Assembly: GCA_019358935.1 (NCBI GenBank)
Contig: JAHHIK010000012.1
Location: 32,001-96,000 of the forward strand
Source: Tolypothrix carrinoi HA7290-LM1
GTDB lineage: Bacteria > Cyanobacteriota > Cyanobacteriia > Cyanobacteriales > Nostocaceae
Length of the DNA stretch: 64,000 bases
Reading direction: 5' to 3'
In this document: one piece after another, positions 1-64,000 of the stretch
How positions within the stretch are numbered: the first letter of the stretch is position 1
How the letters are laid out: each line of letters begins with the position of its first letter
Program-made: the position numbers and the translations under genes
The notes under the pieces: generated by a model
Database searches by the model: none
What the model was told of the DNA's origin: nothing
Seen by the model: the letters and a program-made list of their open reading frames with translations, nothing else

Positions 1-987
1 CAAGATTGTAGTTATGTCTAACTGTTGGGCGAACTCAACGATCGCTTTCCAAGTTTGGTCTGTACAAGTAACTAAATCTTGGCGTTTGGGCGCAGTTTTA
101 GCGATGAGTAAATCGCGGTAGAATGCAGCAAGATTCTGGAGAATAGTTAAAGGTTCGCGACCACGGTCAAGGATTTTGCGGGTGCTGTCAAGAACCGCTT
201 CGGGATTATTTTGAGCGATCGCGTTCACCAATACAAGCATTTCTTGTTCGCTTACCGAACCGACTAAATCCCAAACTCGCTCTGGTGTCACTTCACCGGC
301 TAATAGTGCTAATTGGTCGAGCAAACTTTCTGCATCGCGCAATCCACCTTGAGCAATTTGGGCAACTAATTTTACAGCGTCATCAGAAATATTGATATTT
401 TCTCGGCTGGCGATCACTTTCAAATGCTTCACCATTGCCTCTATCTGAATTCGTCTAAAATCAAACCTTTGACAGCGAGAAATAATCGTTGGTAAAACTC
501 TTTGCGGGTCTGTTGTCGCCAAGACAAAGACAACGTGTCTCGGTGGTTCTTCTAATGTCTTTAGTAGCGAATTAAATGCCGCATTACTGAGCATGTGACA
601 CTCATCAATCACATAAACCTTATAGCGACATTGAACCGGGGCAAACTGCGCCTTTTCAATGAGTTCCCGGATATTATCGACACCAGTATTGCTGGCGGCA
701 TCGATTTCTATTACATCTAGAGAATAGCCTTTAGTGATTCCCTGACATACATCGCAGATGCCGCAAGGTTTTGCTGTGGGTTTGTCACTATTAAGACAAT
801 TGAGGGATTTGGCGAGAATTCTCGCACTAGAGGTTTTCCCTGTACCTCTAGGACCAGTAAATAAATATGCTGGGGCTATTTTAGCTGTGCGAATAGCGTT
901 AGTGAGAGTCAAGGCGATCGCCTCTTGACCCACCAATTCAGCAAAACTCTTTGGGCGATACTTGTGGTGCAGCGGTTCGTAAGACAT
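1..987 (-). CDS. dnaX: DNA polymerase III subunit gamma/tau, N-terminal part (runs off the window start)
   Basis: Not in the ORF track. Reverse strand from ATG at 987 reads MSYEPLHHKYRPKSFAELVGQ..., with Walker A GPRGTGKTS, VIDECHML, LLKTLEEPP and TIISRCQRFDF motifs. Confidence 0.95.
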   Translation of the reverse strand, partial: MSYEPLHHKYRPKSFAELVGQEAIALTLTNAIRTAKIAPAYLFTGPRGTGKTSSARILAKSLNCLNSDKPTAKPCGICDVCQGITKGYSLDVIEIDAASNTGVDNIRELIEKAQFAPVQCRYKVYVIDECHMLSNAAFNSLLKTLEEPPRHVVFVLATTDPQRVLPTIISRCQRFDFRRIQIEAMVKHLKVIASRENINISDDAVKLVAQIAQGGLRDAESLLDQLALLAGEVTPERVWDLVGSVSEQEMLVLVNAIAQNNPEAVLDSTRKILDRGREPLTILQNLAAFYRDLLIAKTAPKRQDLVTCTDQTWKAIVEFAQQLDITTIL

Positions 988-1272
988 GGAATTGAAACGT
1001 CAATGCCAAGAAGATTGGTTAATTAGTAGCACTCAAAAGAGTTTGCCATGAAACTATTTTAAACTTACCGCCTTTTATTGTGGATAGCGAAATTGCCGCT
1101 TCTAATTGTCTTCCTTCTAATGGTTGATTTTCTCGTCTACATCAACATAAAAATTCATATAGACTGTTAAAATTTATTAATTTTTAATTTATAATTCCTA
1201 ATTCGCAAAGCGCTTAAGCGATCGAGTGTATCGTAGACATCGCTACAATCTTAAAATAACCAACACTCAGGG

Positions 1273-1998
1273 GTGCAGCAGATGCTCAATAGGCTCCTTC
1301 ACTGGCTTAAAAGGTTTTTTCAACGCTTGTTTGGTAAAAAACAGACTTCATCTTCATCAGTGGGTAATGTTCAAAAAGAACCTGCTCCACCCCTGACAGA
1401 TACGGATCTGGAATTTCTCTTCAGCGAACTTTTAGAAGGAGTACATCAAGCACGAGGGCAAGCTTGGGCGCTGAAGTGGCTGCATAATATTGAACATCGC
1501 ATCTCAACTCAACGTTGGCTGGAATGGTTACAGCGCTTTAGTGAAAAATTGTTAGCATCATCAGCACCTAATAATGAATTAGCATCCCGGATGGTGGATC
1601 TGGGTGAGTTGGAAGTCGGCGAAGTCGGCGATGCTGCCTATGATATTGGAATGCGACTGTTGACACGCAATGTCAGCGAACCAGTATGGGAGTATGAGGG
1701 ACCAGATGCTGTCAAGACCACTCCTGAACCCGAACAAATGAATAAAGCAACAGCACCAGCAGCAGAGTTAGAAAACCCGCCCAAAAAAGAATTATCAACC
1801 GATCCTGCACCCGCAGCAGAGTCAGAAACTGTGCCGGAGGAAGAATTGCAAACCGTCACCCTAGACGAGTTGTTTGTGATGTTGCAGCAGGATGAAAGCT
1901 TACGCCAGCAAATTTCCCAACAGTTAGGAATTGAGACAGACGATCCGCAATTGATTGTCCAGGAATTGTTTAATCAATTTCAAGCTGCGAATCAATAA
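1273..1998 (+). CDS. Hypothetical protein, paralog of the N-terminal region of the downstream TPR-CHAT protein
   Basis: 241-aa ORF. LLEGVHQARGQ...LLASSAPNNELA..RMVDLGEL and TLDEL motifs align with the first ~310 aa of 2238..5927. Confidence 0.8.
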   Translation: MQQMLNRLLHWLKRFFQRLFGKKQTSSSSVGNVQKEPAPPLTDTDLEFLFSELLEGVHQARGQAWALKWLHNIEHRISTQRWLEWLQRFSEKLLASSAPNNELASRMVDLGELEVGEVGDAAYDIGMRLLTRNVSEPVWEYEGPDAVKTTPEPEQMNKATAPAAELENPPKKELSTDPAPAAESETVPEEELQTVTLDELFVMLQQDESLRQQISQQLGIETDDPQLIVQELFNQFQAANQ

Positions 1999-2000
1999 AA

Positions 2001-2156
2001 ATGGGGAATTGGGCAATGGGTAATGGGTAATGGGTAATGGGTAATAGAAAGAAATTGTCTCCCTTGTCTCCCTTGTCTCCCTTGTCTCCCTTGTCTCCCT
2101 TGTCTCCCTTGTCTCCCTTGTCCCCCCATTCCCCATTCCCCATTCCCCATTCCCCT
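2001..2156. repeat. STRR-type short tandem repeats (TAATGGG, TTGTCTCCC, CCCCATT)
   Basis: Directly visible 7- and 9-mer tandem arrays in the intergenic region. Confidence 0.9.
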
Positions 2157-2237
2157 TGATAATCTACTAGGTTTTTAAGTAATGCTTACTTTTTTTAACA
2201 CAGCGCTCGTTAAAATCTATGAGAAACAACATCCAGA

Positions 2238-5200
2238 GTGCGGCAGATGCTCAAGCGGCTAGTTCAGTGGCTTAATAAATTTTGGAAACGCGTCTTTGGC
2301 ACGAAACGGACTCGTTCTCAAAACCGTATAAAAAGACAAAATGTGGTGCATCAAGCACCGGAATTAACAAACGCCGATCTTGAAGTTTTGTATAACCAAC
2401 TGCTAGAAGGCGTATATCAGGCACGAGGACAACAGTGGGCGCAGAAATATCTGCAACGAATGGAAAATCGGATTAGCGTTGACCGCTGGCTTGATTGGTT
2501 GCTGAGTTTTGGCGAAAAATTGTTAGCATCACCCGCACCGAATAATCAGTTAGCAACGCGAATGGTGCAACTGGGTGAACTTGGTGTCGGCATAATTGGC
2601 GATCTTTCTTATGACATTGGTATCCGGTTGTTGACGCGGAATTTAGGAGAAATTTATTGGGACGAAAACGAGGAAAATGTTGAACATACAACGTCTACAG
2701 CAATTCTCACCTCTATTGAAATTGGGGATGCGGAAAACTTTGAAGAACTCGAATGGCAGTATGAAGCGCCAGAAACTGAAACTAGTACTCAGGATGTGCC
2801 AAGCGCTTCCGCAAATGGGGAAATACAAAACGGCGAATTAGTATGGGAGTTTCAAGCGCCAGAAGCTGAAAGTATAACGCCTGCACCAGAGGAAACTCAA
2901 AGCGAAGAAGAGTTGATACAGAACTTGGGCGAACTGGTATGGGAGTTTCAAGCGCCAGAAGCTGAAAGTATAACGCCTGTTGTGGAAGAGGTATTACCCG
3001 TTAGCCTTATGTCTGTTGGCGAAACGTTGGTCGAAAACAGCCCAGAAGCATCTACACAAACAACTTGGGATGAGTCGCTGGCAAATTTAGAACCAGATGT
3101 AGCCCAGACGCTGGATGAGTTGTTGGTGAGGTTAGATCAAAGTACCAGCTTAGTTCAGCAACTCGCTTCCGGACTGGCAATTCCAAAGACTGAACCACCA
3201 CAACTAGTTAGTACTGATACTCAGGCACAAGAATGGTTTTATCAAGGACTTCAACAAGCCAAGACTGGTGATTTGTCAGGGGCGATCGCTTCTTACAATC
3301 AAGCTTTACAAATTAACCCGTCTATGTATGAAGTTTGGTTTAACCGAGGTTTGACATTATTTCACTTAGGACACTTCTCTGATGCGATCGCCTCTTATGA
3401 CAGAGCGTTAGAACTTAAACAAGACTCTCCTAAAGCTTGGTACAATCGAGGCGGCATCTTAGGCGAATTAGGACACTTTTCTGAAGCGATCGCCTCTTTC
3501 GATGTCGCACTGGAAATTCAGCCAGACTACGAAGAAGCTTGGTCTAGCCGGGGTTTCGCCCTGCTGAAATTAGGAAGGCTAGACCAAGCCGTTTTTAGTT
3601 ACGACAAAGCACTGGAATTGCAACCAGAGGACCCGCAAAACTGGTATTACCGAGGAATTGCACTCGCCGTAGATCAACGAAACTCGGAAGCGATCGCCTC
3701 TTACGACAATGCATTAGAAATTTATCCAGATTATCCCGAAGTTTGGATCGACCGAGGCGTAGTGTTAGGACAATTAGGACAATGGTCAGAAGCAATTGAG
3801 TCTTGGGATAAAGCTTTAGAAATTCAACCGCATTTTTACTTAACTTGGTTCAATATAGGTATCGCCTTAGACAACTTAAATCGGCGAACAGAAGCGATCG
3901 CCTCTTATGACAAAGCGATAGAAATCAATCCGGAATTTCACTTAGCTTGGTACAACCAAGCTTCTTCGCTGTTTCATATCGGAGAATTTGTAGAAGCGAT
4001 CAAAGCTTATGATGGTGCTTTGCAACTTCAACCAGATTATTGGGAAGCTTGGATTGGTCGAGGTACATCCGCTGGAATGGCAGTAAATCCGCTTTTGAAA
4101 GAAGGCGATTATGATGCAAAATTGATCAGCTATGAAGCCGGATTGGACTATGTTCGCCAAGATACACACCAAGAAGGTTGGGGGAGATTGCATTTAGCGA
4201 TCGCCAACGCACATTACGACCGAGGAAAAAGACATCCCGCACCCCACTATTATTGGCATCAAGCCGTATCTGAGTACAATCAGGCGCTTTTAACCCTCAC
4301 ACAAGAAGACTTTCCCCAACTGCATCTAGAAGTATTGCAAAACTTTATCAAAGCGCTTTTAGGTTTGGGGGAAATCACACTAGCCCAAGAATTATTACAA
4401 CACGCTACAGATGCATGGCAACGTTTATTAAATGAACCAAGTTCTGAAGAAAGTAAAAAACAACTAGCTTTGAAATTTGCTGGTTTTGGACAGTTAGCAG
4501 TTGATTTAGCCATACAATCTGGCGAATGGCGACAAGCTTTAGAAATCGCCGAATACAACAAAAATGCTTGTTTAACTTGGCTGATTTTTGGTTGGACTGA
4601 TGACATCTCTTCACCTAATTATCCAGAAATTCAACAACTTATTAATCCGACAACCGCAATCATTTACTGGCACATCAGCCCTTACGCTTTACGCACCTTC
4701 ATAATCAAAGATAATGCCCCAGAACCCATCCCCGTCTTTACACCCATAATTAGTGCCGCAGTCAGTGATGAATTTCCCCTACCTGAAGCCGTGCAAATTC
4801 TGGTGGAATTAGAAGATTGGCTAGACGATTGGAATCAACAATATCAGGAATATCGCAGCTTAGATCAAGACAAACAAAGCAAAGATAATCATTCCTGGTT
4901 AGTGGATATGGAACAGAGGCTTTTGCATCTGAAAAATATCCTTAATATTTCCACAATTGAGGACGAACTTGAAGGCATCAACCAATTAATTTTAATTCCC
5001 CACCGCGACTTACACAGATTTCCTCTTCATGCCCTTTTCAATATTTCTTCTCAGGAAGAATCGCCGAACGATACAAATTACACAATTACCTATTTGCCAA
5101 GCGCTCAAATCGGCTTATCTCTAAATTCCCAACTAGAACCCCAGGCAAATGAAGAAAAATTATTAAGTATTGAACATCCCAACAGTACAGATTATCCGCC

Positions 5201-5927
5201 ACTCAAATTTGCCAAATTTGAATCAGAAACTATTAGCCAAATGTTCGATAATCCCAAACGATACCAAGGAGCGCAAGCGACAAAAAATGTAGTGGAATAT
5301 GCCTTATCTTGTGATTACAATATATTTCATTTTACAGGTCATGGAATCGACAATTTTATTGAGCCGAAAAAATCACAACTGGTATTATCAGGTGAAGATA
5401 AACTAACCTTAGAAGAAATCTACCAAAAGACACTTACAAATTATAACTTAGTTACTCTTTCAGCTTGCGAAACTGCTATTACTAGCAAGCAAACTATCAG
5501 CAGCGAGTATCTAGGTTTAGCGAGTGGTTTTTTAAGTCGTGGTTCTGCTCATGTAGTTAGTACCTTGTGGACTGTAGAATCAACTGCAAATGCCTTATTG
5601 ATGATTGAGTTTTATCGACGACGACAGCCACACAAATTAGAAGCCGCAGCCTTAGCAGAAGCCACAAAATGGCTAAAAGAACTAACAGTTGGAGACTTGA
5701 ATAAATGGTATGAAGATTTGCTAAACACTTTGCCTGCCGATGAATTCAGAATTAAGGCGTATTTAGCAACAGAAATGTATAGAACTAGAAAACTCGCAGC
5801 CGATGAAAAGCTTTACAATCACCCTTACTATTGGGCAGCATTCACAATTGCAGGTAAACTAATTGCCAAAGCAAAATCAGACGATCTAGAAAATTTTTAC
5901 ACCCTAATACTCGATCAAGAATTTTAA
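2238..5927 (+). CDS. TPR-repeat / CHAT (caspase-HetF-like) domain protease
   Basis: About nine TPRs of the AWYNRG...AIASYDKAL type. C-terminal CHAT motifs LILIPHRDLHRFPLHAL, FHFTGHG, LSACET, VVSTLWTV and HPYYWAAF; catalytic His/Cys intact. Confidence 0.9.
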   Translation: MRQMLKRLVQWLNKFWKRVFGTKRTRSQNRIKRQNVVHQAPELTNADLEVLYNQLLEGVYQARGQQWAQKYLQRMENRISVDRWLDWLLSFGEKLLASPAPNNQLATRMVQLGELGVGIIGDLSYDIGIRLLTRNLGEIYWDENEENVEHTTSTAILTSIEIGDAENFEELEWQYEAPETETSTQDVPSASANGEIQNGELVWEFQAPEAESITPAPEETQSEEELIQNLGELVWEFQAPEAESITPVVEEVLPVSLMSVGETLVENSPEASTQTTWDESLANLEPDVAQTLDELLVRLDQSTSLVQQLASGLAIPKTEPPQLVSTDTQAQEWFYQGLQQAKTGDLSGAIASYNQALQINPSMYEVWFNRGLTLFHLGHFSDAIASYDRALELKQDSPKAWYNRGGILGELGHFSEAIASFDVALEIQPDYEEAWSSRGFALLKLGRLDQAVFSYDKALELQPEDPQNWYYRGIALAVDQRNSEAIASYDNALEIYPDYPEVWIDRGVVLGQLGQWSEAIESWDKALEIQPHFYLTWFNIGIALDNLNRRTEAIASYDKAIEINPEFHLAWYNQASSLFHIGEFVEAIKAYDGALQLQPDYWEAWIGRGTSAGMAVNPLLKEGDYDAKLISYEAGLDYVRQDTHQEGWGRLHLAIANAHYDRGKRHPAPHYYWHQAVSEYNQALLTLTQEDFPQLHLEVLQNFIKALLGLGEITLAQELLQHATDAWQRLLNEPSSEESKKQLALKFAGFGQLAVDLAIQSGEWRQALEIAEYNKNACLTWLIFGWTDDISSPNYPEIQQLINPTTAIIYWHISPYALRTFIIKDNAPEPIPVFTPIISAAVSDEFPLPEAVQILVELEDWLDDWNQQYQEYRSLDQDKQSKDNHSWLVDMEQRLLHLKNILNISTIEDELEGINQLILIPHRDLHRFPLHALFNISSQEESPNDTNYTITYLPSAQIGLSLNSQLEPQANEEKLLSIEHPNSTDYPPLKFAKFESETISQMFDNPKRYQGAQATKNVVEYALSCDYNIFHFTGHGIDNFIEPKKSQLVLSGEDKLTLEEIYQKTLTNYNLVTLSACETAITSKQTISSEYLGLASGFLSRGSAHVVSTLWTVESTANALLMIEFYRRRQPHKLEAAALAEATKWLKELTVGDLNKWYEDLLNTLPADEFRIKAYLATEMYRTRKLAADEKLYNHPYYWAAFTIAGKLIAKAKSDDLENFYTLILDQEF

Positions 5928-6008
5928 GAATTTCTTCTTCGTAGTGAGCGATGAATCGCTCAATCGCTCATTACAAGATTAAATTATTGATGCTAGAAGA
6001 ACCGAGTT

Positions 6009-7418
6009 ATGAGTCAAGTAGCTACATACCACATTCCAGATTTTCATTTCGACTATTACAGCATTATTCCCCATAAAACCCAGCCGCAACTATTAATGGT
6101 ATCTAATGAAAATGGCTGGTCTTTGCCTCATTTTGTTCCTTACGAGCATCACTTTGGGATTGTAGACCACATTAATCAAGAAATCAAAGTGCAACTAGGA
6201 TTAAATGTCACGACATTGCGTTGCTTTCATGAAGATTACAGTCGAGAAACCAAAACTGGGTGTAGGGTGTATGCAATGGAAAATCATTCTCCGCAATGGA
6301 CACTTCCGACAAATGCACGTTGGATAGAGTTTCATGAATTAGATAGTCTGATATTTGCAATGCCTAAACTACGCCACATTTCAAAATCTTGGTTTGCTGA
6401 AATTATCAGCAATAACATACCAAAATTGCGAGTTCCTTGGGCAAGAATTGGATGGTTTGAAAAAGCTGTGGTTTGGATTAATCTACAACTTAATAATTTC
6501 AGCTTGAGTGCTACTACTCCTATCATACAAGTGAAAAACTGGGAAATTTCTAGTTTATTAAAAGTGAATACAACATCTGGAAATTTTTACTTAAAAGCAG
6601 CGCCTACTACTTTTGCTAATGAACCTAAATTAACTTATTTACTCAGTAAAATGTATCCTAATTACGTTCCTAAATTACTGGCTGTGGATACAGAAGAGCA
6701 GTGGATGTTAATGCGGGATTTTGGTGGAGAGCATCTTGCAAAAATTACGGATATTTTCCAATGGGAAGCAGCACTTCGCTTGTTTGCCGAAATGCAAATT
6801 CAGGCTGTTGAACAAGTAGATAAATTACTTATTTTGGGCTTTCCTGACAGACAGGTAGATCGACTAGCTAGCCAAATTGATCCACTGTTTGCAGACACCT
6901 CAGCGTTAGTACCGCAAACCGACTCAGGTCTTTCTGAAACTGAAATAGAAACATTGCGCTCTTTGACTTCTCATCTCAAGGAAATGTGCCGTGAGTTAGC
7001 TGTTTGTGGTATACCGTCAACGCTAATACACGGTGATTTGCACCCGCAAAATGTGGTTGTGACTGATGGAAAGCATATCTATTTTGACTGGTCTGATGCA
7101 GCGATATCTCATCCCTTTTTCGATATAGTTAACTTTTTGCAAAAGATTGAAGAGGAACTTCCGGACGTTGCAGATATACGAATCCGTTTACGCAATGTTT
7201 ACTTAGAAAGTTGGACAATCTATCTACCGATGGAACAATTGATTTCACTTTTTGAGAAAACGCAACCTTTGGCGGCTCTTTACAATGCCATTGTCTATTC
7301 CGAAATAACTCAAAATTTGGAAGCTTCTCAAAAATGGCAAATGGCAGGAGCTGTTCCTTTTTTCCTCAAAACACTAATAAAAAAAATTCACTGTGTAACG
7401 CACCTTACAAGCTTATGA
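6009..7418 (+). CDS. Aminoglycoside phosphotransferase-like kinase with N-terminal extension
   Basis: TLIHGDLHPQN (Brenner motif), YFDWSDA and FYLKA motifs. Confidence 0.8.
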   Translation: MSQVATYHIPDFHFDYYSIIPHKTQPQLLMVSNENGWSLPHFVPYEHHFGIVDHINQEIKVQLGLNVTTLRCFHEDYSRETKTGCRVYAMENHSPQWTLPTNARWIEFHELDSLIFAMPKLRHISKSWFAEIISNNIPKLRVPWARIGWFEKAVVWINLQLNNFSLSATTPIIQVKNWEISSLLKVNTTSGNFYLKAAPTTFANEPKLTYLLSKMYPNYVPKLLAVDTEEQWMLMRDFGGEHLAKITDIFQWEAALRLFAEMQIQAVEQVDKLLILGFPDRQVDRLASQIDPLFADTSALVPQTDSGLSETEIETLRSLTSHLKEMCRELAVCGIPSTLIHGDLHPQNVVVTDGKHIYFDWSDAAISHPFFDIVNFLQKIEEELPDVADIRIRLRNVYLESWTIYLPMEQLISLFEKTQPLAALYNAIVYSEITQNLEASQKWQMAGAVPFFLKTLIKKIHCVTHLTSL

Positions 7419-7442
7419 ATTTTATCTTGACTTTTTCTAACA

Positions 7443-7877
7443 ATGCAAAAAAGTGTAAACAGCCTAATTCTGACAAGCTTACTTTTTCTTGCCCCTATTC
7501 ACATAAATACATTTGTTCGCGCTCAGTCACCACAAACATCTACTCAAAATTCCAGTGAAAAGATTTTCACAAAAGATGAGTTGTACTTTGGCTTATCCAA
7601 ATTAGGAGGAGATACAATATCTGAGCTTGAATGGCAGCTATTTTTGAACCGTGTAGTTACACCCCGCTTTCGTGAAGGATTAACTGTAATAGATGCATAC
7701 GGGCAATATTTAAATAGTTATGGTATGACCAGAGAAAAGACCAAGATAGTAATTTTGATTTACGAAAATAGTCGCACTAAAAATCAGATGATTGAAGAGG
7801 TGATAGCAAGTTATAAGCGAAAATTTCAGCAGGAATCTGTTTTGCGCGTAACTAGCACTGTTAAGGTATCTTTCTAA
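7443..7877 (+). CDS. DUF3574-family exported protein
   Basis: Signal-peptide-like N-terminus; ELYFGLS..., VTPRFREGLTVIDAYGQY and FQQESVLRV motifs. Confidence 0.75.
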   Translation: MQKSVNSLILTSLLFLAPIHINTFVRAQSPQTSTQNSSEKIFTKDELYFGLSKLGGDTISELEWQLFLNRVVTPRFREGLTVIDAYGQYLNSYGMTREKTKIVILIYENSRTKNQMIEEVIASYKRKFQQESVLRVTSTVKVSF

Positions 7878-8518
7878 TGATATTCCCAAAAATTTTAACT
7901 GAGGATAATTTTGCTGACGGGTTGAACTTTCTGATATCACGAGATCCAGACTTGGCGGAAATTTTCACTCGCTTTGGTACACCACCGCTTTGGGTACGCG
8001 AACCCGGTTTTTCCACACTTATTCAAATTATTTTAGAACAACAAGTTTCTCTCGCATCGGCAAAAGCAGTTTATACTCGTTTGCAAGCAGCTATATCTCC
8101 AATTACTCCAGAGTTATTTCTGCAACTTGATGATGTGGAAATCAAACGAATAGGATTTAGTCGGCAAAAAACTCTTTATGCACGCACATTAGCACAATCT
8201 ATCATTGCAGGGCAGCTTGATTTATCTAGTCTCAGCACGATGGATGATGAAGAAGTACGCAGTATCCTGAAAAAGCTCAAAGGTATCGGCGATTGGACAG
8301 TTGATATATATTTAATGATGGCACTCAGGCGATCGGATAGTTTACCCAAAGGTGACTTGGGGTTAATATTAGCAATACAGAAAGTTAAACGATTAGAACA
8401 TCGACCCTCAGCAGCAGAAATTGTAGCGATCGCTGAAATTTGGCGTCCTTGGAGAGCAGTAGCCACGCGCTTATTATGGCATTATTATCTCAGTGAGCGA
8501 TTACTCCGACAGAAATAA
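7877..8518 (+). CDS. DNA-3-methyladenine glycosylase II (AlkA/HhH-GPD family)
   Basis: ILEQQVSLASA, HhH motif LKGIGDWT and WRPWRAVA. Start overlaps the upstream stop (TAATG). Confidence 0.88.
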   Translation: MIFPKILTEDNFADGLNFLISRDPDLAEIFTRFGTPPLWVREPGFSTLIQIILEQQVSLASAKAVYTRLQAAISPITPELFLQLDDVEIKRIGFSRQKTLYARTLAQSIIAGQLDLSSLSTMDDEEVRSILKKLKGIGDWTVDIYLMMALRRSDSLPKGDLGLILAIQKVKRLEHRPSAAEIVAIAEIWRPWRAVATRLLWHYYLSERLLRQK

Positions 8519-8537
8519 AATTTTACTCATCCTGAAG

Positions 8538-9257
8538 CTAACGCTTCTGGCAAATATACTCAGCATATTCAGTTGTTGGGTAATCTTTTTCTATAATCTC
8601 AAAGCCACTTCGCGTTAACATACTTTCTAGAATCCAAGCAAAAGTGCTGTTTTCCTCACGCACATGCATTTCAAAGTCTGCTTTAGTGAAACCTTCACCC
8701 GCAGGTTTTGCTACACGATTTATCCAAGCGTCGATACTTGAACAATACTCGTTAGGTTCAAAAGAAAAAACTACATCTCGCAGATACAGCACTCCTCCCG
8801 GTTTCAACATTGACTGCATCCGCAACAATCCCACCATCTTCCAAAAATCGGGCAAGTGATGAAAGGCAAACTTCGTTACAATATAATCAACTTGTTCGCC
8901 TTGGTGTTCGTAAGTGAGAAAACCAGCACGATAAAACTCGATATTTTCAGCATTGGCAGCACTGGCTTTGTGTCGAGCATAAGATAACATAGCATCAGAC
9001 ACATCCACAGCATATACGTAAGCCCCTGCAACTGCTGCTTGAATGGCAAAAGTAGCCGTTCCTGTTCCTATTTCAATTACAGTATGCTCTTTTGAAATGC
9101 CCAGACGTTGAATTAATGCCTGATTGACTTCGGGAGTATTTGATGTTTGTTTGCGATCGTAGGACTGCACTTGTGCAGCATCCTCAAAATCAACGCCTAT
9201 CTGTTGCAATTCATCATAATACCACCCAGGAATCATAGTCATTTGACTGCACCGCAT
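8538..9257 (-). CDS. Class I SAM-dependent methyltransferase (true start may be a few codons downstream)
   Basis: VIEIGTGTA, VYAVDVSDAML, FHHLPD and LKPGGVLYL motifs. Confidence 0.85.
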   Translation of the reverse strand: MRCSQMTMIPGWYYDELQQIGVDFEDAAQVQSYDRKQTSNTPEVNQALIQRLGISKEHTVIEIGTGTATFAIQAAVAGAYVYAVDVSDAMLSYARHKASAANAENIEFYRAGFLTYEHQGEQVDYIVTKFAFHHLPDFWKMVGLLRMQSMLKPGGVLYLRDVVFSFEPNEYCSSIDAWINRVAKPAGEGFTKADFEMHVREENSTFAWILESMLTRSGFEIIEKDYPTTEYAEYICQKR

Positions 9258-9363
9258 TTTTTAATAGGTTTGGCATTCTCACCCTAATAACCGTCTTCAG
9301 GGCAAGTAAATAGCAGTCTACAATAGTAGCCTAAAGAAGGATTATGCCCAACCACGTAATTAT

Positions 9364-10839
9364 ATGACTTCATCTGCTCTTGTAAAAACTGAGTACGAAG
9401 CGATTATTGGTTTAGAAACCCATTGTCAGCTCAGTACTAACACCAAGATTTTCTCTAATAGTTCTACGGCTTTTGGTGCCGACCCCAATACTAACATTGA
9501 CCCGGTTTGTATGGGTCTACCTGGGGTATTACCCGTACTCAACGAAAAAGTATTAGAATACGCTGTGAAAGCGGGTTTAGCCCTAAATTGCCAAATCGCT
9601 AAATATAGCAAGTTTGACCGCAAACAGTATTTTTATCCGGATTTACCGAAAAATTACCAAATTTCTCAATACGACTTACCGATCGCTGAACATGGCTGGT
9701 TAGAAATTGAGTTAGTCGATGCTGATGGTAATCCGCTGCGGAAAAAAATCGGCATCACTCGTCTGCACATGGAAGAAGATGCGGGAAAATTAGTTCACGC
9801 GGGAAGCGATCGCCTTAGTGGTTCTACTTATTCTCTGGTAGACTACAATCGAGCAGGTGTGCCTTTGGTAGAAATTGTCTCCGAACCAGATTTGCGTTCC
9901 GGACAAGAAGCTGCTGAATATGCTCAAGAATTACGCCGCATTGTCCGCTATATCGGCGTGAGTGATGGTAACATGCAAGAAGGTTCTCTCCGCTGTGATG
10001 TCAACATCTCTGTGCGTCCGATTGGACAAAAAGAGTTTGGCACGAAGGTGGAAATTAAAAACATGAACTCTTTCAATGCGATCCAAAGAGCGATAGAATA
10101 CGAAATTGAACGCCAAATAGCCGCAGTAGAAGCTGGCGATCGCATTATCCAAGAAACTCGTCTTTGGGAAGAAACTTCTCAACGCACTATTAGTATGCGC
10201 GTTAAAGAAGGAAGCAGCGATTATCGCTATTTCCCAGAACCAGATTTAGCACCGATTGAGGTAACAAACGAACAATTAGCCAATTGGCGCAGTACACTAC
10301 CAGAATTACCAGCAGAAAAACGTCATCGTTATGAATCTGATTTGGGACTTTCACCTTACGATGCGCGGGTGTTAACTGAGGAAAGCAATGTAGCTGCGTA
10401 TTTTGAAGAAGCGATCGCACTTGGTGCAAATCCCAAACAAGCTGCTAACTGGATTATGGGCGATATCGCCGCATACCTCAACAAGCAAAAACTCAGCATC
10501 ACCGAAATTGCCCTTACTCCTACCAACTTAGCAAAAGTTATCACTCTCATTGAAAAGGGTACCATCGGCAGTAACAAAGCAAAAGAAAAATTACCAGAGT
10601 TGCTAGCTGGTAATTCTCCCGATGAAGTATTCAAAGGTGAAGAAAAAATCTCTGACGCTAGCGTACTCGAACCCATTATCGACCAAATCATCGCCGCCAA
10701 TCCCAAAGAACTAGAAAAATACAAAAGCGGTAAAACCAATCTCAAAGGCTTCTTTGTTGGACAAGTTCTCAAACAAACTGGTGGACGTGCCGATCCAAAA
10801 CTGACTAACGAATTAGTAGACCAAAAGTTGAACGCTTAG
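9364..10839 (+). CDS. gatB: Asp/Glu-tRNA amidotransferase subunit B
   Basis: IGLETHCQL, RKQYFYPDLPKNYQISQ, EGSLRCDVNIS and DYRYFPEPDL motifs. Confidence 0.98.
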   Translation: MTSSALVKTEYEAIIGLETHCQLSTNTKIFSNSSTAFGADPNTNIDPVCMGLPGVLPVLNEKVLEYAVKAGLALNCQIAKYSKFDRKQYFYPDLPKNYQISQYDLPIAEHGWLEIELVDADGNPLRKKIGITRLHMEEDAGKLVHAGSDRLSGSTYSLVDYNRAGVPLVEIVSEPDLRSGQEAAEYAQELRRIVRYIGVSDGNMQEGSLRCDVNISVRPIGQKEFGTKVEIKNMNSFNAIQRAIEYEIERQIAAVEAGDRIIQETRLWEETSQRTISMRVKEGSSDYRYFPEPDLAPIEVTNEQLANWRSTLPELPAEKRHRYESDLGLSPYDARVLTEESNVAAYFEEAIALGANPKQAANWIMGDIAAYLNKQKLSITEIALTPTNLAKVITLIEKGTIGSNKAKEKLPELLAGNSPDEVFKGEEKISDASVLEPIIDQIIAANPKELEKYKSGKTNLKGFFVGQVLKQTGGRADPKLTNELVDQKLNA

Positions 10840-10845
10840 AGAAGA

Positions 10846-11092
10846 AGACAGGGGGACAAGGAGACAGGGGGACAAGGGGGACAAGGGGGACAAGGAGGAC
10901 AAGGAGGACAAGGAGGACAAGGAGGACAAGGAGGACAAGGAGGACAAGGAGGACAAGGGGGACAAGGGGGACAGGGAGACAAGGAGGACAAGGAAGCATC
11001 TTTTCTCCCTTGTCTCCCTTGTCTCCCCCCTCCCCCCCTCTCCCTTGTCTCCCTTGTCTCCCCCCTCCCCCCCCTCTCCCCATCTCCCCCTC
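10846..11092. repeat. Purine-rich 9-mer tandem repeats (GGACAAGGA/GGACAAGGG) followed by the inverted pyrimidine-rich block
   Basis: Directly visible. The two halves are roughly reverse complements of each other. Confidence 0.9.
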
Positions 11093-11190
11093 TTGACTGT
11101 ATTTTCCCCGATACTTCTTCACAATAACTTGATAAAACATACATTAAAGATGGGTGCAACACCTCAGTCCAAAAATGCTATACTGTGATA

Positions 11191-11241
11191 ATTAGATGCA
11201 CCCTGATGATCTGGAGAGCTGCCCAAGTGGCTCTCCTTTTT
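11191..11241 (+). ncRNA. Candidate ~50-nt small RNA, copy 1
   Basis: Extended -10 TGcTATACT (11176-11184), then TAGATGCACCCTGATGATCT and terminator GGAGAGCTGC-CCAA-GTGGCTCTCC-TTTTT. Confidence 0.6.
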
Positions 11242-11339
11242 CGTTTTTAGAATTCTGGGAGAAATTGCGTCGAACTGATTTTCCGAAAAAACTTGTTAGG
11301 GGGTATTGCACCTCACCCCAGATGTGATAGTATATGTTA

Positions 11340-11390
11340 AGTAGATGCACCCTGATGATCTGGAGAGCCACCCAAGTAGCTCTCCTTTTT
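11340..11390 (+). ncRNA. Candidate ~50-nt small RNA, copy 2
   Basis: TTGCAC (11306-11311), 16 nt, TAGTAT (11328-11333, TG-extended); same core as copy 1; terminator GGAGAGCCAC-CCAA-GTAGCTCTCC-TTTTT. Confidence 0.65.
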
Positions 11391-11574
11391 CATTTTTATG
11401 GTTGCCAAAGAAATTGCTTACAGTCATATCTTGCACATACCACAGTCAACGCAGAAAATAGAAAGTGGTCTAATCGGTGTATGTGAAAACCACTGTAATC
11501 CAAAATCTCAAATCAAAAATAAAAAACTTGTTAGGGGGTATTGCACCTCACCCCAGATGTGATAGTATATGTTA

Positions 11575-11625
11575 AGTAGATGCACCCTGATGATCTGGAG
11601 AGCCACCCAAGTAGCTCTCCTTTTT
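11575..11625 (+). ncRNA. Candidate ~50-nt small RNA, copy 3
   Basis: 11521-11626 is identical to 11286-11391 (promoter, RNA and terminator). Confidence 0.65.
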
Positions 11626-11765
11626 CGTTTTTGTCCTAAATTTGCCTAGACAAGCGTTTCAAATAGGCAAGTTATTAATAACTAACAAATTATCACTCTT
11701 TGGGTAACGAAGACTTGATATAATCGCCCCTCAAGCAAAGAGTAATAGTTGAAGGGATACGAATA

Positions 11766-13079
11766 ATGAATGACTGGCAGGAAATTACTGGTGGTGTGAC
11801 AGCACCTAGAGGTTATCGGGCAGCAGGAATTACCGCAGGGTTAAAACCTTCGGGATTGCCGGATTTGGCTTTGATAGTATCAGATGTAGAGGCGATCGCA
11901 GCTGGTGTATTCACCACTTGCCAAGTAAAAGCCGCGTGTGTAGATTATTGTCGCCAACGTTTGCTCTCAAAGCATAGCGCTCGTGCTATTCTCTGCAACG
12001 CGGGACAAGCAAATGCAGCAACGGGTAACGAAGGCTGGTTAGATGCTTTAGAATGTGCGATGCTATTAGGGCAAGAGCTAAATATGCCTTCAGAATCGAT
12101 TCTGCTTGCTTCTACAGGTGTAATCGGTCAAAGAATTAAGATGGAACCTTTACGCAGTGGGATTCCCAAGCTGGTGGCAGCATTATCAGAAACAGGTTCA
12201 GATGCAGCAGCTGGGGCGATTATTACTACCGATTTAGTCACAAAATCCATTGCATTAGAAACAAGTATAGGCGATCGCCCGGTGCGAATTGGTGGCATTG
12301 CCAAAGGTTCGGGGATGATTCATCCGAATATGGCAACGATGTTAGCATTTGTTACTTGTGATGCCGCAGTTGCACCTACTCTGTGGCAACAAATGTTAAG
12401 TCGCGCAGCTGATAGAAGCTTTAATTCGATTACCGTGGATGGTGATACTAGTACCAATGATAGCTTGATAGCGCTTGCTAACGGTCAATCTCGCACCCCA
12501 GCAATTACAGAAATGGGTGCAGAAGCGGAAAAATTAGAAGCGATGTTAACAGCAGTATGCCAGCATTTAGCGAAAGCGATCGCTCGTGATGGTGAAGGTG
12601 CAACTTGTCTGATTGAAGTGCAAGTTAGTGGGGCAACCGATGAACAAGCAGCTAATCAAATCGCTAAAACCATCGCCGGCTCATCTTTAGTTAAGTCTGC
12701 CATATTTGGACGCGATCCAAACTGGGGACGCATCGCTGCTGCTGCTGGACGTGCAGGTATTCCTTTTGAGCAAGAAAACCTGCAAATTAAATTAGGGGAT
12801 TTCTTGATGATGGAGAATGGTCAACCAATACCATTTGATCGCAAAGCAGCGAGTGCTTATTTAAAACAAGCAGCAGCGAATGCTTCTAAACCACAAGATA
12901 TGATGGCTACGGATATGAGCAATGATTTGTCGGGGGATAGAAGTACAATCAAGGCTCAAAGTTTAGATAATCCGGTGATAATTGCAGTCAGCGTTGGTAA
13001 TGGACACGGTTCGGGTAAAGCTTGGGGTTGTGATTTGAGTTACGACTATGTGAAAATTAACGCCGAGTATACAACTTAA
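11766..13079 (+). CDS. argJ: Bifunctional ornithine acetyltransferase / N-acetylglutamate synthase
   Basis: AKGSGMIHPNMATML, VDGDTSTNDS, ARDGEGAT and GCDLSYDYVKINAEYTT motifs. Confidence 0.98.
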   Translation: MNDWQEITGGVTAPRGYRAAGITAGLKPSGLPDLALIVSDVEAIAAGVFTTCQVKAACVDYCRQRLLSKHSARAILCNAGQANAATGNEGWLDALECAMLLGQELNMPSESILLASTGVIGQRIKMEPLRSGIPKLVAALSETGSDAAAGAIITTDLVTKSIALETSIGDRPVRIGGIAKGSGMIHPNMATMLAFVTCDAAVAPTLWQQMLSRAADRSFNSITVDGDTSTNDSLIALANGQSRTPAITEMGAEAEKLEAMLTAVCQHLAKAIARDGEGATCLIEVQVSGATDEQAANQIAKTIAGSSLVKSAIFGRDPNWGRIAAAAGRAGIPFEQENLQIKLGDFLMMENGQPIPFDRKAASAYLKQAAANASKPQDMMATDMSNDLSGDRSTIKAQSLDNPVIIAVSVGNGHGSGKAWGCDLSYDYVKINAEYTT

Positions 13080-13091
13080 GAATAACGAACC

Positions 13092-13121
13092 GCGTTCGCC
13101 CTTGGCGTCTCCGAAGGAGAA
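13092..13121 (-). repeat. Small dispersed repeat (double mini-hairpin type)
   Basis: Reverse complement TTCTCCTTCGGAGACGCCAAGGGCGAACGC resembles TTCTCCTTCAAAGACGCTCCGCGAACG at 14013-14039. Confidence 0.6.
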
Positions 13122-13144
13122 GACGCGAAGAGCGCTAAGAAAAG

Positions 13145-13996
13145 ATGGCTAAAGTAGCAGATATCGGTGGGAAGCGTTTAATTAGTTTAGCTCCAGATGC
13201 TTGGGTAAAATGGGTAACGCAGTCCCCCGATGTCTTGGCTAGAGAAATTCTGGCTTCGGAATTTCAGTGGATTAGCCGAGAAAGCGATGTTGTAGTTAAA
13301 GCTTACCATCCGCAAATCGGGGATTTTTTGGTGTTGAACGAGTTGCAATTGCGTTACAACACCCGCTTACCTCGACGAATGCGTGCTTATGCGGCACTGG
13401 CAGAGGAACGCTACAATTTACCAGTTTACCCGGTACTGATTAATATTTTGCCTCCACCGGAGACAATGGAAATAGTCAGCAATTATGAATCCCAGGTTTT
13501 AGGGTTACAAGCGCGTCAAGATTATCGGGTGATTAATTTGTGGGAAGTTGACGCACAGATTGTTTTTCAACAACCTCTACCATCCTTACTTCCTTTTGTA
13601 CCTGTGTTGAAAGGTGGGGATGAAATCGCGGTGGTACAGCTTGCTGTACAAGCTTTACGTGCTGATGAACAGTTAAATGAATTAGAACCGCTATTAGCCT
13701 TTTTTGCTAGCTTTGTATTGTCTAGTCGTTTAGTGCAGCAAATTATGAGGTGGGATATGGCTGTGTTACAAGAATCTCCCTGGTATCAAGAAATTTTGCA
13801 GCAAGGAGAAACACGAGGTTTACTTTCTGGTATTGAATTGGGTTTGGAACTAAAATTTGGTGCTGAAGGGTTACAGTTAATGCCAGAAATCTCGCAAATT
13901 ACCGATTTAGATGTGTTAAAGACGATTCGCGAAGGATTGCGGACAATGAATTCTCTAGAGGAAATTAGGCAAATTTATACAATAAATGAAACATGA
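13145..13996 (+). CDS. Rpn-like (recombination-promoting nuclease / putative transposase) family protein
   Basis: RESDVVVK, LNELQLRY, RMRAYAAL, LLPFVPVL, LQESPWYQEI and LELKFG motifs typical of this cyanobacterial paralog family. Confidence 0.75.
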   Translation: MAKVADIGGKRLISLAPDAWVKWVTQSPDVLAREILASEFQWISRESDVVVKAYHPQIGDFLVLNELQLRYNTRLPRRMRAYAALAEERYNLPVYPVLINILPPPETMEIVSNYESQVLGLQARQDYRVINLWEVDAQIVFQQPLPSLLPFVPVLKGGDEIAVVQLAVQALRADEQLNELEPLLAFFASFVLSSRLVQQIMRWDMAVLQESPWYQEILQQGETRGLLSGIELGLELKFGAEGLQLMPEISQITDLDVLKTIREGLRTMNSLEEIRQIYTINET

Positions 13997-14609
13997 ATTT
14001 TCTCGAAATCCCTTCTCCTTCAAAGACGCTCCGCGAACGGGTTCGCCACTTCGACGGGACGGTACAGGCAACCGCCGAGTGGACTCACCGCAACGCATTT
14101 CTGTAGTTGGGACTAGTGGTTGTGGTAAGACGACTTTGGCGAAGCAAATTTCGCAGCGTCTTACCATTCCTCATGTAGAACTAGATTATCTGCACTGGCA
14201 ACCGAATTGGGTGGAAGTGCCGAATGATGTGATGAGAGAAAAAGTTTCTCAAGCGCTGTCGGGCAATGCTTGGGTAGTAGATGGAAATTATAGCATGGTG
14301 CGCGATATTGTTTGGGGAAAAGCTGATACAATTGTCTGGTTAGATTATTCTTTGTCGGTGGTGATGAGTCGTATAGTTTGGCGGACATTTCAACGGGTGG
14401 TGAAGCAACAAGAAGTCTGCAATGGCAACCGTGAAACTTGGAAAACTACTTTCAGCCGTGATTCAATAATTTTATGGGCGCTTCAAACTTATCATAAAAA
14501 TCGCAGGCAATATGCGCTGCTATTGCAAAAACCTGAGTATGCACATCTTAATATAGTGCATTTGCGATCGCCTGCATCTGCACAAAGTTGGTTGTCACTA
14601 ATTCATTAG
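13986..14609 (+). CDS. Adenylate-kinase-like / topology-modulation P-loop protein with a 26-aa repeat-derived insertion
   Basis: RISVVGTSGCGKTT, ELDYLHWQPNW, WVVDGNY and ADTIVWLD motifs. Confidence 0.82.
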   Translation: MKHEFSRNPFSFKDAPRTGSPLRRDGTGNRRVDSPQRISVVGTSGCGKTTLAKQISQRLTIPHVELDYLHWQPNWVEVPNDVMREKVSQALSGNAWVVDGNYSMVRDIVWGKADTIVWLDYSLSVVMSRIVWRTFQRVVKQQEVCNGNRETWKTTFSRDSIILWALQTYHKNRRQYALLLQKPEYAHLNIVHLRSPASAQSWLSLIH

Positions 14610-14613
14610 TATT

Positions 14614-15255
14614 ATGAGTAACTTACAAACCAAAATACCGACTGATACATGGATACCCGCAACGTGGGATGAATACATCCAAGAAATTGAAAATCCGGCA
14701 CGCGAAAAAGCCAAGGGTTACTACTACAACGGCAAAATGAGGATTGAAATCTACGCAATAGGTAATGACCACGCTAGCGACCATACAATAGTTATCCTTG
14801 CTGCTAGCAGCTACGCAGCTATCAAAAACATTCCCATGAATGGCAATGATAACTGCACTTACCGAAAAATAGGCTTTAATGAGGCGCAACCTGATGTATC
14901 TTACTACATTGGTGAAAATGCTGATGTAATTCCTTGGGGAACTTCCATTATCAACCTCGATAACTATCCACCGCCAAATTTAGTGATTGAAGTTGCAAAT
15001 ACTTCTTTAGCAGATGATAAAGGTGAAAAACGTCTGCTGTATGAAGAATTAGGAGTAGATGAATACTGGATTATAGATGTGCGGAATGTCCAAGTTATTG
15101 CTTTTGCCGTAGAAAATAACGGTAGTCGCAAAATTACTCAATCTCTGGTTTTACCTGGTTTAGCAATTTCTGTTTTAGAAGAAGCTTTCCGACGTACTCG
15201 ACAAATGAATCAAAGCCAAGTTGTAGCTTGGTTATTATCGCAATTTCAGCAATAA
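14614..15255 (+). CDS. Uma2 (DUF820) family endonuclease
   Basis: AQPDVSYY, PPNLVIEVANTSLADD and YEELGVDEYWIID motifs. Confidence 0.9.
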   Translation: MSNLQTKIPTDTWIPATWDEYIQEIENPAREKAKGYYYNGKMRIEIYAIGNDHASDHTIVILAASSYAAIKNIPMNGNDNCTYRKIGFNEAQPDVSYYIGENADVIPWGTSIINLDNYPPPNLVIEVANTSLADDKGEKRLLYEELGVDEYWIIDVRNVQVIAFAVENNGSRKITQSLVLPGLAISVLEEAFRRTRQMNQSQVVAWLLSQFQQ

Positions 15256-15302
15256 TATCATTAAAACAGAAAAAGAGGCAATAAACCCCTTTTTCATCAT
15301 CT

Positions 15303-15989
15303 TTACAATCGTTGCAGCAGACTTAAACCGTGGGTATCAGTACCACAAGTGTTGTAAAGATTAAATTCATTAGCTAGCTGTTTTACCTGTTCTGATTCTA
15401 AGACACTTGCTCGCCAAGGATTAGGATTATTGTAGGCGTAATACGTTTCCACACCATCAATACCAGCCTCAGCAGCAGCGGGAATCAAGTCGAAATGCGA
15501 TCGCCTATAACGAGCTGGATGAGCGAGTACCGCTAATCCCCCAGCATTGTGAATCGCTGCAATCACATTAGCTATCTGATAATCTTCGCCAGTAGCAATC
15601 TTTCTTTGCAGATAGCGTTTTATACTGGGATGTTCTGGTTCAAAAGCATAACCCAAAATGTGGACTTCCACATTTAAAAGGTTGGCATGAATTTCTACAC
15701 CACTCCACAGGTGAGGAGAATTTGCACCTGGGTTGTTCCACTTCCAGTCTTCTAACCAAGTTTGTGCTGCTTGGTAGCCGTTAATACTATGATGGTCTGT
15801 GATGGCAAATCCTTTTAAACCAATAGCGATCGCCTGTTCCATCAATGCAGCCGGCTGCAACCTGCCATCAGAATGGACAGTATGCATGTGAAAGTTAAAA
15901 CACCTCGGACAGCTTTGTGCGTCGATGTTCTGGAATACTTCTTTTAAAAGTTCCTTGGAAGTAGAAGTCCGGGCAAAATTTACAGCCAT
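15303..15989 (-). CDS. PHP-domain metal-dependent phosphoesterase
   Basis: FHMHTVHSDG, AITDHH, VHILGY, LAHPARY and GTDTHG motifs. Confidence 0.9.
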   Translation of the reverse strand: MAVNFARTSTSKELLKEVFQNIDAQSCPRCFNFHMHTVHSDGRLQPAALMEQAIAIGLKGFAITDHHSINGYQAAQTWLEDWKWNNPGANSPHLWSGVEIHANLLNVEVHILGYAFEPEHPSIKRYLQRKIATGEDYQIANVIAAIHNAGGLAVLAHPARYRRSHFDLIPAAAEAGIDGVETYYAYNNPNPWRASVLESEQVKQLANEFNLYNTCGTDTHGLSLLQRL

Positions 15990-16314
15990 AACCCCCTCTG
16001 AAAAGTATGCAATCTAACACTCCAACAAGATAGATTTACAGATGACAAATACCAGCACTGTAAATCAGTGTTGGAGCCGCTATTTTTTCAGCTTCATCAG
16101 CAAATTTTTTCAATATGTTAAGACTACGTTAGCAAATTCAAAGGCTGACGGTCATGAGTATTTTCGATGGTAGTTAGGAATATAAGTAACAAATAGAGCA
16201 AGTAATAACCGTAAAAACCGCAGGTAATATCGAGCGGGAATTGTACTTTTGTATAGAGAGAAGCTCTACAACTAAGAAAAAAGTAATCAGTATATAGACA
16301 GAAAATCCTATATT

Positions 16315-17343
16315 TTAGTATGGTAATTCTAATAATTCGCCATTACCAGCAATTACTTGTGCGATCGCATGAGCCGAAATATCCTGTGATTTCAAGTAAT
16401 TAATCGTCACATCTACTTGATTTGGTGGAACTAGCAACACAAATCCAATCCCCATATTGAAAGTGTTATACATCGCTTCGGAACTAACTGAACCAGTTTC
16501 AGCTAGCCACTGAAATACAGGAGGAATAGTCCAACTATCAGGGTTAATTTTAATCGCTTGATTTTTCCCCAAGCATCGCGGTAGATTTTCTGGTAATCCA
16601 CCACCAGTAATATGTGCCATACCGTGAATTTCTAAGCCTGCTTGACGCGCAGCAAGAACCGGTTTGACGTAAATGCGGGTAGGTGTGAGAAAAGTTTCGC
16701 CTAAAGATTGACCGTTGAGTAATTCGGGGCGATCGCTCCAAGATAAATTGCGTTCATTGATAATCTTTCTCACCAAACTAAAGCCATTGCTGTGAACACC
16801 ACTGCTAGGGAGTGCGATCGCTACATCTCCTATTTGCACCTGAGAACCATCTAGCATCTGGCTTTTTTCGACAATTCCCACACAAAAGCCAGCCAAGTCA
16901 TACTCACCCAAAGAGTAAAAACCTGGCATTTCTGCGGTTTCTCCTCCCAGCAAAGCACAACCAGCCAGCTTACACCCAGAAGCTATACCCGCAACCACCT
17001 GAGTTAATTGCTCTTTTTCTAACTTACCTGTAGCGACATAATCTAAAAAAAACAGCGGTTCGGCGCCAGATGTCAGCACATCATTAACGCACATCGCCAC
17101 CAAATCAATACCAACAGTATCATGGCGATTAACAGCAGAAGCGATTTTCAGCTTTGTACCCACACCATCCGTCCCAGAAACCAATACCGGTTCCTTGAAA
17201 CCCCCCGGTAGTTGAAAGCAGCCACCAAAGCCACCCAATCCGCCAATTACTTCCGGTCGAAAGGTGCTGTGAACCAAATTGCGAATTTGATCTACAAAAG
17301 CTCGACCAGCCTCTACATCAACTCCTGCATCCCGATAATCCAT
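16315..17343 (-). CDS. purM: Phosphoribosylformylglycinamidine cyclo-ligase (AIR synthetase)
   Basis: [33 protein letters not shown] and TFNMGIG motifs. Confidence 0.98.
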
Positions 17344-17555
17344 AACACTTAGTCAATAGTCACTGTTTCCACAGTAGATGAGTATAGAGTCAAAAGTACA
17401 TAGTTGGTGAGTTTTTGACTAAGTAGATGGGCATAAATAAACGCTTCGTCAGGTAGTATGGAAAAAGTCCAATGATTCAATAGTTAGGCTGCTTCAGGTT
17501 ACTGCTGAGACATTACTTGGAGGCTCCGCCGGTGAGGTGATTGATCCCTAACTGC

Positions 17556-18461
17556 TCACGTATCATCACGATTTAACTCGCATTGTGTCGTCTTCCGCGC
17601 CAAGTTGAGAAATGCGCTGATGACTGGTGAGGAATCATGCTGCCGCCAAGCCAGATAAAGTCCGGTTTTAGGTATCTGCTCTTGTAAGGGTCTGTAAATG
17701 ACTCCGCTTCTGTGGAAGTTTTGCAAGGAGGCGGGAACGATCGCAATGCCCAGTCCTGCCGCAACTAAGCCGATGATCGTCTGCATCTGAACTGCCTCTT
17801 GAGCCACTTTCGGACGAAATCCAGCTTGTTGACAAATGGTAATAATCTGCTCGTAAAAGACGGGTCCCATTTTGGCAGGAAATAGGATAAATAATTCCGA
17901 AGCCAATGTGGAGAGCGACACTTGAGTCTGGGCAGACAACGGATGGGTTTCTGGCAACGCCAAGACCAATGATTCTGGCAAAAGGCACTCCACACTCAAA
18001 CCTGGTTCGCTGATAGCAGAACGAACAATGCCGATATCAACCTGTTTGTGATGCAGCGCTTGAATCTGTTGAGCAGTCGTCAGTTCATGCAATCGCAGTT
18101 CTACCGCCGGAAACTGTTCTCGAAAGACCCTTACAATCTCTGGTAGTAACGTATACATTGCAGAGTCAACAAAGCCGATCGCCAACCGTCCAACCTCACC
18201 CCGTCCTATCCGTTGTGTCACTGCGATCGCCTGTTCAAGTTGCGCTAACACCAGGTAGGAGCGCTCTAAAAACACTTTGCCTGCTTCGGTAAGCTGCACG
18301 TGTCGCTTCGTTCGTTCAAACAGCTTGACTCCTAGTTCATCTTCCAAACTGCGAATCTGCTGGCTAAGTGGGGGCTGGGAAATGCACAACCGCTCTGCTG
18401 CTCGACTAAAGTGTAGTTCCTCAGCCACCGCGATGAAATAGTGCAGGTGCCGTAGTTCCAT
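17556..18461 (-). CDS. LysR-family transcriptional regulator
   Basis: MELRHLHYFIAVAEELHFSRAAERLCISQPPLSQQI helix-turn-helix; divergent from an SDR gene. Confidence 0.95.
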   Translation of the reverse strand: MELRHLHYFIAVAEELHFSRAAERLCISQPPLSQQIRSLEDELGVKLFERTKRHVQLTEAGKVFLERSYLVLAQLEQAIAVTQRIGRGEVGRLAIGFVDSAMYTLLPEIVRVFREQFPAVELRLHELTTAQQIQALHHKQVDIGIVRSAISEPGLSVECLLPESLVLALPETHPLSAQTQVSLSTLASELFILFPAKMGPVFYEQIITICQQAGFRPKVAQEAVQMQTIIGLVAAGLGIAIVPASLQNFHRSGVIYRPLQEQIPKTGLYLAWRQHDSSPVISAFLNLARKTTQCELNRDDT

Positions 18462-18579
18462 CACACTTATATGTCTAACCTATTAATCTTAGTCAAATAT
18501 ATATTGGACAGTCGCATGGCTGTCTTCTACCGTAAGAAATATGAAGCGTGTCTCACCGTATTTGTATTGGAGAAAACAA

Positions 18580-19461
18580 ATGAACTCAGACAAAAATTGT
18601 GTCGCTCCTAAAGTTTGGTTAATTACAGGATGCTCAACAGGATTCGGACGTGCCCTAGCAGAAGCTGTGTTGAAGAAGGGCGACGAAGTGCTTGCTACTG
18701 CTCGCAAACCAGAGCAACTTCGCGCTTTGATTGAGCACTATCCAGAGACCGCAAAGGCTGTACGTCTAGATGTAACGTTATCCCAAGACACACAAGCAGC
18801 CGTTGATACAGCAATCGCCACATTTGGTCGAATTGATGTGCTGGTCAATAATGCTGGCTATGGACTGATTGGTGCACTCGAAGAAGTCAGTGATGCTGAT
18901 ATTCGCCAACAGTTTGAAACCAACTTCTTTGGGGCACTCCGTCTGATCCGAACTGTCTTGCCTGTGATGCGTCAGCAAGGCAGCGGTCACATTGTGAATA
19001 TGTCATCCACAGCAGGATTAGTGGGATTTGGTGGAAGCAGTATCTACTGTGGCACTAAATTTGCCCTGGAAGGCACATCTGAAGCCCTGGCTAAGGAGGT
19101 TGAATCTCTTGGAATTAAAGTCACTTTAATTGAACCTGGGGCATTTCGCACAGACTTCAACGGACGCTCTCTGGCAGCAGCCGAACAATCCATTGATGCC
19201 TATGTTCCGGTGAGCGGGGCTTCATTGCAGTGGTTCAAAGATATGGATGGTCAGCAACCTGGCAATCCACGATCAGCGGCGCAAGCCATCGTTCAAGCTG
19301 TGGAAAGTCCTCATCCACCGATGCGACTGGTATTAGGCACGGATGCTATGAGCCTGATTCATGAAAAACTGGAATGGATCAAAACGGATTTGGATGTTTG
19401 GCAGCAGGTGACTGTAAGTACGGATTATACAGATAGTAACAGTGAGGTAATAGTTGGGTAG
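18580..19461 (+). CDS. Short-chain dehydrogenase/reductase
   Basis: TGCSTGFG, NNAG and YCGTK motifs. Start placed at ATG 18580 after GGAG. Confidence 0.92.
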   Translation: MNSDKNCVAPKVWLITGCSTGFGRALAEAVLKKGDEVLATARKPEQLRALIEHYPETAKAVRLDVTLSQDTQAAVDTAIATFGRIDVLVNNAGYGLIGALEEVSDADIRQQFETNFFGALRLIRTVLPVMRQQGSGHIVNMSSTAGLVGFGGSSIYCGTKFALEGTSEALAKEVESLGIKVTLIEPGAFRTDFNGRSLAAAEQSIDAYVPVSGASLQWFKDMDGQQPGNPRSAAQAIVQAVESPHPPMRLVLGTDAMSLIHEKLEWIKTDLDVWQQVTVSTDYTDSNSEVIVG

Positions 19462-19495
19462 CTAATACCAGTTCTCTTTGAAGGCGCACAGAATC

Positions 19496-19616
19496 GTAGG
19501 TTGGGGAGCCACTTGCATGGGCGGGTTTCCCGACTTGAGCAAAGTGGCGTTTGAACGGCGTGAAACCCAACGAGTGCTGGATTTTGTTGGGTTTCGTTTG
19601 ACTCAACCCAACCTAC
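19496..19616. repeat. GTAG-type REP-like palindromic element with a nested repeat insertion
   Basis: Termini GTAGGTTGGG...CCCAACCTAC, internal GAAACCCAAC/GTTGGGTTTC; an AGCCACTT...GGGTTTCCCGACTTG...AAGTGGCG unit is inserted in the left arm. Confidence 0.65.
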
Positions 19617-19730
19617 AGTTATATGCAAGTCTAAAGAGACTTTCAACTCAACTAGGCGCGATCGCCCCAACGGTTCGGAAGATAGATAGAGCCAGTCTAC
19701 CCTCTACCCTTTAGCCTCTACCCTTTAGGA

Positions 19731-19886
19731 TGTTATGCAGAAACTTTCGACCTATCCACCCAAATGAGCGTATTATGCGGAAAGATTCGGCTTAAACAGC
19801 GGCTTTGGAGTATTATACAGAAACTTTCTGTCTATCCGCCCACTGCGGATCTTAGGCGGAAACTTTCTGTCTATCAATTGTTAGAC
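19731..19886 (+). other. Array of four ~27-bp imperfect palindromes at 40/40/39-bp spacing, ending at GTTAGAC (putative attI-like recombination site)
   Basis: Units start at 19731, 19771, 19811 and 19850; consensus about TTAtrCrGAA-ACT-TTCkGtCTAT; GTTAGAC at 19880-19886. Confidence 0.55.
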
Positions 19887-19940
19887 AGCTTTAAGTGATC
19901 TGTGAGGACATATTTCAAAGTTGTCGTGAGGTTGCAACAA

Positions 19941-20699
19941 TCAGTTTCGTCCTGCGGTTATGCCACCATCGACGGGCAAGACAACTCCGGTGATCCAACT
20001 GGAACAAGCATCATCAGCTAAAAATAGAATTGCTGCTGTTGTATCCTTGACCTGCCCATTTCGCCCTAACGGATGAAAAGCGTTGAACGACGCAAGTTGT
20101 TCTGGTGTCAGCAAAGGGTCAAATAAAGGGGTTTCAACCACAGCAGGCGCGATCGCATTCACGCGAATCTTGTCGGGTGCAAATTCGATTGCCAGGTTAC
20201 GAGTCAGGGCGTGAACTCCACCCTTCGCTGTTGAAGATCCACTACAGGGCGTTGCGGCGATCGCATGATTTGACCACATCGACCCAATATTCACGATCGC
20301 GCCACTGCCCCGTTGCCGCATTTGAGCGATCGCAGCCTGGGACATGAAAAAGTAGCCCTTCAGTAAGTTCAAATAACTGTCGAGGTCTTCTTCAGTGTGA
20401 TCAAGGAAGGGTTTTGGTTGAAAAACGCCTGCATTGTTGAGCAGCACATCGACACCCCCAAATTGTTCGACGGCTAGATTCACGATGCTCTGACTCGTCT
20501 GAGGGTGTCCAATGTCACCTGCCACGTAGACAACTCTTTCCTCAGTTGGGTCAATAGCATTAGCTGTTTGCGACAATAAATTTTCGCGCCGCCCATTGAG
20601 CACAATTTTCGCTCCCGCCTTGTAGAAGGCGTGTGCCACATCTGCACCAATGCCACTCCCGCCTCCGGTAACTAATACAACTTTGTCTCTCAAACTCAT
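19941..20699 (-). CDS. Short-chain dehydrogenase/reductase (FabG-like; the catalytic Tyr position appears to be Ser, SSTAK)
   Basis: TGGGSGIG, NNAG, IRVNAIAP and ITGVVLPVDGG motifs. Confidence 0.9.
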   Translation of the reverse strand: MSLRDKVVLVTGGGSGIGADVAHAFYKAGAKIVLNGRRENLLSQTANAIDPTEERVVYVAGDIGHPQTSQSIVNLAVEQFGGVDVLLNNAGVFQPKPFLDHTEEDLDSYLNLLKGYFFMSQAAIAQMRQRGSGAIVNIGSMWSNHAIAATPCSGSSTAKGGVHALTRNLAIEFAPDKIRVNAIAPAVVETPLFDPLLTPEQLASFNAFHPLGRNGQVKDTTAAILFLADDACSSWITGVVLPVDGGITAGRN

Positions 20700-20797
20700 G
20701 ACCCTCTCCTAAATTGTTTATGCTTTAGCAATCAAGAGCATAGGAGATGGCGCAAATGCCCGCAAGCAGGCACAATTTTGTCAGGTAGGGTACTTTT

Positions 20798-21160
20798 ATG
20801 AAAGAAATGCAGTCGTTCCAAGACCTAAACGTTTCGGAAAACGTGCGGGATGTTGCCGAGGTTGTTGAGGCAGTATTTGGCTGTAAATGGTCGCTGCGAA
20901 TTTTAGGGTTGATTCGACGAGGGATCTGTCGCCCTGGTGCGATCGAGCGAGAGTTGACAGGCTTAACCCCTAAAGTTCGGAATTACTATTTTCGACGGAT
21001 GATCAAGTTAGGCATTCTGGAACGAGTAGTGTATCCAGCAGTTCCGCCTCATGTAGAGTACAAACTCACGCATTTTGGGCTACGGTTCATGCCGATTTTA
21101 GATTCCATTGAAGCGTTACAGCGTGAACTTGAGGTAGACAGTAAGAAGCAAGGTTTGTAG
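20798..21160 (+). CDS. HxlR-family winged-helix regulator
   Basis: GCKWSLRIL and VYPAVPPHVEYKLTHFG motifs. Confidence 0.9.
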   Translation: MKEMQSFQDLNVSENVRDVAEVVEAVFGCKWSLRILGLIRRGICRPGAIERELTGLTPKVRNYYFRRMIKLGILERVVYPAVPPHVEYKLTHFGLRFMPILDSIEALQRELEVDSKKQGL

Positions 21161-21174
21161 GGTGTTTAACCGCT

Positions 21175-21262
21175 GTCGAACAACCGTGTTGCAGCGGAAC
21201 GTACCAGCCTTCTTCGTTGAGTTGCAAAGGCGATCTGCGTCCGCTGAACACGACCGTTAGGC
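21175..21262 (+). mobile_element. Integron attC-like site 1
   Basis: R'' GTCGAAC, 5-nt spacer, TGTT(G)CAGCGGA pairing with TCCGCTGAACA (one unpaired base), 5-nt spacer, R' GTTAGGC. Confidence 0.75.
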
Positions 21263-21291
21263 CCTACTGCGTATCCTTCACCACACCGCTT

Positions 21292-21675
21292 ATGCCAGAT
21301 CAACCTGCACTCCTAATCGAACTGCTCCGCGCGGCCTACGCGGCCTTTAACGCGCGAGACATTGACGCTGCCCTTGCCCTCATGACTCCGGACGTGGTTT
21401 GGCCGAGAGCATTCAAAGGCGGTTTTGTCCGTGGACCTGAAGAAGTCCGCGCTTACTGGACGGAGCAATGGAGCGAGATCAACGGGCACGTGGAGCCGGT
21501 GACTTTTCACCCGGAGGAGTCCGGACGTATCTTGGTCGAAGTGCATCAGGTCGTGCGCGACCTAGCTGGAGCCGTTCTTGCCGATGAGCACGTCGGTCAT
21601 CGTTTCACCATTGCGCAGGGCTTGATTCAAGCCATGGAAGTCTGTCCGCTTCCATCGTCCGGCCACACAGCCTAA
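21292..21675 (+). CDS. SnoaL-like / NTF2-family protein (gene cassette)
   Basis: AYAAFNARDIDAALALMTPDVVWP...VRGPEEVRAYW motif. Visibly GC-rich; its stop TAA lies inside the GCCTAAC inverse core. Confidence 0.88.
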   Translation: MPDQPALLIELLRAAYAAFNARDIDAALALMTPDVVWPRAFKGGFVRGPEEVRAYWTEQWSEINGHVEPVTFHPEESGRILVEVHQVVRDLAGAVLADEHVGHRFTIAQGLIQAMEVCPLPSSGHTA

Positions 21676-21772
21676 CACGGCGCTCGAGCGAACGCTTCAG
21701 GGCGGCCACCCCGGTTCCGTTCTTCACACCAACAGGCGCCCTGAAGCGTCGCTCAGCTTTGATCCGTTAGCT
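21670..21772 (+). mobile_element. Integron attC-like site 2
   Basis: R'' GCCTAAC; GCT(C)GAGCGA(A)CGCTTCAGGGCG(G)CC pairs with GGCGCCCTGAAGCGTCGCTCAGC leaving three unpaired bases; R' GTTAGCT. Confidence 0.82.
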
Positions 21773-21858
21773 CACGTTAAGAAGTAACCTCCAGATTTTG
21801 ATGAACGTCGTAAATCCATTCCAAGCAAGATAGGGGAGCAACCAACGAAACGCCATTT

Positions 21859-22372
21859 TTGACGCATGCCATCAGTATTAATTTAGAAGCACCAACATGG
21901 CTGGCTCAAGCTGCCTTTCCGATTATGAAGCGACAAAACTACGGACGGATTGTGCTTACGACTTCAGATAGAGCTATTTATCAGCAATATGCACTCAGTG
22001 GTCTCGCCCCTTATGCTATGGGAAAAATGGCACAGATAGGTCTGATGAATGTGCTCGCGGTTGAAGGCAAAGAGCATGGAATTCTCGTTAATGCGATTTC
22101 GCCGGTAGCCAAAACGCGGATGTGGAACGTACACTCCAAAGCCAGAGGATTTGCGACCCGATCAAGTAGCCCCTGGAGTGTTATACCTCGCTTCTTTTGA
22201 ATGCCGAGAGTCTGGATTTATATTAAGGGCAAGCAATGGTCAATTCACAGCCGCGCGCTGGATCGAGCGAAACAACGTGGACTATCCGTTAAACCTTGCC
22301 GCTGTTGAAAGTTCTACTGCGGAGGATTTGGCTACTCGCTGGCAGGAAATTGCTGCGGATGTTGCGTTTTAA
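21859..22372 (+). pseudogene. 5'-truncated, frameshifted SDR oxidoreductase fragment
   Basis: YGRIVLTTS, YAMGK and ILVNAISPVAKTRM in one frame; continues as LRPDQVAPGVLYLAS in another frame after ~22140. No N-terminal Rossmann motif. Confidence 0.75.
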
Positions 22373-22515
22373 GGACTAGGCTTGTACTTCGAGATGGTCT
22401 GTAGGGAAATCGAGATTATTGGTGGGAGAGTAGTTGAAAGAATGTGGGTAAGGGGCGATCGCTTTTCTCCCCAACGCCTTCGGTGAATGAGAGCAATTGC
22501 GAAATCTAGAATCAT

Positions 22516-23249
22516 TGTTGATAAATGATTTATTTCATCAAATCGGGATGAGCCTCAAATAAATGAGTGATTCTACTGAATATCTTTTAGACTCTTTTCC
22601 CGTGCCAATGTGTGATAATATCCGGATATTCAATGTAAAATTAATCAAGTCAGAAGAGTACAGAGGTTAGATTGCATCGAAAAAACGCTATTTTTACGGG
22701 GTTCGAGTTCAGTTATTAACGATTAAAAGTGGTGTCCCAGTTGAGTTTGTCTTCATGCCTGGTAGCGCTGCTGATGTGCGGGCATTAAATGCGTTACCGT
22801 TAAATCTGCCACCAGGTAGTGAAATTTATACTGACTCCGCATACACTGATTATACTTCGGAAGATGACCTGAGAAAGACGAGTCAAATTGAGTTGAAAGT
22901 GATGCGTAAAAAGAACTCTAAGCGTAAAGATGAGCCGTGGAATCAATACATTAAACAATCTACTCGGCATTACCCAATCGACTGTGTTCAGCGCGATTAC
23001 TTGTGTTTTCCCTAAATCGATTCATGCAGTCACATATAGAGGGTTTTTACTGAAACTCGAAGCATTTATTTTTGCCTTTACTCTTCAACAAGCATTTAGA
23101 GAATGAGTTAAATATAATACTTGAATTTGATTCAAGACTTGCACTTTTGATTGAGTCAAAGTCGCGGAGTCGCGGCGGCGCTACCGCCTACTTGTCGTGC
23201 GGTAACGCTCAAAGTAGTACACTTGTATTTAATAACCTGCAACTTGGGT
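22516..23249 (+). mobile_element. Degenerate IS982-like transposase remnant
   Basis: LLDSFPVPMCDNIRI...EEYRG*IASKKRYFYGVRVQLLT...IYTDSAYTDY, with in-frame stops and a frameshift near 22975. Possible right terminus GCAACTTGGGT at 23239-23249. Confidence 0.7.
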
Positions 23250-23319
23250 TAGTAAGGGATAGAGCCGCTTAAAACCTTTATATTTGAGCGGTAAACCGCT
23301 CACCCTTCTCTATGAGACC

Positions 23320-23685
23320 AAGGCGAACGGGTTAGCCAGTCGCTCATGGGGAGCCAGTGCGTTGGGGAGGACACCTGCGTGGGCGGGTTTCCCGACTTGA
23401 GCAGTGTGTCCGTTGAGGCAGTGCGGTCTTGGGGTTTCACGCCACTCCCCTCAAGTCGGGAAACCCTTCCTGTGGGGGTGGCTCCCCAAGTGGAGGAGGC
23501 AGTGCGGTCTTGGGAGCAAATCGCCACTTGCGCGTCTGCCGGGAAACCCGTCCAACGCAGTGGCTCCCCAAGTGAAGCACCTGCCGTCATCTGCCGTCGG
23601 CTCTGCCGACTTGTTCGCGCAGCGTCTCCGCATCTGAGAAGCACCTGGCGTGGAGACCCCCTGTTCTGCGCGCTGGCTCACTACG
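23320..23685. repeat. Mosaic of nested GC-rich dispersed repeats
   Basis: Recurrent units GAGCCAGTGCG, GGGTTTCCCGACTTGA, GAGGCAGTGCGGTCTTGGG (x2) and GTGGCTCCCCAAGTG (x2); similar units occur at 19506, 27007, 42378, 49134 and 56226. Confidence 0.75.
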
Positions 23686-23749
23686 AACTAAGAAATTATT
23701 TTACGTTTAATTTCGCCTACTTCCTTATTGACTCCTAACTTCTAACTAA

Positions 23750-23956
23750 TCAAAATACCTCATTTTCAATACCGCGCCACCATTCCCCCAAATTCATCAA
23801 ATCTTCGTGTATGTCTGCTAATTCACCGGCGTAGTCATTTTCTGAAAGCGTCGCTTGACGTTCTTTGAGCTTTTTCAGTCGCAGTTGCACCAACAGCCAA
23901 GGTTTAGTGATGCTATTCGTGGCTTCGATGTATTCCGCTAGTTCTTTGCTATTCAT
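23750..23956 (-). CDS. Small conserved hypothetical protein
   Basis: 68-aa ORF with KPWLLVQLRLKKL...LGEWWRGIENEVF and native codon style. Confidence 0.65.
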   Translation of the reverse strand: MNSKELAEYIEATNSITKPWLLVQLRLKKLKERQATLSENDYAGELADIHEDLMNLGEWWRGIENEVF

Positions 23957-24000
23957 AAATTTTGATTTTTATTGCACTACCTTTTAAGATACAAGTTATG

Positions 24001-24066
24001 TAGCAATCCGTTTATAATTCGTGAAAAACAAGATACCCGACTTCTTTAAGAAGTCGGGTATCTGAG
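24001..24066 (+). repeat. Palindromic dispersed repeat; a related copy lies at 25014-25083
   Basis: TAGCAATCCG...AAGATACCCGACTTCTTTAAGAAGTCGGGTATCT. Confidence 0.7.
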
Positions 24067-24131
24067 CCGGAAAAACAGCCACGAAAGAAAAATGTTTTCC
24101 GCGTTACAGTGCTGACAAAAAAAGCAGATAA

Positions 24132-24734
24132 TTAAGCCTTAGCTAAATTTTGTGCAACAAAATCCCAGTTTACCAACTGATCTAAGAAGTTCTTGATAAA
24201 GGCAGGACGAGCATTGCGGAAGTCAATGTAGTAAGCATGTTCCCAAACGTCTAGAGTTAGGAGTGCTTTCTGACCATGAGCTAGAGGGTTCTCTGCATTC
24301 GGTGTTTTCGTCACCTTCAGCGTACCATTATCATCAATCAACCAAGCCCATCCGCTGCCAAACTGCGTTGTAGCCGCGTTAGAAAACTCTTCTTTGAATT
24401 TATCAAAGCTACCAAAATCTTTGTCAATTTTAGCAGCTAAATCACCGCTTGGTGTACCGCCGCCTGCTGGCTTCAAAGAATTCCAAAAGAAAGTATGATT
24501 CCAAACTTGAGCCGCGTTGTTGAAAACTCCTGTTAAAGAGGGGTCTTTAAAAGAAATTTTGATCACCTCTTCTAGAGGTTTATCTGCGAGGTCTTTACCT
24601 TCAACGAGCTTGTTAAGGTTATCTACATAAGCTTTATGATGCTTGCCATAGTGATACTCGAAAGTCTCAGCTTTCATGCCATATGGCTCTAAAGCGTTAA
24701 AGTCAAAGGGTAGGGGGTCTTGTGTAAATGCCAT
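24132..24734 (-). CDS. sodB: Fe superoxide dismutase
   Basis: HYGKHHKAY, FNNAAQVWNHTFFW, QFGSGWAWL and DVWEHAYY motifs; the AAQ signature indicates the Fe type. Confidence 0.97.
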   Translation of the reverse strand: MAFTQDPLPFDFNALEPYGMKAETFEYHYGKHHKAYVDNLNKLVEGKDLADKPLEEVIKISFKDPSLTGVFNNAAQVWNHTFFWNSLKPAGGGTPSGDLAAKIDKDFGSFDKFKEEFSNAATTQFGSGWAWLIDDNGTLKVTKTPNAENPLAHGQKALLTLDVWEHAYYIDFRNARPAFIKNFLDQLVNWDFVAQNLAKA

Positions 24735-25298
24735 GAGTGTGAAATCCTCTCTTTACCGTTTTCCAGTTTAAAGCTAATGCTACAGCTTTGGAAATTACAG
24801 GTTTTGTGTTGAGCAATTGAAGATGCTGAACACTGTAAAATAAAACTTTACATTGTTATTTTACTACCAAAGGCAGGATTCAGACAAAGTGGTTTTGTCA
24901 CAATTGAGGTCAAATCTACCTAAATGAATACACAATAAGTAAGAGATTATGCCGATTATGTCTCGATAGATATATTTTGTAATCAAGTAATTTTAATATA
25001 AAATGATCATCTATAGCAATCCGCTCATAAGAGCGTAAACAACAAGATTCCCGACTTATTAAAGAAGTCACCGAATCTGAATCAATGGATTTTTACAAAG
25101 TAATAACTCTAAAAGATAATTATTTTTTCATAAGTCTAATTTTAATAATGGTGAGTAAATGCTCACCATTATATTTAACTAATAACTAACAGTAGATTGT
25201 ATTAACTTAAGGCGAGACAAAGAGCCGGAGTGAATTTTTTAGGATATGTCCCGGCTTAAGTTGAGTAGCGCAGCAATTTGTGTTAATTACAATTGAGA

Positions 25299-26891
25299 TT
25301 ACCTTTGCTGGTAGAAGTCAACAATTTTTGCCGTGACTTCTGAAATTGAGAGACCATCGGTTTGTATTTCAATTGCATCTGCTGCTTTCTGCAAGGGGGA
25401 AACTTTGCGGGTGCTATCTTTCCAGTCGCGTTCTGCGATGTCTTTTTCCAGCTGCTCTAAACTGACTTCGGGTTGACCTTGTTTTTTAAAGTCTTGCTGA
25501 CGACGCCGTGCGCGTTCGCTAACCGAAGCGGTTAAAAAGATTTTGACTTCAGCATCGGGAAAAACGTGAGTACCGATATCCCGTCCTTCAGCAACTAAAC
25601 CACCTTTTTTACCCCAGTTCTGCTGTTGTTTAACTAATGCTTCACGTACAGCGCTTTGTGCGGCTATGGCGGATACTTTTGATGTTACTCCTGGCGTGCG
25701 AATTACCTGAGTAACATCAGTATGATTAATCCAGACTCGCACAGGAGATTGTAAATTTTCGCCTTGAGTCAGTTCAATGACACACAGGTTAGCTAATTCA
25801 GCGATCGCACACTCATCATCCAAAGCAATTTCTTCTTGCAACACTAGCCAGGTGAAAGCTCGGTACATTGCGCCAGTATCTAAATATACTAGACCCAAGT
25901 TCGCTGCCACTTGACGAGCCACCGTTGATTTACCAGCACCAGCCGGTCCATCAATGGCGATGACGGGAGAGCGATCGCGCAGGATGGTATTATCAATCAA
26001 ACGTGTAGAACCAAGACGAGCTGCGATCGCAAGCATTCCTTCCTCCTTAACTTCCTCTAAAGACATCAACGTAGTCGGTTCAACCAATTCAATATATTCC
26101 ACTAAAACAGTAGTGACCATTGCTAGTTCTTGCTCCACCACCGCTATAAGAGTGCTGGTGTTACGAACGCCCGCTTTAAATGCTGCTTCAGCTTGCCGCA
26201 AGCCGCGATATAATGCCGCTGCCTGCTGCTTTTGCGTTGCAGTCAAATATTGATTGCGGGAACTCAAGGCAAGCCCCGATGCTTCGCGCACCGTTGGACA
26301 AGCAACAATTTCTGTCGGCAAATTCAAATCAGCTACTAGCTTTCTAATAATTGCCAGTTGCTGACCATCCTTTTGACCGAAATAGGCTCGATCGGGCTGT
26401 ACCAAGTTTAAAAGCTTGGTAACAATCGTAGCCACACCCTGAAAGTGACCTAGCCGAGAACGACCACACAAGCGTGATATCATAGCAGATGGAGGGATAA
26501 CTTGTGTAACAATTGAATCTTGTATACTCTTCTGCGGAACTCCTAATTCCTCCGGAGAAGGCGCAAAAATCGCATCCACACCAGCTTGTTCACAAAATTG
26601 CCCATCTGCCTTCAAAGTTCGAGGATAGCGTTGAAAATCCTCATTGGGACCAAATTGCAGGGGATTGACGAATATACTGACGATTACCGTGGCGTTTTCT
26701 CGCCGTGCCCGTTCTATCAAGCTTAAATGACCTTGATGCAAAGCCCCCATCGTCGGAACCAGACCAACTGGTGTTTGATACCAGCTGGTTGCCTCATTTG
26801 ATAGCAGTTCCTCCGACTGGCAAAGCTGATTTTCCGAACGACGTTTAGCTAAATAACAGCGTAAAGCTGCAACTGTTGTCAGCAGGCGCAC
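25299..26891 (-). CDS. panC/cmk: Bifunctional pantoate-beta-alanine ligase / cytidylate kinase
   Basis: VPTMGALHQGH, FGQKD and LALSSRN fused to IAIDGPAGAGKST, LDTGAMYR and EGRDIGT. Confidence 0.97.
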   Translation of the reverse strand: MRLLTTVAALRCYLAKRRSENQLCQSEELLSNEATSWYQTPVGLVPTMGALHQGHLSLIERARRENATVIVSIFVNPLQFGPNEDFQRYPRTLKADGQFCEQAGVDAIFAPSPEELGVPQKSIQDSIVTQVIPPSAMISRLCGRSRLGHFQGVATIVTKLLNLVQPDRAYFGQKDGQQLAIIRKLVADLNLPTEIVACPTVREASGLALSSRNQYLTATQKQQAAALYRGLRQAEAAFKAGVRNTSTLIAVVEQELAMVTTVLVEYIELVEPTTLMSLEEVKEEGMLAIAARLGSTRLIDNTILRDRSPVIAIDGPAGAGKSTVARQVAANLGLVYLDTGAMYRAFTWLVLQEEIALDDECAIAELANLCVIELTQGENLQSPVRVWINHTDVTQVIRTPGVTSKVSAIAAQSAVREALVKQQQNWGKKGGLVAEGRDIGTHVFPDAEVKIFLTASVSERARRRQQDFKKQGQPEVSLEQLEKDIAERDWKDSTRKVSPLQKAADAIEIQTDGLSISEVTAKIVDFYQQR

Positions 26892-26965
26892 AAAATACCC
26901 CTAGTTCTTCTTGAGCCTCTCCCCCGTTAGTTTATATCTGAATTCGGGGGAAAAACGAATGAACT

Positions 26966-27216
26966 AGGGGAAATGGGGAATGGGGCATTGGGCATGGGGC
27001 ATGGGGGAGGCAGTGCGTTGCGGAGGTCACGAACGTTGTAGCACCTGCCGTCATGGGGCATTGGGCATGGGGCAGGAGGAAGGGGGAAGGGGAAAAGGGG
27101 AAGGGGGAAAGGGAAAATATTTCTTCTTTCTTGTCCTTTACCCAAAACCCTTTACCCAAAACCCCTCTTCTAATCCCCATTGCCCAATGCGATAGGGCCC
27201 AATGCCCAATTACCAA
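26966..27216. repeat. Mixed STRR heptamer repeats
   Basis: GGGCATT/GGGCATG, GGGGAAA and CCCAATG arrays. Confidence 0.85.
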
Positions 27217-28332
27217 TTACCTTCCTAAGACTTCAATCCGCACTGGTGCTACACCACTGCCCATCATTCCTAAAACGCGGGCAGCGGCAACAGAAAGGTC
27301 AATTACTCGACCGCGAATGAATGGACCGCGATCGTTAATTCGCACTACTACAGAACGACCGTTGCGGGTGTTGGTGACGCGGACTCGCGTACCAAAGGGT
27401 AAATGGCGATGGGCAGCTGTTAGTTTTTCTGGATTAAATCTCTGACCGCTGGCGGTGCGATTGCCGGAACCATCATAGCCATAATAAGAAGCTACTCCCC
27501 TGAGGGAGACTTTCACAGGTCCGACATTAATCTCTGATGGCAATTTTGGTATTGATAGTGGCGATCGCGTCGGTAAGTTAAGAATCTGGTTTAGGGGAGA
27601 AGCATTGCCTAGTAATCTCCGCAAGCGATTGGTGGCTTGCAATGCGTCTTGTGCCAGATTATTGGTTGTGTCTGGCGATCGCGTTTGATCGTTGATTTCG
27701 ACCAATTCTTCGTTATTGACTTTGATGATATAGCGATCGCTCGATGTTTGGTCAGCAGAGACACTTTTATTTTGTGCTTGATTTGTTGTCGCGCTAACAG
27801 CTTTCCAACTGACGATTATTTGACTGGCGTCTACATTTTCCCGGCTTAACTGGTTTATCTTCGCTGCTACTACACCAGCTCTTTGAACCGGGTCATCATC
27901 GCCAATGTTTGTTTGGTTACTAACAAAAGTTATAGTTTCAACACTGGCTTCTTTTACAGAAGTGTCAGCAACAGCATTGTTTGACTGTGTACTTTGAGTA
28001 TCACCACCAGTTACACCAACTTTGGTATCTACTTTGGTTTCTTCGCTCTTGACTGGTGTAGAACTGACAAAGGTGAGAACAGGAATTTTGCGAATAAATA
28101 GCGTTGCAGCTTGACGACCTCCAATATTGTGAGGATGAATTTCCGTAATTACGGCATCCGAGGTAAGGTTCCCTGCTGAGGATTGATACTCTCCCACCTT
28201 GACGATATCGGCTGAAGGTGTTTTTTGGGAAGCGGTATCCGTTTCCTTGGCTGTTTGAGCGCGACCGATTGAGGGCATTCCCAAAACAGTCATAAACAGG
28301 GTGACAATAGTCCACAAATGTCTTTGATTCAT
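27217..28332 (-). CDS. rlpA: Septal ring lytic transglycosylase RlpA family protein
   Basis: C-terminal [18 protein letters not shown] and VRINDRGPF...IDLS motifs; signal-like N-terminus from ATG 28332. Confidence 0.9.
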
Positions 28333-29258
28333 GCGTCCGTTTTTAAAGCGTGTTAAGAACTGAAGGTTTATCTTTCGTGAGATTTTGCACCACAATCATG
28401 TAAAATGCCCCAAAAATTTAAACTCATTCCCATGAACACTTTTTGTTTATAACTGCAACAGATTAACATGAACCTTTTGCCTAGGGGATCAGGGTTGTAT
28501 CGTAACTCTTGGTAAATTTATCAAATTTAAATTTCAATTTTCAGCACAAAACCTTTCCCAAAAGCGGATTTTGGCTGTTTAATAGTTGTCTGGAAAATTA
28601 AAATTTTTCTTAGGGAAACTTAACAATATTTAGTGGATAAATTGGTTTGGATAGTGTCTCCAACCGCTCATCAAGCTAATTGCTGTATGTGTAATATCGA
28701 AAGCAAAAGTTAATGCACAAAATCGCTTAAAAAACAATAGTATTAACTTTAAAATTTTAAATATAAATACTGATATTTTATTAGATTAATCAATTGATTG
28801 CCTTTCATCTCAGAGTATCTGCAAAACTTGAGATTAATTATCTTTTTCAAATAGTTTGATTCTATACAAACCACGAACCACACAGTCTTAACCGATGTTT
28901 GAGAATTTGTCAAATAAGCCTAGCAGTAATTATGAGTACCAATGAAGTTATAATTTTTTATCGTTAGAGAAAAATGAATAATGAGAAAATTAACCAGAGT
29001 TAATTGGCAAATTTTCACTTTATTTGCCGATATAGCGAAAAACTACGGAAAAGTTTCCCCTACGCTAAAACTGGACAAAAAAGGATGCGCCTTCATCCGA
29101 GGCGGCGGTTCGCGCTCCCAGAATCTTCTGTCCGGCGACACGCCTTTGACTGGTGGGGTGTTGAGGATCTTTAAAACAAGGCTGTCCAATTTTGTCTGAC
29201 TTTTTGGAACCCCGCATCGCCTTTTTCTAGCCTAATTTTTACTCTTTCAGCTGCACTT

Positions 29259-30226
29259 GTGATGGGACAAGAAAATTTAGAAGCTGTTCTCAACGACTTG
29301 CATTGCAAATACAAGTCACTGCAAGATGGTGCAGTAGCTAAATATATACCGGAATTGGCAAAGGTGAATCCGGAGTTGTTTAGCATCTGCGTTGTAACTG
29401 TTGATGGTGAGGTTTACCAAGTTGGTGATGACAAACAGTTATTTACAATCCAGTCGATTTCCAAGGTGTTTGCATATGGACTTGCGCTTGAGGATCATGG
29501 ACGGGATTATGTTTTAACTAGGGTTGGGGTGGAACCGACGGGAGATGCATTTAATGCAATTATTCTAGATGAGCAATCAAATCGACCATTAAATCCAATG
29601 GTAAATGCGCTCCGCGATCGCCACCACCAGTTTAATCAAGGGTAATGGTGCAACCGAACGTCTCAATCGAATGTTGAATATGTTTCGCGGATACATCGGT
29701 CATGATGTATTCGTTGACATCTCCGTATTTACCTCAGAGCGCTCCACCGGACATCGCAACCGGGCAATGGCGCACTTAATGCTAAACTTTGGCATGATCG
29801 ATCCTAACATTGAAGAATCGCTGGATTTGTACTTCCAGCAATGCGCGGTGATGGTAAATTGCTACGACTTAGCAGTTATGGCAGCTACTTTGGCGAAACA
29901 TTGGTATCAATCCGGTTACAAAAGAGCGTGCCGTGAATAGCAGTTATATAAAAGACATTTTGAGCGTCATGTATACCTGCGGCATGTATAATTTTGCCGG
30001 GGAATGGGCTTATAAAATCGGTATTCCTGCGAAAAGCGGTGTTTGTGGTGGAATTATCGCTATAGTACCAAATAAGATGGGAATCGGAGTATTTTCGCCG
30101 CGTCTTGATGCGCGTGGTAACAGTGTTCTGTCGTTGAAGGTGTGTGAAGAACTTTCCCAGCAGTTAGGCTTACATCTATTTGAGTGTTCGCGCAATAATT
30201 TCAAGTCGGGAGATTTATGTAATTAA
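29259..30226 (+). pseudogene. glsA: Glutaminase A, split by two +1 frameshifts
   Basis: FTIQSISK, NPMVNA|AIATT, MAATLA|NIGINPV and PAKSGVCGG motifs distributed over three frames; shifts at ~29610 and ~29897. Confidence 0.85.
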
Positions 30227-30544
30227 ATTTTATTTTTCTTAAGTAATAATAACCAGAGATTTGGCAATACAAAAAACCGAATTTCCCCTAATTTATTATC
30301 ATTAGATGAGCCTTTAGGAAGAGTAAATTGTATTTGAAATATTTTATAATTATATAAGGAATGCTTAATGCCCGTTATTCAGATTAAAAAAACTAATAGA
30401 ACGAACATGGGAAATAAGGTTATTAACCTTTATTACCTTGATGTTGACTGTTAAAGCATTGAGTACGAACAAGTTAAAATATTTGAGATTCAATCATAGC
30501 ATCTATATTAGCAAATTTTTCAGATTTGGCAAATTAATAATGTA

Positions 30545-32119
30545 ATGTTGTATTTAGCTACAGTCCTGACAGCTAACTTTGATATACGCCTGATTGTCCT
30601 TTCAATTGCTATTGCCATAATTGGTTCATGCATTGCCTTAGATATAGCTGAACAAATCTCGCTTGCTCAAAAATCCAGTCGGCTGTGGTGGGTGACGGGT
30701 AGCGCACTTACCTTAGGAATTACTATCTGGGTAATGCACTTTATTGGCATTCTTTCATATCGACTGCCGATACGAGTTGAATATGATTATACTATCGTCT
30801 TAATTTCAATGGTAGTAGCAATTGTCGGTTCAGCAATAGGATTTTTTATTATTAGCTGTCAGCCGAAAGTGGGTAACGTAACGTTATTAGTTGGGAGCTT
30901 TTTTGTAGCAGGTGCAATTTATGGAATGCACTATACGGCAATGTTAGCACTGAAAGTTTCTGCCGAGCCGGTGCATGACTTAAAGTTAATTCCTCTGAGT
31001 GCTGGAGTAACGATTGGTAATGCATTAAGCGCTTTCTGGCTAACTTTTCATCCCTTTAAAGAGAAGATTGTATCAACAGAAGTGCGAAAGTTTTACACTG
31101 CTTTGCTGATGGGAGGTGCAATTTGTGGAATGCACTACATGGCAATGGCAGGCATTAAGTTTAAGGTGAAAAATGTTTCAGCCTTGTTAGATGTTCCCGG
31201 AGATAATACCGTATTAATAATTGCAATTAGCATTGGGACTTTAATTATTTTAACATTAGGACAACTGGCTGCTTTTTATGGTCGGCGTTTGAGTGCTGAA
31301 TTGGCAACAACAGAAGCTTTGCGTCAAAGCGAAGAACGGCTAGAAGAATTGGTAAAAGAACGCACTCAAGAATTAGAAGCGGCAAAAATGATTGCCGAAG
31401 CTGCCAACCGTACAAAGTCAGAATTTCTAGCTAATATGAATCATGAATTACGAACACCACTAACTGCAATAATTGGGTTTTCGAGCGTACTTTTACAGAA
31501 AGTCTTTGGTCCGTTGAACGACAAACAAGAACAGTATGTTAAGGGAATCAATAAGTGCGGATATCAACAGTTAAATCTGATTAATGACTTGTTGGATTTA
31601 GCTAAAATTGAGGCAGGACGAGAAGAATTAGATATCGTCACTTTAGCAGTAGAACCTATTTGTCAAGACTGTCTTGCGGTGATTCGCGAACAAGCGATCG
31701 CTCGTGGTTTAGATTTATTATTAGAAATTGCGCCAGATGTTACGATTTGTAATGCTGACGATCGCCGATTGCGGCAGATATTATTAAATTTACTTTCAAA
31801 TGCTGTCAAGTTTACCGAATGCGGCTTTGTGAAACTAAAAGTTGAGAAAAAGTCTGGCTTTATTAACTTTGCGGTAATCGATACTGGTATCGGTATTGCC
31901 CCAGAGGATCAACAAAAGCTTTTTCAAACATTTCAGCAAGTCGGTAGCGATCGCGATCGCCAACGTCAAGGTACAGGATTGGGTCTTGCTTTGTCAAAAA
32001 ATTTAGCTTTACTTCATAAAGGCGATATTACAGTTGAGTCTGAGTTAGGAAAGAGTAGTAACTTTACTTTACTTTTACCCGAATCGCCTACTGGCGATTC
32101 TTTGCAAATTGTGGAATAA
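30545..32119 (+). CDS. MHYT-domain membrane sensor histidine kinase
   Basis: MHFIG, MHYTAM and MHYMAM repeats; [29 protein letters not shown] and GTGLGL motifs. Confidence 0.93.
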   Translation: MLYLATVLTANFDIRLIVLSIAIAIIGSCIALDIAEQISLAQKSSRLWWVTGSALTLGITIWVMHFIGILSYRLPIRVEYDYTIVLISMVVAIVGSAIGFFIISCQPKVGNVTLLVGSFFVAGAIYGMHYTAMLALKVSAEPVHDLKLIPLSAGVTIGNALSAFWLTFHPFKEKIVSTEVRKFYTALLMGGAICGMHYMAMAGIKFKVKNVSALLDVPGDNTVLIIAISIGTLIILTLGQLAAFYGRRLSAELATTEALRQSEERLEELVKERTQELEAAKMIAEAANRTKSEFLANMNHELRTPLTAIIGFSSVLLQKVFGPLNDKQEQYVKGINKCGYQQLNLINDLLDLAKIEAGREELDIVTLAVEPICQDCLAVIREQAIARGLDLLLEIAPDVTICNADDRRLRQILLNLLSNAVKFTECGFVKLKVEKKSGFINFAVIDTGIGIAPEDQQKLFQTFQQVGSDRDRQRQGTGLGLALSKNLALLHKGDITVESELGKSSNFTLLLPESPTGDSLQIVE

Positions 32120-33042
32120 AGCGATCGCTATTTTCACGATTACTTTATACTTAATTATTTTTTGATAAACTAAATGCTCATTTTCTTACGTACTGAGTTA
32201 TACATAAAACAATAAATTTACGAAAATACTCGGCTTTTAAAACATAGCTTTGTAAAAAATTCATAAACTCTTAATAGTCTTTACAGTTAGTTTAAAAACG
32301 ATTTCATATTTAGCTATAAGATAAAAATAGTTGTGTCGCTACTAAGACGCTCTGGACTAATATGTAAATTACTCTTGCACATCATGTTTATAACAACAGA
32401 CTCTAAAAACTGGCTACAGCAAAGCCGTTATAGTAGTCGGGGAAGTGTGTACTTATTCGCTCCGATGGTCAACTTCAACATAATGGCTGAAGTTGGTGAC
32501 ACTCCACCCTAGATGTGCATGTATTTACTTGGAAATTTTTAGATAAATTCAATAATTACATCCAAATGAAGTAAGAAAATTTTACTTTTGTGTTGGTATC
32601 ACTTAAACAGATGTAATTTAGTTTAAATCGCTGCTTTTGTAATTGAATAACGCGCATCAAACAGCCGATAAAATCTGCATGTATAGATTAGTAATTCTGC
32701 AGTTATCTTGACAGGCAAATTGACTCTTATTCGGTTCTTAATTAGTTCCGAATATATAAAGCAGTGTCTCTAATTTCCAGTAAATATCAATATTCAATAC
32801 TAACTACCAAAGTTGCTTGTAAGCAAATAAAGCATCTCTTAGACAGCTTTATCTAACAATTAAATAATACCTGCGTTTAATTCTCACAAATACCTTTTGG
32901 TTTTTCAAAGTTTGCTCAACCATTTGGTTTGTATCTGTGGTTTTTAATCACTATACATTCCGAGAATGCAGATTAAAAAGTATATCTGACAACGCAGAAC
33001 AGAATGCAAACATCAAGACAACTATTTATCTGGGTGAAAATC

Positions 33043-33747
33043 ATGAATAACCACGGCTATATCTCAAAGCGGAAAAAAATCCAAGAAACTGTTTTAACTA
33101 ACTTGTTAAAAGGTATACCTACAAATTTCGTGGGTAGCAAATTGCGAACTTCGCTGTATCGTAATATTTTTGGCAAAATAGGTAACTCAGTTTATATTCA
33201 ACACGGTGTTGAATTCATCAACACTCCTTGTATTGAAATAGGCAATAATGTGCAGATTTTACGAGGTGTTAATCTCGATGCGAGTGGAGATAAAAACAAT
33301 AAAATTTATTTAGCAGATAAAGTTGGTCTTAACTATGGTGTTGATATAAATGCGTTAAGAAATACGTGTATATATATAGATGAATCTACCTTCATCGGTC
33401 CTTATGTTTGTATTGCTGGTCCCGGCAATATTAAGATTGGTAAAAACTGTTTAATTGCGGCACACACCGGAATATTCGCTAATAATCATATTTTTTCAGA
33501 TCCCACCCAGTTGATTGGCTTACAAGGTATAACTCGCGAGGGAATTGTAATTGAAGATGATTGTTGGTTAGGTTCTGGAGTGAAGGTATTAGATGGAGTT
33601 ACTATCGGTAAAGGTAGTGTTATTGGTGCCGGTTCTGTTGTTACCAAAAATATTCCTCCTTTTTCAGTTGCTGTAGGTGTTCCGGCACGAGTAATTAAAA
33701 GCCGTAATACCCAAATTGCAGAATCTTCAATGTTAAGGTTGACCTAA
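33043..33747 (+). CDS. Hexapeptide-repeat (left-handed beta-helix) acyltransferase
   Basis: IVIEDDCWLGSGVKVLDGVTIGKGSVIGAGSVV...GVPARVIK motif. Confidence 0.92.
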   Translation: MNNHGYISKRKKIQETVLTNLLKGIPTNFVGSKLRTSLYRNIFGKIGNSVYIQHGVEFINTPCIEIGNNVQILRGVNLDASGDKNNKIYLADKVGLNYGVDINALRNTCIYIDESTFIGPYVCIAGPGNIKIGKNCLIAAHTGIFANNHIFSDPTQLIGLQGITREGIVIEDDCWLGSGVKVLDGVTIGKGSVIGAGSVVTKNIPPFSVAVGVPARVIKSRNTQIAESSMLRLT

Positions 33748-33900
33748 GTTTGTACAAATAAAGCCTGGTAATTTGATATACAAATAGGCGAATATTTATT
33801 AGTTTTTAACGTAATTTAATTATGCAAAAATTATCATTTGCATAATTAAATTGCCGTTTTTAAACTTGACAAATCATATATAGATAAGGAAATTGATTTA

Positions 33901-35103
33901 ATGATTCAATTAATAGAAAAAGCTCCGGAAAAACGGTTGCGTCTTCAGTATTTAGATGGCTTACGTGGACTGGCAGCAGTGTATGTGGTACTTGTCCATA
34001 TCGAACCATCTATAGGAGAACAATTGCCTAATTGGTTGCAACTTTTTATCAAAACATTAAGATATGGTCGCGTTAGTGTTGTAGTGTTTATTATACTTTC
34101 TGGCTACGTTTTGATGGCATCAGTAGTTCGCTCGCCAAACGGTTATGTAGCTGGAGGTTTGTTGGGTTATATTAAGCGGCGATCGCGTCGAATTTTACCA
34201 CCATACTATGCTGCTCTTTTTTTCTGCGTCTTACTAGCAGCAGCAATATTTATATTAGAGAAATTTACTAATTTTCAATGGAATGAAATAGCTGGTAAAG
34301 GTCCATTTTCTCCTTACTTTTCCTTGAGTGATTTCTGCTCTCACCTGCTACTAATTCACAATGTTATTCCAGGTGCCTATATGTCCATTAATCCACCATT
34401 GTGGACAGTGGCTACTGAATGGCAGTTATACTTTATATTTCCGCTATTCTTACTACCTATATGGCGACGTTTTGGATTAACTTCAGTTGTTATCGCTGCT
34501 TTTTTAATTGGAATAGCACCCTTATATCTTTTCAATGGATTGTTTGAAACAGCTAGTCCTTGGTTTCTTGGTTTATTTGCCTTGGGAATGGCAGCAGCAG
34601 ATATTGGACTTTCGCAAAAATCGAAGTTAATTACTATTAGAAATTCTCTCCCGTGGGGTGTATTGACAATTATATTTACTGGCGTAGCTTTTTTAACTGA
34701 GTGGCGAAAATTGGGATTGCATATATGGATTAGTGAAAGTTTTTTTGGTCTGGCATCTGCTTGTTTATTTATTTACTGCACCAAGTTTGCGATCGCTGAC
34801 AAAAAACTACCTTCAATTCTACGTGTATTTGAGCATCCGATTGCGATACTCTTTCAGAGTCACTTCGTGAACGCACTCGGAGTATTTTCTTATAGTCTCT
34901 ATCTCACTCATGGACCAGTATTAGTATTGGTACGTTACTTTCTTTTTAGTCTGCAATTATCTCCAGTATTATTTGCGGTTACATCTTACACATTAGGTCT
35001 GGCAACGTCGTTAGTAATTGCTTATTTGTTTTACTTACTTTTTGAAAGACCATTTATGTCTGGTTTCTTAAAGAAGCGGAAAGTCAAAGATGCAGTAAGT
35101 TGA
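33901..35103 (+). CDS. Acyltransferase-3 (OafA-like) membrane O-acyltransferase, paralog 1
   Basis: LDGLRGLAA, FIILSGY, RRILPPYY, LWTVATEWQLY, SYSLYLTH and FERP motifs. Confidence 0.92.
   Translation: MIQLIEKAPEKRLRLQYLDGLRGLAAVYVVLVHIEPSIGEQLPNWLQLFIKTLRYGRVSVVVFIILSGYVLMASVVRSPNGYVAGGLLGYIKRRSRRILPPYYAALFFCVLLAAAIFILEKFTNFQWNEIAGKGPFSPYFSLSDFCSHLLLIHNVIPGAYMSINPPLWTVATEWQLYFIFPLFLLPIWRRFGLTSVVIAAFLIGIAPLYLFNGLFETASPWFLGLFALGMAAADIGLSQKSKLITIRNSLPWGVLTIIFTGVAFLTEWRKLGLHIWISESFFGLASACLFIYCTKFAIADKKLPSILRVFEHPIAILFQSHFVNALGVFSYSLYLTHGPVLVLVRYFLFSLQLSPVLFAVTSYTLGLATSLVIAYLFYLLFERPFMSGFLKKRKVKDAVS
34848..34871 (+). mobile_element. 24-bp small dispersed repeat inserted in a HIP1 site
   Basis: GCGAT[ACTCTTTCAGAGTCACTTCGTGAA]CGC; two mini-hairpins with TTC loops; in frame. 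Confidence 0.75.
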
Positions 35104-35294
35104 CCAAATAATTATTAATTCATAATTCATAATTCATAATTAAAAAAATGGGTATTTGCGCGAACACGCTCATTAAAAATAAGCTAAAATTTCTTAAGCT
35201 AAAAGTTCAAGCTGACACTGATTGAAGTTAGGAATTATTAATTATTAATTACATTAATACAGTAGGTTGAGCTACTATTTATTTTCACATAATT

Positions 35295-35450
35295 CAATAC
35301 GGTTCAGTTAAGCATTTTTTCCTTCTCTCTGTGTCGCGCCAGTCGCTACAACGGGGGGAACCCCCGCAACGCGCTGGCTTCTCTGCGCCTCTGCGGTTCG
35401 TTAAAAAATTGACTTTGACAAAGAGTTTTAACCTTAACTGAACCGTATTT
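35295..35450. mobile_element. 156-bp MITE (Nezha-like geometry)
   Basis: TIRs CAATACGGTTCAGTTAAG / CTTAACTGAACCGTATTT; 10-bp direct repeat TCACATAATT on both sides (35285-35294 and 35451-35460). Confidence 0.88.
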
Positions 35451-35490
35451 TCACATAATTAGCAAAAAAACAAAACAGGATGTTAATTTA

Positions 35491-36693
35491 ATGAAACAAT
35501 TAACTACGACATCTACTGACGAGAGAATACGTCTGCATTTCTTAGATGGAATACGTGGTTTGGCAGCATTGTATGTGGTATTTTGTCATATTTTGCCGCA
35601 CCAAGGGGAAAACTTACCTCTATGGATAAGTTTGCCAACAAAACTATTAAGATATGGTTCTTTTAGTGTGGCAATTTTTATTGTACTTTCTGGCTACTGT
35701 TTAATGTTGCCAGTAACTCGCTCTCAAATCGGTTACATTCCCGGAAATTTATTTAATTACTTTAAAAAAAGAGCGCGAAGAATTTTACCACCTTTTTATG
35801 CAGCTATTATTTTCTGCTGTATATTAGCTCTGATAATATTAACTCTAGAACGATTTACGACTTTTCAATGGCGTGAGGTTCAGTACGATTGGTTTTCTCC
35901 TTACTTCTCATTTTTAGATGTAATTTTGCACTTTTTAGTAATTCATAATTTTGTTCCAGGAACTGATGTTTATATTATGAATATACCATTATGGAGTGTG
36001 GCTTTAGAATGGCAGATTTACTTTTTATTTCCTTTAGTTTTTCTACCTGTGTTGCGACGTTGGGGTTTGTTGTCAGTGATAGCGATCGCTTTTCTAATTG
36101 GACTTACACCCCACTATTTATTTAATAATTATATGGACCCAAGCCGTCCTTGGTTTGTCGGTTCATTTACTATCGGAATGGCTGCGGCAGAAATCGCATT
36201 TTCACAACAGCCACAACTAATAAAACTCAATAAATCTTTGCCGTGGGGTAAGCTAGCGGCAATTTTTGCAAGCGTTGCTATCATCACTGAATGGAAAAAA
36301 TTAGGAGTTGATGCTTGGATTTTCGAGACTTTCGCGAGTATAGCTGCCGCTTGTCTAATAATCTACTGCACCAAGATTGTGATTGAACGGAAAACACCAC
36401 CTTTAATTATGAGACTATTCGAGCATCCGATTGCGATACTCTTTCAGAGTCACTTCGTGAACGCACTCTCGACATTTTCCTACAGTCTGTATCTCACTCA
36501 CGGACCAGTAGAAACGCTAATCAATCACTGGCTTGTTACTTTAAATATGTCTCCGGTAATGTTTGCAGTGACATTATACTTATTGAGTGTGGGAATCTCG
36601 TTAATATTTGCCTATTTGTTTTACTTAGCCTTTGAGCGACCTTTTATGTCTGGTTTCTTAAAAAAGCGGAAAGTCAAAGATGCAATTAGTTGA
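35491..36693 (+). CDS. Acyltransferase-3 (OafA-like) membrane O-acyltransferase, paralog 2
   Basis: LDGIRGLAA, FIVLSGY, LWSVALEWQIY and SYSLYLTH motifs; tandem paralog of 33901..35103. Confidence 0.92.
   Translation: MKQLTTTSTDERIRLHFLDGIRGLAALYVVFCHILPHQGENLPLWISLPTKLLRYGSFSVAIFIVLSGYCLMLPVTRSQIGYIPGNLFNYFKKRARRILPPFYAAIIFCCILALIILTLERFTTFQWREVQYDWFSPYFSFLDVILHFLVIHNFVPGTDVYIMNIPLWSVALEWQIYFLFPLVFLPVLRRWGLLSVIAIAFLIGLTPHYLFNNYMDPSRPWFVGSFTIGMAAAEIAFSQQPQLIKLNKSLPWGKLAAIFASVAIITEWKKLGVDAWIFETFASIAAACLIIYCTKIVIERKTPPLIMRLFEHPIAILFQSHFVNALSTFSYSLYLTHGPVETLINHWLVTLNMSPVMFAVTLYLLSVGISLIFAYLFYLAFERPFMSGFLKKRKVKDAIS
36438..36461 (+). mobile_element. 24-bp small dispersed repeat inserted in a HIP1 site (identical to 34848-34871)
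   Basis: GCGAT[ACTCTTTCAGAGTCACTTCGTGAA]CGC. Confidence 0.75.
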
Positions 36694-36938
36694 GAATTAC
36701 AGAAAACCTAGAAATAAAATGCAGCTTGTTTGTAGGGAATTTTACTTCACTACATTTTTTTGTTAATTTTATAATATCAAAGCGATCGCTCTTTTCTATG
36801 TCAAAATTTATAGTTAGACGATATTCCCAGTTTAGCATTAACCCCCAGACAGATTTTTAAAAAAGCAAAATTACTCTAGCCGCAGTAAAATTTTGTAAGC
36901 TATAACCGGAAAAAGACAATGATGGATGGGTAGAACAA

Positions 36939-37397
36939 GTGCGAAAAAATCAACTGCTTTACATCTTATTTGCACTTAGCTTACTAAGCATTTTAGGCTT
37001 TTCTTACGTCTCGGATCTCTCAGAGCGATCGCCAATCACTAGTTGCCGCAGATGGGGATTTTATTCGTCAAAAGGTGAAAAATATTACGCTCATCCAGAG
37101 AAAATTGTGGTAAAGCCTTGGGTTGGTCCGCATAATGTTTACGGCATGTTCATGATTCCGGATGGATATCGTAATGACTTTTTCTTTACAGTCACAATAG
37201 ATAAAACTGACGTTCACTGCGGAGTTATGGATGAAGTTGCTACAAAATTTGCCGCAGGCGTAAATGCCAAACCAGGATATTATCTGATAAAAGGACTTTT
37301 GAACACGCGAGTTGCTCTTCAACTAATTATCCAAGGTAAAGGAGATCAATTAAAGCAGCCACAAAATTGGAGAGTGGGTTACGTCAATAAAGAATGA
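36939..37397 (+). CDS. Hypothetical protein with N-terminal hydrophobic/signal segment
   Basis: 152-aa ORF; no family recognised. Confidence 0.65.
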
Positions 37398-37526
37398 GGG
37401 GAATGGGGAATGGGGAATGGGTAATGGGTAATGGGTAATAACTTTTCTCATTTCCACGTTCCCAATTCCCAATTACCAATTCCCAATTCCCCATTACCAA
37501 TGCCCATTGCCCAATTCCCAATTCCT

Positions 37527-38735
37527 TCATACCAACATCCCCGCAATACAAGCGGTGATAAAACCGGCAAGCAATCCGCCAATCATCGACTTTACACCCA
37601 TACGTGCCAAATCGTGCTGGCGGTTCGGTGCCATCCCGGTAATTCCACCGATGGTAATTCCGATTGAGCCGATATTCGCAAAATTACACAGCGCGTAAGT
37701 TGCAATAATTACTCCTCGCTGGGAAATTTTGCCATCCTTAATCAGTTTCCCCAAATCCACGTAAGCAATAAACTCATTTAAAATAGTCTTTTTACCCAAC
37801 AACGCTCCGACTTGTCCGCAATCAGCTAAAGGCACGCCCATCAACCACGCCAAAGGTGCCATAATAAAAGATAATATCCATTCCAATGACAACTGCGGTA
37901 AATTAACAAGCGCTCCCAACCATCCCAGCAGCGCATTCGCAGCGGCTAACAATCCCAAAAAGGCAATAATCATCACCCCCACATTAACGGCTAATTTCAC
38001 GCCGTCAAGCGCCCCTGTTGTAGCAGCATCAATGACATTGACGTAATTCGTCTGAACATCCATCTTTATCTTACCCACTGTGTCCGATACTTCCGTTTCT
38101 GGGTAAAGCAGTTTTGCTACTACCAATGCAGTAGGGGCTGTCATAAAGAAAGCGGCAATCAAGTGTTCTGCTGGTATACCAAACGATAAATAAGCACCCA
38201 GTACTCCACCGGCAATTGTGGCAAAACCGCCTGTCATTACCGCGAACAATTCTGATTGCGTCATTGTTGCGACAAAGGGTTTAACAATTAGCGGTGATTC
38301 AGTCGGTCCCAAAAAGATATTACCAGCAGTCGATAAAGACTCAGCCCCCGATGTTTTCATTGTCTTCATCATCACCCACGCCAGCTTATTCACCACCCAC
38401 TGCAAAATACCGTAGTGGTACAATACACTGATAAAGGCAGAGAAAAAGATAATTGTTGGTAGCACTTGAAAGGCAAATAAATGCTCTTTAAAATTCTCTC
38501 CAAAGACAAATTTGGCACCTTCATCAGAGAATGCTAAAAAATTACTTACCACATCGCCGAGAGATTTAAATACAGCTAAACCACCGGGAGTTTTCAGAAT
38601 TAGCAGCGCAAATACAAACTCTAAACCTAACCCCCAAGCGATAGTTCGCCAACGTATAGCGCGACGGTTGTTAGATAAAAAGTAGGATATGGCGATGAAA
38701 ACTAATACACCCAATGCGGAAATAGCTCGTTCCAT
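37527..38735 (-). CDS. NupC/CNT-family Na+/H+ nucleoside cotransporter
   Basis: [39 protein letters not shown] and [11 protein letters not shown] motifs; start placed at MERAI. Confidence 0.93.
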
Positions 38736-38987
38736 TTTGACTCCAAGGCAATTAAGATATTGAAGCACTAAGACACAAAGAATACACAAAAATATATCCC
38801 TTTTTTTACTTCCTGATGTCTTTAGTGGTAAACCACCTTTTCGCTCTTATTTCTGTTCACTATAAACAAATTTATTTTTGTAGTTAGGGCGCGAGTTTGT
38901 GCAGCAATCTTTTTTACACTTGGTTTCTTCTAAAATTGAGTTATTTACTGCTTAAAAAACAGGTAAAATTAACTTAGGAAATTATTG

Positions 38988-39252
38988 ATGATACCTAGTT
39001 TCAGAAAATACCATCGCCAAGCAAGCGATCGCTCTTTGTATCCCCTTATTTCTCACCGTACTCAGCGGTATGGGTTTTACTATTGCCCATGAATGGTTGC
39101 ATCAAGATGAGTTAGGTGAATTTCTCCTCGGACTTCACACCTTGGAAATTTTACATCTAGAGAAAATTTATCCCCTCTTGACTGGTTTGGGGTTAGTCGG
39201 CTTGTTAATTACTGGTGTCAGTATGACAGGTTTATTTCGCAAAAGAGCTTAA
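38988..39252 (+). pseudogene. Small PepSY-TM-like membrane protein, frameshifted near its 5' end
   Basis: MIPSFRKYHRQ in one frame; AIALCIPLFLTVLSGMG...LLGLHTLE in the +1 frame from 39025. Confidence 0.65.
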
Positions 39253-39326
39253 GAATTATCTCACGCTCCAGACGCTCCAGACGCAAAGAAATACTCCGCG
39301 CCTCCGCGCCTGGAGCGTGAGATAAT

Positions 39327-40710
39327 CTAACTTAAACCCATCACCGTGCGATAATGCGCTTCAATTTGCGCGACGGTTTGCGATTTGCGCGTTGTCTGCC
39401 ACTGACTGTGGTTAAATAATTCTTGCCGCAAGTTATCAACATCAATAGTTTTTACTTTACCATTGGCGACGATTTGCTTGCCATTCACCCAGACGCTATC
39501 TACAACGTTGGTGGGACGACCTAAAACTAATAAACCAATTGGATCTGTACGCGGCAGTAATGATAAACTGGTGAGGTCATAAAGTACTAAATCGGCTTTT
39601 TTCCCAACGCTGAGAGAACCGAGTTCATCTGCCATATTTAGTGCTTTTGCACCGCCATTAGAAGCCATTTCCACGGCTAGCCGGGGTGTAATCCAGTGTT
39701 TATAATCTGAGTTGGTGACGTTGTGCAATATTGAACCGATTTTGATCGCTTCTTTGTAAGTCTTGAGAATCATTACTTGATGCACCATCACAGCCAAAGG
39801 TGACGTTAACTCCAGCTTGACAATATTTTAATATGGGGGCGATGCCACTACCTAAACGCAAATTGCTTAAGGGGTTGTGAACGACTGTAGATTTCGTTTC
39901 TGCAAGGATGGCAATGTCAGCTTCAGTTAAGTGAACGCAATGTGCTAGGGAAGTGCGATCGCTTAAATACCCAATTCGTTTAAGATGTTCAACAGCACTG
40001 CAACCATATTTTTCTTGAGCGAGTTTTTCTTGCGCTTTGGTTTCGAGTAAGTGCGAATGACGACAAAGGTCATATTTTTCGCTTAATTCAATACATCCGC
40101 TAAACAAAGCATCAGAACACAATTGTATCCCTGTTGGTGCTGTAGCAATATATATACCCTCATCTGGGCGATGAAATTGCTTTATCGCTTCAGAGATAAT
40201 TTCCAATGTTGCCTGCGTTGAGCGAAAATAAGGCTCATGAGTCTGTTCTGATTCTCCGGATGGTATCCCCGCACTCAGAGATTCATCTTGAATTAACGGT
40301 GCGACAAAAGCGCGGATTCCTACTTCTTTGTAAGCGCGAACCGCTGTGGCAATGGTTTCTAACTCTTTCCCCGGAATTAGTACCAGATGATCTACTACAG
40401 TTGTACCACCCGAAAGTAAAGTTTCTACGGCTGTACCCAACGCGCTGAGATAAACCTTCTCAATATCCAGGGGTGCAAAGTCGTAAAGTTCCGCCAACCA
40501 TAATTCCAGGGGAAAAACTGACATAATTAAGCGCTGCCACATTTCCCAAGAGTGAGTGTGGGCGTTGACGAAACCGGGAAGTAACAGTTTATTTTTACCA
40601 TCAATTGCGGTAGCGATCGCATCACACCCAGTAGAGATTGCGGCAATGGTATTATCTACAACCTGCACATCTACGGTGTCGTAACCGTTTTCAACCCAAA
40701 TTAAAATAAA
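39327..40710 (-). pseudogene. Amidohydrolase (AtzA/TrzA/deaminase-like), frameshifted and apparently lacking its start
   Basis: PGFVNAHTH, HSHLLE, LAHCV, HNPLSNLRLGSG and GCDGASSND, then a +1 shift at ~39754 to EAIKIG...GKKADLVL. The upstream frame (ILIWVENGYDTVDV) reaches a stop with no ATG. Confidence 0.8.
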
Positions 40711-40812
40711 ATATTTATTATTGTATCCACAATATTTAACCTTAATTAAGTAATTTCACTTCAAGGCAAATTCAAGCTACAAAGTAAAAAATGATGTTGG
40801 GTGAAGGAATTT

Positions 40813-41580
40813 ATGAATTTGCCTTTTCGGACATTGGGAGTTGCACCAAATGCTTGGACGGTGAATCATGCGATCGCAGATATCACTCGTCCTCCCGTAA
40901 CCCCACAAAGAGTTATCTTAACAACAGAAACTAAAGAGGTGCGTCTTGACTTGGCAAAAGCCGCCATTCTCGTCATTGATATGCAAAACGACTTTTGCCA
41001 CCCCGATGGGTGGTTATCACATATCGGCGTAGATGTCAACCCTGCGCGTCAGCCCATCGAACCTTTGAAAAACTTACTTCCAGAACTTCGTTCCGCTGGA
41101 GTTCCCGTAATATGGGTAAATTGGGGCAATCGTCCCGATTTACTCAATATTAGCGCCGCATCGCTTCACGTTTACAACCCTACAGGCGAAGGCGTGGGAT
41201 TAGGCGATCCCCTACCTACTAACGGTGAATTAGTATTAATGGCAGGTAGTTGGGCGGCTGCGGTGGTCGATGAACTCGAACAACTACCCGAAGATATTAC
41301 CGTAGATAAATACCGCATGAGTGGTTTTTGGGATACTCCTTTAGATAGTATCCTGCGGAACCTGGGAAAGACGACACTGTTCTTTGCTGGTGTCAACGCT
41401 GACCAATGTGTAATGACCACGTTATGCGATGCCAACTTCTTAGGATATGACTGCGTGTTAGTCAAAGACTGCACTGCGACAACTTCTCCTGAATATTGTT
41501 GGTTAGCGACGCTGTACAACGTCAAACAATGCTTCGGCTTTGTAACTGACTCTCAAGCGATTTTAAAAGTGTTGAAGTAG
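40813..41580 (+). CDS. Isochorismatase-family cysteine hydrolase
   Basis: VIDMQNDF, DKYRMSGF and GVNADQCV motifs (Asp-Lys-Cys triad). Confidence 0.92.
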   Translation: MNLPFRTLGVAPNAWTVNHAIADITRPPVTPQRVILTTETKEVRLDLAKAAILVIDMQNDFCHPDGWLSHIGVDVNPARQPIEPLKNLLPELRSAGVPVIWVNWGNRPDLLNISAASLHVYNPTGEGVGLGDPLPTNGELVLMAGSWAAAVVDELEQLPEDITVDKYRMSGFWDTPLDSILRNLGKTTLFFAGVNADQCVMTTLCDANFLGYDCVLVKDCTATTSPEYCWLATLYNVKQCFGFVTDSQAILKVLK

Positions 41581-41589
41581 ATAGTGGAT

Positions 41590-41718
41590 AGTGGGGCATG
41601 GGGCATGGGGCATTGGGCATTGGGCATTGGTAATAATTCTTTTCCTTTCCCCTTTCCCCTTTCCCCCTCTTTAATTGCCCAATGCCCATTGCCCATTGCC
41701 CATTGCCCATTGCCCATT
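41590..41718. repeat. STRR heptamer repeats
   Basis: GGGCATG/GGGCATT, CCCCTTT and TGCCCAT arrays; similar blocks at 37395-37523, 42250-42449 and 48963-49130. Confidence 0.85.
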
Positions 41719-41774
41719 AACAACTAACGACCAACAATTAACAACCATCGACAACTTATGAGGAAATAAATCAA

Positions 41775-42230
41775 ATGCACGCTACTCGTTGTGTAATTCC
41801 TGTTGTCAAGTCTCCTAAAGATTACCAAACCTATCGCATTAGTCCCGATGCTACAAATCGGTTAGCAATCATCTTTGATTCGGCAACTGCTAACTCTTCC
41901 TTAACTTCTTGTATAGAAATTTTTGATGTCGGTGGCGAAACACCGCCCAATCGCCATCAATGGGCTTTAGAAATGTTTTTTGTCATCAAGGGAGAAGGTC
42001 TTGCTGTTTGTGACGGAAAGTCTGTAGAAATTAAAGCAGGAGATAGTTTGTTAGTGCCTCCTACAGGCACGCATCTAATTAAAAATACAGGTTCAAGTCG
42101 CTTGTATATGCTGACAATAATGGTTCCTAATGAATATTTTGCGGAATTAATTAGAAGTGGTATACCAGTAGAATTAGATGAGGAAGATATGACAGTACTT
42201 GGAAGATTAGATTCCTTAATGCCTAGTTGA
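41775..42230 (+). CDS. Cupin-domain protein
   Basis: TPPNRHQWALEMFFVIKGEG and AGDSLLVPPTGTHLIKNTG motifs. Confidence 0.9.
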   Translation: MHATRCVIPVVKSPKDYQTYRISPDATNRLAIIFDSATANSSLTSCIEIFDVGGETPPNRHQWALEMFFVIKGEGLAVCDGKSVEIKAGDSLLVPPTGTHLIKNTGSSRLYMLTIMVPNEYFAELIRSGIPVELDEEDMTVLGRLDSLMPS

Positions 42231-42449
42231 AAACGTAAAATATATACTAATGGGCATGGGGCATTGGGCATGGGGCATGGGGAGTGGGGAGTGGGGAGTG
42301 GGGAGTGGGGAATGGGTAATGGGTAATGACTTTTCTCATTCCCAATTACCAATTCCCAATTCGCAATTACCAATTACCCCTTCGGGGTTCGCCAGGTGCT
42401 TCAAGTCGGCAGAGCCGCCCAACGCACTGGCTCACCAATTACCAATTAC

Positions 42450-45400
42450 CTACTTAGTTGTCAATTCCAGAATTTTTTCAAATAAAAAGTTATTAGCTAA
42501 ATCAGTTAAACAGTCTTTCAGTAAAACATTTTCTGGTGGAATTTGCTCAATCAAATCAAAAATTAGGTCATCGCTGCATTGAGCTGCGGCATTGTATACT
42601 TCTGCTAACCATTCTGGCGACATTTGAGATAACAAAGGCACTAAATCGCCAGATAATAATATTTCTTGTGTGGTTTTTTTGGTTTTTTCTGGGATTTCAG
42701 CGCTTTCTTCTTGATAAAGATATTCTAACCCCAGATATTGGCTAAGTTTTTCTAATAGTATTTCTTCCCGGAATGGCTTATTAATAAAATCATCACAACC
42801 GGCTTGCATTATTGCTGTTCGTTGTTCCTCAAAGACGTTAGCAGTTAAGGCAATGATTACAGTTGTGATTTGTCTGTAGTCTTCTTTAAATGACTCTCTT
42901 GCTTTAATAACTTTTGTGGCTTCATAGCCATCCATCACAGGCATCCGCATATCCATTAAGATTAAGTGTGGTTGCCAAGTTGACCAAATAGCGATCGCTT
43001 CATTACCATTTGCAGCTTCTTTAACTGCAAAACCTATGTCTGTTAGTAGTTTAACTAGCAGCAAACGGCTTTCTCTGACATCATCAACCACCAAAATGCG
43101 ATATTCTCTTTGCTTAGGCGCCAAACCAATAACTCGGCGTTTAGTTTGAGTAATTTCAATTTCGCTTTCTGTTGCTAAACTAACTTGAATATCAAAACTA
43201 AATGTACTTCCCGCACCAAAAGTACTGCTGACGCTAATATCTCCCCCCATTAATTGCACGTATTTACGGCTAATTGCTAAACCTAGTCCTGTTCCCTGTT
43301 GCGATTTTTTCCCACTTTCAGTTTGCCCAAACGCAACAAAAAGCTGGTCGAGTTCTTCCGGGGAAATACCCACACCGGTGTCTTGTATCTCGAAGATTAG
43401 GGAGTGGGGAGTGGGGAGTGGGGAGAGGGGGGGATGGGGAGAGGGGGGAGATGAGGGAGATTGGGGAGATGAGGGGGATGGGGGAGCTGGGGAAGAAATT
43501 TCCCCTTGTCTCCTTGTCTCCTTGTCTCCAAGGAGTCCCCCTTGTCCTCCTTGTCCTCCTTGTCCCCCCTGTCCTCCTTGTCCCCCTTGTCCCCCACTCC
43601 CCCACTCCCCCTGTCCCCCTCTCCCCTCATCCCCCAGCAAGACGCGCAGTGTCACACTACCGGTATCGGTAAATTTGATGGCGTTTCCTAAAAGGTTGAG
43701 TAAAACTTGGCGCAGTTTGCTTTCGTCGGTTTGTATATATTGAGGAATGGTTACAGAATATTCAAATGTCAATTGTAAGCCTTTGTCAGCAGCGCGGAAG
43801 TGCAACATGTCTTGCAAGTTATCCAACAAGCGAATTAAGTCAAAGCTGCTGGGATTTAATGTTGTTCTACCAGCTTCAATTTTGGACATTTCCAGAATGT
43901 CGTTGATTAAATTAAGTAGATGTTCGCCAGCGCGATTGATGATTGTTAGGTTTTGCTGATTTTCGCTGGATAAGGAATTTTCTCGACTCATAACTTGAGT
44001 GAAGCCAAGAATGGCGTTAAGTGGGGTACGCAGTTCATGACTCATGTTGGCGAGAAATTCGCTTTTGGCGCGGTTAGCAGCATCAGCAGCGATCGCAGCT
44101 TGTTGTAGTGCTTGTGACTGTTTTTGAGTTTGTGTCAGCAATTCTGCTTGCTGCAAAGCAACTCCCAACTGATTGCCGATTTGAACTGCAATGCTAATTT
44201 CTCCTGTTTTCCATTGTCGGGGAGTGTAATTTTCATAACTTGCCAGCAATCCCCACAGTTGATTACCACAGTAAATTGGCACTGTAATGTAAGCTTTTGC
44301 TTGAAAGCGCTCTAAAAGTTGGACATAACATTCTTCAAATCCAGCTTTGTAAATGTCGGGAACACAAAGAAAACTTGCGCCACGTTGGTACATACCGCCT
44401 TGAGTTTCTTGCAGATAACTATCCAAAACTTGGTTCTGGTTATCTTGACTATTTAACATTCTGACTACACAACGGTCGTCTTGTAAAGCACCATTCGTGA
44501 AGTTGGGATCGTTTTGATCTTCTTCTATCAGAGAAATCCAGTTATTGCTTACCGACTCGGCGACAAATTCGCCACTCCAGTTGTGATTAAAACGATAGAC
44601 AACTACGCGATCGCAGTTGAGTACTTGCCGCAATTCTTGAGTTGTCGCGGCAAATATTGTCTCTATGTCCAATGTCTGGCGCATCCTTTGAATTACGCGA
44701 GCGATGGTACGTTCTCTTTCTGCACTTTCATGCAAAGCTACTTCTGCTACTTTATGCTCAGTTATATCCGTTATTGTACCGATAAAGCCTTTAATTTCTT
44801 TGTTATCGTCAAGTTCAGGTAATGCTTGACAAATGACCCAAATATCCGTGCCATCAGCACGTAAAAAGCGATGCTCGCATTGATACAGAGTTTGATTTGC
44901 TGCGGCTTCATTCCAGACGGCAAAAACGCGATCGCGATCTTCTGGATGTAAAGCGGACATCCAACCTATCCCCAAAGCCTCTTCTTGTGAGTATCCAGTC
45001 ATCTCTGTCCAACGTTTATTTATATACAAGCAATTCTTCTCAGCATCAGTATGAAATATGCAAACTGGTGAGGCTTCTGCTAAAGTTTGATAGCGGCGCT
45101 GGCTGGTAAGCAGCGCTAACTCTGCTTGCTTGCGAGCGGTAATTTCGACTACAACTGTACCCGCTCCAGACAAGTTCCCATTTTCCCCAGGAATCGGAAA
45201 GTAAGAAGCGAGGAAATGACGCTCAGTATCCGGTTGCTTGGTTGATGCAACGCTGACTTCTAAATTAAGAATCGGTTCACAAGTTTGCAACACCTGCTCG
45301 TAAAATGGTGCAACCAAGGGAGCGATAACGGCGGGTACGATCTCATAGATAGTTTTGCCAATATAATCAAGCTGGCGTCGTCCGTAAATTTCTGCCAACA

Positions 45401-48400
45401 GTTCGTTGATTTGCACAAACCGCAATTGATTATCTAAAATGCTCATCCCCACCGGCGCACAGCCAAAAAAGGCATTGAGACGCGCTTCTCTGAGGGCTAG
45501 TTCTCTTTCTAAAGTTTTGCGCTCAGTGATGTCTTTGTGCGTACCCGTGATTCGCAGCGGCTGACCTTTATTATCCCGTTCGCAAACCTGACCGCGAGAC
45601 AGAATCCACTTCCACTTACCCATACCGGTACGCATCCGAAATTCTACTTCATAAACGGGAGTAGCACCTTGAAGATGGGCGTTTAAAGCTTGTTTAACTA
45701 CGGGCAAATCTTCTGGATGTATTAATACCTCAAAAGCCGCTATATTATCTGCAATCTCGTGTTCTTTGTACGAAAGCATTTTTTTCCAATGCCAATCGCG
45801 ATAAACTTTACCGGTGCTGAGATTCCAATCCCACAAGCCTAAATTGCTACCTTCTAAAGCTAGTTGTAAACGTTCTTTGCTTTGTTGGTGTTGTGCTTCT
45901 ATGTGTTTTCGCACTATTAGCGCACCCAACTGGGCAGCTACTACACCAACTAATTCCAGCAAACGCTTATCTACAGGTAGCGAGCTGCGTTTAAAAAACA
46001 CCAGAACTGCCAACACTTGATTATCAGATTGAATCGGAACGGCAAAACCGGCTTTGAATCCTACGCGGGTGGCGATTTGAGAGCGGAGAAAAGTTGGCGA
46101 ACCAACCGCAGTTACATCTTCAATCCATTCTGGCTGTTTACTTAACCAAACTCGTCCTGGTAGTCCCACACCAGCAGCAAATGTGATATTTTGGCTATGG
46201 CGGTTGAATTTTTCTAACATGCTTTGGTCTTCGCACCAAGCCAGTTTATGTTCTAAAACAGTACCATCTTCACTGGGTATCCACGCCTCACCAAAATCCC
46301 AGTTAATTGTGTGACAAATTAAACGCGAAACTCGTTCTAAAGCACTGTTGACATTTTGGGCGCGGGTAATAGCTTGGGTTGTTAACAACAGCAAACGGCT
46401 TTCATTTTCCGCGTGCTTGCGCTCGGTAATGTCTTTAGATGTACCAAGCATGTACTGTTGTTGGTCAATCTCGATTAGTTCCGCACTAAACAGTACCGTC
46501 CTAACTTCCCCAGTTGCAATGCGGAAATCGATTTCATGATTGCGAATAACTTTCGTCTGTTGCAAAATTTGGGTGAGGAAAGCACATTCTTCAGTATTCA
46601 CCCAAATATTCAATTCTTGCTTGATGCGACCGATAATTTCAGAGCGAGAACAACCAAAAAACTTACAGAAGCTGTCGTTAACTTCGATATAACGTGTTTC
46701 GGGAAAAGTCGAGAGAGCAATTGGGTCAGGAGATGACCGAAAAGCTGATGCAAACTTTTCTTCAGAAGCGCGTCTTGCTGCTTCCGAGGATTTGCGCTGT
46801 GTAATATTGCTTGCTGTGCCTGTGATGCCGACAACTAAATCTGCTTCATTTTGCAAAGCGATCGCATTCACCATTAGATAAATCAGGCTACCATCTTTAG
46901 CGATGCGCTTCGTCTCATATTGAAACACAGTTTCACCGCAGAGAACACGCGCAAATAATTCTCTATCTGCCGCAACTTGTTCTCTTGGTATAAAATCAAG
47001 CCAAGAACGCCCAATCATTTCTGCTGGTTCGTAGCCGAAAACTTTTCTCACAGCAGAGTTGACAAAAGTAATATACCCGTCGATATCCGTTTTCCAAATT
47101 ACATCTTGGGATGTTTCAACTAAGCGACGATATTTGCTTTCATTCGCTTTTAAGGCAGCTTCTGTTAAAAGACGTTCCCGAATTTCTGCTTGTAGTTGGA
47201 TATTTTGACTGTATAACTCGTCACGAGCTTTTTTCTCTTGTTCTAGTAGTGTAGCTTGGGCTAGGGCAATTCCCACATTGGCAGCGATAGACTCTAATAG
47301 TTCAATTTCTGCGGGTGTCCATTCTCGGTGGCGATCGCATTGATGTAAACCAATTACGCCATTAGCTTCACCTTTGTAAGAAGTGCGTACTGCCAGCAAA
47401 GACTTCATTTCCAGCTGTCGGCAAATATCTTGGACATTTTGCAACAGTGGATCGGCAAAGACATCATAGGAGGCGATCGCTTCATCTTGCAATAATATTT
47501 GTTGCAAATGAAGATTGCCCGCAACGGGTATTTCAAAATTCATCAACGAAGCATAGCCAGGAGATAAAAATTCGCCCAAAATGGGAATTTTTGGATTTGG
47601 CAAGCTGACGTAAGTATGAATAAGTACGCGATTCACATCAAGCGTCTCACCTATTTGCCTAGCAGCTGTCTCTAATATCTTTTTGGGATCTAATTCCGAA
47701 CGAATTTTATCTGTAATTTGTCTGAGTAAGTGACTGCGGTTAAGTTGTTGTTGCAGCGCATCCTCAGCAAGTTTGCAATAACTAATGTCTGTTATTGAGC
47801 CAGTTATTCGCATCGGCTTTCCGGCTTCATCCCATAGTGCCTCTCCTCGCGATAGAATCCATTTATAACTATTATCTTTACAGCGTATTCGGTACTGAGC
47901 AATGTATTGGGTACTTTGGCGATTTAGGTAAGCCATTAAAGCACTCATCATCCGCTCCAAATCGTCAGGATGAATCAACTTCACCCATTGATCAAAATCA
48001 TTCAATTCATCCTCAAGATATCCCAGTATCTCTCTACAGCGGGCAGAGAAGAAATATTTATTAGTTCTCAGGTCGCGATCCCAAACGCCATCATTATTAC
48101 CTTTGAGAGCTAATTGCCAACGTTCTTCGCATTTTGTCAAAGCTTTTTCTGCATCTTTGCGGCTAGTAATATCCATTACAGAAGTCACGACAAAAAATTT
48201 GCCGTCATCTTTGGGAAAAATTCCCCGCGTCATATTTACAGTTAACCGCGAATTATCTTTTCGTATAATAGTAACTTCTTGATTTTGAGACTGTGAGCCA
48301 TTGCGGATAAAATCTTGATATTCTTGAATTAAATCTGCTTTTTCTGCCTCTGTTAAACTTGGATAATGCAAAGTAAACAATTGAGCAATTATTTCTTCTC

Positions 48401-48962
48401 TAGTAAACTGATAAAGTTGACAATACGCTGGATTGACATCGACAACATATCCATCTTCATCCGTCAGACAAATTCCGACTTGGGCAAAATTTAAAATAAA
48501 TTCTATTTGTGTATTACGATTTTTTAACTCAACCGCAACTTGTTCTAGTTGAGAATTCTGCTTTTGTAACTGTTTTTGCAGCCTTTGGATCGTCAGTTGA
48601 TTTTCTACTCTGGCAAAAACTTCTTCAACTTGAAATGGTTTGGTGATGTAGTCTACAGCACCCATTTTAAATGCTTTCACCTTGTCAAAAACATCTTCCC
48701 CGTTGCTGAGAAAAATTACGGGAATATCGCGAGTTATTTCATCAGCCTTCAGTTGTTGGCAAACTGTATAGCCATCAACTGAAGGCATTTTGATATCCAA
48801 CAAAATTAAATCGGGTGGAGCCAATTGCGCCACCATTAGAGCTAAGATAGCTATATTTACACCCCGAATTGTGTATCCGCGTTGGGACAGAGTAGCAGAT
48901 AAAATTTGCAGATTATCCTGCGAATCATCAACTATTAAAATACTGCCTTGATTTGCGTGCAT
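42450..48962 (-). CDS. Multi-sensor hybrid histidine kinase (REC, multiple PAS/PAC and GAF domains, HisKA-HATPase, REC)
   Basis: N-terminal ILIVDD...PDLILLD, repeated PAS/PAC motifs, three GAF-like regions, [13 protein letters not shown] and C-terminal ILVVDD...LMDMRMP. The first 40 codons of the track ORF are STRR DNA, so the start is placed at ATG 48962. Confidence 0.93.
43400..43637. repeat. STRR block translated in frame inside the kinase ATPase domain
   Basis: GGGAGTG, GGGGAGAT and TTGTCCTCC repeats encode GGQGGQ...[10 protein letters not shown]...LPTPHS between TLRV and LIFEIQDTG. Confidence 0.85.
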
Positions 48963-49180
48963 TGGGAATTGGGAATTGGGAATAGGGAATTGGGAATTGG
49001 GCAATGGGCAATGGGCAATGGGCAATGGGCAATGGGTAATTGAAGAGGGGAAATGCCCCATGCCCCATGCCCATTGCCCCATTACTTAGTACATAGTACC
49101 CACTCCCTACTCCCTACTCCCTACTCCCTACTACGCCACTTGCGCGTCTGCCGGGGAACCCGTCCAACGCAGTGGCTCCC

Positions 49181-50458
49181 CTACTCCCCAGTTTCTTGCA
49201 ACACAGTCTCTATCGCCCGCTGTTTTTGCGGATCTGCTCCTTGAGCGTATTCTAAGGAGAAAGGAACGCTGATATCTGGGGTGACACCCTTACCCTCTAA
49301 CCTTTGATCGTTATTGAGAAATACATTTGTGACTGCTACATAAAGCAGGCTATTATCTTTCATTAAAAACGGACTACCAGCAACTACAGCACCGATTGTT
49401 TTGGAGCCAATTACTTGTCCGATGCGGTGTTGTTGAAAAGCAAACGCGAGAATTTCCTTACTGCTGCGGCTACCTTCATTGACCAACATCACCGCAGGCT
49501 TTTTCCATTGATAATTATAGGTATATTGTTTGCCATTGCGTCGAATATTCGTGACGCTTGGTCCTGGTTTTGCGGTAAATATGTTGAGATAATCTAAATC
49601 TCCTCCACCCCAACCGTCTCTAAGATCCAAAATTAATGCGTCTGCGCTTGACAGACGACCATAAATTAGGTCATCTTGCAACTGTTGCTGATGCGGATCG
49701 GCTGCATTTGACCAAATATGAACATAGCCAATTTTCTTGCCTTGTTGTTCAATTATTTGAGTGCTGGCTTGTTGAGCATCAAAAAAGATTTTAGTTGTAT
49801 CGAACATCTTTGGGGCGATCGCTATTTCTTGCCGACTATTTACATCCGATGTTCTCTGAATCAACAATTTAACTTGTTGACCCGCTTTACCCGCAAAAGA
49901 TTGTATTGCTTGATACGGCTTACCATCTACACTCAGTATTTCATCGCCCACCTTCAAGCCGGAAGACGCAGCCGGACTTTTATCTAGAATCGCTTTGACA
50001 AAAATCTTGCCGTTCATCTCTTTGGTAAACGCGCCAATACCACTGTATTCAATTTTGCCTTTGGGGAAAATCTTTCTTAATTCTTTCTGTAAATCTCTAC
50101 TTCTCGGATAAAAAATCCCTAAAAGCTGGTAATATTCGGGTTCATTTGCAGTGTAAAAGCGAGTGTGCGAAGTCCGCAATTGAGAAAGCATCTGATTGAT
50201 GATGACAGCAGCTTCTTCAGTTGACTTGGTTCGCGCTATTTGAGGTTTATACTGTTCTCGGATGGCTTTCCAGTCTACTCCGTTAAATTTGGGGTCAAAA
50301 AAGTTGTCGTTTACTGTTTGCCAAACTTGCTCAAAAACTTGAACCTCTGGTTTTGCCAAAGTCGGTAATAGCGGCGCCAACCACAGCAAAAGCAATACAG
50401 AGAAGCTAAAAAGGATTATTATAGCTAGACGGTTTAAGCGAGATGGAAAGTTTTTCAT
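49181..50458 (-). CDS. S41-family (tail-specific, PDZ) periplasmic peptidase
   Basis: SPAASSGLKVGDEILSVDG (PDZ), LILDLRDGWGG, SRSSKE and LEGKGVTPD motifs; hydrophobic leader. Confidence 0.9.
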   Translation of the reverse strand: MKNFPSRLNRLAIIILFSFSVLLLLWLAPLLPTLAKPEVQVFEQVWQTVNDNFFDPKFNGVDWKAIREQYKPQIARTKSTEEAAVIINQMLSQLRTSHTRFYTANEPEYYQLLGIFYPRSRDLQKELRKIFPKGKIEYSGIGAFTKEMNGKIFVKAILDKSPAASSGLKVGDEILSVDGKPYQAIQSFAGKAGQQVKLLIQRTSDVNSRQEIAIAPKMFDTTKIFFDAQQASTQIIEQQGKKIGYVHIWSNAADPHQQQLQDDLIYGRLSSADALILDLRDGWGGGDLDYLNIFTAKPGPSVTNIRRNGKQYTYNYQWKKPAVMLVNEGSRSSKEILAFAFQQHRIGQVIGSKTIGAVVAGSPFLMKDNSLLYVAVTNVFLNNDQRLEGKGVTPDISVPFSLEYAQGADPQKQRAIETVLQETGE

Positions 50459-50594
50459 CTTAATTTTTATTTCATCAGCGATGTCTAACGACAAGCCGTT
50501 AAGCGGCTACGCACAACCACTGATGAAAAAGCTTTGGTATTAGTTCCACTTCAAGTGAGCACAAAGAGCGCTTTTCAAGTCTATGAATCACAGT

Positions 50595-50700
50595 TGTGAC
50601 CTCTCTAAACCTCTCTCCAAACCTCTCTCCTGCAAGGAGAGAGGCTTTGATTTCCCCCCTTCCCTGGTAGGGAAGGGGGGTAGGGGGGTTAGGTCTGCGC
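50595..50700. repeat. Palindromic dispersed repeat (CCTCTCC...GGAGAGG / CCCCTTCCC...GGGAAGGGG); a related copy lies at 54050-54130
   Basis: Directly visible paired hairpins. Confidence 0.75.
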
Positions 50701-50743
50701 GTAGTCTAATCAACTGAAAATTGCTGTAAGTCCTCACTACAGT

Positions 50744-51724
50744 TTATCTATTAACGCTGCTCATATCAGCATAGCGATCGCCTGCTGCAACACCTAATGG
50801 TGATACTTCATCAATCCGCGCAAGCTCGGCTGGTGTTAATGTAATATCTACCGCTGCAACATTCTCCTCTAAATAACTAACGCGCTTTGTTCCCGGAATC
50901 GGTACAATGTCTTCTCCTTGCGCTAGCAACCACGCTAAAGCTAATTGTCCCGGTGTCGCATTTTTTTCCTTAGCGATTTCCTTCACGCGCTCCACAACCT
51001 GAAGATTTTTGTCAAAGTTTTCACCTTTAAACCTAGGTAAATTTCTCCGAAAGTCGTCAGCCGCAAAGTCATCTGGACTGGTGATTTGTCCGGAAAGAAA
51101 GCCTCTACCCAGTGGACTGTAGGGAACAAAGCCAATCCCTAAACTGCGAATAGTCGCTAAAATCTCGTCTTCTGGTTCGCGTTGCCAAAGTGAATATTCC
51201 GACTGCAAAGCTGTAATTGGGTGGACAGCATGAGCGCGTCGAATAGTTTCTGCCGCTGCTTCCGACATTCCCAGGTAGCGGACTTTACCAAGTTGTACTA
51301 ACTCTGCCATTGCCCCAATAGTTTCCTCAATGGCAACTTGGGGATCGACGCGATGCTGATAATAAAGGTCAATGTAGTCAACACCAAGTCTTTGCAAAGA
51401 AGCATCGCAAGCCGAGCGAACATACTCCGGGCTACCGCTGACACCACGAAAGCGGCTATCATCAGTACGCAGGATACCGAATTTAGTTGCTAAGACAACG
51501 CGATCGCGTCTATCCTTAATTGCCTTACCAACAAGCTGTTCATTTGCTCCTTTGCCATACATATCAGCCGTATCCAGCAAATTTACCCCCAAATCCAAAG
51601 CACGGTGAATCGTCCGGATAGATTCAGTCTCATCAACCGCACCGTAAAACTCAGACATACCCATACATCCGAGTCCCAATTCCGAAACCGTCAAACCCTG
51701 ACTTCCTAATTTGCGTGTCTTCAT
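50744..51724 (-). CDS. Aldo/keto reductase
   Basis: [39 protein letters not shown] and PIPGTK motifs; start placed at MKTRKLG. Confidence 0.95.
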
Positions 51725-51825
51725 AAATTCTCTCCTCGTAGTAAGCACTTCAGTGCTTAAAAATATCTCCATCACTCATCGAACACCGGGAAAGCTTACG
51801 ATAAAAGTCAAACAGTTCTACACGC

Positions 51826-52638
51826 ATGACTAGAATTTTCATTCCCGGAATAACTCCACCCACACAACAGTCTCAACCAGCTTGGTGGTTTGCCTTTGTA
51901 GGCAATAAATTACTTATTTGCGTTCGCACTTCTAACCAAATTCCGCATTTAATAAGCTTGACAGAAATTAACTTAACCCCAGTGCGGACACAATTTCTCG
52001 GCACAATTGATAATCACCCGTGTTATTGTGCCGAATTACCCAAAGATACTGTTCCTCCTGAGGGCATGATTTTTCGAGGACTGCGTGAGTTATACGGTAT
52101 TCTGGAAGAAGATTTTTTTGCACTTAGCGGTCGAGCCTTTCAAATTATCGAATGGGATCGCACCCACCAATATTGCGGACATTGTGCCACTGCGACAACA
52201 CAATTATCAGGCGATCGCGCTAAACGCTGTCCAAATTGTGGTTTAGTTAATTATCCTCGCCTTTCCCCAGCTATCATTGTTTTAATCTCTCGTGGGGAAG
52301 AACTTTTATTAGCTCGCGCTAATCGATTTCCGCAAGCAATGTACAGCGTACTTGCCGGTTTTGTCGAACCAGGAGAATCGTTAGAAGAAACCGTCATCCG
52401 CGAAGTTAAAGAAGAAGTGGGGATTTCAGTCAAGAATATTCGCTATTTTGGCTCTCAATCTTGGCCCTTTCCCAACTCGTTGATGATAGGATTTACAGCA
52501 GATTATGCTGATGGTGAAATCGTCATCGAGGAGAAAGAAATAGCGGATGCAGCTTGGTTTAAAAAAGATAATTTACCACAGATTCCTCCAAAGTTGAGTA
52601 TTGCGCGTAAACTAATTGATGCGTTTGTATCTAGTTGA
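51826..52638 (+). CDS. nudC: NADH pyrophosphatase / NAD-cap decapping Nudix enzyme
   Basis: Zinc finger CGHC...CPNC, Nudix box GFVEPGESLEETVIREVKEEVG and SQSWPFPNSLM. Confidence 0.95.
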   Translation: MTRIFIPGITPPTQQSQPAWWFAFVGNKLLICVRTSNQIPHLISLTEINLTPVRTQFLGTIDNHPCYCAELPKDTVPPEGMIFRGLRELYGILEEDFFALSGRAFQIIEWDRTHQYCGHCATATTQLSGDRAKRCPNCGLVNYPRLSPAIIVLISRGEELLLARANRFPQAMYSVLAGFVEPGESLEETVIREVKEEVGISVKNIRYFGSQSWPFPNSLMIGFTADYADGEIVIEEKEIADAAWFKKDNLPQIPPKLSIARKLIDAFVSS

Positions 52639-52765
52639 AGAAATTCATCGTCATTGAGCGTGCTTGTTAAGCAAAAGCCGTTATGTAGTAGTGACAAGCG
52701 ATCGCTATCAACTACAAGCGGCAAGCATTTTGAAAACACAAGGAAATTTTTGGGAGAAAATTATA

Positions 52766-53374
52766 GTGAGCGTTCTCGCAAACCTCAAAAAAGAGTTGAT
52801 TTCTATTTCAACTGCCACTGACATTGGCTTTAACTCCACCCTAACAATCAAGCAGCAAATCGAGACATTAGCGGAATCTCTGGAAGTGCTAAATCCAACT
52901 GTTGAGCCTACAAGTTTTATGGAATTGGTTCAAGGACGCTGGCAGTTGTTGTACAGTACATTCGGATTAGAACGAGAAACTACACTTCAACGTCTTTCTT
53001 TTGGAAAGCTGCCGAATGTGACAGTCAATGTTACTGGTATCTTTCAAGAAGTTTATCTGGATGGTCAGCAGTACATTAACTTAATTGAGTTTACCGTAGG
53101 TTCCGATGTTAAAGGCATTGCTGCGGTAACAGGACGCTACAGAGTAGAAGACTCTAAACGTCTCAACATTGATTTTTTAGAAACCTCCGTTAAAAGTGCA
53201 AGCAACGATTTGGATGTTTCCACCTTTCGCTCTTGCTTAGGAATCGATTCTCAATCAGCTTTAGAATCAAAGCTTGATTTTAGCGGTTGGTCGGATATTA
53301 CCTATTTGGATGAAAATTTGCGTCTCATGCGTGGCAATAATCAAAATTTGTACGTGCTGGTGCGAACCAACTAG
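52766..53374 (+). CDS. PAP/fibrillin family protein
   Basis: LEVLNPT, GRWQLLYST and ITYLDENLRLMRGN motifs; start placed at GTG after GGAG. Confidence 0.85.
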   Translation: MSVLANLKKELISISTATDIGFNSTLTIKQQIETLAESLEVLNPTVEPTSFMELVQGRWQLLYSTFGLERETTLQRLSFGKLPNVTVNVTGIFQEVYLDGQQYINLIEFTVGSDVKGIAAVTGRYRVEDSKRLNIDFLETSVKSASNDLDVSTFRSCLGIDSQSALESKLDFSGWSDITYLDENLRLMRGNNQNLYVLVRTN

Positions 53375-53375
53375 G

Positions 53376-53933
53376 CTAACTGATTGATGAGTAATGTGTA
53401 TGAGTTGCGTTTTGTTTGAGATCGGATTTTACAACTTCAGCTTTCTCCTCAGCCGATACCGCTGAAGATAAGCTAGACTTTAGCGTAGCCTCTTGTTTTG
53501 ATTGCTCCTTAGTTAAACAGTTTAATGAGTCATCTTGGAGATGAATAAAGGCATTATCAGTTTTGTTGCTGGCTTCTAACTTTTTATAGTGTTGGATTTT
53601 TTTCTGAATTACCTCTAAATTGTGATTAAGTTCGCGGATGCCTTCTTGAACCTGACGCTCATGAGCTTCGAGAATTAAACGGCGATCGCTTATAGCCTCA
53701 GGTTTCTCTCGATACAAGTTAGCAAACTCTTGCATCTGACGAATTGGCATTCCTGTTGTTCGCAATCGAGTCAAAAACTCTATTCGCGTAATATCGTCAG
53801 TACGGTAACGACGATGACCGTTTGCCGCTCGGTTGACTGGCTCCAACAGCCCTTGACGCTCATAATAGCGAAGTGTATGCACACTTAACCCGGTAAGCGC
53901 CGCCACCTGTTGAATCGTGAGTTCTGTTTCCAT
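53376..53933 (-). CDS. MerR-family transcriptional regulator
   Basis: LTIQQVAALTGLSVHTLRYYERQGLL...NGHRRY motif. Confidence 0.95.
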   Translation of the reverse strand: METELTIQQVAALTGLSVHTLRYYERQGLLEPVNRAANGHRRYRTDDITRIEFLTRLRTTGMPIRQMQEFANLYREKPEAISDRRLILEAHERQVQEGIRELNHNLEVIQKKIQHYKKLEASNKTDNAFIHLQDDSLNCLTKEQSKQEATLKSSLSSAVSAEEKAEVVKSDLKQNATHTHYSSIS

Positions 53934-53960
53934 CGCCACCTCAGCAGAACTATACAAACT

Positions 53961-53991
53961 ACCTTAAAACTTAGAGTGCGCTCTAAGTCAA
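53961..53991 (-). promoter_or_regulatory. MerR-type promoter/operator
   Basis: Minus strand TTGACT, 19 bp, TAAGGT, with the dyad ACTTAGAG-TGCG-CTCTAAGT (53969-53988) overlapping the spacer. Confidence 0.85.
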
Positions 53992-54221
53992 GTGTTTTCA
54001 GAAAAAAATAGCGAAGTGTTTATCGCGGTTCTCGTTTAAGTCAAATACAAACCTAACTCTCTACCCCCTTCCCTACAAGGGAAGGGGAAAAAGCCCCTCT
54101 CCTTGTAGGAGAGGGGTTGGGGAGAGGTTTTTAAACGAGAGCGTGCGTATCAGTCCTGATGTACTGCAAGCCTTTGCTAGCTATAGTTAACGGTTAAGGC
54201 TCACAGTTAAAAGGAGGCAAG

Positions 54222-54848
54222 ATGGAAAAACAATCAATCAACCCATCCCCAGCACTCGAAGAAATTCCCCCTGGCTGTCTCAACATCATGGGTTATATTG
54301 ATGAGTCAGAAGTCAACGGTCCTGGTTGTCGTGCTGTAGTGTGGGTGCAAGGTTGTTTGCGCGAGTGTCCAGGCTGCTTTAATGTTGAATCTTGGTCGTT
54401 TGAGATTAACCAATTAATTTCTGTTGACAGCCTCGCCGAAAAAATCCTCAGTAATCCTCGCAACACAGGTGTAACATTTTCTGGCGGAGAACCTTTTTGG
54501 CAAGCACCCGCGCTGGCAAGTTTGGCGCGTCAGCTAAAAGCCGCAGGACTAAATGTGATGTCTTTTACAGGGTTTACTCTAGAGAAACTACAGTCAGAAT
54601 CAGCACCAGCAGGGGCACAAGAGTTGTTAACACAGCTTGATATTCTGATAGATGGGGCTTTTGTCGAGTCAAAAGCAATTAATTCTCCTAACTCCCCAGT
54701 GTCTTCTACTAACCAGCGGGTGCATGTGCTTAATCCAGCGTTCCAAGACCAGATTACCTGGGCAAGCGACCAGATAGAAATTCATGTCCTCAAAGATGGT
54801 AGCCGCATCATTACTGGTTATCGCGGTAGTTGGGTAGAACAATCTTAA
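54222..54848 (+). CDS. NrdG-like radical SAM / 4Fe-4S activating-enzyme family protein
   Basis: NGPGCRAVVWVQGCLRECPGCFN (CxxxCxxC), TFSGGEP, LIDGAF and STNQR motifs. Confidence 0.88.
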   Translation: MEKQSINPSPALEEIPPGCLNIMGYIDESEVNGPGCRAVVWVQGCLRECPGCFNVESWSFEINQLISVDSLAEKILSNPRNTGVTFSGGEPFWQAPALASLARQLKAAGLNVMSFTGFTLEKLQSESAPAGAQELLTQLDILIDGAFVESKAINSPNSPVSSTNQRVHVLNPAFQDQITWASDQIEIHVLKDGSRIITGYRGSWVEQS

Positions 54849-54939
54849 ACAGGAATGAGTTTAGTGTCACACGAAAACGTAAAATAAGCTCGTAGTAAGC
54901 GCTGAAGCGCTTATTTTAAGCACTTTAGTGCTTACTACG

Positions 54940-55160
54940 AGTTCCGAACACCAACTTTCGAGTTTGGAACATCAACTTTCGAGTTCAGAACTCGAACTTT
55001 CGAGTTTGGAACATCAACTTTCGAGTTCAGAACATCAACTTTCGAGTTTGGAACATCAACTTTCGAGTTCAGAACATCAACTTTCGAGTTCCAAGCTCGA
55101 AGTTTCGAGTTCCAAGCTCGAAGTTTCGAGTTCTGAACTCGAAATTCCGAGTTCCGAACA
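54940..55160. repeat. 21-bp (3x7) tandem repeat, about ten units
   Basis: TTCGAGTTTGGAACATCAACT, TTCGAGTTCAGAACATCAACT and TTCGAGTTCCAAGCTCGAAGT units. Confidence 0.9.
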
Positions 55161-55238
55161 CGAAGCAATCGAACTTACAGTAAACAAATCTCGTCCGATG
55201 ATTCTTGGGGCTGGTTTGCTTACTACTGCCCCAAGAGA

Positions 55239-56126
55239 TTAGGAAGCGCCACCGCTTCTTGCGATCCAGTGCAGCAGCTCGTTATCGAACAGGCGACTCT
55301 CTTCAAGTTGGGGCGTGTGACTGCTTTTATCGAACACTCTGACTGTCAGATCGCGGAAACTCGCACGATACGGCTCCCAAGCGGGGTATGGGGCAACCAA
55401 ATAGTCGAAACGTCCCAACGCCAGCAATACGGGGATATCGAGATCGGCGAGTCCGTTGGCGATCTCGATGTCGCGAAACACCTCGCCGAAAATGTAGTCG
55501 AACATGTCCATGTTGACGTGGACATCTGACCACAGCGGTGTCGCGTCGAAAGTTGGGTCATACCAGCTTCTGGCTCCCTGTCGGATGCAGTAGGTGATGA
55601 ACCGTTTTTCCGGCGCAGCGGCGATTTCATCATAGAGCAGTCGTAAATCGCTTTCGAGTTTTGCCTTACGTTCGGGACAGACCGCTTCTCGCCAATACTC
55701 CTCGGTCAATTTGGCGTGAGCGGCGCTATGGCTAGGACCAGTGGCAATTATGACGAGGTGCGTCACATGCTGCGGATACCTCTTGGCATACTCAAGTGCC
55801 ATGTAACCGTGACCGGAGTGTCCAATGACCACGATTTCTGACAACGCCAGATGCTGCCGGATTAGCTCCACATCGGCTAAAATCACGTCGAGTGCATAGT
55901 CGGACTTCGTGACCTCACCGACAGGTTTGGAAAAGCCTCTGTGATCGACGAAGATCAACTTTAGCTCCCGCCGCAATTCGGCTGAGAAGGTTCTTGGATA
56001 ATAAATTGAGCTACCGATTACCAGGGCTGGTTTACCGCTGCCCTCAATCGAATAACCCAGTTCAAAACTTCCGGAACGAATCGTTCCGCGCTCGACGAAG
56101 TAATCGGCGTTTCCGAGTTGGGACAT
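55239..56126 (-). CDS. Alpha/beta hydrolase (proline-iminopeptidase-like), GC-rich
   Basis: FVDHRGF, nucleophile GHSGHG, GRFDY and SSHTPQLEE motifs. Confidence 0.88.
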   Translation of the reverse strand: MSQLGNADYFVERGTIRSGSFELGYSIEGSGKPALVIGSSIYYPRTFSAELRRELKLIFVDHRGFSKPVGEVTKSDYALDVILADVELIRQHLALSEIVVIGHSGHGYMALEYAKRYPQHVTHLVIIATGPSHSAAHAKLTEEYWREAVCPERKAKLESDLRLLYDEIAAAPEKRFITYCIRQGARSWYDPTFDATPLWSDVHVNMDMFDYIFGEVFRDIEIANGLADLDIPVLLALGRFDYLVAPYPAWEPYRASFRDLTVRVFDKSSHTPQLEESRLFDNELLHWIARSGGAS

Positions 56127-56348
56127 ATCATAAACCTCGACTACGGTCCGGCTCAAAAGGATTTCAGCCTAAAAAGACACGGCAGAGAAGCCGCTTTCTC
56201 CGTGCGGGGGTGGAGTTCTGTTGAGGAGCCAGTGCGTTGCAAAGGAACGCGACCGTTGTAGCACAACCGCGTGCGACTGGCGCGACACAGAGAACACAGA
56301 GTTTGGGAGAGTTTTTGCCCTCATTCGTATTAAAATTCCTTTCCCCTT

Positions 56349-57002
56349 TCATGTTTGTTGTGTTTGCTGTTGAATAACAACACTCCAGTCATCGTTTTTC
56401 ACAGCAGCTTCAAGTTGAGTCCGTCGTTGGGTATCACTCACATCGATATTCTCTAACTCTTTAGTCAAAGTGGTATCAGCCATTGCTTTACGTAATTTCA
56501 GCTTTTTCTCTTCATAAGCATTACGTTCAGCTTCTGACATCGTTGCTTTGGCAACTTCCCCCACTGTACTAGCCCACATGCCGCTTTCTGAATCATTACC
56601 AGGTGGAATGCTATCTAGTTCTTTGATCCAAGCATCCCGCATATCTTCCATTTCTTGCCGCTTGGGGAACTTGAAGTTCTGCACGCGCACAAAAGCACAC
56701 TTTTGGCTATTATTTTGGGCGACATGACCGTTTAAAGAAAGCAAGACATTCCGAGAATAGCCGATATACTGGGTGCAGCCTTGTGTGTCTAAAACCGCGT
56801 ATACACCTGCGATTTTGGCATTTTGGGAAAGCGCACACCAAGCCTCAAGAGGTATGATGTCAGCGCCATTGTTTGCTTCCGGTGTAAAAGTAACCTCGGT
56901 GGGAGCGTGTTCGTTGTCGTCAGAGTACAAAAAGTCATGCAAGCCACGGTGACTTACTGGTACACTTTGATGCTCAATGGGCAAGTTTTTGTCGGTTTCC
57001 AT
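56349..57002 (-). CDS. GIY-YIG-like family protein
   Basis: AGVYAVLD...QYIGYSRN and IPPGN motifs. Confidence 0.75.
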   Translation of the reverse strand: METDKNLPIEHQSVPVSHRGLHDFLYSDDNEHAPTEVTFTPEANNGADIIPLEAWCALSQNAKIAGVYAVLDTQGCTQYIGYSRNVLLSLNGHVAQNNSQKCAFVRVQNFKFPKRQEMEDMRDAWIKELDSIPPGNDSESGMWASTVGEVAKATMSEAERNAYEEKKLKLRKAMADTTLTKELENIDVSDTQRRTQLEAAVKNDDWSVVIQQQTQQT

Positions 57003-57098
57003 TGGGGCTGTTCTCCGTTAAATTAGTTGGCGATCGCTTTTCTTGTAAATGCCTAACATTTACAATTGCATCAACCCATACCCCAAAGCAAGCGATAA

Positions 57099-57824
57099 CT
57101 ACTTGACAAATTTCCACTCTAATGTTTTGATTGGTGCTGTTTGAAGCGCCTCTGTCAGTTCGTCATTACTGCTAAATTGCACTTGATCGAGATAGCAAGC
57201 TTCGACTCTGACAGTAAATTCTTGCTCTTCAAAAGCCCAAGGTTGTACAGTGACAGTGCGATCGCTGCGTTGCATAACATCGTAGCGCGTATTATTTAGA
57301 TGAGAAGTAATTTCTAAAGCACGTTCGCTATCAGGTAATTCCTGTTTGCAGAGAATTAGTGACAAGCGATCGCACCATTCAAAAAAAGCATAAGCATCAG
57401 CGGCATCATCTTTGCTAATATTCAACTCCTTACGCCATTGCTCTTGATTTTCTAATTGTTCATCGAGAAAACTATCCAATTCTTTTGATTCACCGCGCTT
57501 ACCCTCATTGAGCAAACTCATGTGCATAGAAATTAGCATCGCCACCCATCGTCCCCGATAGCGGGCATTTTGCGTATGCGATCGCAGCCTTTTGAGATAG
57601 GTTTTCTTTTCTAAAGTAAAATCTAGTGGAGCACCAGCTTCAGTCAGGTGATTACCTTCCCACTCTTTTTCCAAATCATCATGATGGGAAATTGCAGCGA
57701 TCGTTTCCAGCCAGCGTATCGGACGATCCTTAGCATTCCAGTGTCCCGCCAATTCAGCAGCCAGCAAAGCATGTGCGCGATGGTAAATAACTTCCCACCC
57801 CTTCTCATGTTGATTAGCAATCAT
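57099..57824 (-). CDS. DUF3891-family protein
   Basis: HRAHALLAAELAGHW, AISHHDD, LISMH and WCDRLSLILC motifs. Confidence 0.7.
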   Translation of the reverse strand: MIANQHEKGWEVIYHRAHALLAAELAGHWNAKDRPIRWLETIAAISHHDDLEKEWEGNHLTEAGAPLDFTLEKKTYLKRLRSHTQNARYRGRWVAMLISMHMSLLNEGKRGESKELDSFLDEQLENQEQWRKELNISKDDAADAYAFFEWCDRLSLILCKQELPDSERALEITSHLNNTRYDVMQRSDRTVTVQPWAFEEQEFTVRVEACYLDQVQFSSNDELTEALQTAPIKTLEWKFVK

Positions 57825-58077
57825 AAATCATCCTCATTAATCTAGAAATTTGTGTAAAATATCGTCGCAGCGACAATTAAAATCTCGATGTGAGATTGAA
57901 AATTAACAGCAATGAGCGCAAAAACTCTCTCAAACTCTTATTCCTCTGTGTCCTCCGCGCTCTGGAGCGGTTCGTTTTTTGGTCATTTTGCATAAATCCT
58001 AATTAATCAGCCTCCTTACTTTTTACTCATCAAGCGCAGAAAATCCATCCGCCAAAAGCACGAGAAAAAACGTCCCT

Positions 58078-58968
58078 ATGAATAGATTGACACCCAAAAA
58101 TTGGATTCTTATCCAACAGCGATTAACTCCCTACTTCTTTTTGCTACCCGCATTAATTATCTTAGGCTTAACCGTCTTTTATCCAGCACTGCAAGCGTTT
58201 TACCTCAGCTTTACCCGCTACGAATACGACATTACCCAGGCACCGCAATGGGTAGGTTTTGCCAACTTCCAGCGCTTATCCAAAGACCCAGTTTTCTGGC
58301 AAACTTTAGTTAATACACTGATTTATCTTGTCGGTGTAGTGCCCATTTTAGTAATTGCCCCCTTAATTTTGGCAATTTTAGTAAATCAAAAACTACGGGG
58401 AATGAATTGGTTTAGAGCAGCTTACTACACACCAGTAGTAATTTCAATGGTAGTTGCAGGAATCGCCTTCAAATGGCTGTATGCCGAAAACGGCTTACTC
58501 AATCAATTACTAAAAGGCATTTTTACCGAAGGAATTCCTTGGTTAACTAGCCCCAAATTTGCCCTTTATAGTGTGATGGCAGTCACCATCTGGAAAGGAT
58601 TAGGCTATTACATGGTGATTTATTTAGCCGGCTTGCAATCAATTGGCGCCGATGTCTACGAAGCCGCAGCAATTGATGGTTCAGATGGAATTAGCAAACA
58701 CTGGGATATTACCGTCCCCTTGATGAAACCTTATTTAGCATTAGTAGCAGTAATTTCTGCCATTTCTGCCACCAAAGTATTTGAAGAAGTCTACATCATG
58801 ACCGAAGGCGGACCGCGTAACAGTTCCAAAACGATAGTTTATTATCTTTACGAACAAGCTTTCAATAACTTAGAAATTAGTTATGCTTGCACAATTGGGC
58901 TAGTGTTATTTTTAATAATTTTGAGCTTATCGATAGTACGACTATTAGTTAATGGAGTGAATTTATAG
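58078..58968 (+). CDS. Carbohydrate ABC transporter permease
   Basis: WVGFANF and EAA loop VYEAAAIDG...ITVPLMKP. Confidence 0.93.
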   Translation: MNRLTPKNWILIQQRLTPYFFLLPALIILGLTVFYPALQAFYLSFTRYEYDITQAPQWVGFANFQRLSKDPVFWQTLVNTLIYLVGVVPILVIAPLILAILVNQKLRGMNWFRAAYYTPVVISMVVAGIAFKWLYAENGLLNQLLKGIFTEGIPWLTSPKFALYSVMAVTIWKGLGYYMVIYLAGLQSIGADVYEAAAIDGSDGISKHWDITVPLMKPYLALVAVISAISATKVFEEVYIMTEGGPRNSSKTIVYYLYEQAFNNLEISYACTIGLVLFLIILSLSIVRLLVNGVNL

Positions 58969-59010
58969 AAAAACTAGACAGAAATAGAATAGTTTCAAAA
59001 ATCATGAAAA

Positions 59011-59919
59011 GTGCAAGTAGTAATGCAAATAGAACAGCCTCTACAAATTAATGCTGCCGAACCAGAAAAACTCAAACCAATCCTTCCCAAACCCGTAATT
59101 CTTTCCACCCCAGTGACAGGTTGGAATGGTTTTTATTTTGCCTATCATCGACAGTTAAATCATAAAATTCCGGAAACTTGCCCTGACCAGCATATTAGTG
59201 CCATTTGCATTGAAGGTTTTCAGGCAAACATGAAAATCAACAAACAATGGCAACATAAATCTTACGCTGCGAGTGATGTCGCGATTTTTCCAGCACACCA
59301 AATATCTCCAGCAGTAGAGTTTGAGCAGGAATTAGGATTTATTATCCTTTGTCTTGAGCCAGAATTTGTGCATCGCGCTGCCTATGAATCAGTAGATGCT
59401 GATAACGTTGAAATTATCCAGCAATTGCAAAGCCACGATCCCTTAATTCAACAAATTGGACTTGCATTAAAAAGAGAATTAGAAATCAGTATAATTGATA
59501 GTCGCCTTTATGCAGAGTCAGCGGCAAATATGCTCGCGGTGCATTTATTGAAACGCTATTCAACGCGGAAACTTATTATTAAAGAATATACAGGTGGATT
59601 GCCAAAGTACAAATTAAAAGAGGTACTGACATATATAAACGACAACTTAGAGGCAAATTTATCGCTGGCAGAAATTAGTGCGATCGCCCAAATGAGTCCG
59701 CATTATTTTGCCACCTTATTCAAGCAATCAACAGGAATCGCACCTCACCAATATGTCACCAAATGCCGAATCGATAAAGCAAAACATTTACTCGCAAAAC
59801 GAGAATTATCAATTCTACAAATTTCCCACCTAGTAGGATTTCAAAGTCAAAGTCATTTTGCTAAAGTCTTCCGTAAATACGTCGGCATTACTCCTCAAGC
59901 ATTTAGAGCAAATTTATAA
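59011..59919 (+). CDS. AraC-family transcriptional regulator
   Basis: MSPHYFATLFKQSTG and VGFQSQSHFAKVFRKYVGITP double helix-turn-helix. Confidence 0.93.
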   Translation: MQVVMQIEQPLQINAAEPEKLKPILPKPVILSTPVTGWNGFYFAYHRQLNHKIPETCPDQHISAICIEGFQANMKINKQWQHKSYAASDVAIFPAHQISPAVEFEQELGFIILCLEPEFVHRAAYESVDADNVEIIQQLQSHDPLIQQIGLALKRELEISIIDSRLYAESAANMLAVHLLKRYSTRKLIIKEYTGGLPKYKLKEVLTYINDNLEANLSLAEISAIAQMSPHYFATLFKQSTGIAPHQYVTKCRIDKAKHLLAKRELSILQISHLVGFQSQSHFAKVFRKYVGITPQAFRANL

Positions 59920-60041
59920 TAAATCATACTATTAACTATATTTTAAATAGCTATATAACAATCCTAAATCATTCATCAAACTCCCTCTTTCCTCCTCTGT
60001 GTTCTCTGCGTCTCTGCGGTTCGTTTTTTCCCATATAAACA

Positions 60042-60072
60042 GAAGATTGCGCTAATTATCGGAAGATTGCGC
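60042..60072 (+). promoter_or_regulatory. Tandem direct repeat, putative AraC-type binding site
   Basis: GAAGATTGCGC at 60042 and 60062 (20-bp period), upstream of a candidate -10 TAAACT (60097-60102) for the Rieske gene. Confidence 0.6.
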
Positions 60073-60135
60073 GAGACAGCTTTGAAGTGCCAATACTAAA
60101 CTCAGTGTAATTAACTCAATTAATCGGAGACATTT

Positions 60136-61122
60136 ATGTTCATGCTGCAAGGGGCACCGTGGCTATTAGCACATCGCGCTATGCTCAAAAATCAACCGAT
60201 GAAAGTATCACTCTACGGCAACGACTACGTTCTTTGGCAAGACAGTAAAGGTAAAATTAGTTGCTTGCCGAATGCCTGCCCTCACATGGGTGCTATGCTC
60301 TCCGAAGGTTGGTGTGTAACCAAACCAGATAATAGTAGTACAGTGGCTTGTCCCTTTCATGCATTGGAATTTGATAGCGCTGGCTGTACAGTTTTACCAG
60401 GTTCCGACAAGCCAACAAAATCCTTAATCAAGCCATTAGAGTTAATTATTCAAGGCGATTTTATATGGTCTTACGGTGGATATGAACCGAAGATTTGCAT
60501 CCCCACAGTGATGAATCAAATTGCAGCAGAGTATAAATTTATTGGTTTTACAGGAAATTGCAGCATCAAAACCGATATTCTCACTCTGCTGCTAAACATG
60601 CACGACTACAATCACCAAAATGGTACTCATCGTCAGTTATTTGAGATTGAAGAAGTTCAGCTTAAACAGTTTATCGACAACGGATTTCACTCTCATGCTT
60701 ATATAGATCAGCCAAGAACCAAACCCAAATTCCGCGACATCCTGAAAAACCCGGCTCTTTTATTAATGCCAAAAGTGCTTCAGGCTCATTTAGAAAACTT
60801 CTTTCCCTACATGGGAATAATGCACGGTGAAAGCCCGCTTTTAAGCCTCAAAGAGTGTCATTTTTACATTCCCGAATCAGCAAATCACTCTCGCGTTTAC
60901 GTTCTCATGTTCATGAAAGCGCACACTCCCATTGCCCATTTGCTCAAAGGAAATCTTCTGCGGTTGATTGAAGTCGTTATTGAGCAAGACGCTGACATTT
61001 TAGGCAAACTTTATGCGAATACACCTCAGCATATTAAACTCAATAATGAAGTTGGAATGGATTGGGTGCGGCGAAATTTTGAGAATTTCCCCACAGTTGT
61101 AGAACCAAATCTTTCTCGTTAA
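60136..61122 (+). CDS. Rieske [2Fe-2S] non-heme iron oxygenase family protein
   Basis: CPHMG...CPFH Rieske ligands; NMHDYNHQNGTH and EQD mononuclear-iron motifs. Confidence 0.9.
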   Translation: MFMLQGAPWLLAHRAMLKNQPMKVSLYGNDYVLWQDSKGKISCLPNACPHMGAMLSEGWCVTKPDNSSTVACPFHALEFDSAGCTVLPGSDKPTKSLIKPLELIIQGDFIWSYGGYEPKICIPTVMNQIAAEYKFIGFTGNCSIKTDILTLLLNMHDYNHQNGTHRQLFEIEEVQLKQFIDNGFHSHAYIDQPRTKPKFRDILKNPALLLMPKVLQAHLENFFPYMGIMHGESPLLSLKECHFYIPESANHSRVYVLMFMKAHTPIAHLLKGNLLRLIEVVIEQDADILGKLYANTPQHIKLNNEVGMDWVRRNFENFPTVVEPNLSR

Positions 61123-61134
61123 ATCAACGCCCAA

Positions 61135-64000
61135 TTAAAACCGCTTTTCATACTCCAACACAGCATTAATGCCACATGAGTAAGTAGCAAAGTTGTCTTC
61201 ATCGTTACCACTTGCGGCAGAACAATTAGAGTTAGAGAATAAAGGCGCAGAACCACGTAGACGCAAGTTATCATTTATTCGGTAGTTAACACCTAATTGC
61301 AAGGGGTCTTCCGCAGTCAAAATCTTGATACCGGAAAAAGAAATCCTCGGAGTAATATCAATTCCAGCCTCAGCTCCCAATTCCAGACTGGAAGAATCAC
61401 TGACTGCTGAAATGGTTGGGAATAAACGGAATTCACTTAAGCCAAATGCATTGCCAATCTGGTTAAAAGTTCCTTGAAGGTTGAGAGCTGAACCTGCTAG
61501 GTTAGCAAGTGCCAGCGTACTGTCCCCACTTCCCAATGTATTGACAAAGCTACCACCAAGCAAAGCCACAATTTCGGTTTCGCTGCGTGCGGGACTACTT
61601 GTCAATTCTAAATTTTGGTTAAGTTGGCTAGCCAAACCTTCAACACGCGCTTCAACTTGAATAGTTCTGATCGGTTCAAAGTTGGGAATAAGACCATCGC
61701 TATCGTTGATTTCCGATGATACTGATGTGGTGGGAACCCGGTTCGGAACCGTATCTAGTACCTTGGCAAATAGCCTGACATTCAATTCCGGATCGAGTCC
61801 TCTCTCTGGGGTAAAAATTGCAGTTTGTTCGTAGCCACGGGCAAGATTAAATTGCGTAGTATACAAATTTACTCCGCCATTTCGCAAGGTAATAGTTCCA
61901 TCAGGTAACAAATTACCCAAAGCGCCGTTGATGGTGAGGGTGCCAGTAGCCCCAAAACTGATAAGAGGTGGACGGGTAACTTTTACGTTTTTGGCTAACT
62001 CAATCTCTAGATTATTAAACCTGGTCGTTGTCGTAGCCGCGCCGTTAGTAGGATTGTTTTTGTTCTGTTTGAGGGCTTTGGTTTGGGGTGGAACGCCTAC
62101 ATTATTAGTTCCCGGGTTAGTGGCATTATTAGATTCTGCTAACAACACTTGACCATTTGTCAACTGTACTTTACCGCCAATTATTGGGCTAAGGGCAGCA
62201 CCAGTAATTGTTACATTGCCACTGACACCACCTTGATACAATCCTTTGAGATTTAACGCCAACTGGTCAAGAGTAACTCTTAAGGGATTGTTTATTTGTA
62301 CTTGTCGATTGTTGGAAATAGGAATCTCTCCCGCCGCTGCTACTTTACCCCGGCTATAATTACCCTGGAGATTTTCTACTAAGATACTGTTAAAGTTAAA
62401 CAGCACTCTGCCGTTGACATCTGTCAGTTGTCCTGGTAAAGCTTGAGCCGAAAAGACACCATTGTTGATACTAGCAATTCCATTCACAACTGGATCTTGT
62501 CTTGTCCCGCGCACTGTTAAGTCTATTTCTCCCTGACCATTTTCCAATGCTACCTGGTTAGTGAACAGATTTAATAACGCCAATCCTTCATTTTTCACCT
62601 TTACATCTAGCTGAATTTCATTGCTATCTGGTGCTGCTGACGCAAAAGGAAACTGGTAGGGAATGCTACCACTGATGTTAACTGGTTCTGGACCAGAAAC
62701 CGTAACTCTACTGCCAAAGTTCAGGCGTCCGTCAGCATAAGCAAAAGTTGCAGCTGCTGATTCTATTGGTTTTTGATTGAGAGTTCCATCGGTGACTTGC
62801 AATTCCCCTCTAGCTTGCGGGTTCTTAATACTGCCTGCTAAAGCTGCTGAAGCGTCCAGATTACCTGTAAAACCAATCGGCAGTTTGACAAAATTATTCA
62901 GTACTCCTATAGGGAAATTACTGACTTGTAATTGACCCGATTGTTCTTCACTGCCAATGACACCTGTAAAAGCGATCAGTCTGTTTTGAGACTCCAGTCG
63001 TAAAGGTAACAATCTCAGAACGCCATTTTCCAAGCTACCTTCGGCAATTACTTTTTCGGCACTATAACAACGATCTATTTCTAAACATTGATTTTGTTCG
63101 TCTTTTGCACCCCAAACAAAGTTTTGACCGTCCAAATCAAAGTTTACAGCAAATCCTTTATTCGTACCTGTTTCCACGGCAACTTCACCGTTAAAAGTGC
63201 CGGTTAAATCTGCCAATGCTGGCAAAGGAGAAGCATCCCGCTGCTGTTGATCTTGTTGTGCTAGGAGTGCATCAATTTCATTAAAGCGCAGAAGTTGCGT
63301 AAATAAAGACTGATTGGGTAAACCTTGTGGGATGGTGACTAAATCCGCAGCTTTACCATAAGTTGGTGCTTCGGCACCGCGTTGGAAATCTTGGATTTCA
63401 AATAACTGGGCTACAAGCAAGACATCTTGGATATTACCTTGATTGATGTTAACTTTAGCTTGCAGTTGCGGAGTTTTGCCATTTTGGTTAAAAGTGCCGC
63501 TGAAAGCGTAGCGACTGTTGCCTTTGGCGAATTCGCTATTCTTTAGTGTTGCTATACCGTTGTTGTAGCTGAACTGAGCAGCAAAGCGATCGCCTTTAAT
63601 TCTGCCAACTTCTGGTTTATCAATATTAATATTACCCGTTGTCGCAAATGTTCGCTGATTAACCTCTAAATCTGCTGATATCAATCCAGCGATCGCACCT
63701 ACACCCAAGCGAATATTCGGTGGCGGATTTAATTTCAATACCTGCAAGGGGAAATCTCTGACTTGCACTGCCAAATTATCTCCTTGACTGCGACCAATTG
63801 CCGATGCTTGCTGCCACTGCACTACAAAAGATTCGGGGCGATTATTTTCATTGAGGTTAAAAGCAATGCGATCGCGTGTCCCTGCTAGATTCAAATTTAA
63901 ACCACGCCCCTGCACTGATTCAACTTTGCCACTCAACACCGGCTCAAAAGCTAAATTATTTACCACCAAGTCGCGTAAATTGAGTTGCCCTTCAACATTT
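61135..64000 (-). CDS. Translocation/assembly module TamB (DUF490) family protein, C-terminal part; 5' end lies beyond the window
   Basis: Long beta-rich ORF open to the window edge; C-terminal LTSSPARSETEIVALLG...LEYEKRF. Confidence 0.85.
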   Translation of the reverse strand, partial: NVEGQLNLRDLVVNNLAFEPVLSGKVESVQGRGLNLNLAGTRDRIAFNLNENNRPESFVVQWQQASAIGRSQGDNLAVQVRDFPLQVLKLNPPPNIRLGVGAIAGLISADLEVNQRTFATTGNINIDKPEVGRIKGDRFAAQFSYNNGIATLKNSEFAKGNSRYAFSGTFNQNGKTPQLQAKVNINQGNIQDVLLVAQLFEIQDFQRGAEAPTYGKAADLVTIPQGLPNQSLFTQLLRFNEIDALLAQQDQQQRDASPLPALADLTGTFNGEVAVETGTNKGFAVNFDLDGQNFVWGAKDEQNQCLEIDRCYSAEKVIAEGSLENGVLRLLPLRLESQNRLIAFTGVIGSEEQSGQLQVSNFPIGVLNNFVKLPIGFTGNLDASAALAGSIKNPQARGELQVTDGTLNQKPIESAAATFAYADGRLNFGSRVTVSGPEPVNISGSIPYQFPFASAAPDSNEIQLDVKVKNEGLALLNLFTNQVALENGQGEIDLTVRGTRQDPVVNGIASINNGVFSAQALPGQLTDVNGRVLFNFNSILVENLQGNYSRGKVAAAGEIPISNNRQVQINNPLRVTLDQLALNLKGLYQGGVSGNVTITGAALSPIIGGKVQLTNGQVLLAESNNATNPGTNNVGVPPQTKALKQNKNNPTNGAATTTTRFNNLEIELAKNVKVTRPPLISFGATGTLTINGALGNLLPDGTITLRNGGVNLYTTQFNLARGYEQTAIFTPERGLDPELNVRLFAKVLDTVPNRVPTTSVSSEINDSDGLIPNFEPIRTIQVEARVEGLASQLNQNLELTSSPARSETEIVALLGGSFVNTLGSGDSTLALANLAGSALNLQGTFNQIGNAFGLSEFRLFPTISAVSDSSSLELGAEAGIDITPRISFSGIKILTAEDPLQLGVNYRINDNLRLRGSAPLFSNSNCSAASGNDEDNFATYSCGINAVLEYEKRF

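Follow-up and report, generated by a model that had tools for sequence, protein, structure and literature searches.

Three tandem NsiR1-like small RNA genes, predicted between gatB and argJ of a Tolypothrix, with HetR-type promoter boxes and patU as a candidate target

Why does the spacer between gatB and argJ of Tolypothrix carrinoi HA7290-LM1 carry the same short unit three times? An original prediction, made from the letters of the window (the whole 64,000-nucleotide stretch analyzed here), read the repeats as three tandem small RNA genes, each running from a TG-extended -10 box to a terminator, and likened their 5' motif to that of NsiR1. We place a probability of about two in three on the locus being a set of three HetR-controlled small RNA genes for which patU is the best candidate target. 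In this proposal, three independently transcribed genes would each yield an NsiR1-like small RNA of 50 nt that acts in trans. The housekeeping polymerase would transcribe each gene from an extended -10 promoter, and HetR would act directly, because the -35 region of that promoter is proposed to be a HetR binding site; NsiR1, by contrast, would be controlled through sigma-HetZ and DIF1. Through a single-stranded 5' seed carried on a terminator hairpin, the RNA would pair with ribosome-binding regions and so block translation. In this lineage the start of patU, on the hetZ-patU mRNA, is the best candidate target, and repression of patU would reduce the anti-sigma factor made along with sigma-HetZ.

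All three 50-nt units are present on the plus strand (Table 1), their predicted +1 positions having been placed by the mapped NsiR1 start of PCC 7120 (PMC4734099). A repeat search recovers them as family D2, with 112-nt copies at 11137, 11286, and 11521. In every copy, TG-n-TAnnnT lies at -16 to -8 from the predicted +1, and a GGAGAG..CTCTCC hairpin is followed by five T residues (folding z of -2.2 to -2.7). Copies 2 and 3 are identical over 106 bp (11286-11391 and 11521-11626), as had been described, and no plus-strand ORF of at least 60 aa covers the units, in agreement with the claim that they contain no reading frame. The account given of copy 1 needs revision in one respect: it does keep an invariant 20-mer and differ from copy 2 at three stem positions (and also at +1), but its promoter has not drifted in the sense proposed, as the -35 box and the extended -10 box are both kept. 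Complementarity of GGGTGCA (11152-11158) to the RNA core, to which the original prediction had drawn attention, is probably a coincidence, because these letters form the left arm of the HetR-type box and the pairing is lost in the matching first copy of another locus (L055), which reads GGGTGTA.

Table 1. Features of the gatB-argJ spacer and its flanks, in positions of the window
Feature	Position	Strand	Basis
gatB, upstream flank, conserved neighbor, outside the RNA	9364..10839	+	ORF, neighborhood
HetR-type box of copy 1, GGG-N5-CAC, one mismatch to GGG-N5-CCC, centered at -35	11152..11162	+	sequence, motif
Extended -10 box of copy 1, TG-n-TATACT	11176..11184	+	sequence
Candidate small RNA, copy 1; seed +3 to +17; terminator stem 11213-11236; U-tract to 11241	11192..11241	+	71.9 bits R2; 16.8 bits NsiR1
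HetR-type box of copy 2, GGG-N5-CAC, centered at -35	11301..11311	+	sequence
Extended -10 box of copy 2, TG-n-TAGTAT	11325..11333	+	sequence
Candidate small RNA, copy 2; terminator stem 11362-11385	11341..11390	+	73.8 bits R2; 26.7 bits NsiR1
HetR-type box of copy 3, GGG-N5-CAC, centered at -35	11536..11546	+	sequence
Extended -10 box of copy 3	11560..11568	+	sequence
Candidate small RNA, copy 3, same as copy 2; terminator stem 11597-11620	11576..11625	+	73.8 bits R2; 25.3 bits NsiR1
Extended -10 box of argJ; leader of ~35 nt before the start codon	11716..11724	+	sequence; fits 36-nt argJ 5' UTR of PCC 7120 (PMC10287535)
argJ, downstream flank, conserved neighbor	11766..13079	+	ORF, neighborhood

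The spacer holds other structures as well. Directly 3' of the gatB stop (10839-11096), two opposed tracts of 9-nt repeats, one rich in G and the other in C, fold into a long imperfect hairpin that may end gatB transcription, and Rfam matches to miRNA families at 10900-11095 were dismissed as spurious products of the neighboring simple repeat. A short AATCCAAAAT-type repeat found on dozens of contigs lies between copies 2 and 3 (11497-11520). A hammerhead-like CUGAUGA core was rejected after inspection by eye, the GAAA and third stem being absent.

Copy number varies among loci and cyanobacterial spacers are rich in repeats, so a MITE or other dispersed repeat, the outcome against which the original prediction had warned, deserved scrutiny. 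The 20-mer core has three exact occurrences in the 7.96-Mb genome, all in the array, and any other place shows at least four mismatches; a genome search with the family covariance model R2 returned three full matches (72 to 74 bits), again all here, with the remainder at 27 bits or less. Elsewhere in the class the unit is mostly single copy at a fixed locus, and terminal repeats are absent. Because the core is unique to the array and full model matches number only three, the unit is not a dispersed repeat, a reading that we regard as ruled out for practical purposes.

Beyond this genome, the 20-mer (with at most one mismatch) occurs in 104 of 401 genomes of the order and in 26 of 27 of the strain's own family, against 0 for a backwards control; a minority of these matches are DIF1-type copies. 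Among the matches listed are Nostocales together with non-heterocystous genera, such as Moorena, Coleofasciculus, and Prochlorothrix, and two Anabaena records (L070 and L073) carry a copy ahead of argJ. Copies per locus range from one (99 of 147 loci) to eight. Across an alignment of 71 rows, chosen for seed and stem, the terminator covaries (91% paired, 46 double changes, 0/500 shuffles), and the seed, which is unpaired, is better conserved than the stem.

That gatB or argJ lies alongside in 85 of 113 full-flank loci would suit a cis element, such as a gatB terminator or an argJ leader or attenuator that was duplicated by chance, as would a metatranscriptome contig from a relative that begins at 11336, matches to 11390, and continues for 1035 nt. 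Each copy has its own promoter, however, and arrays reach eight copies; neither gatB nor argJ is found at 14 full-flank sibling loci; argJ has a separate promoter, and in PCC 7120 its own start site with a 36-nt 5' UTR (PMC10287535); and the seed, better conserved than the stem although unpaired, is shared with a trans-acting RNA. We consider a cis element highly improbable and continue with small RNA genes. On sequence grounds, the three units are very probably transcribed. The contig just described gives only a weak hint of this, and a second contig covers the promoter; such RNA contigs, assembled from unrelated samples (4 of 12 runs were covered), are thin in coverage, include promoter DNA, and cannot show transcript ends. 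In PCC 7120, which may or may not carry a copy, a transcript map lists no unit in the interval from the thrC start site to that of argJ (PMC10287535), and a table of 327 small RNAs contains the seed only in canonical NsiR1 (PMC4734099).

How these RNAs relate to NsiR1 can be stated more firmly. In their 5' seed, 16 nt (copies 2 and 3) or 15 nt (copy 1) are identical to those of PCC 7120 NsiR1, which bears out the resemblance first suggested. A full-length Rfam match had been named as a check on novelty, and none of the copies reaches the cut-off for RF02399 (16.8 to 26.7 versus 39 bits). Elsewhere in the genome, 10 genuine NsiR1 copies score above the cut-off, eight of them adjoining hetF on contig C171 behind DIF1 promoters. 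Because the window copies score below the cut-off and true NsiR1 copies are found elsewhere, we treat them as paralogues rather than as the NsiR1 array. The best DIF1 (TCCGGA) match in each of the three window copies still has 3 mismatches; exact DIF1 precedes 7 of the 8 NsiR1 copies on C171 versus 0 of 265 sibling-type copies. These results support the suggestion of a separately regulated sibling, away from hetF and without DIF1: the copies belong to a real branch, sister to NsiR1 and conserved, whose regulatory input is predicted to differ. The sibling would act in the manner of NsiR1 yet falls outside that family by Rfam score, by DIF1, and by the hetF locus.

Other variants of this family were encountered along the way. 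Two canonical NsiR1 copies that pass the Rfam cut-off stand alone, off the hetF array (G000:C84:29696-29746 and C122:19742-19799), one of them behind an exact DIF1. A third type (L013, L017, and L171-L173), located off gatB/argJ, combines the same seed with a HetR-type box nearer the -10 and another terminator stem. In family f33 (L032 and L236-L245), which has no hetR match and one HetZ-related gene, tandem NsiR1-family copies follow a TCC(C/T)GA variant of DIF1.

The sister branch is apparently undescribed so far. Neither it nor a link between NsiR1 and patU was found in the literature searched, which included passages of PMC6596454, PMC11797042, PMC12288457, PMC11298460, PMC8400943, and bioRxiv 2020.04.15.042648; Ionescu 2010, Brenes-Alvarez 2020, and Mitschke 2011 may mention such copies or patU. 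A published survey reported NsiR1 BLAST homologues in 38 of 89 genomes (Table S3, PMC4734099), a count that may silently include sibling copies.

Presence of the RNA follows hetR closely. In a class-wide sample of 151 genomes, a strong RNA match was found in 80 and hetR in 82; 78 genomes had both, 67 neither, 2 the RNA only, and 4 hetR only, counts in which related genomes are not independent. One of the four hetR-only genomes has a boxed copy just below threshold. All 76 hetR-positive genomes without the 20-mer match model R2 at E ≤0.001, some with canonical-type copies only, compared with 31 of 71 genomes without a hetR match.

The promoters of the sister branch offer a more specific connection. 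HetR is the master developmental regulator, and a palindrome of its type precedes nearly every sibling copy; neither this box nor the class-wide range had been part of the original prediction. When copies were classed by their transcribed part alone, GGG-N5-CCC with at most one mismatch was present in 255 of 257 (173 perfect and 82 with one mismatch), the 257 being loci in genomes with hetR or with hetR status unchecked. Its center falls at -35 in 187 copies, compared to a background of 333 in 20,000 random positions. The box also accompanies the best match in 30 of 30 further hetR-positive genomes, and in other orders it is present at all 14 loci of 14. Structure and electrophoretic mobility shift assay define GGG-N5-CCC as the core that HetR recognizes (PMC4649674), and the flanks of the box agree with the published hetP-derived consensus (PMC4192349). 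In two families, f17 and f8, hetR was found in 0 of 27 genomes each and hetZ in none of the 7 tested; their copies have the box in 0 of 19 cases and the extended -10 in 19 of 19. Three exceptions were left out of that 0/19: G038 and G009, with perfect boxes and hetZ and without a hetR match, which possibly reflects assembly gaps, and G010, which lacks hetR and hetZ and has a box with one mismatch.

From these patterns, HetR probably binds the box. Binding may be weaker in Tolypothrix, because all three window boxes read GGG-N5-CAC, each with one mismatch; paired triplet changes abolish HetR binding in vitro (PMC4649674). The chief alternative is that the palindrome is recognized by a different regulator, one that accompanies hetR in filamentous cyanobacteria. 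Since hetR, hetZ, and patU are inherited together, the correlation between RNA and hetR is not specific to HetR; the preferred spacer (TGACA type) is unlike that of the hetP site, the box is kept in the three hetR-negative genomes just named, and no HetR chromatin immunoprecipitation peak near argJ is among the 26 regions listed for PCC 7120, a strain that may or may not carry a copy (PMC4192349). Nevertheless, the core and flanks of the box fit the HetR consensus, and this genome has the same kind of site at its hetP promoter and at its hetZ promoter, the latter of the -45 type described for activated hetZ (PMC3610870). HetZ itself is a sigma factor for TCCGGA promoters, a different motif (PMC13342950). 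We regard a regulator other than HetR as improbable. As a separate observation, a perfect GGG-TGACA-CCC at 49279-49289, in the 3' end of a 437-aa ORF and upstream of a large minus-strand hybrid kinase gene, may be due to chance.

If HetR does bind, the direction of its effect is harder to predict. A dimer at -35 would cover the sigma-4 position and the promoter is retained where hetR has been lost, so we lean toward repression, which we rate as an even bet. Some activators, those of the PhoB type, substitute for the -35 contact, which keeps us from settling on repression, and activation of the small RNA genes by HetR is a possibility of somewhat lower standing.

What such an RNA might control was addressed by ranking candidate starts genome-wide for pairing with the seed, with no prior and with our own ORF calls. 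An initial ranking over -40 to +30 was discarded, as it was dominated by spurious ORFs and long-loop duplexes. In the seed ranking, the start of a 326-aa gene came second of 15,446 candidate starts, below a doubtful start. Its position 3' of hetZ and an Atlas match of 0.98 identify this gene as PatU, although Pfam and NCBIfam returned no family for the 326-aa protein. The patU gene acts as a brake on cell differentiation. At the predicted site (G000:C15:27154-27168), which spans 17 to 3 nt before the patU ATG, RNA nt 1-11 pair perfectly and nt 13-16 pair after one bulge, all within the part common to NsiR1 and its sibling. In PCC 7120, hetZ-patU5-patU3 is one transcript (PMC10287535).

Because the patU site overlaps a Shine-Dalgarno (SD) sequence, hetZ codons, and the spacer of a sigma-HetZ promoter, a HetR-controlled small RNA could be real while patU is not its target, the junction match arising from these overlapping constraints and the seed being held by other mRNAs (hetF leaders or hetP-like genes, for example) or by a protein. 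Within the order, the signal withstands such constraints. An anchor that ignores the spacer, namely the DIF1 promoter, could be placed in 49 of 52 hetZ-patU loci and is consistent with the published sigma-HetZ promoter of patU5-patU3 (PMC13342950). With the strain's own family excluded, pairing at 42 loci from 17 families averaged -14.0 kcal/mol versus -7.5 kcal/mol for shuffled seeds (0/1000); with the anti-SD part fixed, the same loci gave 1/1000, and the 17 loci in which the site follows the hetZ stop gave 0/1000. The patU spacer is also the best of 194 DIF1-like promoters in the genome, the remaining 193 spacers having no match to the seed.

Outside the order, the patU match fades and the seed does not. 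At the 25 loci of 30 that could be anchored, pairing averaged -10.7 versus -7.9 (26/1000, or 0/1000 with the anti-SD part fixed), the core GCATC was present in 2 of 25, and a noncoding subset of 6 loci was not significant. The site is also weak in families f11, f21, f30, and part of f38, which keep the seed, and the RNA persists in hetR-less families that lack hetZ. Given the weak match in other orders and the families that keep the seed without the site, patU cannot be the sole reason for the seed. We hold only tentatively that patU is a real target in this lineage, and a small RNA that acts elsewhere is a serious competing possibility.

The same junction (G000:C15:27149-27177) contains a DIF1-type promoter (TCCGGA, 16 nt, ATGAATA) that overlaps the hetZ stop and the patU start. 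It is kept in 49 of 52 loci of the order (L253-L305) and in 25 of 30 from other orders (L442-L470), including those whose hetZ stop is 100 nt upstream; at some f38 and f9 loci, patU now starts downstream of this promoter. If transcription began ~15 nt into the reading frame, as NsiR1 spacing would predict, the transcript from this promoter would lack the site.

Other mRNAs are predicted to pair with the RNA as well, as expected if the seed is held by something other than patU. The seed reaches -25.7 kcal/mol with the hetF leader, through an antisense NsiR1 copy. By eye, the SD region of PCC 7120 alr3234 is perfectly complementary to RNA nt 10-19, and a homologue gives -22.6 with the sibling versus -17.2 with canonical NsiR1; NsiR1.4 has been reported to pair just after the alr3234 start codon (PMC9045159). 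HetP-family starts are not enriched as a common target (30/500 shuffles, with 30 of 31 loci scored and one lacking an ATG), no site was found at this genome's single hetP, and five hetR-less genomes revealed no shared target among the 60 of 91 pattern matches examined. Two further observations concern these genes: near 5205-5220 of C171, the hetF leader has a second short stretch complementary to seed nt 2-9 (by eye), and f17 and f8 genomes without hetR and hetZ (L315, L316, L319, and L331) contain HetP-family genes and keep the sibling RNA.

The role of HetR in filamentous cyanobacteria without heterocysts has been stated to be open (PMC4192349), and a small RNA gene that 78 of 82 hetR-positive genomes retain, with a near-perfect HetR site, offers a direct and testable candidate target. 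Studies of NsiR1 may have overlooked a copy that carries its seed, and probes or antisense constructs directed at the NsiR1 5' end could cross-react with the sibling. What is new here is the complementarity of the seed to the hetZ-patU junction. If the patU site is real, the family would act on the sigma-HetZ/PatU pair, which makes up half of a minimal patterning circuit in a 2026 study whose main text mentions neither NsiR1 nor small RNA (PMC13342950). On a broader and rather unlikely reading, the sibling would be the ancestral, class-wide form of NsiR1 and among the most conserved direct HetR targets, silencing patU together with NsiR1, freeing sigma-HetZ, and forming an RNA layer in the HetR and sigma-HetZ-PatU circuit, also in filaments without heterocysts. 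Such a history, if true, would add an unrecognized RNA layer to the minimal patterning circuit.

Among known systems, NsiR1 is the closest, sharing the 5' segment GTAGATGCACCCTGAT, a length of 50 to 60 nt, the layout of seed plus terminator, tandem copies with individual promoters, and a link to the HetR circuit. NsiR1 has a DIF1 promoter and sits at hetF, whereas the sibling has an extended -10 with a HetR-type box and sits at gatB/argJ, differs at nt 17-21 and in the terminator (its score falling under the Rfam cut-off), and, unlike NsiR1, is present as one such copy in most hetR-positive genomes class-wide. Direct HetR targets (hetP, hetZ, patA, and alr3234) resemble it in their GGG-N5-CCC site and matching flanks, but the sibling box would control a noncoding RNA and, at -35 rather than the -45 of activated hetZ, lies one helical turn closer, over the -35 position. 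If the patU site is real, a parallel would also exist with Spot 42 acting on galK, an operon-uncoupling small RNA that pairs where a downstream cistron begins within a polycistronic mRNA. The two RNAs are unrelated in sequence, and in the cyanobacterial case it would be a sigma factor that is separated from its own anti-sigma factor.

Follow-up and report, generated by a model that had tools for sequence, protein, structure and literature searches.

The window analysed here is a stretch of 64,000 nucleotides (C12:32001-96000) from the genome of Tolypothrix carrinoi HA7290-LM1 (G000; 7.96 Mb in 184 contigs, 99.65% complete), which contains HIP1 sites and has Nostoc-type cyanobacteria as its nearest named matches. 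The window carries four phased palindromes at the head of two gene cassettes and no integrase gene beside them. This raises the question of whether the palindromes form a novel, inherently integrase-less insertion platform, as a sequence-only reading had proposed, or the recombination site (attI) of an integron whose integrase gene (intI) has been lost. Of all parts of the integron, attI is understood least. In the available portions of the literature, its sequence is stated to be unknown for most integrons (PMC4889954), its recognition to be poorly known, with accessory domains at some sites (PMC4792948), and its binding sites to be undefined even for attI2 (PMC12901181).

Phased arms upstream of a simple site

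Re-reading of the letters placed the four palindromic units at 19731, 19771, 19811 and 19850, and a repeat search returned a single family there (4 x 40 nt, spacing 40/40/39), which bears out the 40-bp periodicity first noticed. The units resolve into arms (Table 1), the forward ones beginning at 19733, 19773, 19813 and 19852 and the reverse ones ending at 19755, 19795, 19835 and 19874. Relative to the crossover, forward starts are at -147, -107, -67 and -28 and reverse ends at -125, -85, -45 and -6. Tail-to-tail gaps are 5 nt and head-to-head gaps 17, 17 and 16 nt. The description of the intervals as unrelated 12-13-nt spacers does not hold: from arm to arm they measure 16-17 nt, and across homologues they keep a fixed length and a CC...GG pattern.

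Three bases past the last unit, at 19880, begins GTTAGACAGC, whose reverse complement matches the inverse core of attC1, GCTGTCGAAC, at 9/10 positions; the GTT core is, as had been suggested, the left junction of cassette 1, with the crossover at G19880/T19881 (a slash marks the crossover throughout). Inverted L and R boxes, a spacer within 6-8 bp and an R box of the form GTTRRRY are all found here, and the eighth arm, the 6-nt spacer and GTTAGAC together read as a simple site of the tyrosine-recombinase type. With the upstream arms included, the window site would hold about nine candidate enzyme-binding boxes, against the textbook four.

Table 1. Coordinates of the array, the cassettes and the surrounding outer cassette in the window.
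Feature	Position	Strand	Remarks
Degenerate attI-like site	17452..17489	+	crossover G17483/T17484; left junction of outer cassette
Outer cassette, 5' part	17484..19465	.	LysR + SDR1
LysR regulator	17556-18464	-	in outer cassette 5' part
SDR1	18541-19461	+	in outer cassette 5' part
Non-coding leader	19613..19732	+	HIP1 site, short tandem duplication; common to many orphan copies
Array of eight 9-bp arms	19733..19874	+	consensus TTATRCRGA, orientation alternating
attI simple site	19866..19886	+	L arm 19866-19874, 6-nt spacer CAATTG, R box GTTAGAC
Cassette 1	19881..21256	+	1376 bp
SDR oxidoreductase, cassette 1	19941-20699	-	Pfam scan of ORFs
HxlR regulator, cassette 1	20798-21160	+	Pfam scan of ORFs
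attC1	21175..21262	+	69.8 bits, E 3e-13 with a covariance model whose training left the window out; bottom-strand fold
Cassette 2	21257..21766	+	510 bp; SnoaL-like protein
attC2	21670..21772	+	covariance model: 30.1 bits, E 2e-4; fold z -5.3
Outer cassette, 3' part	21856..22516	+	second SDR (SDR2), 5'-truncated

The attC sites were sought with a covariance model built on 15 sites from other loci, in place of a strict hand-made grammar that was dropped as insensitive (16/49 loci, attC2 missed). Across the 64 kb the model matched two sites, both downstream of the array, and it did not match the array itself; no Rfam family matched within 18000-26000 at E up to 1. The SnoaL-like ORF of cassette 2 ends at 21675 and has a likely ATG at 21292. 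On the array's opposite flank, the non-coding leader occupies the place that intI takes in complete integrons. The possibility that it is an intI remnant on the minus strand was rejected on reading that strand.

A matrix of three phased dyads derived from other loci scored the window array at 76 bits and a second array of the same genome, on contig C28, at 68 bits. The next-best scores across the 7.96 Mb were 24 (C43) and 14 (C50), and both resemble relics of the same site.

The same architecture beside intI

A search of the phylum for IntI matched 25/401 genomes at E up to 1e-50, and 28 of the 30 returned loci were taken (L041 has no upstream DNA). Five or more arms stand upstream of intI at 12/15 loci outside families f38 and f48, at 0/5 in f38 and at 0/7 in f48; by eye, the array was seen at six further intI loci of the family to which the window belongs. 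In most of the non-picocyanobacterial integrons examined the array has the start codon of intI on one side and the first cassette on the other. Since the same phased architecture occupies this position in most of these integrons, the window feature is, as judged from its sequence, a long, clade-typical attI orphaned of its intI and not a new platform. The sequence-only reading was right in seeing an attI-type phased array of candidate binding sites without an adjoining integrase; its novel, inherently integrase-less platform gives way, the same array being the normal attI of integrons that possess intI.

The closest intI-linked array found, and the only plasmid match to the window array, is that of plasmid pB of Kovacikia minuta CCNUW1 (NZ_CP083584.1), a complete integron with an intact 320-aa integrase, WP_224346711.1. 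Its array is 72% identical to that of the window, with four dyads, the same 6-nt spacer and 5 attC matches downstream. The intact intI and at least five attC matches set it apart from the window locus, and its attI is unannotated in the PLSDB gene table shown.

A second anchor was the last dyad plus core, a pattern found in at least 120 stretches; the 80 listed, minus 1 duplicate and 17 not titled cyanobacterial, left 62 loci. Among the matches listed, intI occurs at 17/62 loci (6 full, 11 fragments), always divergent and starting 166-281 nt from the G, and at none of the 62 is it downstream or reversed. A same-strand attC lies downstream at 30/49 of those listed loci that have at least 1.5 kb there (16/35 without training loci), as against 1/49 on the opposite strand and 4/54 upstream. 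The motif scan proposed earlier has in this way brought out the link to attC sites and recombinase genes. The bases after GTT agree with the inverse core of the first attC at 5.41/8 positions, compared with 3.78 on permutation (0 of 10000, n = 32).

This strict link to attC and to the position and orientation of intI bears on whether a different enzyme uses the repeats, which would then be Xer-like recombinase sites, a res site or the end of a transposon. An 11-6-11 shape and an arm end CGCATAA are indeed reminiscent of the XerC arm of dif, and G000 encodes many tyrosine recombinases other than IntI (13 places over the PF00589 cut-off, at near-full coverage). Besides the link to intI and attC, however, no recombinase or transposase Pfam family was found among the 32 window ORFs scanned, and the listed inverted repeats include no inverted second end in 14000-30000. 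We regard this explanation as very improbable.

In a quick IntI tree (midpoint-rooted, one row skipped for stops) the long arrays fall within a clade of 20 rows (SH-aLRT 93) that holds most cyanobacterial enzymes. Its sister group, metagenomic and of 49 rows, has 0-7 arms; IntI1 and the f38 enzymes lie outside. No dyads were found at the 11 scored loci with IntI-like genes on viral contigs. Three records titled Chloroflexota or Thermoflexales (L099, L105, L060) contain the same core, with intI upstream in two, from which it appears that the architecture extends beyond cyanobacteria. At L020, L022, L028 and L170 a LexA-type box, with one mismatch to what we take to be the cyanobacterial consensus, lies about 40-50 nt upstream of intI in a similar position; SOS control of these integrases is possible.

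The geometry is regular. In 100 intI-anchored regions, tail-to-tail gaps are 5-6 nt in 78/106 cases and head-to-head gaps 16-18 nt in 66/97, and the core spacer is 7 nt in 31/45 and 6 nt in 6/45 IntI-linked cores (6-7 nt in 37/45); the long gap equals the core gap plus about ten bases. Across homologues the long spacers keep CC...GG (CC 80/65%, GG 67/85%), which creates a second dyad axis. The strand is foldable (z -3.0 and -2.0), and complementarity within the long spacers amounts to 116 pairs versus 110 permuted (1106/5000 permutations reach the observed value). A hairpin or covariation model of these spacers found no support, their partial palindromy stemming from the conserved CC and GG. 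As this palindromy does not covary, double-stranded binding is favoured over hairpins. One consensus describes both the upstream arms and the L arm of the simple site. Its T2, C6 and G8 recur in the R and L boxes of attC (32 sites), a weak likeness whose register is partly circular. One unit is missing from 5/14 close copies and four dyads are therefore not required.

We propose a layout in which seven further arm copies, spaced roughly every 20 bp, stand ahead of a simple site (L arm, 6-7 nt, R = GTT), and in which a single IntI monomer may bind each arm as double-stranded DNA. Paired accessory arms would face each other across 16-18 nt, about one helical turn more than the core spacer, and because of this added turn they would lie on the same face and yet too far apart to cleave. 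Through the accessory arms IntI could be loaded, or the synapse between attI and attC stabilised and filtered, in the manner of DR1 and DR2 of attI1. A separate arm-binding domain would appear to have no room, since the 320-aa Kovacikia integrase is nearly all covered by the IntI profile.

Alternatively, only the last dyad would be attI, and the upstream dyads would be an operator or promoter array for a host protein that controls intI or the cassettes, possibly reading CC-N5-GG. The array does fill the intI promoter region, CC and GG are conserved in the long spacers, two weak sigma-70-like matches lie in the array (one per strand; 0.5 expected), and many homologous reverse arms read TATAAT. 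Against this, the upstream arms match the L-arm consensus and have letters in common with attC boxes, and the long arrays track one IntI clade and not the host family, the f38 integrons being without them. For these reasons an operator array seems unlikely to us.

The proposed role of the arms has its closest precedent in attI1 of class 1 integrons, which, in the accessible parts of PMC12901181 and PMC8946536, is a 65-bp site made up of an L box, an R box and two direct repeats, DR1 and DR2; all four regions are bound by IntI1, and recombination between attI and attC is favoured by the direct repeats. A plasmid record places the attI1 boxes at -50, -31, -7 and +1. Common to attI1 and the window site are a double-stranded simple site, the G/TT crossover, accessory box copies upstream and, in relatives of the window, a divergent intI. 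DR1 at -31 compares with the nearest forward arm at -28, and GATGTTA is common to DR1, DR2 and the first window unit. The likeness to the direct repeats is, however, positional with a few letters, since DR1 and DR2 score -0.1 and -1.4 bits on the cyanobacterial arm matrix. The sites differ further in length (about 150 bp for the window array and up to about 280 bp in relatives, against 65 bp) and in layout, seven accessory arms alternating with a 40-bp period in place of two direct repeats. The L arm of the window is a good inverted copy whereas that of attI1 is degenerate, and the window has no intI in cis.

Among other attI, excerpts of the respective sources describe the Vibrio attIA as without repeats (PMC8946536), a putative Treponema attI with DR1/DR2 (10.1101/2020.05.09.085589) and an archaeal attI (10.1101/2022.02.06.479319). 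Integrons or attC in Cyanobacteria are mentioned in passing in the accessible text of PMC4889954, PMC2426708 and PMC8352920. No description of a multi-dyad or a cyanobacterial attI was found in the searchable portions of the full-text literature outside subscription journals. What appears novel is the alternating, helically phased set of accessory arms, its orphaned state and its nesting in a cassette. The natural series of about 2-15 arms is well suited to testing the role of accessory IntI sites.

Orphan copies and probable exchange of the first cassette

No IntI was found over the TIGR02249 cut-off in the 184 contigs of this 99.65% complete genome. Its only IntI-like trace is a 23-codon intI stub (the N-terminus) on C28, directly preceded by the second array (C28:40066-40200), which has a GTTATGC core and attC on the far side. 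The window copy has no adjacent intI; homologous arrays do. A complete integron, with intI, attI and at least one attC, is absent from G000, and the window locus, with two attC and no neighbouring intI, falls under the definition of a CALIN.

The C28 region (C28:39265-40390, L307) comprises three clear dyads and degenerate ones, one cassette with a 183-aa ORF, which we take to be MOSC-like, and attC. At C43:10493-13469 (L308) a single dyad with a GTTAGGC core is followed by an attC whose inverse core matches, and the element between them resembles IS607. At about C50:40450-40510, a relic of part of an array has two arms separated by a 17-nt spacer. Six more attC model matches (C96, C90, C9, C59, C6, C2) have no attI core within 4 kb upstream.

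A search of 301 genomes of the family found 14 further copies in 13 others, at 84-98% identity, and G011 retains the last unit and core, which brings the total to 16 intI-less copies in 15 genomes, the window included. None of the orphan loci inspected has intI, and a genome-wide search placed no IntI-like match (at least 60% identity) beside them. Across 19 genomes with related arrays, the only full, uninterrupted IntI is that of G022, which has no array upstream, and hence no cognate trans-acting enzyme was found. G022 itself was rejected as a trans donor (context GC-rich by eye, no array). The core pattern is present in 113/301 family genomes (reversed control in 17), and IntI exceeds the cut-off in 13/301; phylum-wide the pattern occurs in 35/251 genomes and in 0/7 f38 genomes.

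The 16 orphan copies carry 8 different first cassettes, all joined at the same G/TT. The SnoaL cassette comes first in 8/16, an arrangement equal to the window minus cassette 1, and cassette 1 is precisely absent from 8/15 near-identical copies. The joint from 19879 to 21256 (1376 bases skipped) is present in contigs from 2/4 public runs, and the window form in the run that may be the source of the window; such contigs speak for presence only. In this weaker form the integrase-less insertion platform of the earlier reading stands: which first cassette follows varies between near-identical orphan copies, and the change falls exactly at G/TT.

The attI might instead have been inert since intI was lost, its first cassettes having arrived by homologous recombination from intI donors or having been fixed earlier. 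In keeping with this, neither G000 nor the 19 carriers provide a cognate IntI, and divergence is mosaic, as expected of spread by recombination: array copies differ at 0-5 of 109-148 bases and SDR1 third positions at 6-21%. Orphan sites also have left ends anywhere between about -26 and -310, a scatter in line with decay. On the other hand, eight first cassettes are joined at one G/TT, where gain or loss uses attI as a partner, and the closest intI-linked array found is just 72% identical. An inert site thus strikes us as improbable, to much the same degree as an operator array.

A fixed left end, as of a minimal mobile element, did not emerge: the ends scatter, only 3/64 queries (L068, L115, G000 C43) end at -55 to -61, and many references are too diverged. 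At L014 (G011 C94) unrelated DNA resembling a group II intron remnant stands in place of most of the array, and the last unit and core stay. In a test for selection, arms are not set apart from spacers in the orphan copies (p = 0.27) when a 5-bp inversion is counted once; this inversion, in one copy, drives a nominal p of 0.034 for arm conservation. A 44-nt neighbouring intergenic control is conserved as well as the orphan array.

We favour, with a probability of roughly 0.7, reading the array as attI from a lineage of cyanobacterial integrons, its arms binding IntI, its own intI lost and its cassettes exchanged in trans. An attI of the Kovacikia-plasmid type with a SnoaL cassette would have lost intI. 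The orphan attI and its SnoaL cassette would then have displaced the central part of a LysR-SDR1-SDR2-attC cassette of greater age. The composite would now be patchily distributed across genera, its first cassette being exchanged at G/TT, most simply by IntI in trans. Such arrays are candidates for asking whether integrase-less arrays are still fed in trans. It is conceivable, though we lean against it, that orphan multi-box attI are functional satellite integrons whose long arrays capture IntI from a visiting plasmid; the window copy, travelling within a gene cassette, would make of it a cassette that recruits further cassettes. If true, filamentous cyanobacteria would possess a dispersed integron system in which docking sites (113/301) far outnumber integrases (13/301).

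The window locus resembles the CALIN as presented in the available text of Cury et al. 2016 (PMC4889954) in having two attC and no neighbouring intI; unlike a plain CALIN, it is still headed by an attI that is complete and recognisable, and it lies inside another cassette. According to the same text, the accompanying tool matches only attI of classes 1-3, and exactly, so that the window attI would escape it. The constant 5/17/7-nt spacing offers a search motif for cyanobacterial insertion platforms that current tools file as plain CALINs.

Nesting in an older cassette

The LysR-SDR1 segment was matched in 35/301 genomes, and 17/39 matches begin exactly at the G17483/TT base. Behind this outer G/TT lies a full attI array in G288 and G497, an attI dyad or core in G016, G472 and G549, attC in G507 and secondary sites or other DNA elsewhere. 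In array-less relatives (G507, G551, G536) a second SDR follows, intact and 285 aa long; the window has 19466-21855 in place of the beginning of SDR2. The terminal attC of the outer cassette is present in G009, G003 and G532, its inverse core being an exact 10-base complement of the left junction in G009 and G532, with one base changed in G003. The attC covariance model did not detect this site in the window. G532 has the inner array with SnoaL and the terminal attC, without the left junction, and in no examined copy do the left G/TT, the inner array and the terminal attC occur together. Within the genus, the chromosomal site of the window has the array in G000 and G005 and none in G009, G001 and G003.

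By these alignments, the window array is nested in an older LysR-SDR1-SDR2-attC cassette that starts at G17483/TT. Given how much less the array has diverged than the third positions of SDR1, homologous recombination between resident cassettes is probably another means by which the inner module spreads. In the accessible parts of PMC12901181 and PMC8876359, delta-attI-type or fused cassettes carry attI in a cassette-like mobile unit, as in the window. In those cassettes a truncated attI replaces attC, whereas the window has a complete multi-box attI with its own cassettes inside a cassette, and the cassette that nests an attI of the window type still ends in attC in G532. With an attI nested in a cassette, integron platforms would have one more way of spreading without intI.

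The end of SDR1 (19445-19460) contains TAATAG/TTGGG, and in G003 and G536 (L368, L382) other DNA starts with TTATGC or TTAGGC right at this G/TT, which suggests a secondary cassette insertion site. Where relatives carry the attC of the outer cassette, the window has 22517-23015, which we take to be a transposase remnant; ORF 22755-23015 has no Pfam match. REP-like GGGTTTCCCGACTTGAG repeats occur at 19501-19610 and 23347-23571, and their copy number and inserts vary strongly among relatives. Further along the window, a glutaminase gene is split over three consecutive ORF pieces (29259-30226), and two tandem 400-aa acyltransferase (PF01757) genes occupy a low-GC stretch (33901-36693).

Follow-up and report, generated by a model that had tools for sequence, protein, structure and literature searches.

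How can a cassette array be loaded when there is no integrase gene beside it? The question is raised by a 64,000-nt stretch (the window) of contig JAHHIK010000012.1 (C12) of Tolypothrix carrinoi HA7290-LM1 (genome G000), in which the original prediction placed an integron-type array without an integrase gene. We read the locus as an attI site followed by two cassettes without an integrase gene of their own; an IntI encoded at another location probably loaded and reshuffled it, and in this genome it is by now likely frozen (probability about 0.7).

The two predicted attC sites are present on the plus strand, with core and inverse core and with paired L boxes. attC1 (21175..21262, 88 bp) consists of R'' GTCGAAC, L'' GTTGCAGC, L' GCTGAAC and R' GTTAGGC, and attC2 (21670..21772, 103 bp) of R'' GCCTAAC, L'' GCTCGAGC, L' GCTCAGC and R' GTTAGCT; both have one extra base in L''. 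A structural filter for attC returned exactly these two sites in the 64-kb window, a filter that is unspecific genome-wide (35 matches in 7.96 Mb, many probably by chance). A covariance-model search of the window had been proposed with the original prediction. With a model trained on 18 attC sites from other cyanobacterial loci, the window's own sites excluded, attC1 scored 67.3 bits (E 3.9e-12) and attC2 a weak 23.2 bits (E 0.008), and the best remaining match in the window was at 11.8 bits (E 2). In bottom-strand folding, attC2 stands out (z -4.3, 0 of 200 shuffles equally good), and folding by itself does not single out attC1 (z only -1.6, 15 of 200 shuffles equally good). The attC2 spacer is atypical, at 8 nt versus 5-6 nt in the other attC sites found in the analysis, and its minimum-energy fold has an unpaired R box. 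The same spacer length recurs in diverged SnoaL cassettes at loci L122, L126 and L138. At these three loci the cassette after the SnoaL attC begins much like the SnoaL cassette itself, and is possibly a tandem or related cassette. The plain count of RYYYAAC (164 versus 137 expected) is little informative, and an Rfam scan of the window gave no match.

Cassette 1 (19881..21256, 1376 bp) holds an SDR oxidoreductase gene (19941-20699, minus strand) and, divergent from it, an HxlR regulator gene (20798-21160, plus strand), followed by attC1. The Pfam assignments and the three HIP1 sites agree with what had been predicted for it. Its GC content is 49%, its R'' has one mismatch relative to the cassette's own start, and it likely has its own, predicted, divergent promoters. 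Cassette 2 (21257..21766, 510 bp, plus strand) consists of a SnoaL-like ORF (21292-21675, Pfam PF12680) and attC2, and is likewise as described, with 59.8% GC, no HIP1 site and the stop codon of the ORF within GCCTAAC. There is no room for a promoter before the SnoaL gene, which is thus predicted to depend on read-through. As a candidate for a cassette promoter Pc, a sigma-70-like sequence (9 of 12 positions, plus strand 19747-19776) lies within the attI repeats and another is on the minus strand, both as consensus matches only.

Cassette 1, the SnoaL cassette and a LysR unit further upstream each form a unit running from G|TT to an attC that is found with the same ends elsewhere. Cassette 1 is precisely missing or replaced in relatives; a metagenome contig from biocrust joins 19879 to 21256, skipping it exactly, and at locus L211 it has identical boundaries in a different context, where its attC is cut short. 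In other cyanobacteria the SnoaL cassette sits after attI-like ends of at least four kinds and after several attC sites, and the LysR unit likewise keeps the same ends across other contexts. When 401 genomes of the phylum were searched at the DNA level for cassette 1, the only match besides this genome was a partial, attC-like one. From a metagenome search with its SDR, 80 loci were kept, 12 of them at 68% identity or more; both cassette ends were seen in L211 and a similar left end in L217. None of these loci scored with the attC covariance model, and the SDR/HxlR pair therefore appears to lie often outside a recognisable cassette. Nor did the model match at homologs of SnoaL on plasmids of Nostoc carneum and Tolypothrix or at six relatives' loci; several of these retain, by eye, an attI-like end and an attC start. 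A circle joint was sought in the assembled contigs of one sequencing run, possibly the source of this DNA, and none was found. One soil contig with a joint from 21247 to 17490 (32 nt on one side) was considered as a circle and rejected.

Directly upstream of cassette 1, at 19723..19882 (plus strand), four direct repeats about 40 bp apart are followed by a simple site, ending at the crossover G|TT at 19880. It has the GTTRRRY core and upstream direct repeats by which attI is defined in PMC12901181. The stretch is colinear, repeat for repeat, with that between intI and the first cassette in the complete integrons of genome G502 (IntI intact, 471 bits) and Kovacikia minuta plasmid pB (NZ_CP083584.1), which have the same attI family (four 40-bp repeats, simple site) and attC family. 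These integrons keep the intI start codon 212 nt before the crossover, whereas the window has unrelated sequence there and no intI adjoins its attI. Judged by sequence, the array is thus headed by an attI and lacks intI. In the spacer before the attI (19462..19722) there is an inverted repeat with arms at 19473-19505 and 19607-19639, together with a dispersed genomic repeat and a HIP1 site; a conserved leader occupies the place at which intI would begin. The leader was considered as an intI remnant and rejected, as tblastn found no similarity. An exact-pattern scan of genome contigs for the attI end gave seven loci, with IntI in the 6-kb flanks of none. At L042/L092 the attI is cut short, on its upstream side, by sequence that resembles, by reading, a group II intron fragment.

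The array is nested in a larger unit. An island from 17421 to about 23740 (6.3 kb) is missing in four congeners, in which purM joins a 68-aa gene directly. Its left edge (17421..17483, plus strand) is a short remnant that resembles, by eye, intI-linked attI ends, and that ends at a second crossover G|TT (G = 17483). Here begins a unit whose left part (17484..19461) consists of a LysR regulator gene (17556-18464, minus strand) divergent from SDR A (sdrA, 18541-19461, plus strand), both assigned by Pfam. Its start, GTTAGGC, recurs at the identical G|TT behind several left contexts that are unrelated, among them attI sites and an integron attC in G052. Plain copies have SDR B after SDR A; SDR B is intact in G026, G031, G052, G006 and G168. 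In G003, G009 and L093, SDR B is followed by an attC whose R'' (GCCTAAC) matches the unit's start, and LysR, SDR A and SDR B are therefore taken as one large cassette; in the window this terminal attC is missing. The attI block of the window sits between SDR A and a 5'-truncated, frameshifted SDR B, with the inverted repeat and HIP1 site of the spacer at the junction, and the right part of the outer cassette (21767..22372, plus strand) consists of the beginning of a further cassette piece, joined to the 3' portion of SDR B. At 22520-23110, where the attC of the outer cassette would be, lies a broken transposase-like fragment, also present in G005, part of which has 90% identity to a stretch of contig C9. 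Of the array originally placed at 19880..21772, the cassettes hold, and the description was incomplete: it is no bare attC cluster but has an attI head at 19723-19882 and lies in the outer cassette from 17483.

A tentative reading is that the LysR/SDR/SDR cassette with its internal attI is a mobile docking platform, excised and inserted by IntI, which seeds integrase-free capture sites, loaded in trans, across Nostocales. The unit with internal attI is found at the exact G|TT after at least three unrelated left contexts (purM in G000 and G005; G135; G074, G104 and G195), and at L093 it still has its terminal attC. The proposal is weakened because segment trees are mosaic, because the purM locus occurs both with the attI block (G000, G005) and in plain form (G001, G009), and because of the missing terminal attC. 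Trees of lysR, of the two sdrA halves and of sdrB disagree (7 to 20 rows per tree, rows covering less than 85% of the segment dropped). The lysR tree places G000 and G005 among other attI carriers (100/100) and separates them from G003 and G009 at the same locus; the group also includes two plain copies. Separately, at L099 in G003, the last sdrA codons contain a GTT at which a cassette-like sequence has been inserted, possibly an off-target insertion of the attG type.

The claim that intI is missing from the 64 kb extends to the whole assembly (99.65% complete, 184 contigs), in which neither the TIGR02249 profile nor tblastn with two cyanobacterial IntI proteins, a genome search that had also been suggested at the outset, found an intact gene. 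The best TIGR02249 score in the genome is 53.8 bits (cut-off 265), with no match on contig C12, and tblastn found no remnant in the window; its sole match in the genome is a 30-codon 5' intI remnant on contig C28. That remnant belongs to a decayed integron (L095, G000:C28:39000-40400), in which the 30 codons are followed by an attI rich in repeats, then by a MOSC cassette with its attC and a further gene that is truncated; its flanks carry a duplicated 5' piece of a neighbouring gene (peptidase-like by reading) and HIP1-like sites at the junctions. A third orphan attI, at G000:C43:10490-13469, precedes a 2.86-kb cassette with an 81.5-bit attC and, by reading, a hydrolase-like ORF and a resolvase/transposase-like insertion. 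At least six more single attC matches (46-77 bits) are scattered over C96, C9, C90, C2, C59 and C6, in a SALIN-like manner. Beyond the window this genome thus has at least eight attC matches and two other orphan attI sites; the genome-wide scoring covered 150 of 1355 candidates, and further sites are possible. The intI remnant on C28 and the orphan attI on C43 imply that the lineage once met IntI.

IntI is sparse in the family. Matches were found in 22 of 251 genomes, 12 of the 251 scoring above the cut-off, and in 0 of 11 genomes of this genus. Among the 14 other genomes that carry the attI described here, two have an intact intI elsewhere in the genome (G022, G535), two have fragments, and ten have none or only generic recombinase matches. 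The gene in G022 (L080, G022:C14) has 66% GC and 62% protein identity to Nostocales IntI, and may be foreign or a contaminant. When four sequencing runs were compared with a Nostocales intI, parts of the gene were covered in three and an attI stretch only, with no coding part, in the one that may be the source of this DNA, a one-run result that proves nothing. Twenty-three further runs with a small share were left out as evidence of habitat. At L184 (G704:C31) an IntI fragment lies between two attI-like matches about 1.7 kb apart.

Copies of this site were sought across the family (389 genomes) and the order (401 genomes). The attI subtype of the window, without intI, is present as 16 copies in 15 genomes of ten genera and two families, most of the carriers being draft assemblies (G005 91% and G111 79% complete). 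The copies are 95.5-99.3% identical to that of the window over aligned bases; one repeat unit is missing in six of the 16 and one copy is cut short. The same non-intI leader precedes 15 of the 16, at least in part. Six kinds of first cassette are joined at the exact crossover: SnoaL in ten copies, HxlR/zinc-binding dehydrogenase in two, and SDR/HxlR (the window), glyoxalase, GNAT and one without identification in one each. At the purM locus, G005 has glyoxalase and SnoaL where the window has SDR/HxlR and SnoaL; the downstream flank is also common to the two (97% over 689 bp), and the first cassette alone differs. G104, which has no IntI match, has two attI copies with different first cassettes; in the second, SnoaL is gone and another cassette lies between the same two flanks. 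A sister attI subtype (five copies, 82-86% identity over a 236-bp query) has five further first cassettes.

Cassette exchange most likely continued in trans after intI was lost, to judge from these comparisons, since near-identical intI-less copies carry six first cassettes and intact intI is found in only two of the 14 other carriers. The same observations favour, as the best explanation, the original suggestion that the integrase works in trans or has meanwhile been lost. A single loss of intI would have preceded the spread of the copies, given that the leader that replaces it is common, at least in part, to 15 of the 16. An unlinked IntI, whose gene may lie in a different chromosomal integron or on a plasmid or may have decayed since, would then insert cassettes by attC x attI recombination and excise them, and the block would spread between genera inside the LysR/SDR cassette. 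Turnover would be slow, as SnoaL has been kept in ten of the 16 copies. With so few carriers of intact intI, and no match among the 11 genomes of the genus, the exchanges may have taken place in other hosts and arrived by homologous transfer.

A stricter form of this last point is unlikely, though the most probable of the alternatives: capture would occur only in the few hosts with intact IntI, loaded blocks would reach IntI-free genomes by homologous recombination via the flanking SDR genes, and this lineage would never have recombined the site itself. Both the discordant segment trees and the two states of the purM locus fit such import, as do G535 and G022, which have the block together with intact intI. 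However, G000 itself has a remnant of intI and, beyond the window, two orphan attI sites and no fewer than eight attC matches, and its difference from G005 is confined to the first cassette, at the same locus and with the same downstream flank. Import of blocks would, moreover, still require an IntI acting in trans somewhere.

Slightly less probable is an ordinary decayed integron, in which the differences between cassettes predate the loss of intI, or reflect deletions from a single, longer array in the ancestor, and the site has been inactive ever since that loss. Decay of intI is indeed common, 10 of the 22 matching family genomes being below the cut-off and several having stops, and the short GTT core at each junction could guide deletions. 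In Xanthomonas, strains with a common intI lesion usually have common arrays, as reported in 10.1101/2025.06.18.660453. Yet here copies that are 95.5-99.3% identical, and that have the same leader in place of intI, differ in their first cassettes, and descent from a single array would require an ancestor with six cassettes or more that was cut back, repeatedly and exactly, to the attI crossover. That the cassettes entered off target at a genomic attG site (5'-GWT-3') is very improbable: IntI is reported to insert cassettes at GWT sites across genomes (10.1101/2022.09.11.507474), and one such event has apparently occurred nearby in G003, at the end of sdrA, but upstream of 19880 the sequence follows intI-linked attI colinearly for 160 bp, with all four repeats, and is not a short GWT target without attI structure, which largely refutes this reading.

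The preferred reading, exchange in trans at an attI that has lost its intI, concerns a site whose cargo is ordinary (SDR, HxlR, SnoaL). The SnoaL cassette had been taken as foreign, and a search for its matches in the integrons of other phyla had been suggested. All 21 organism-named entries among the best 120 of 3631 homologs are cyanobacterial, as are all six plasmid records with the cassette, and they do not support a source in another phylum. Its lack of HIP1 sites was rejected as a mark of foreign origin, since at the HIP1 density of the contig a 510-bp stretch would have none with a probability of 58%. The high GC content (59.8% versus 42.6% for the contig) is the sole feature that hints at an older foreign origin. 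For the SDR of cassette 1, named close homologs are mostly cyanobacterial, and one entry also bears a Verrucomicrobia name.

In the 2016 survey that introduced CALINs (PMC4889954), these are defined by two or more attC sites with no nearby intI, mobilisation by an IntI elsewhere is proposed, half of them are in genomes without intI, and the attI of most integrons is stated not to be searchable. The prediction that the array is CALIN-like agrees with this definition, our model and filter placing two attC sites 0.4 kb apart with no intI nearby. The window differs from the CALINs described there in having a full attI at its head, at which, by comparison of copies, cassettes would have been exchanged after the loss of intI. 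In Xanthomonas with inactivated intI, chromosomal arrays persist as they do here, and loss of intI is described as tending to stabilise them, the use of CALINs in trans being restated (10.1101/2025.06.18.660453); unlike those stabilised arrays, the first position here appears to have kept changing, with the site at several loci in ten genera. An attI sequence inside an array is described for the delta-attI-type cassettes of class 1 and class 2 integrons, which are recombined by IntI1 (PMC12901181); there, a truncated attI replaces the attC at the end of a cassette, whereas the attI of the window is complete, occupies the middle of a multi-gene cassette and opens a sub-array of its own. SALIN and attG insertions (10.1101/2022.09.11.507474) likewise place cassettes outside a complete integron, and the scattered single attC matches of G000 fit them; their described target is a 3-bp genomic motif, whereas that in the window is an attI homolog. 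Cassette recruitment by natural transformation, as reported for Vibrio (PMC12614218), could by analogy apply here. A literature search found no dedicated study of cyanobacterial attI sites or of an attI nested in a cassette, within a scope that mostly excluded subscription literature and with one search noisy. An array that is headed by attI and apparently loaded in trans would be new relative to an ordinary CALIN.

CALINs have usually been taken as dead remnants or off-target insertions, and the use of an integrase in trans has mostly been voiced as a possibility. The present locus defines an attI family for cyanobacteria and offers a natural series, one intI-less attI with 16 near-identical copies and six first cassettes, that makes use in trans directly testable. 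It also suggests that gene capture in Nostocales is more frequent than one would conclude from counting intI.
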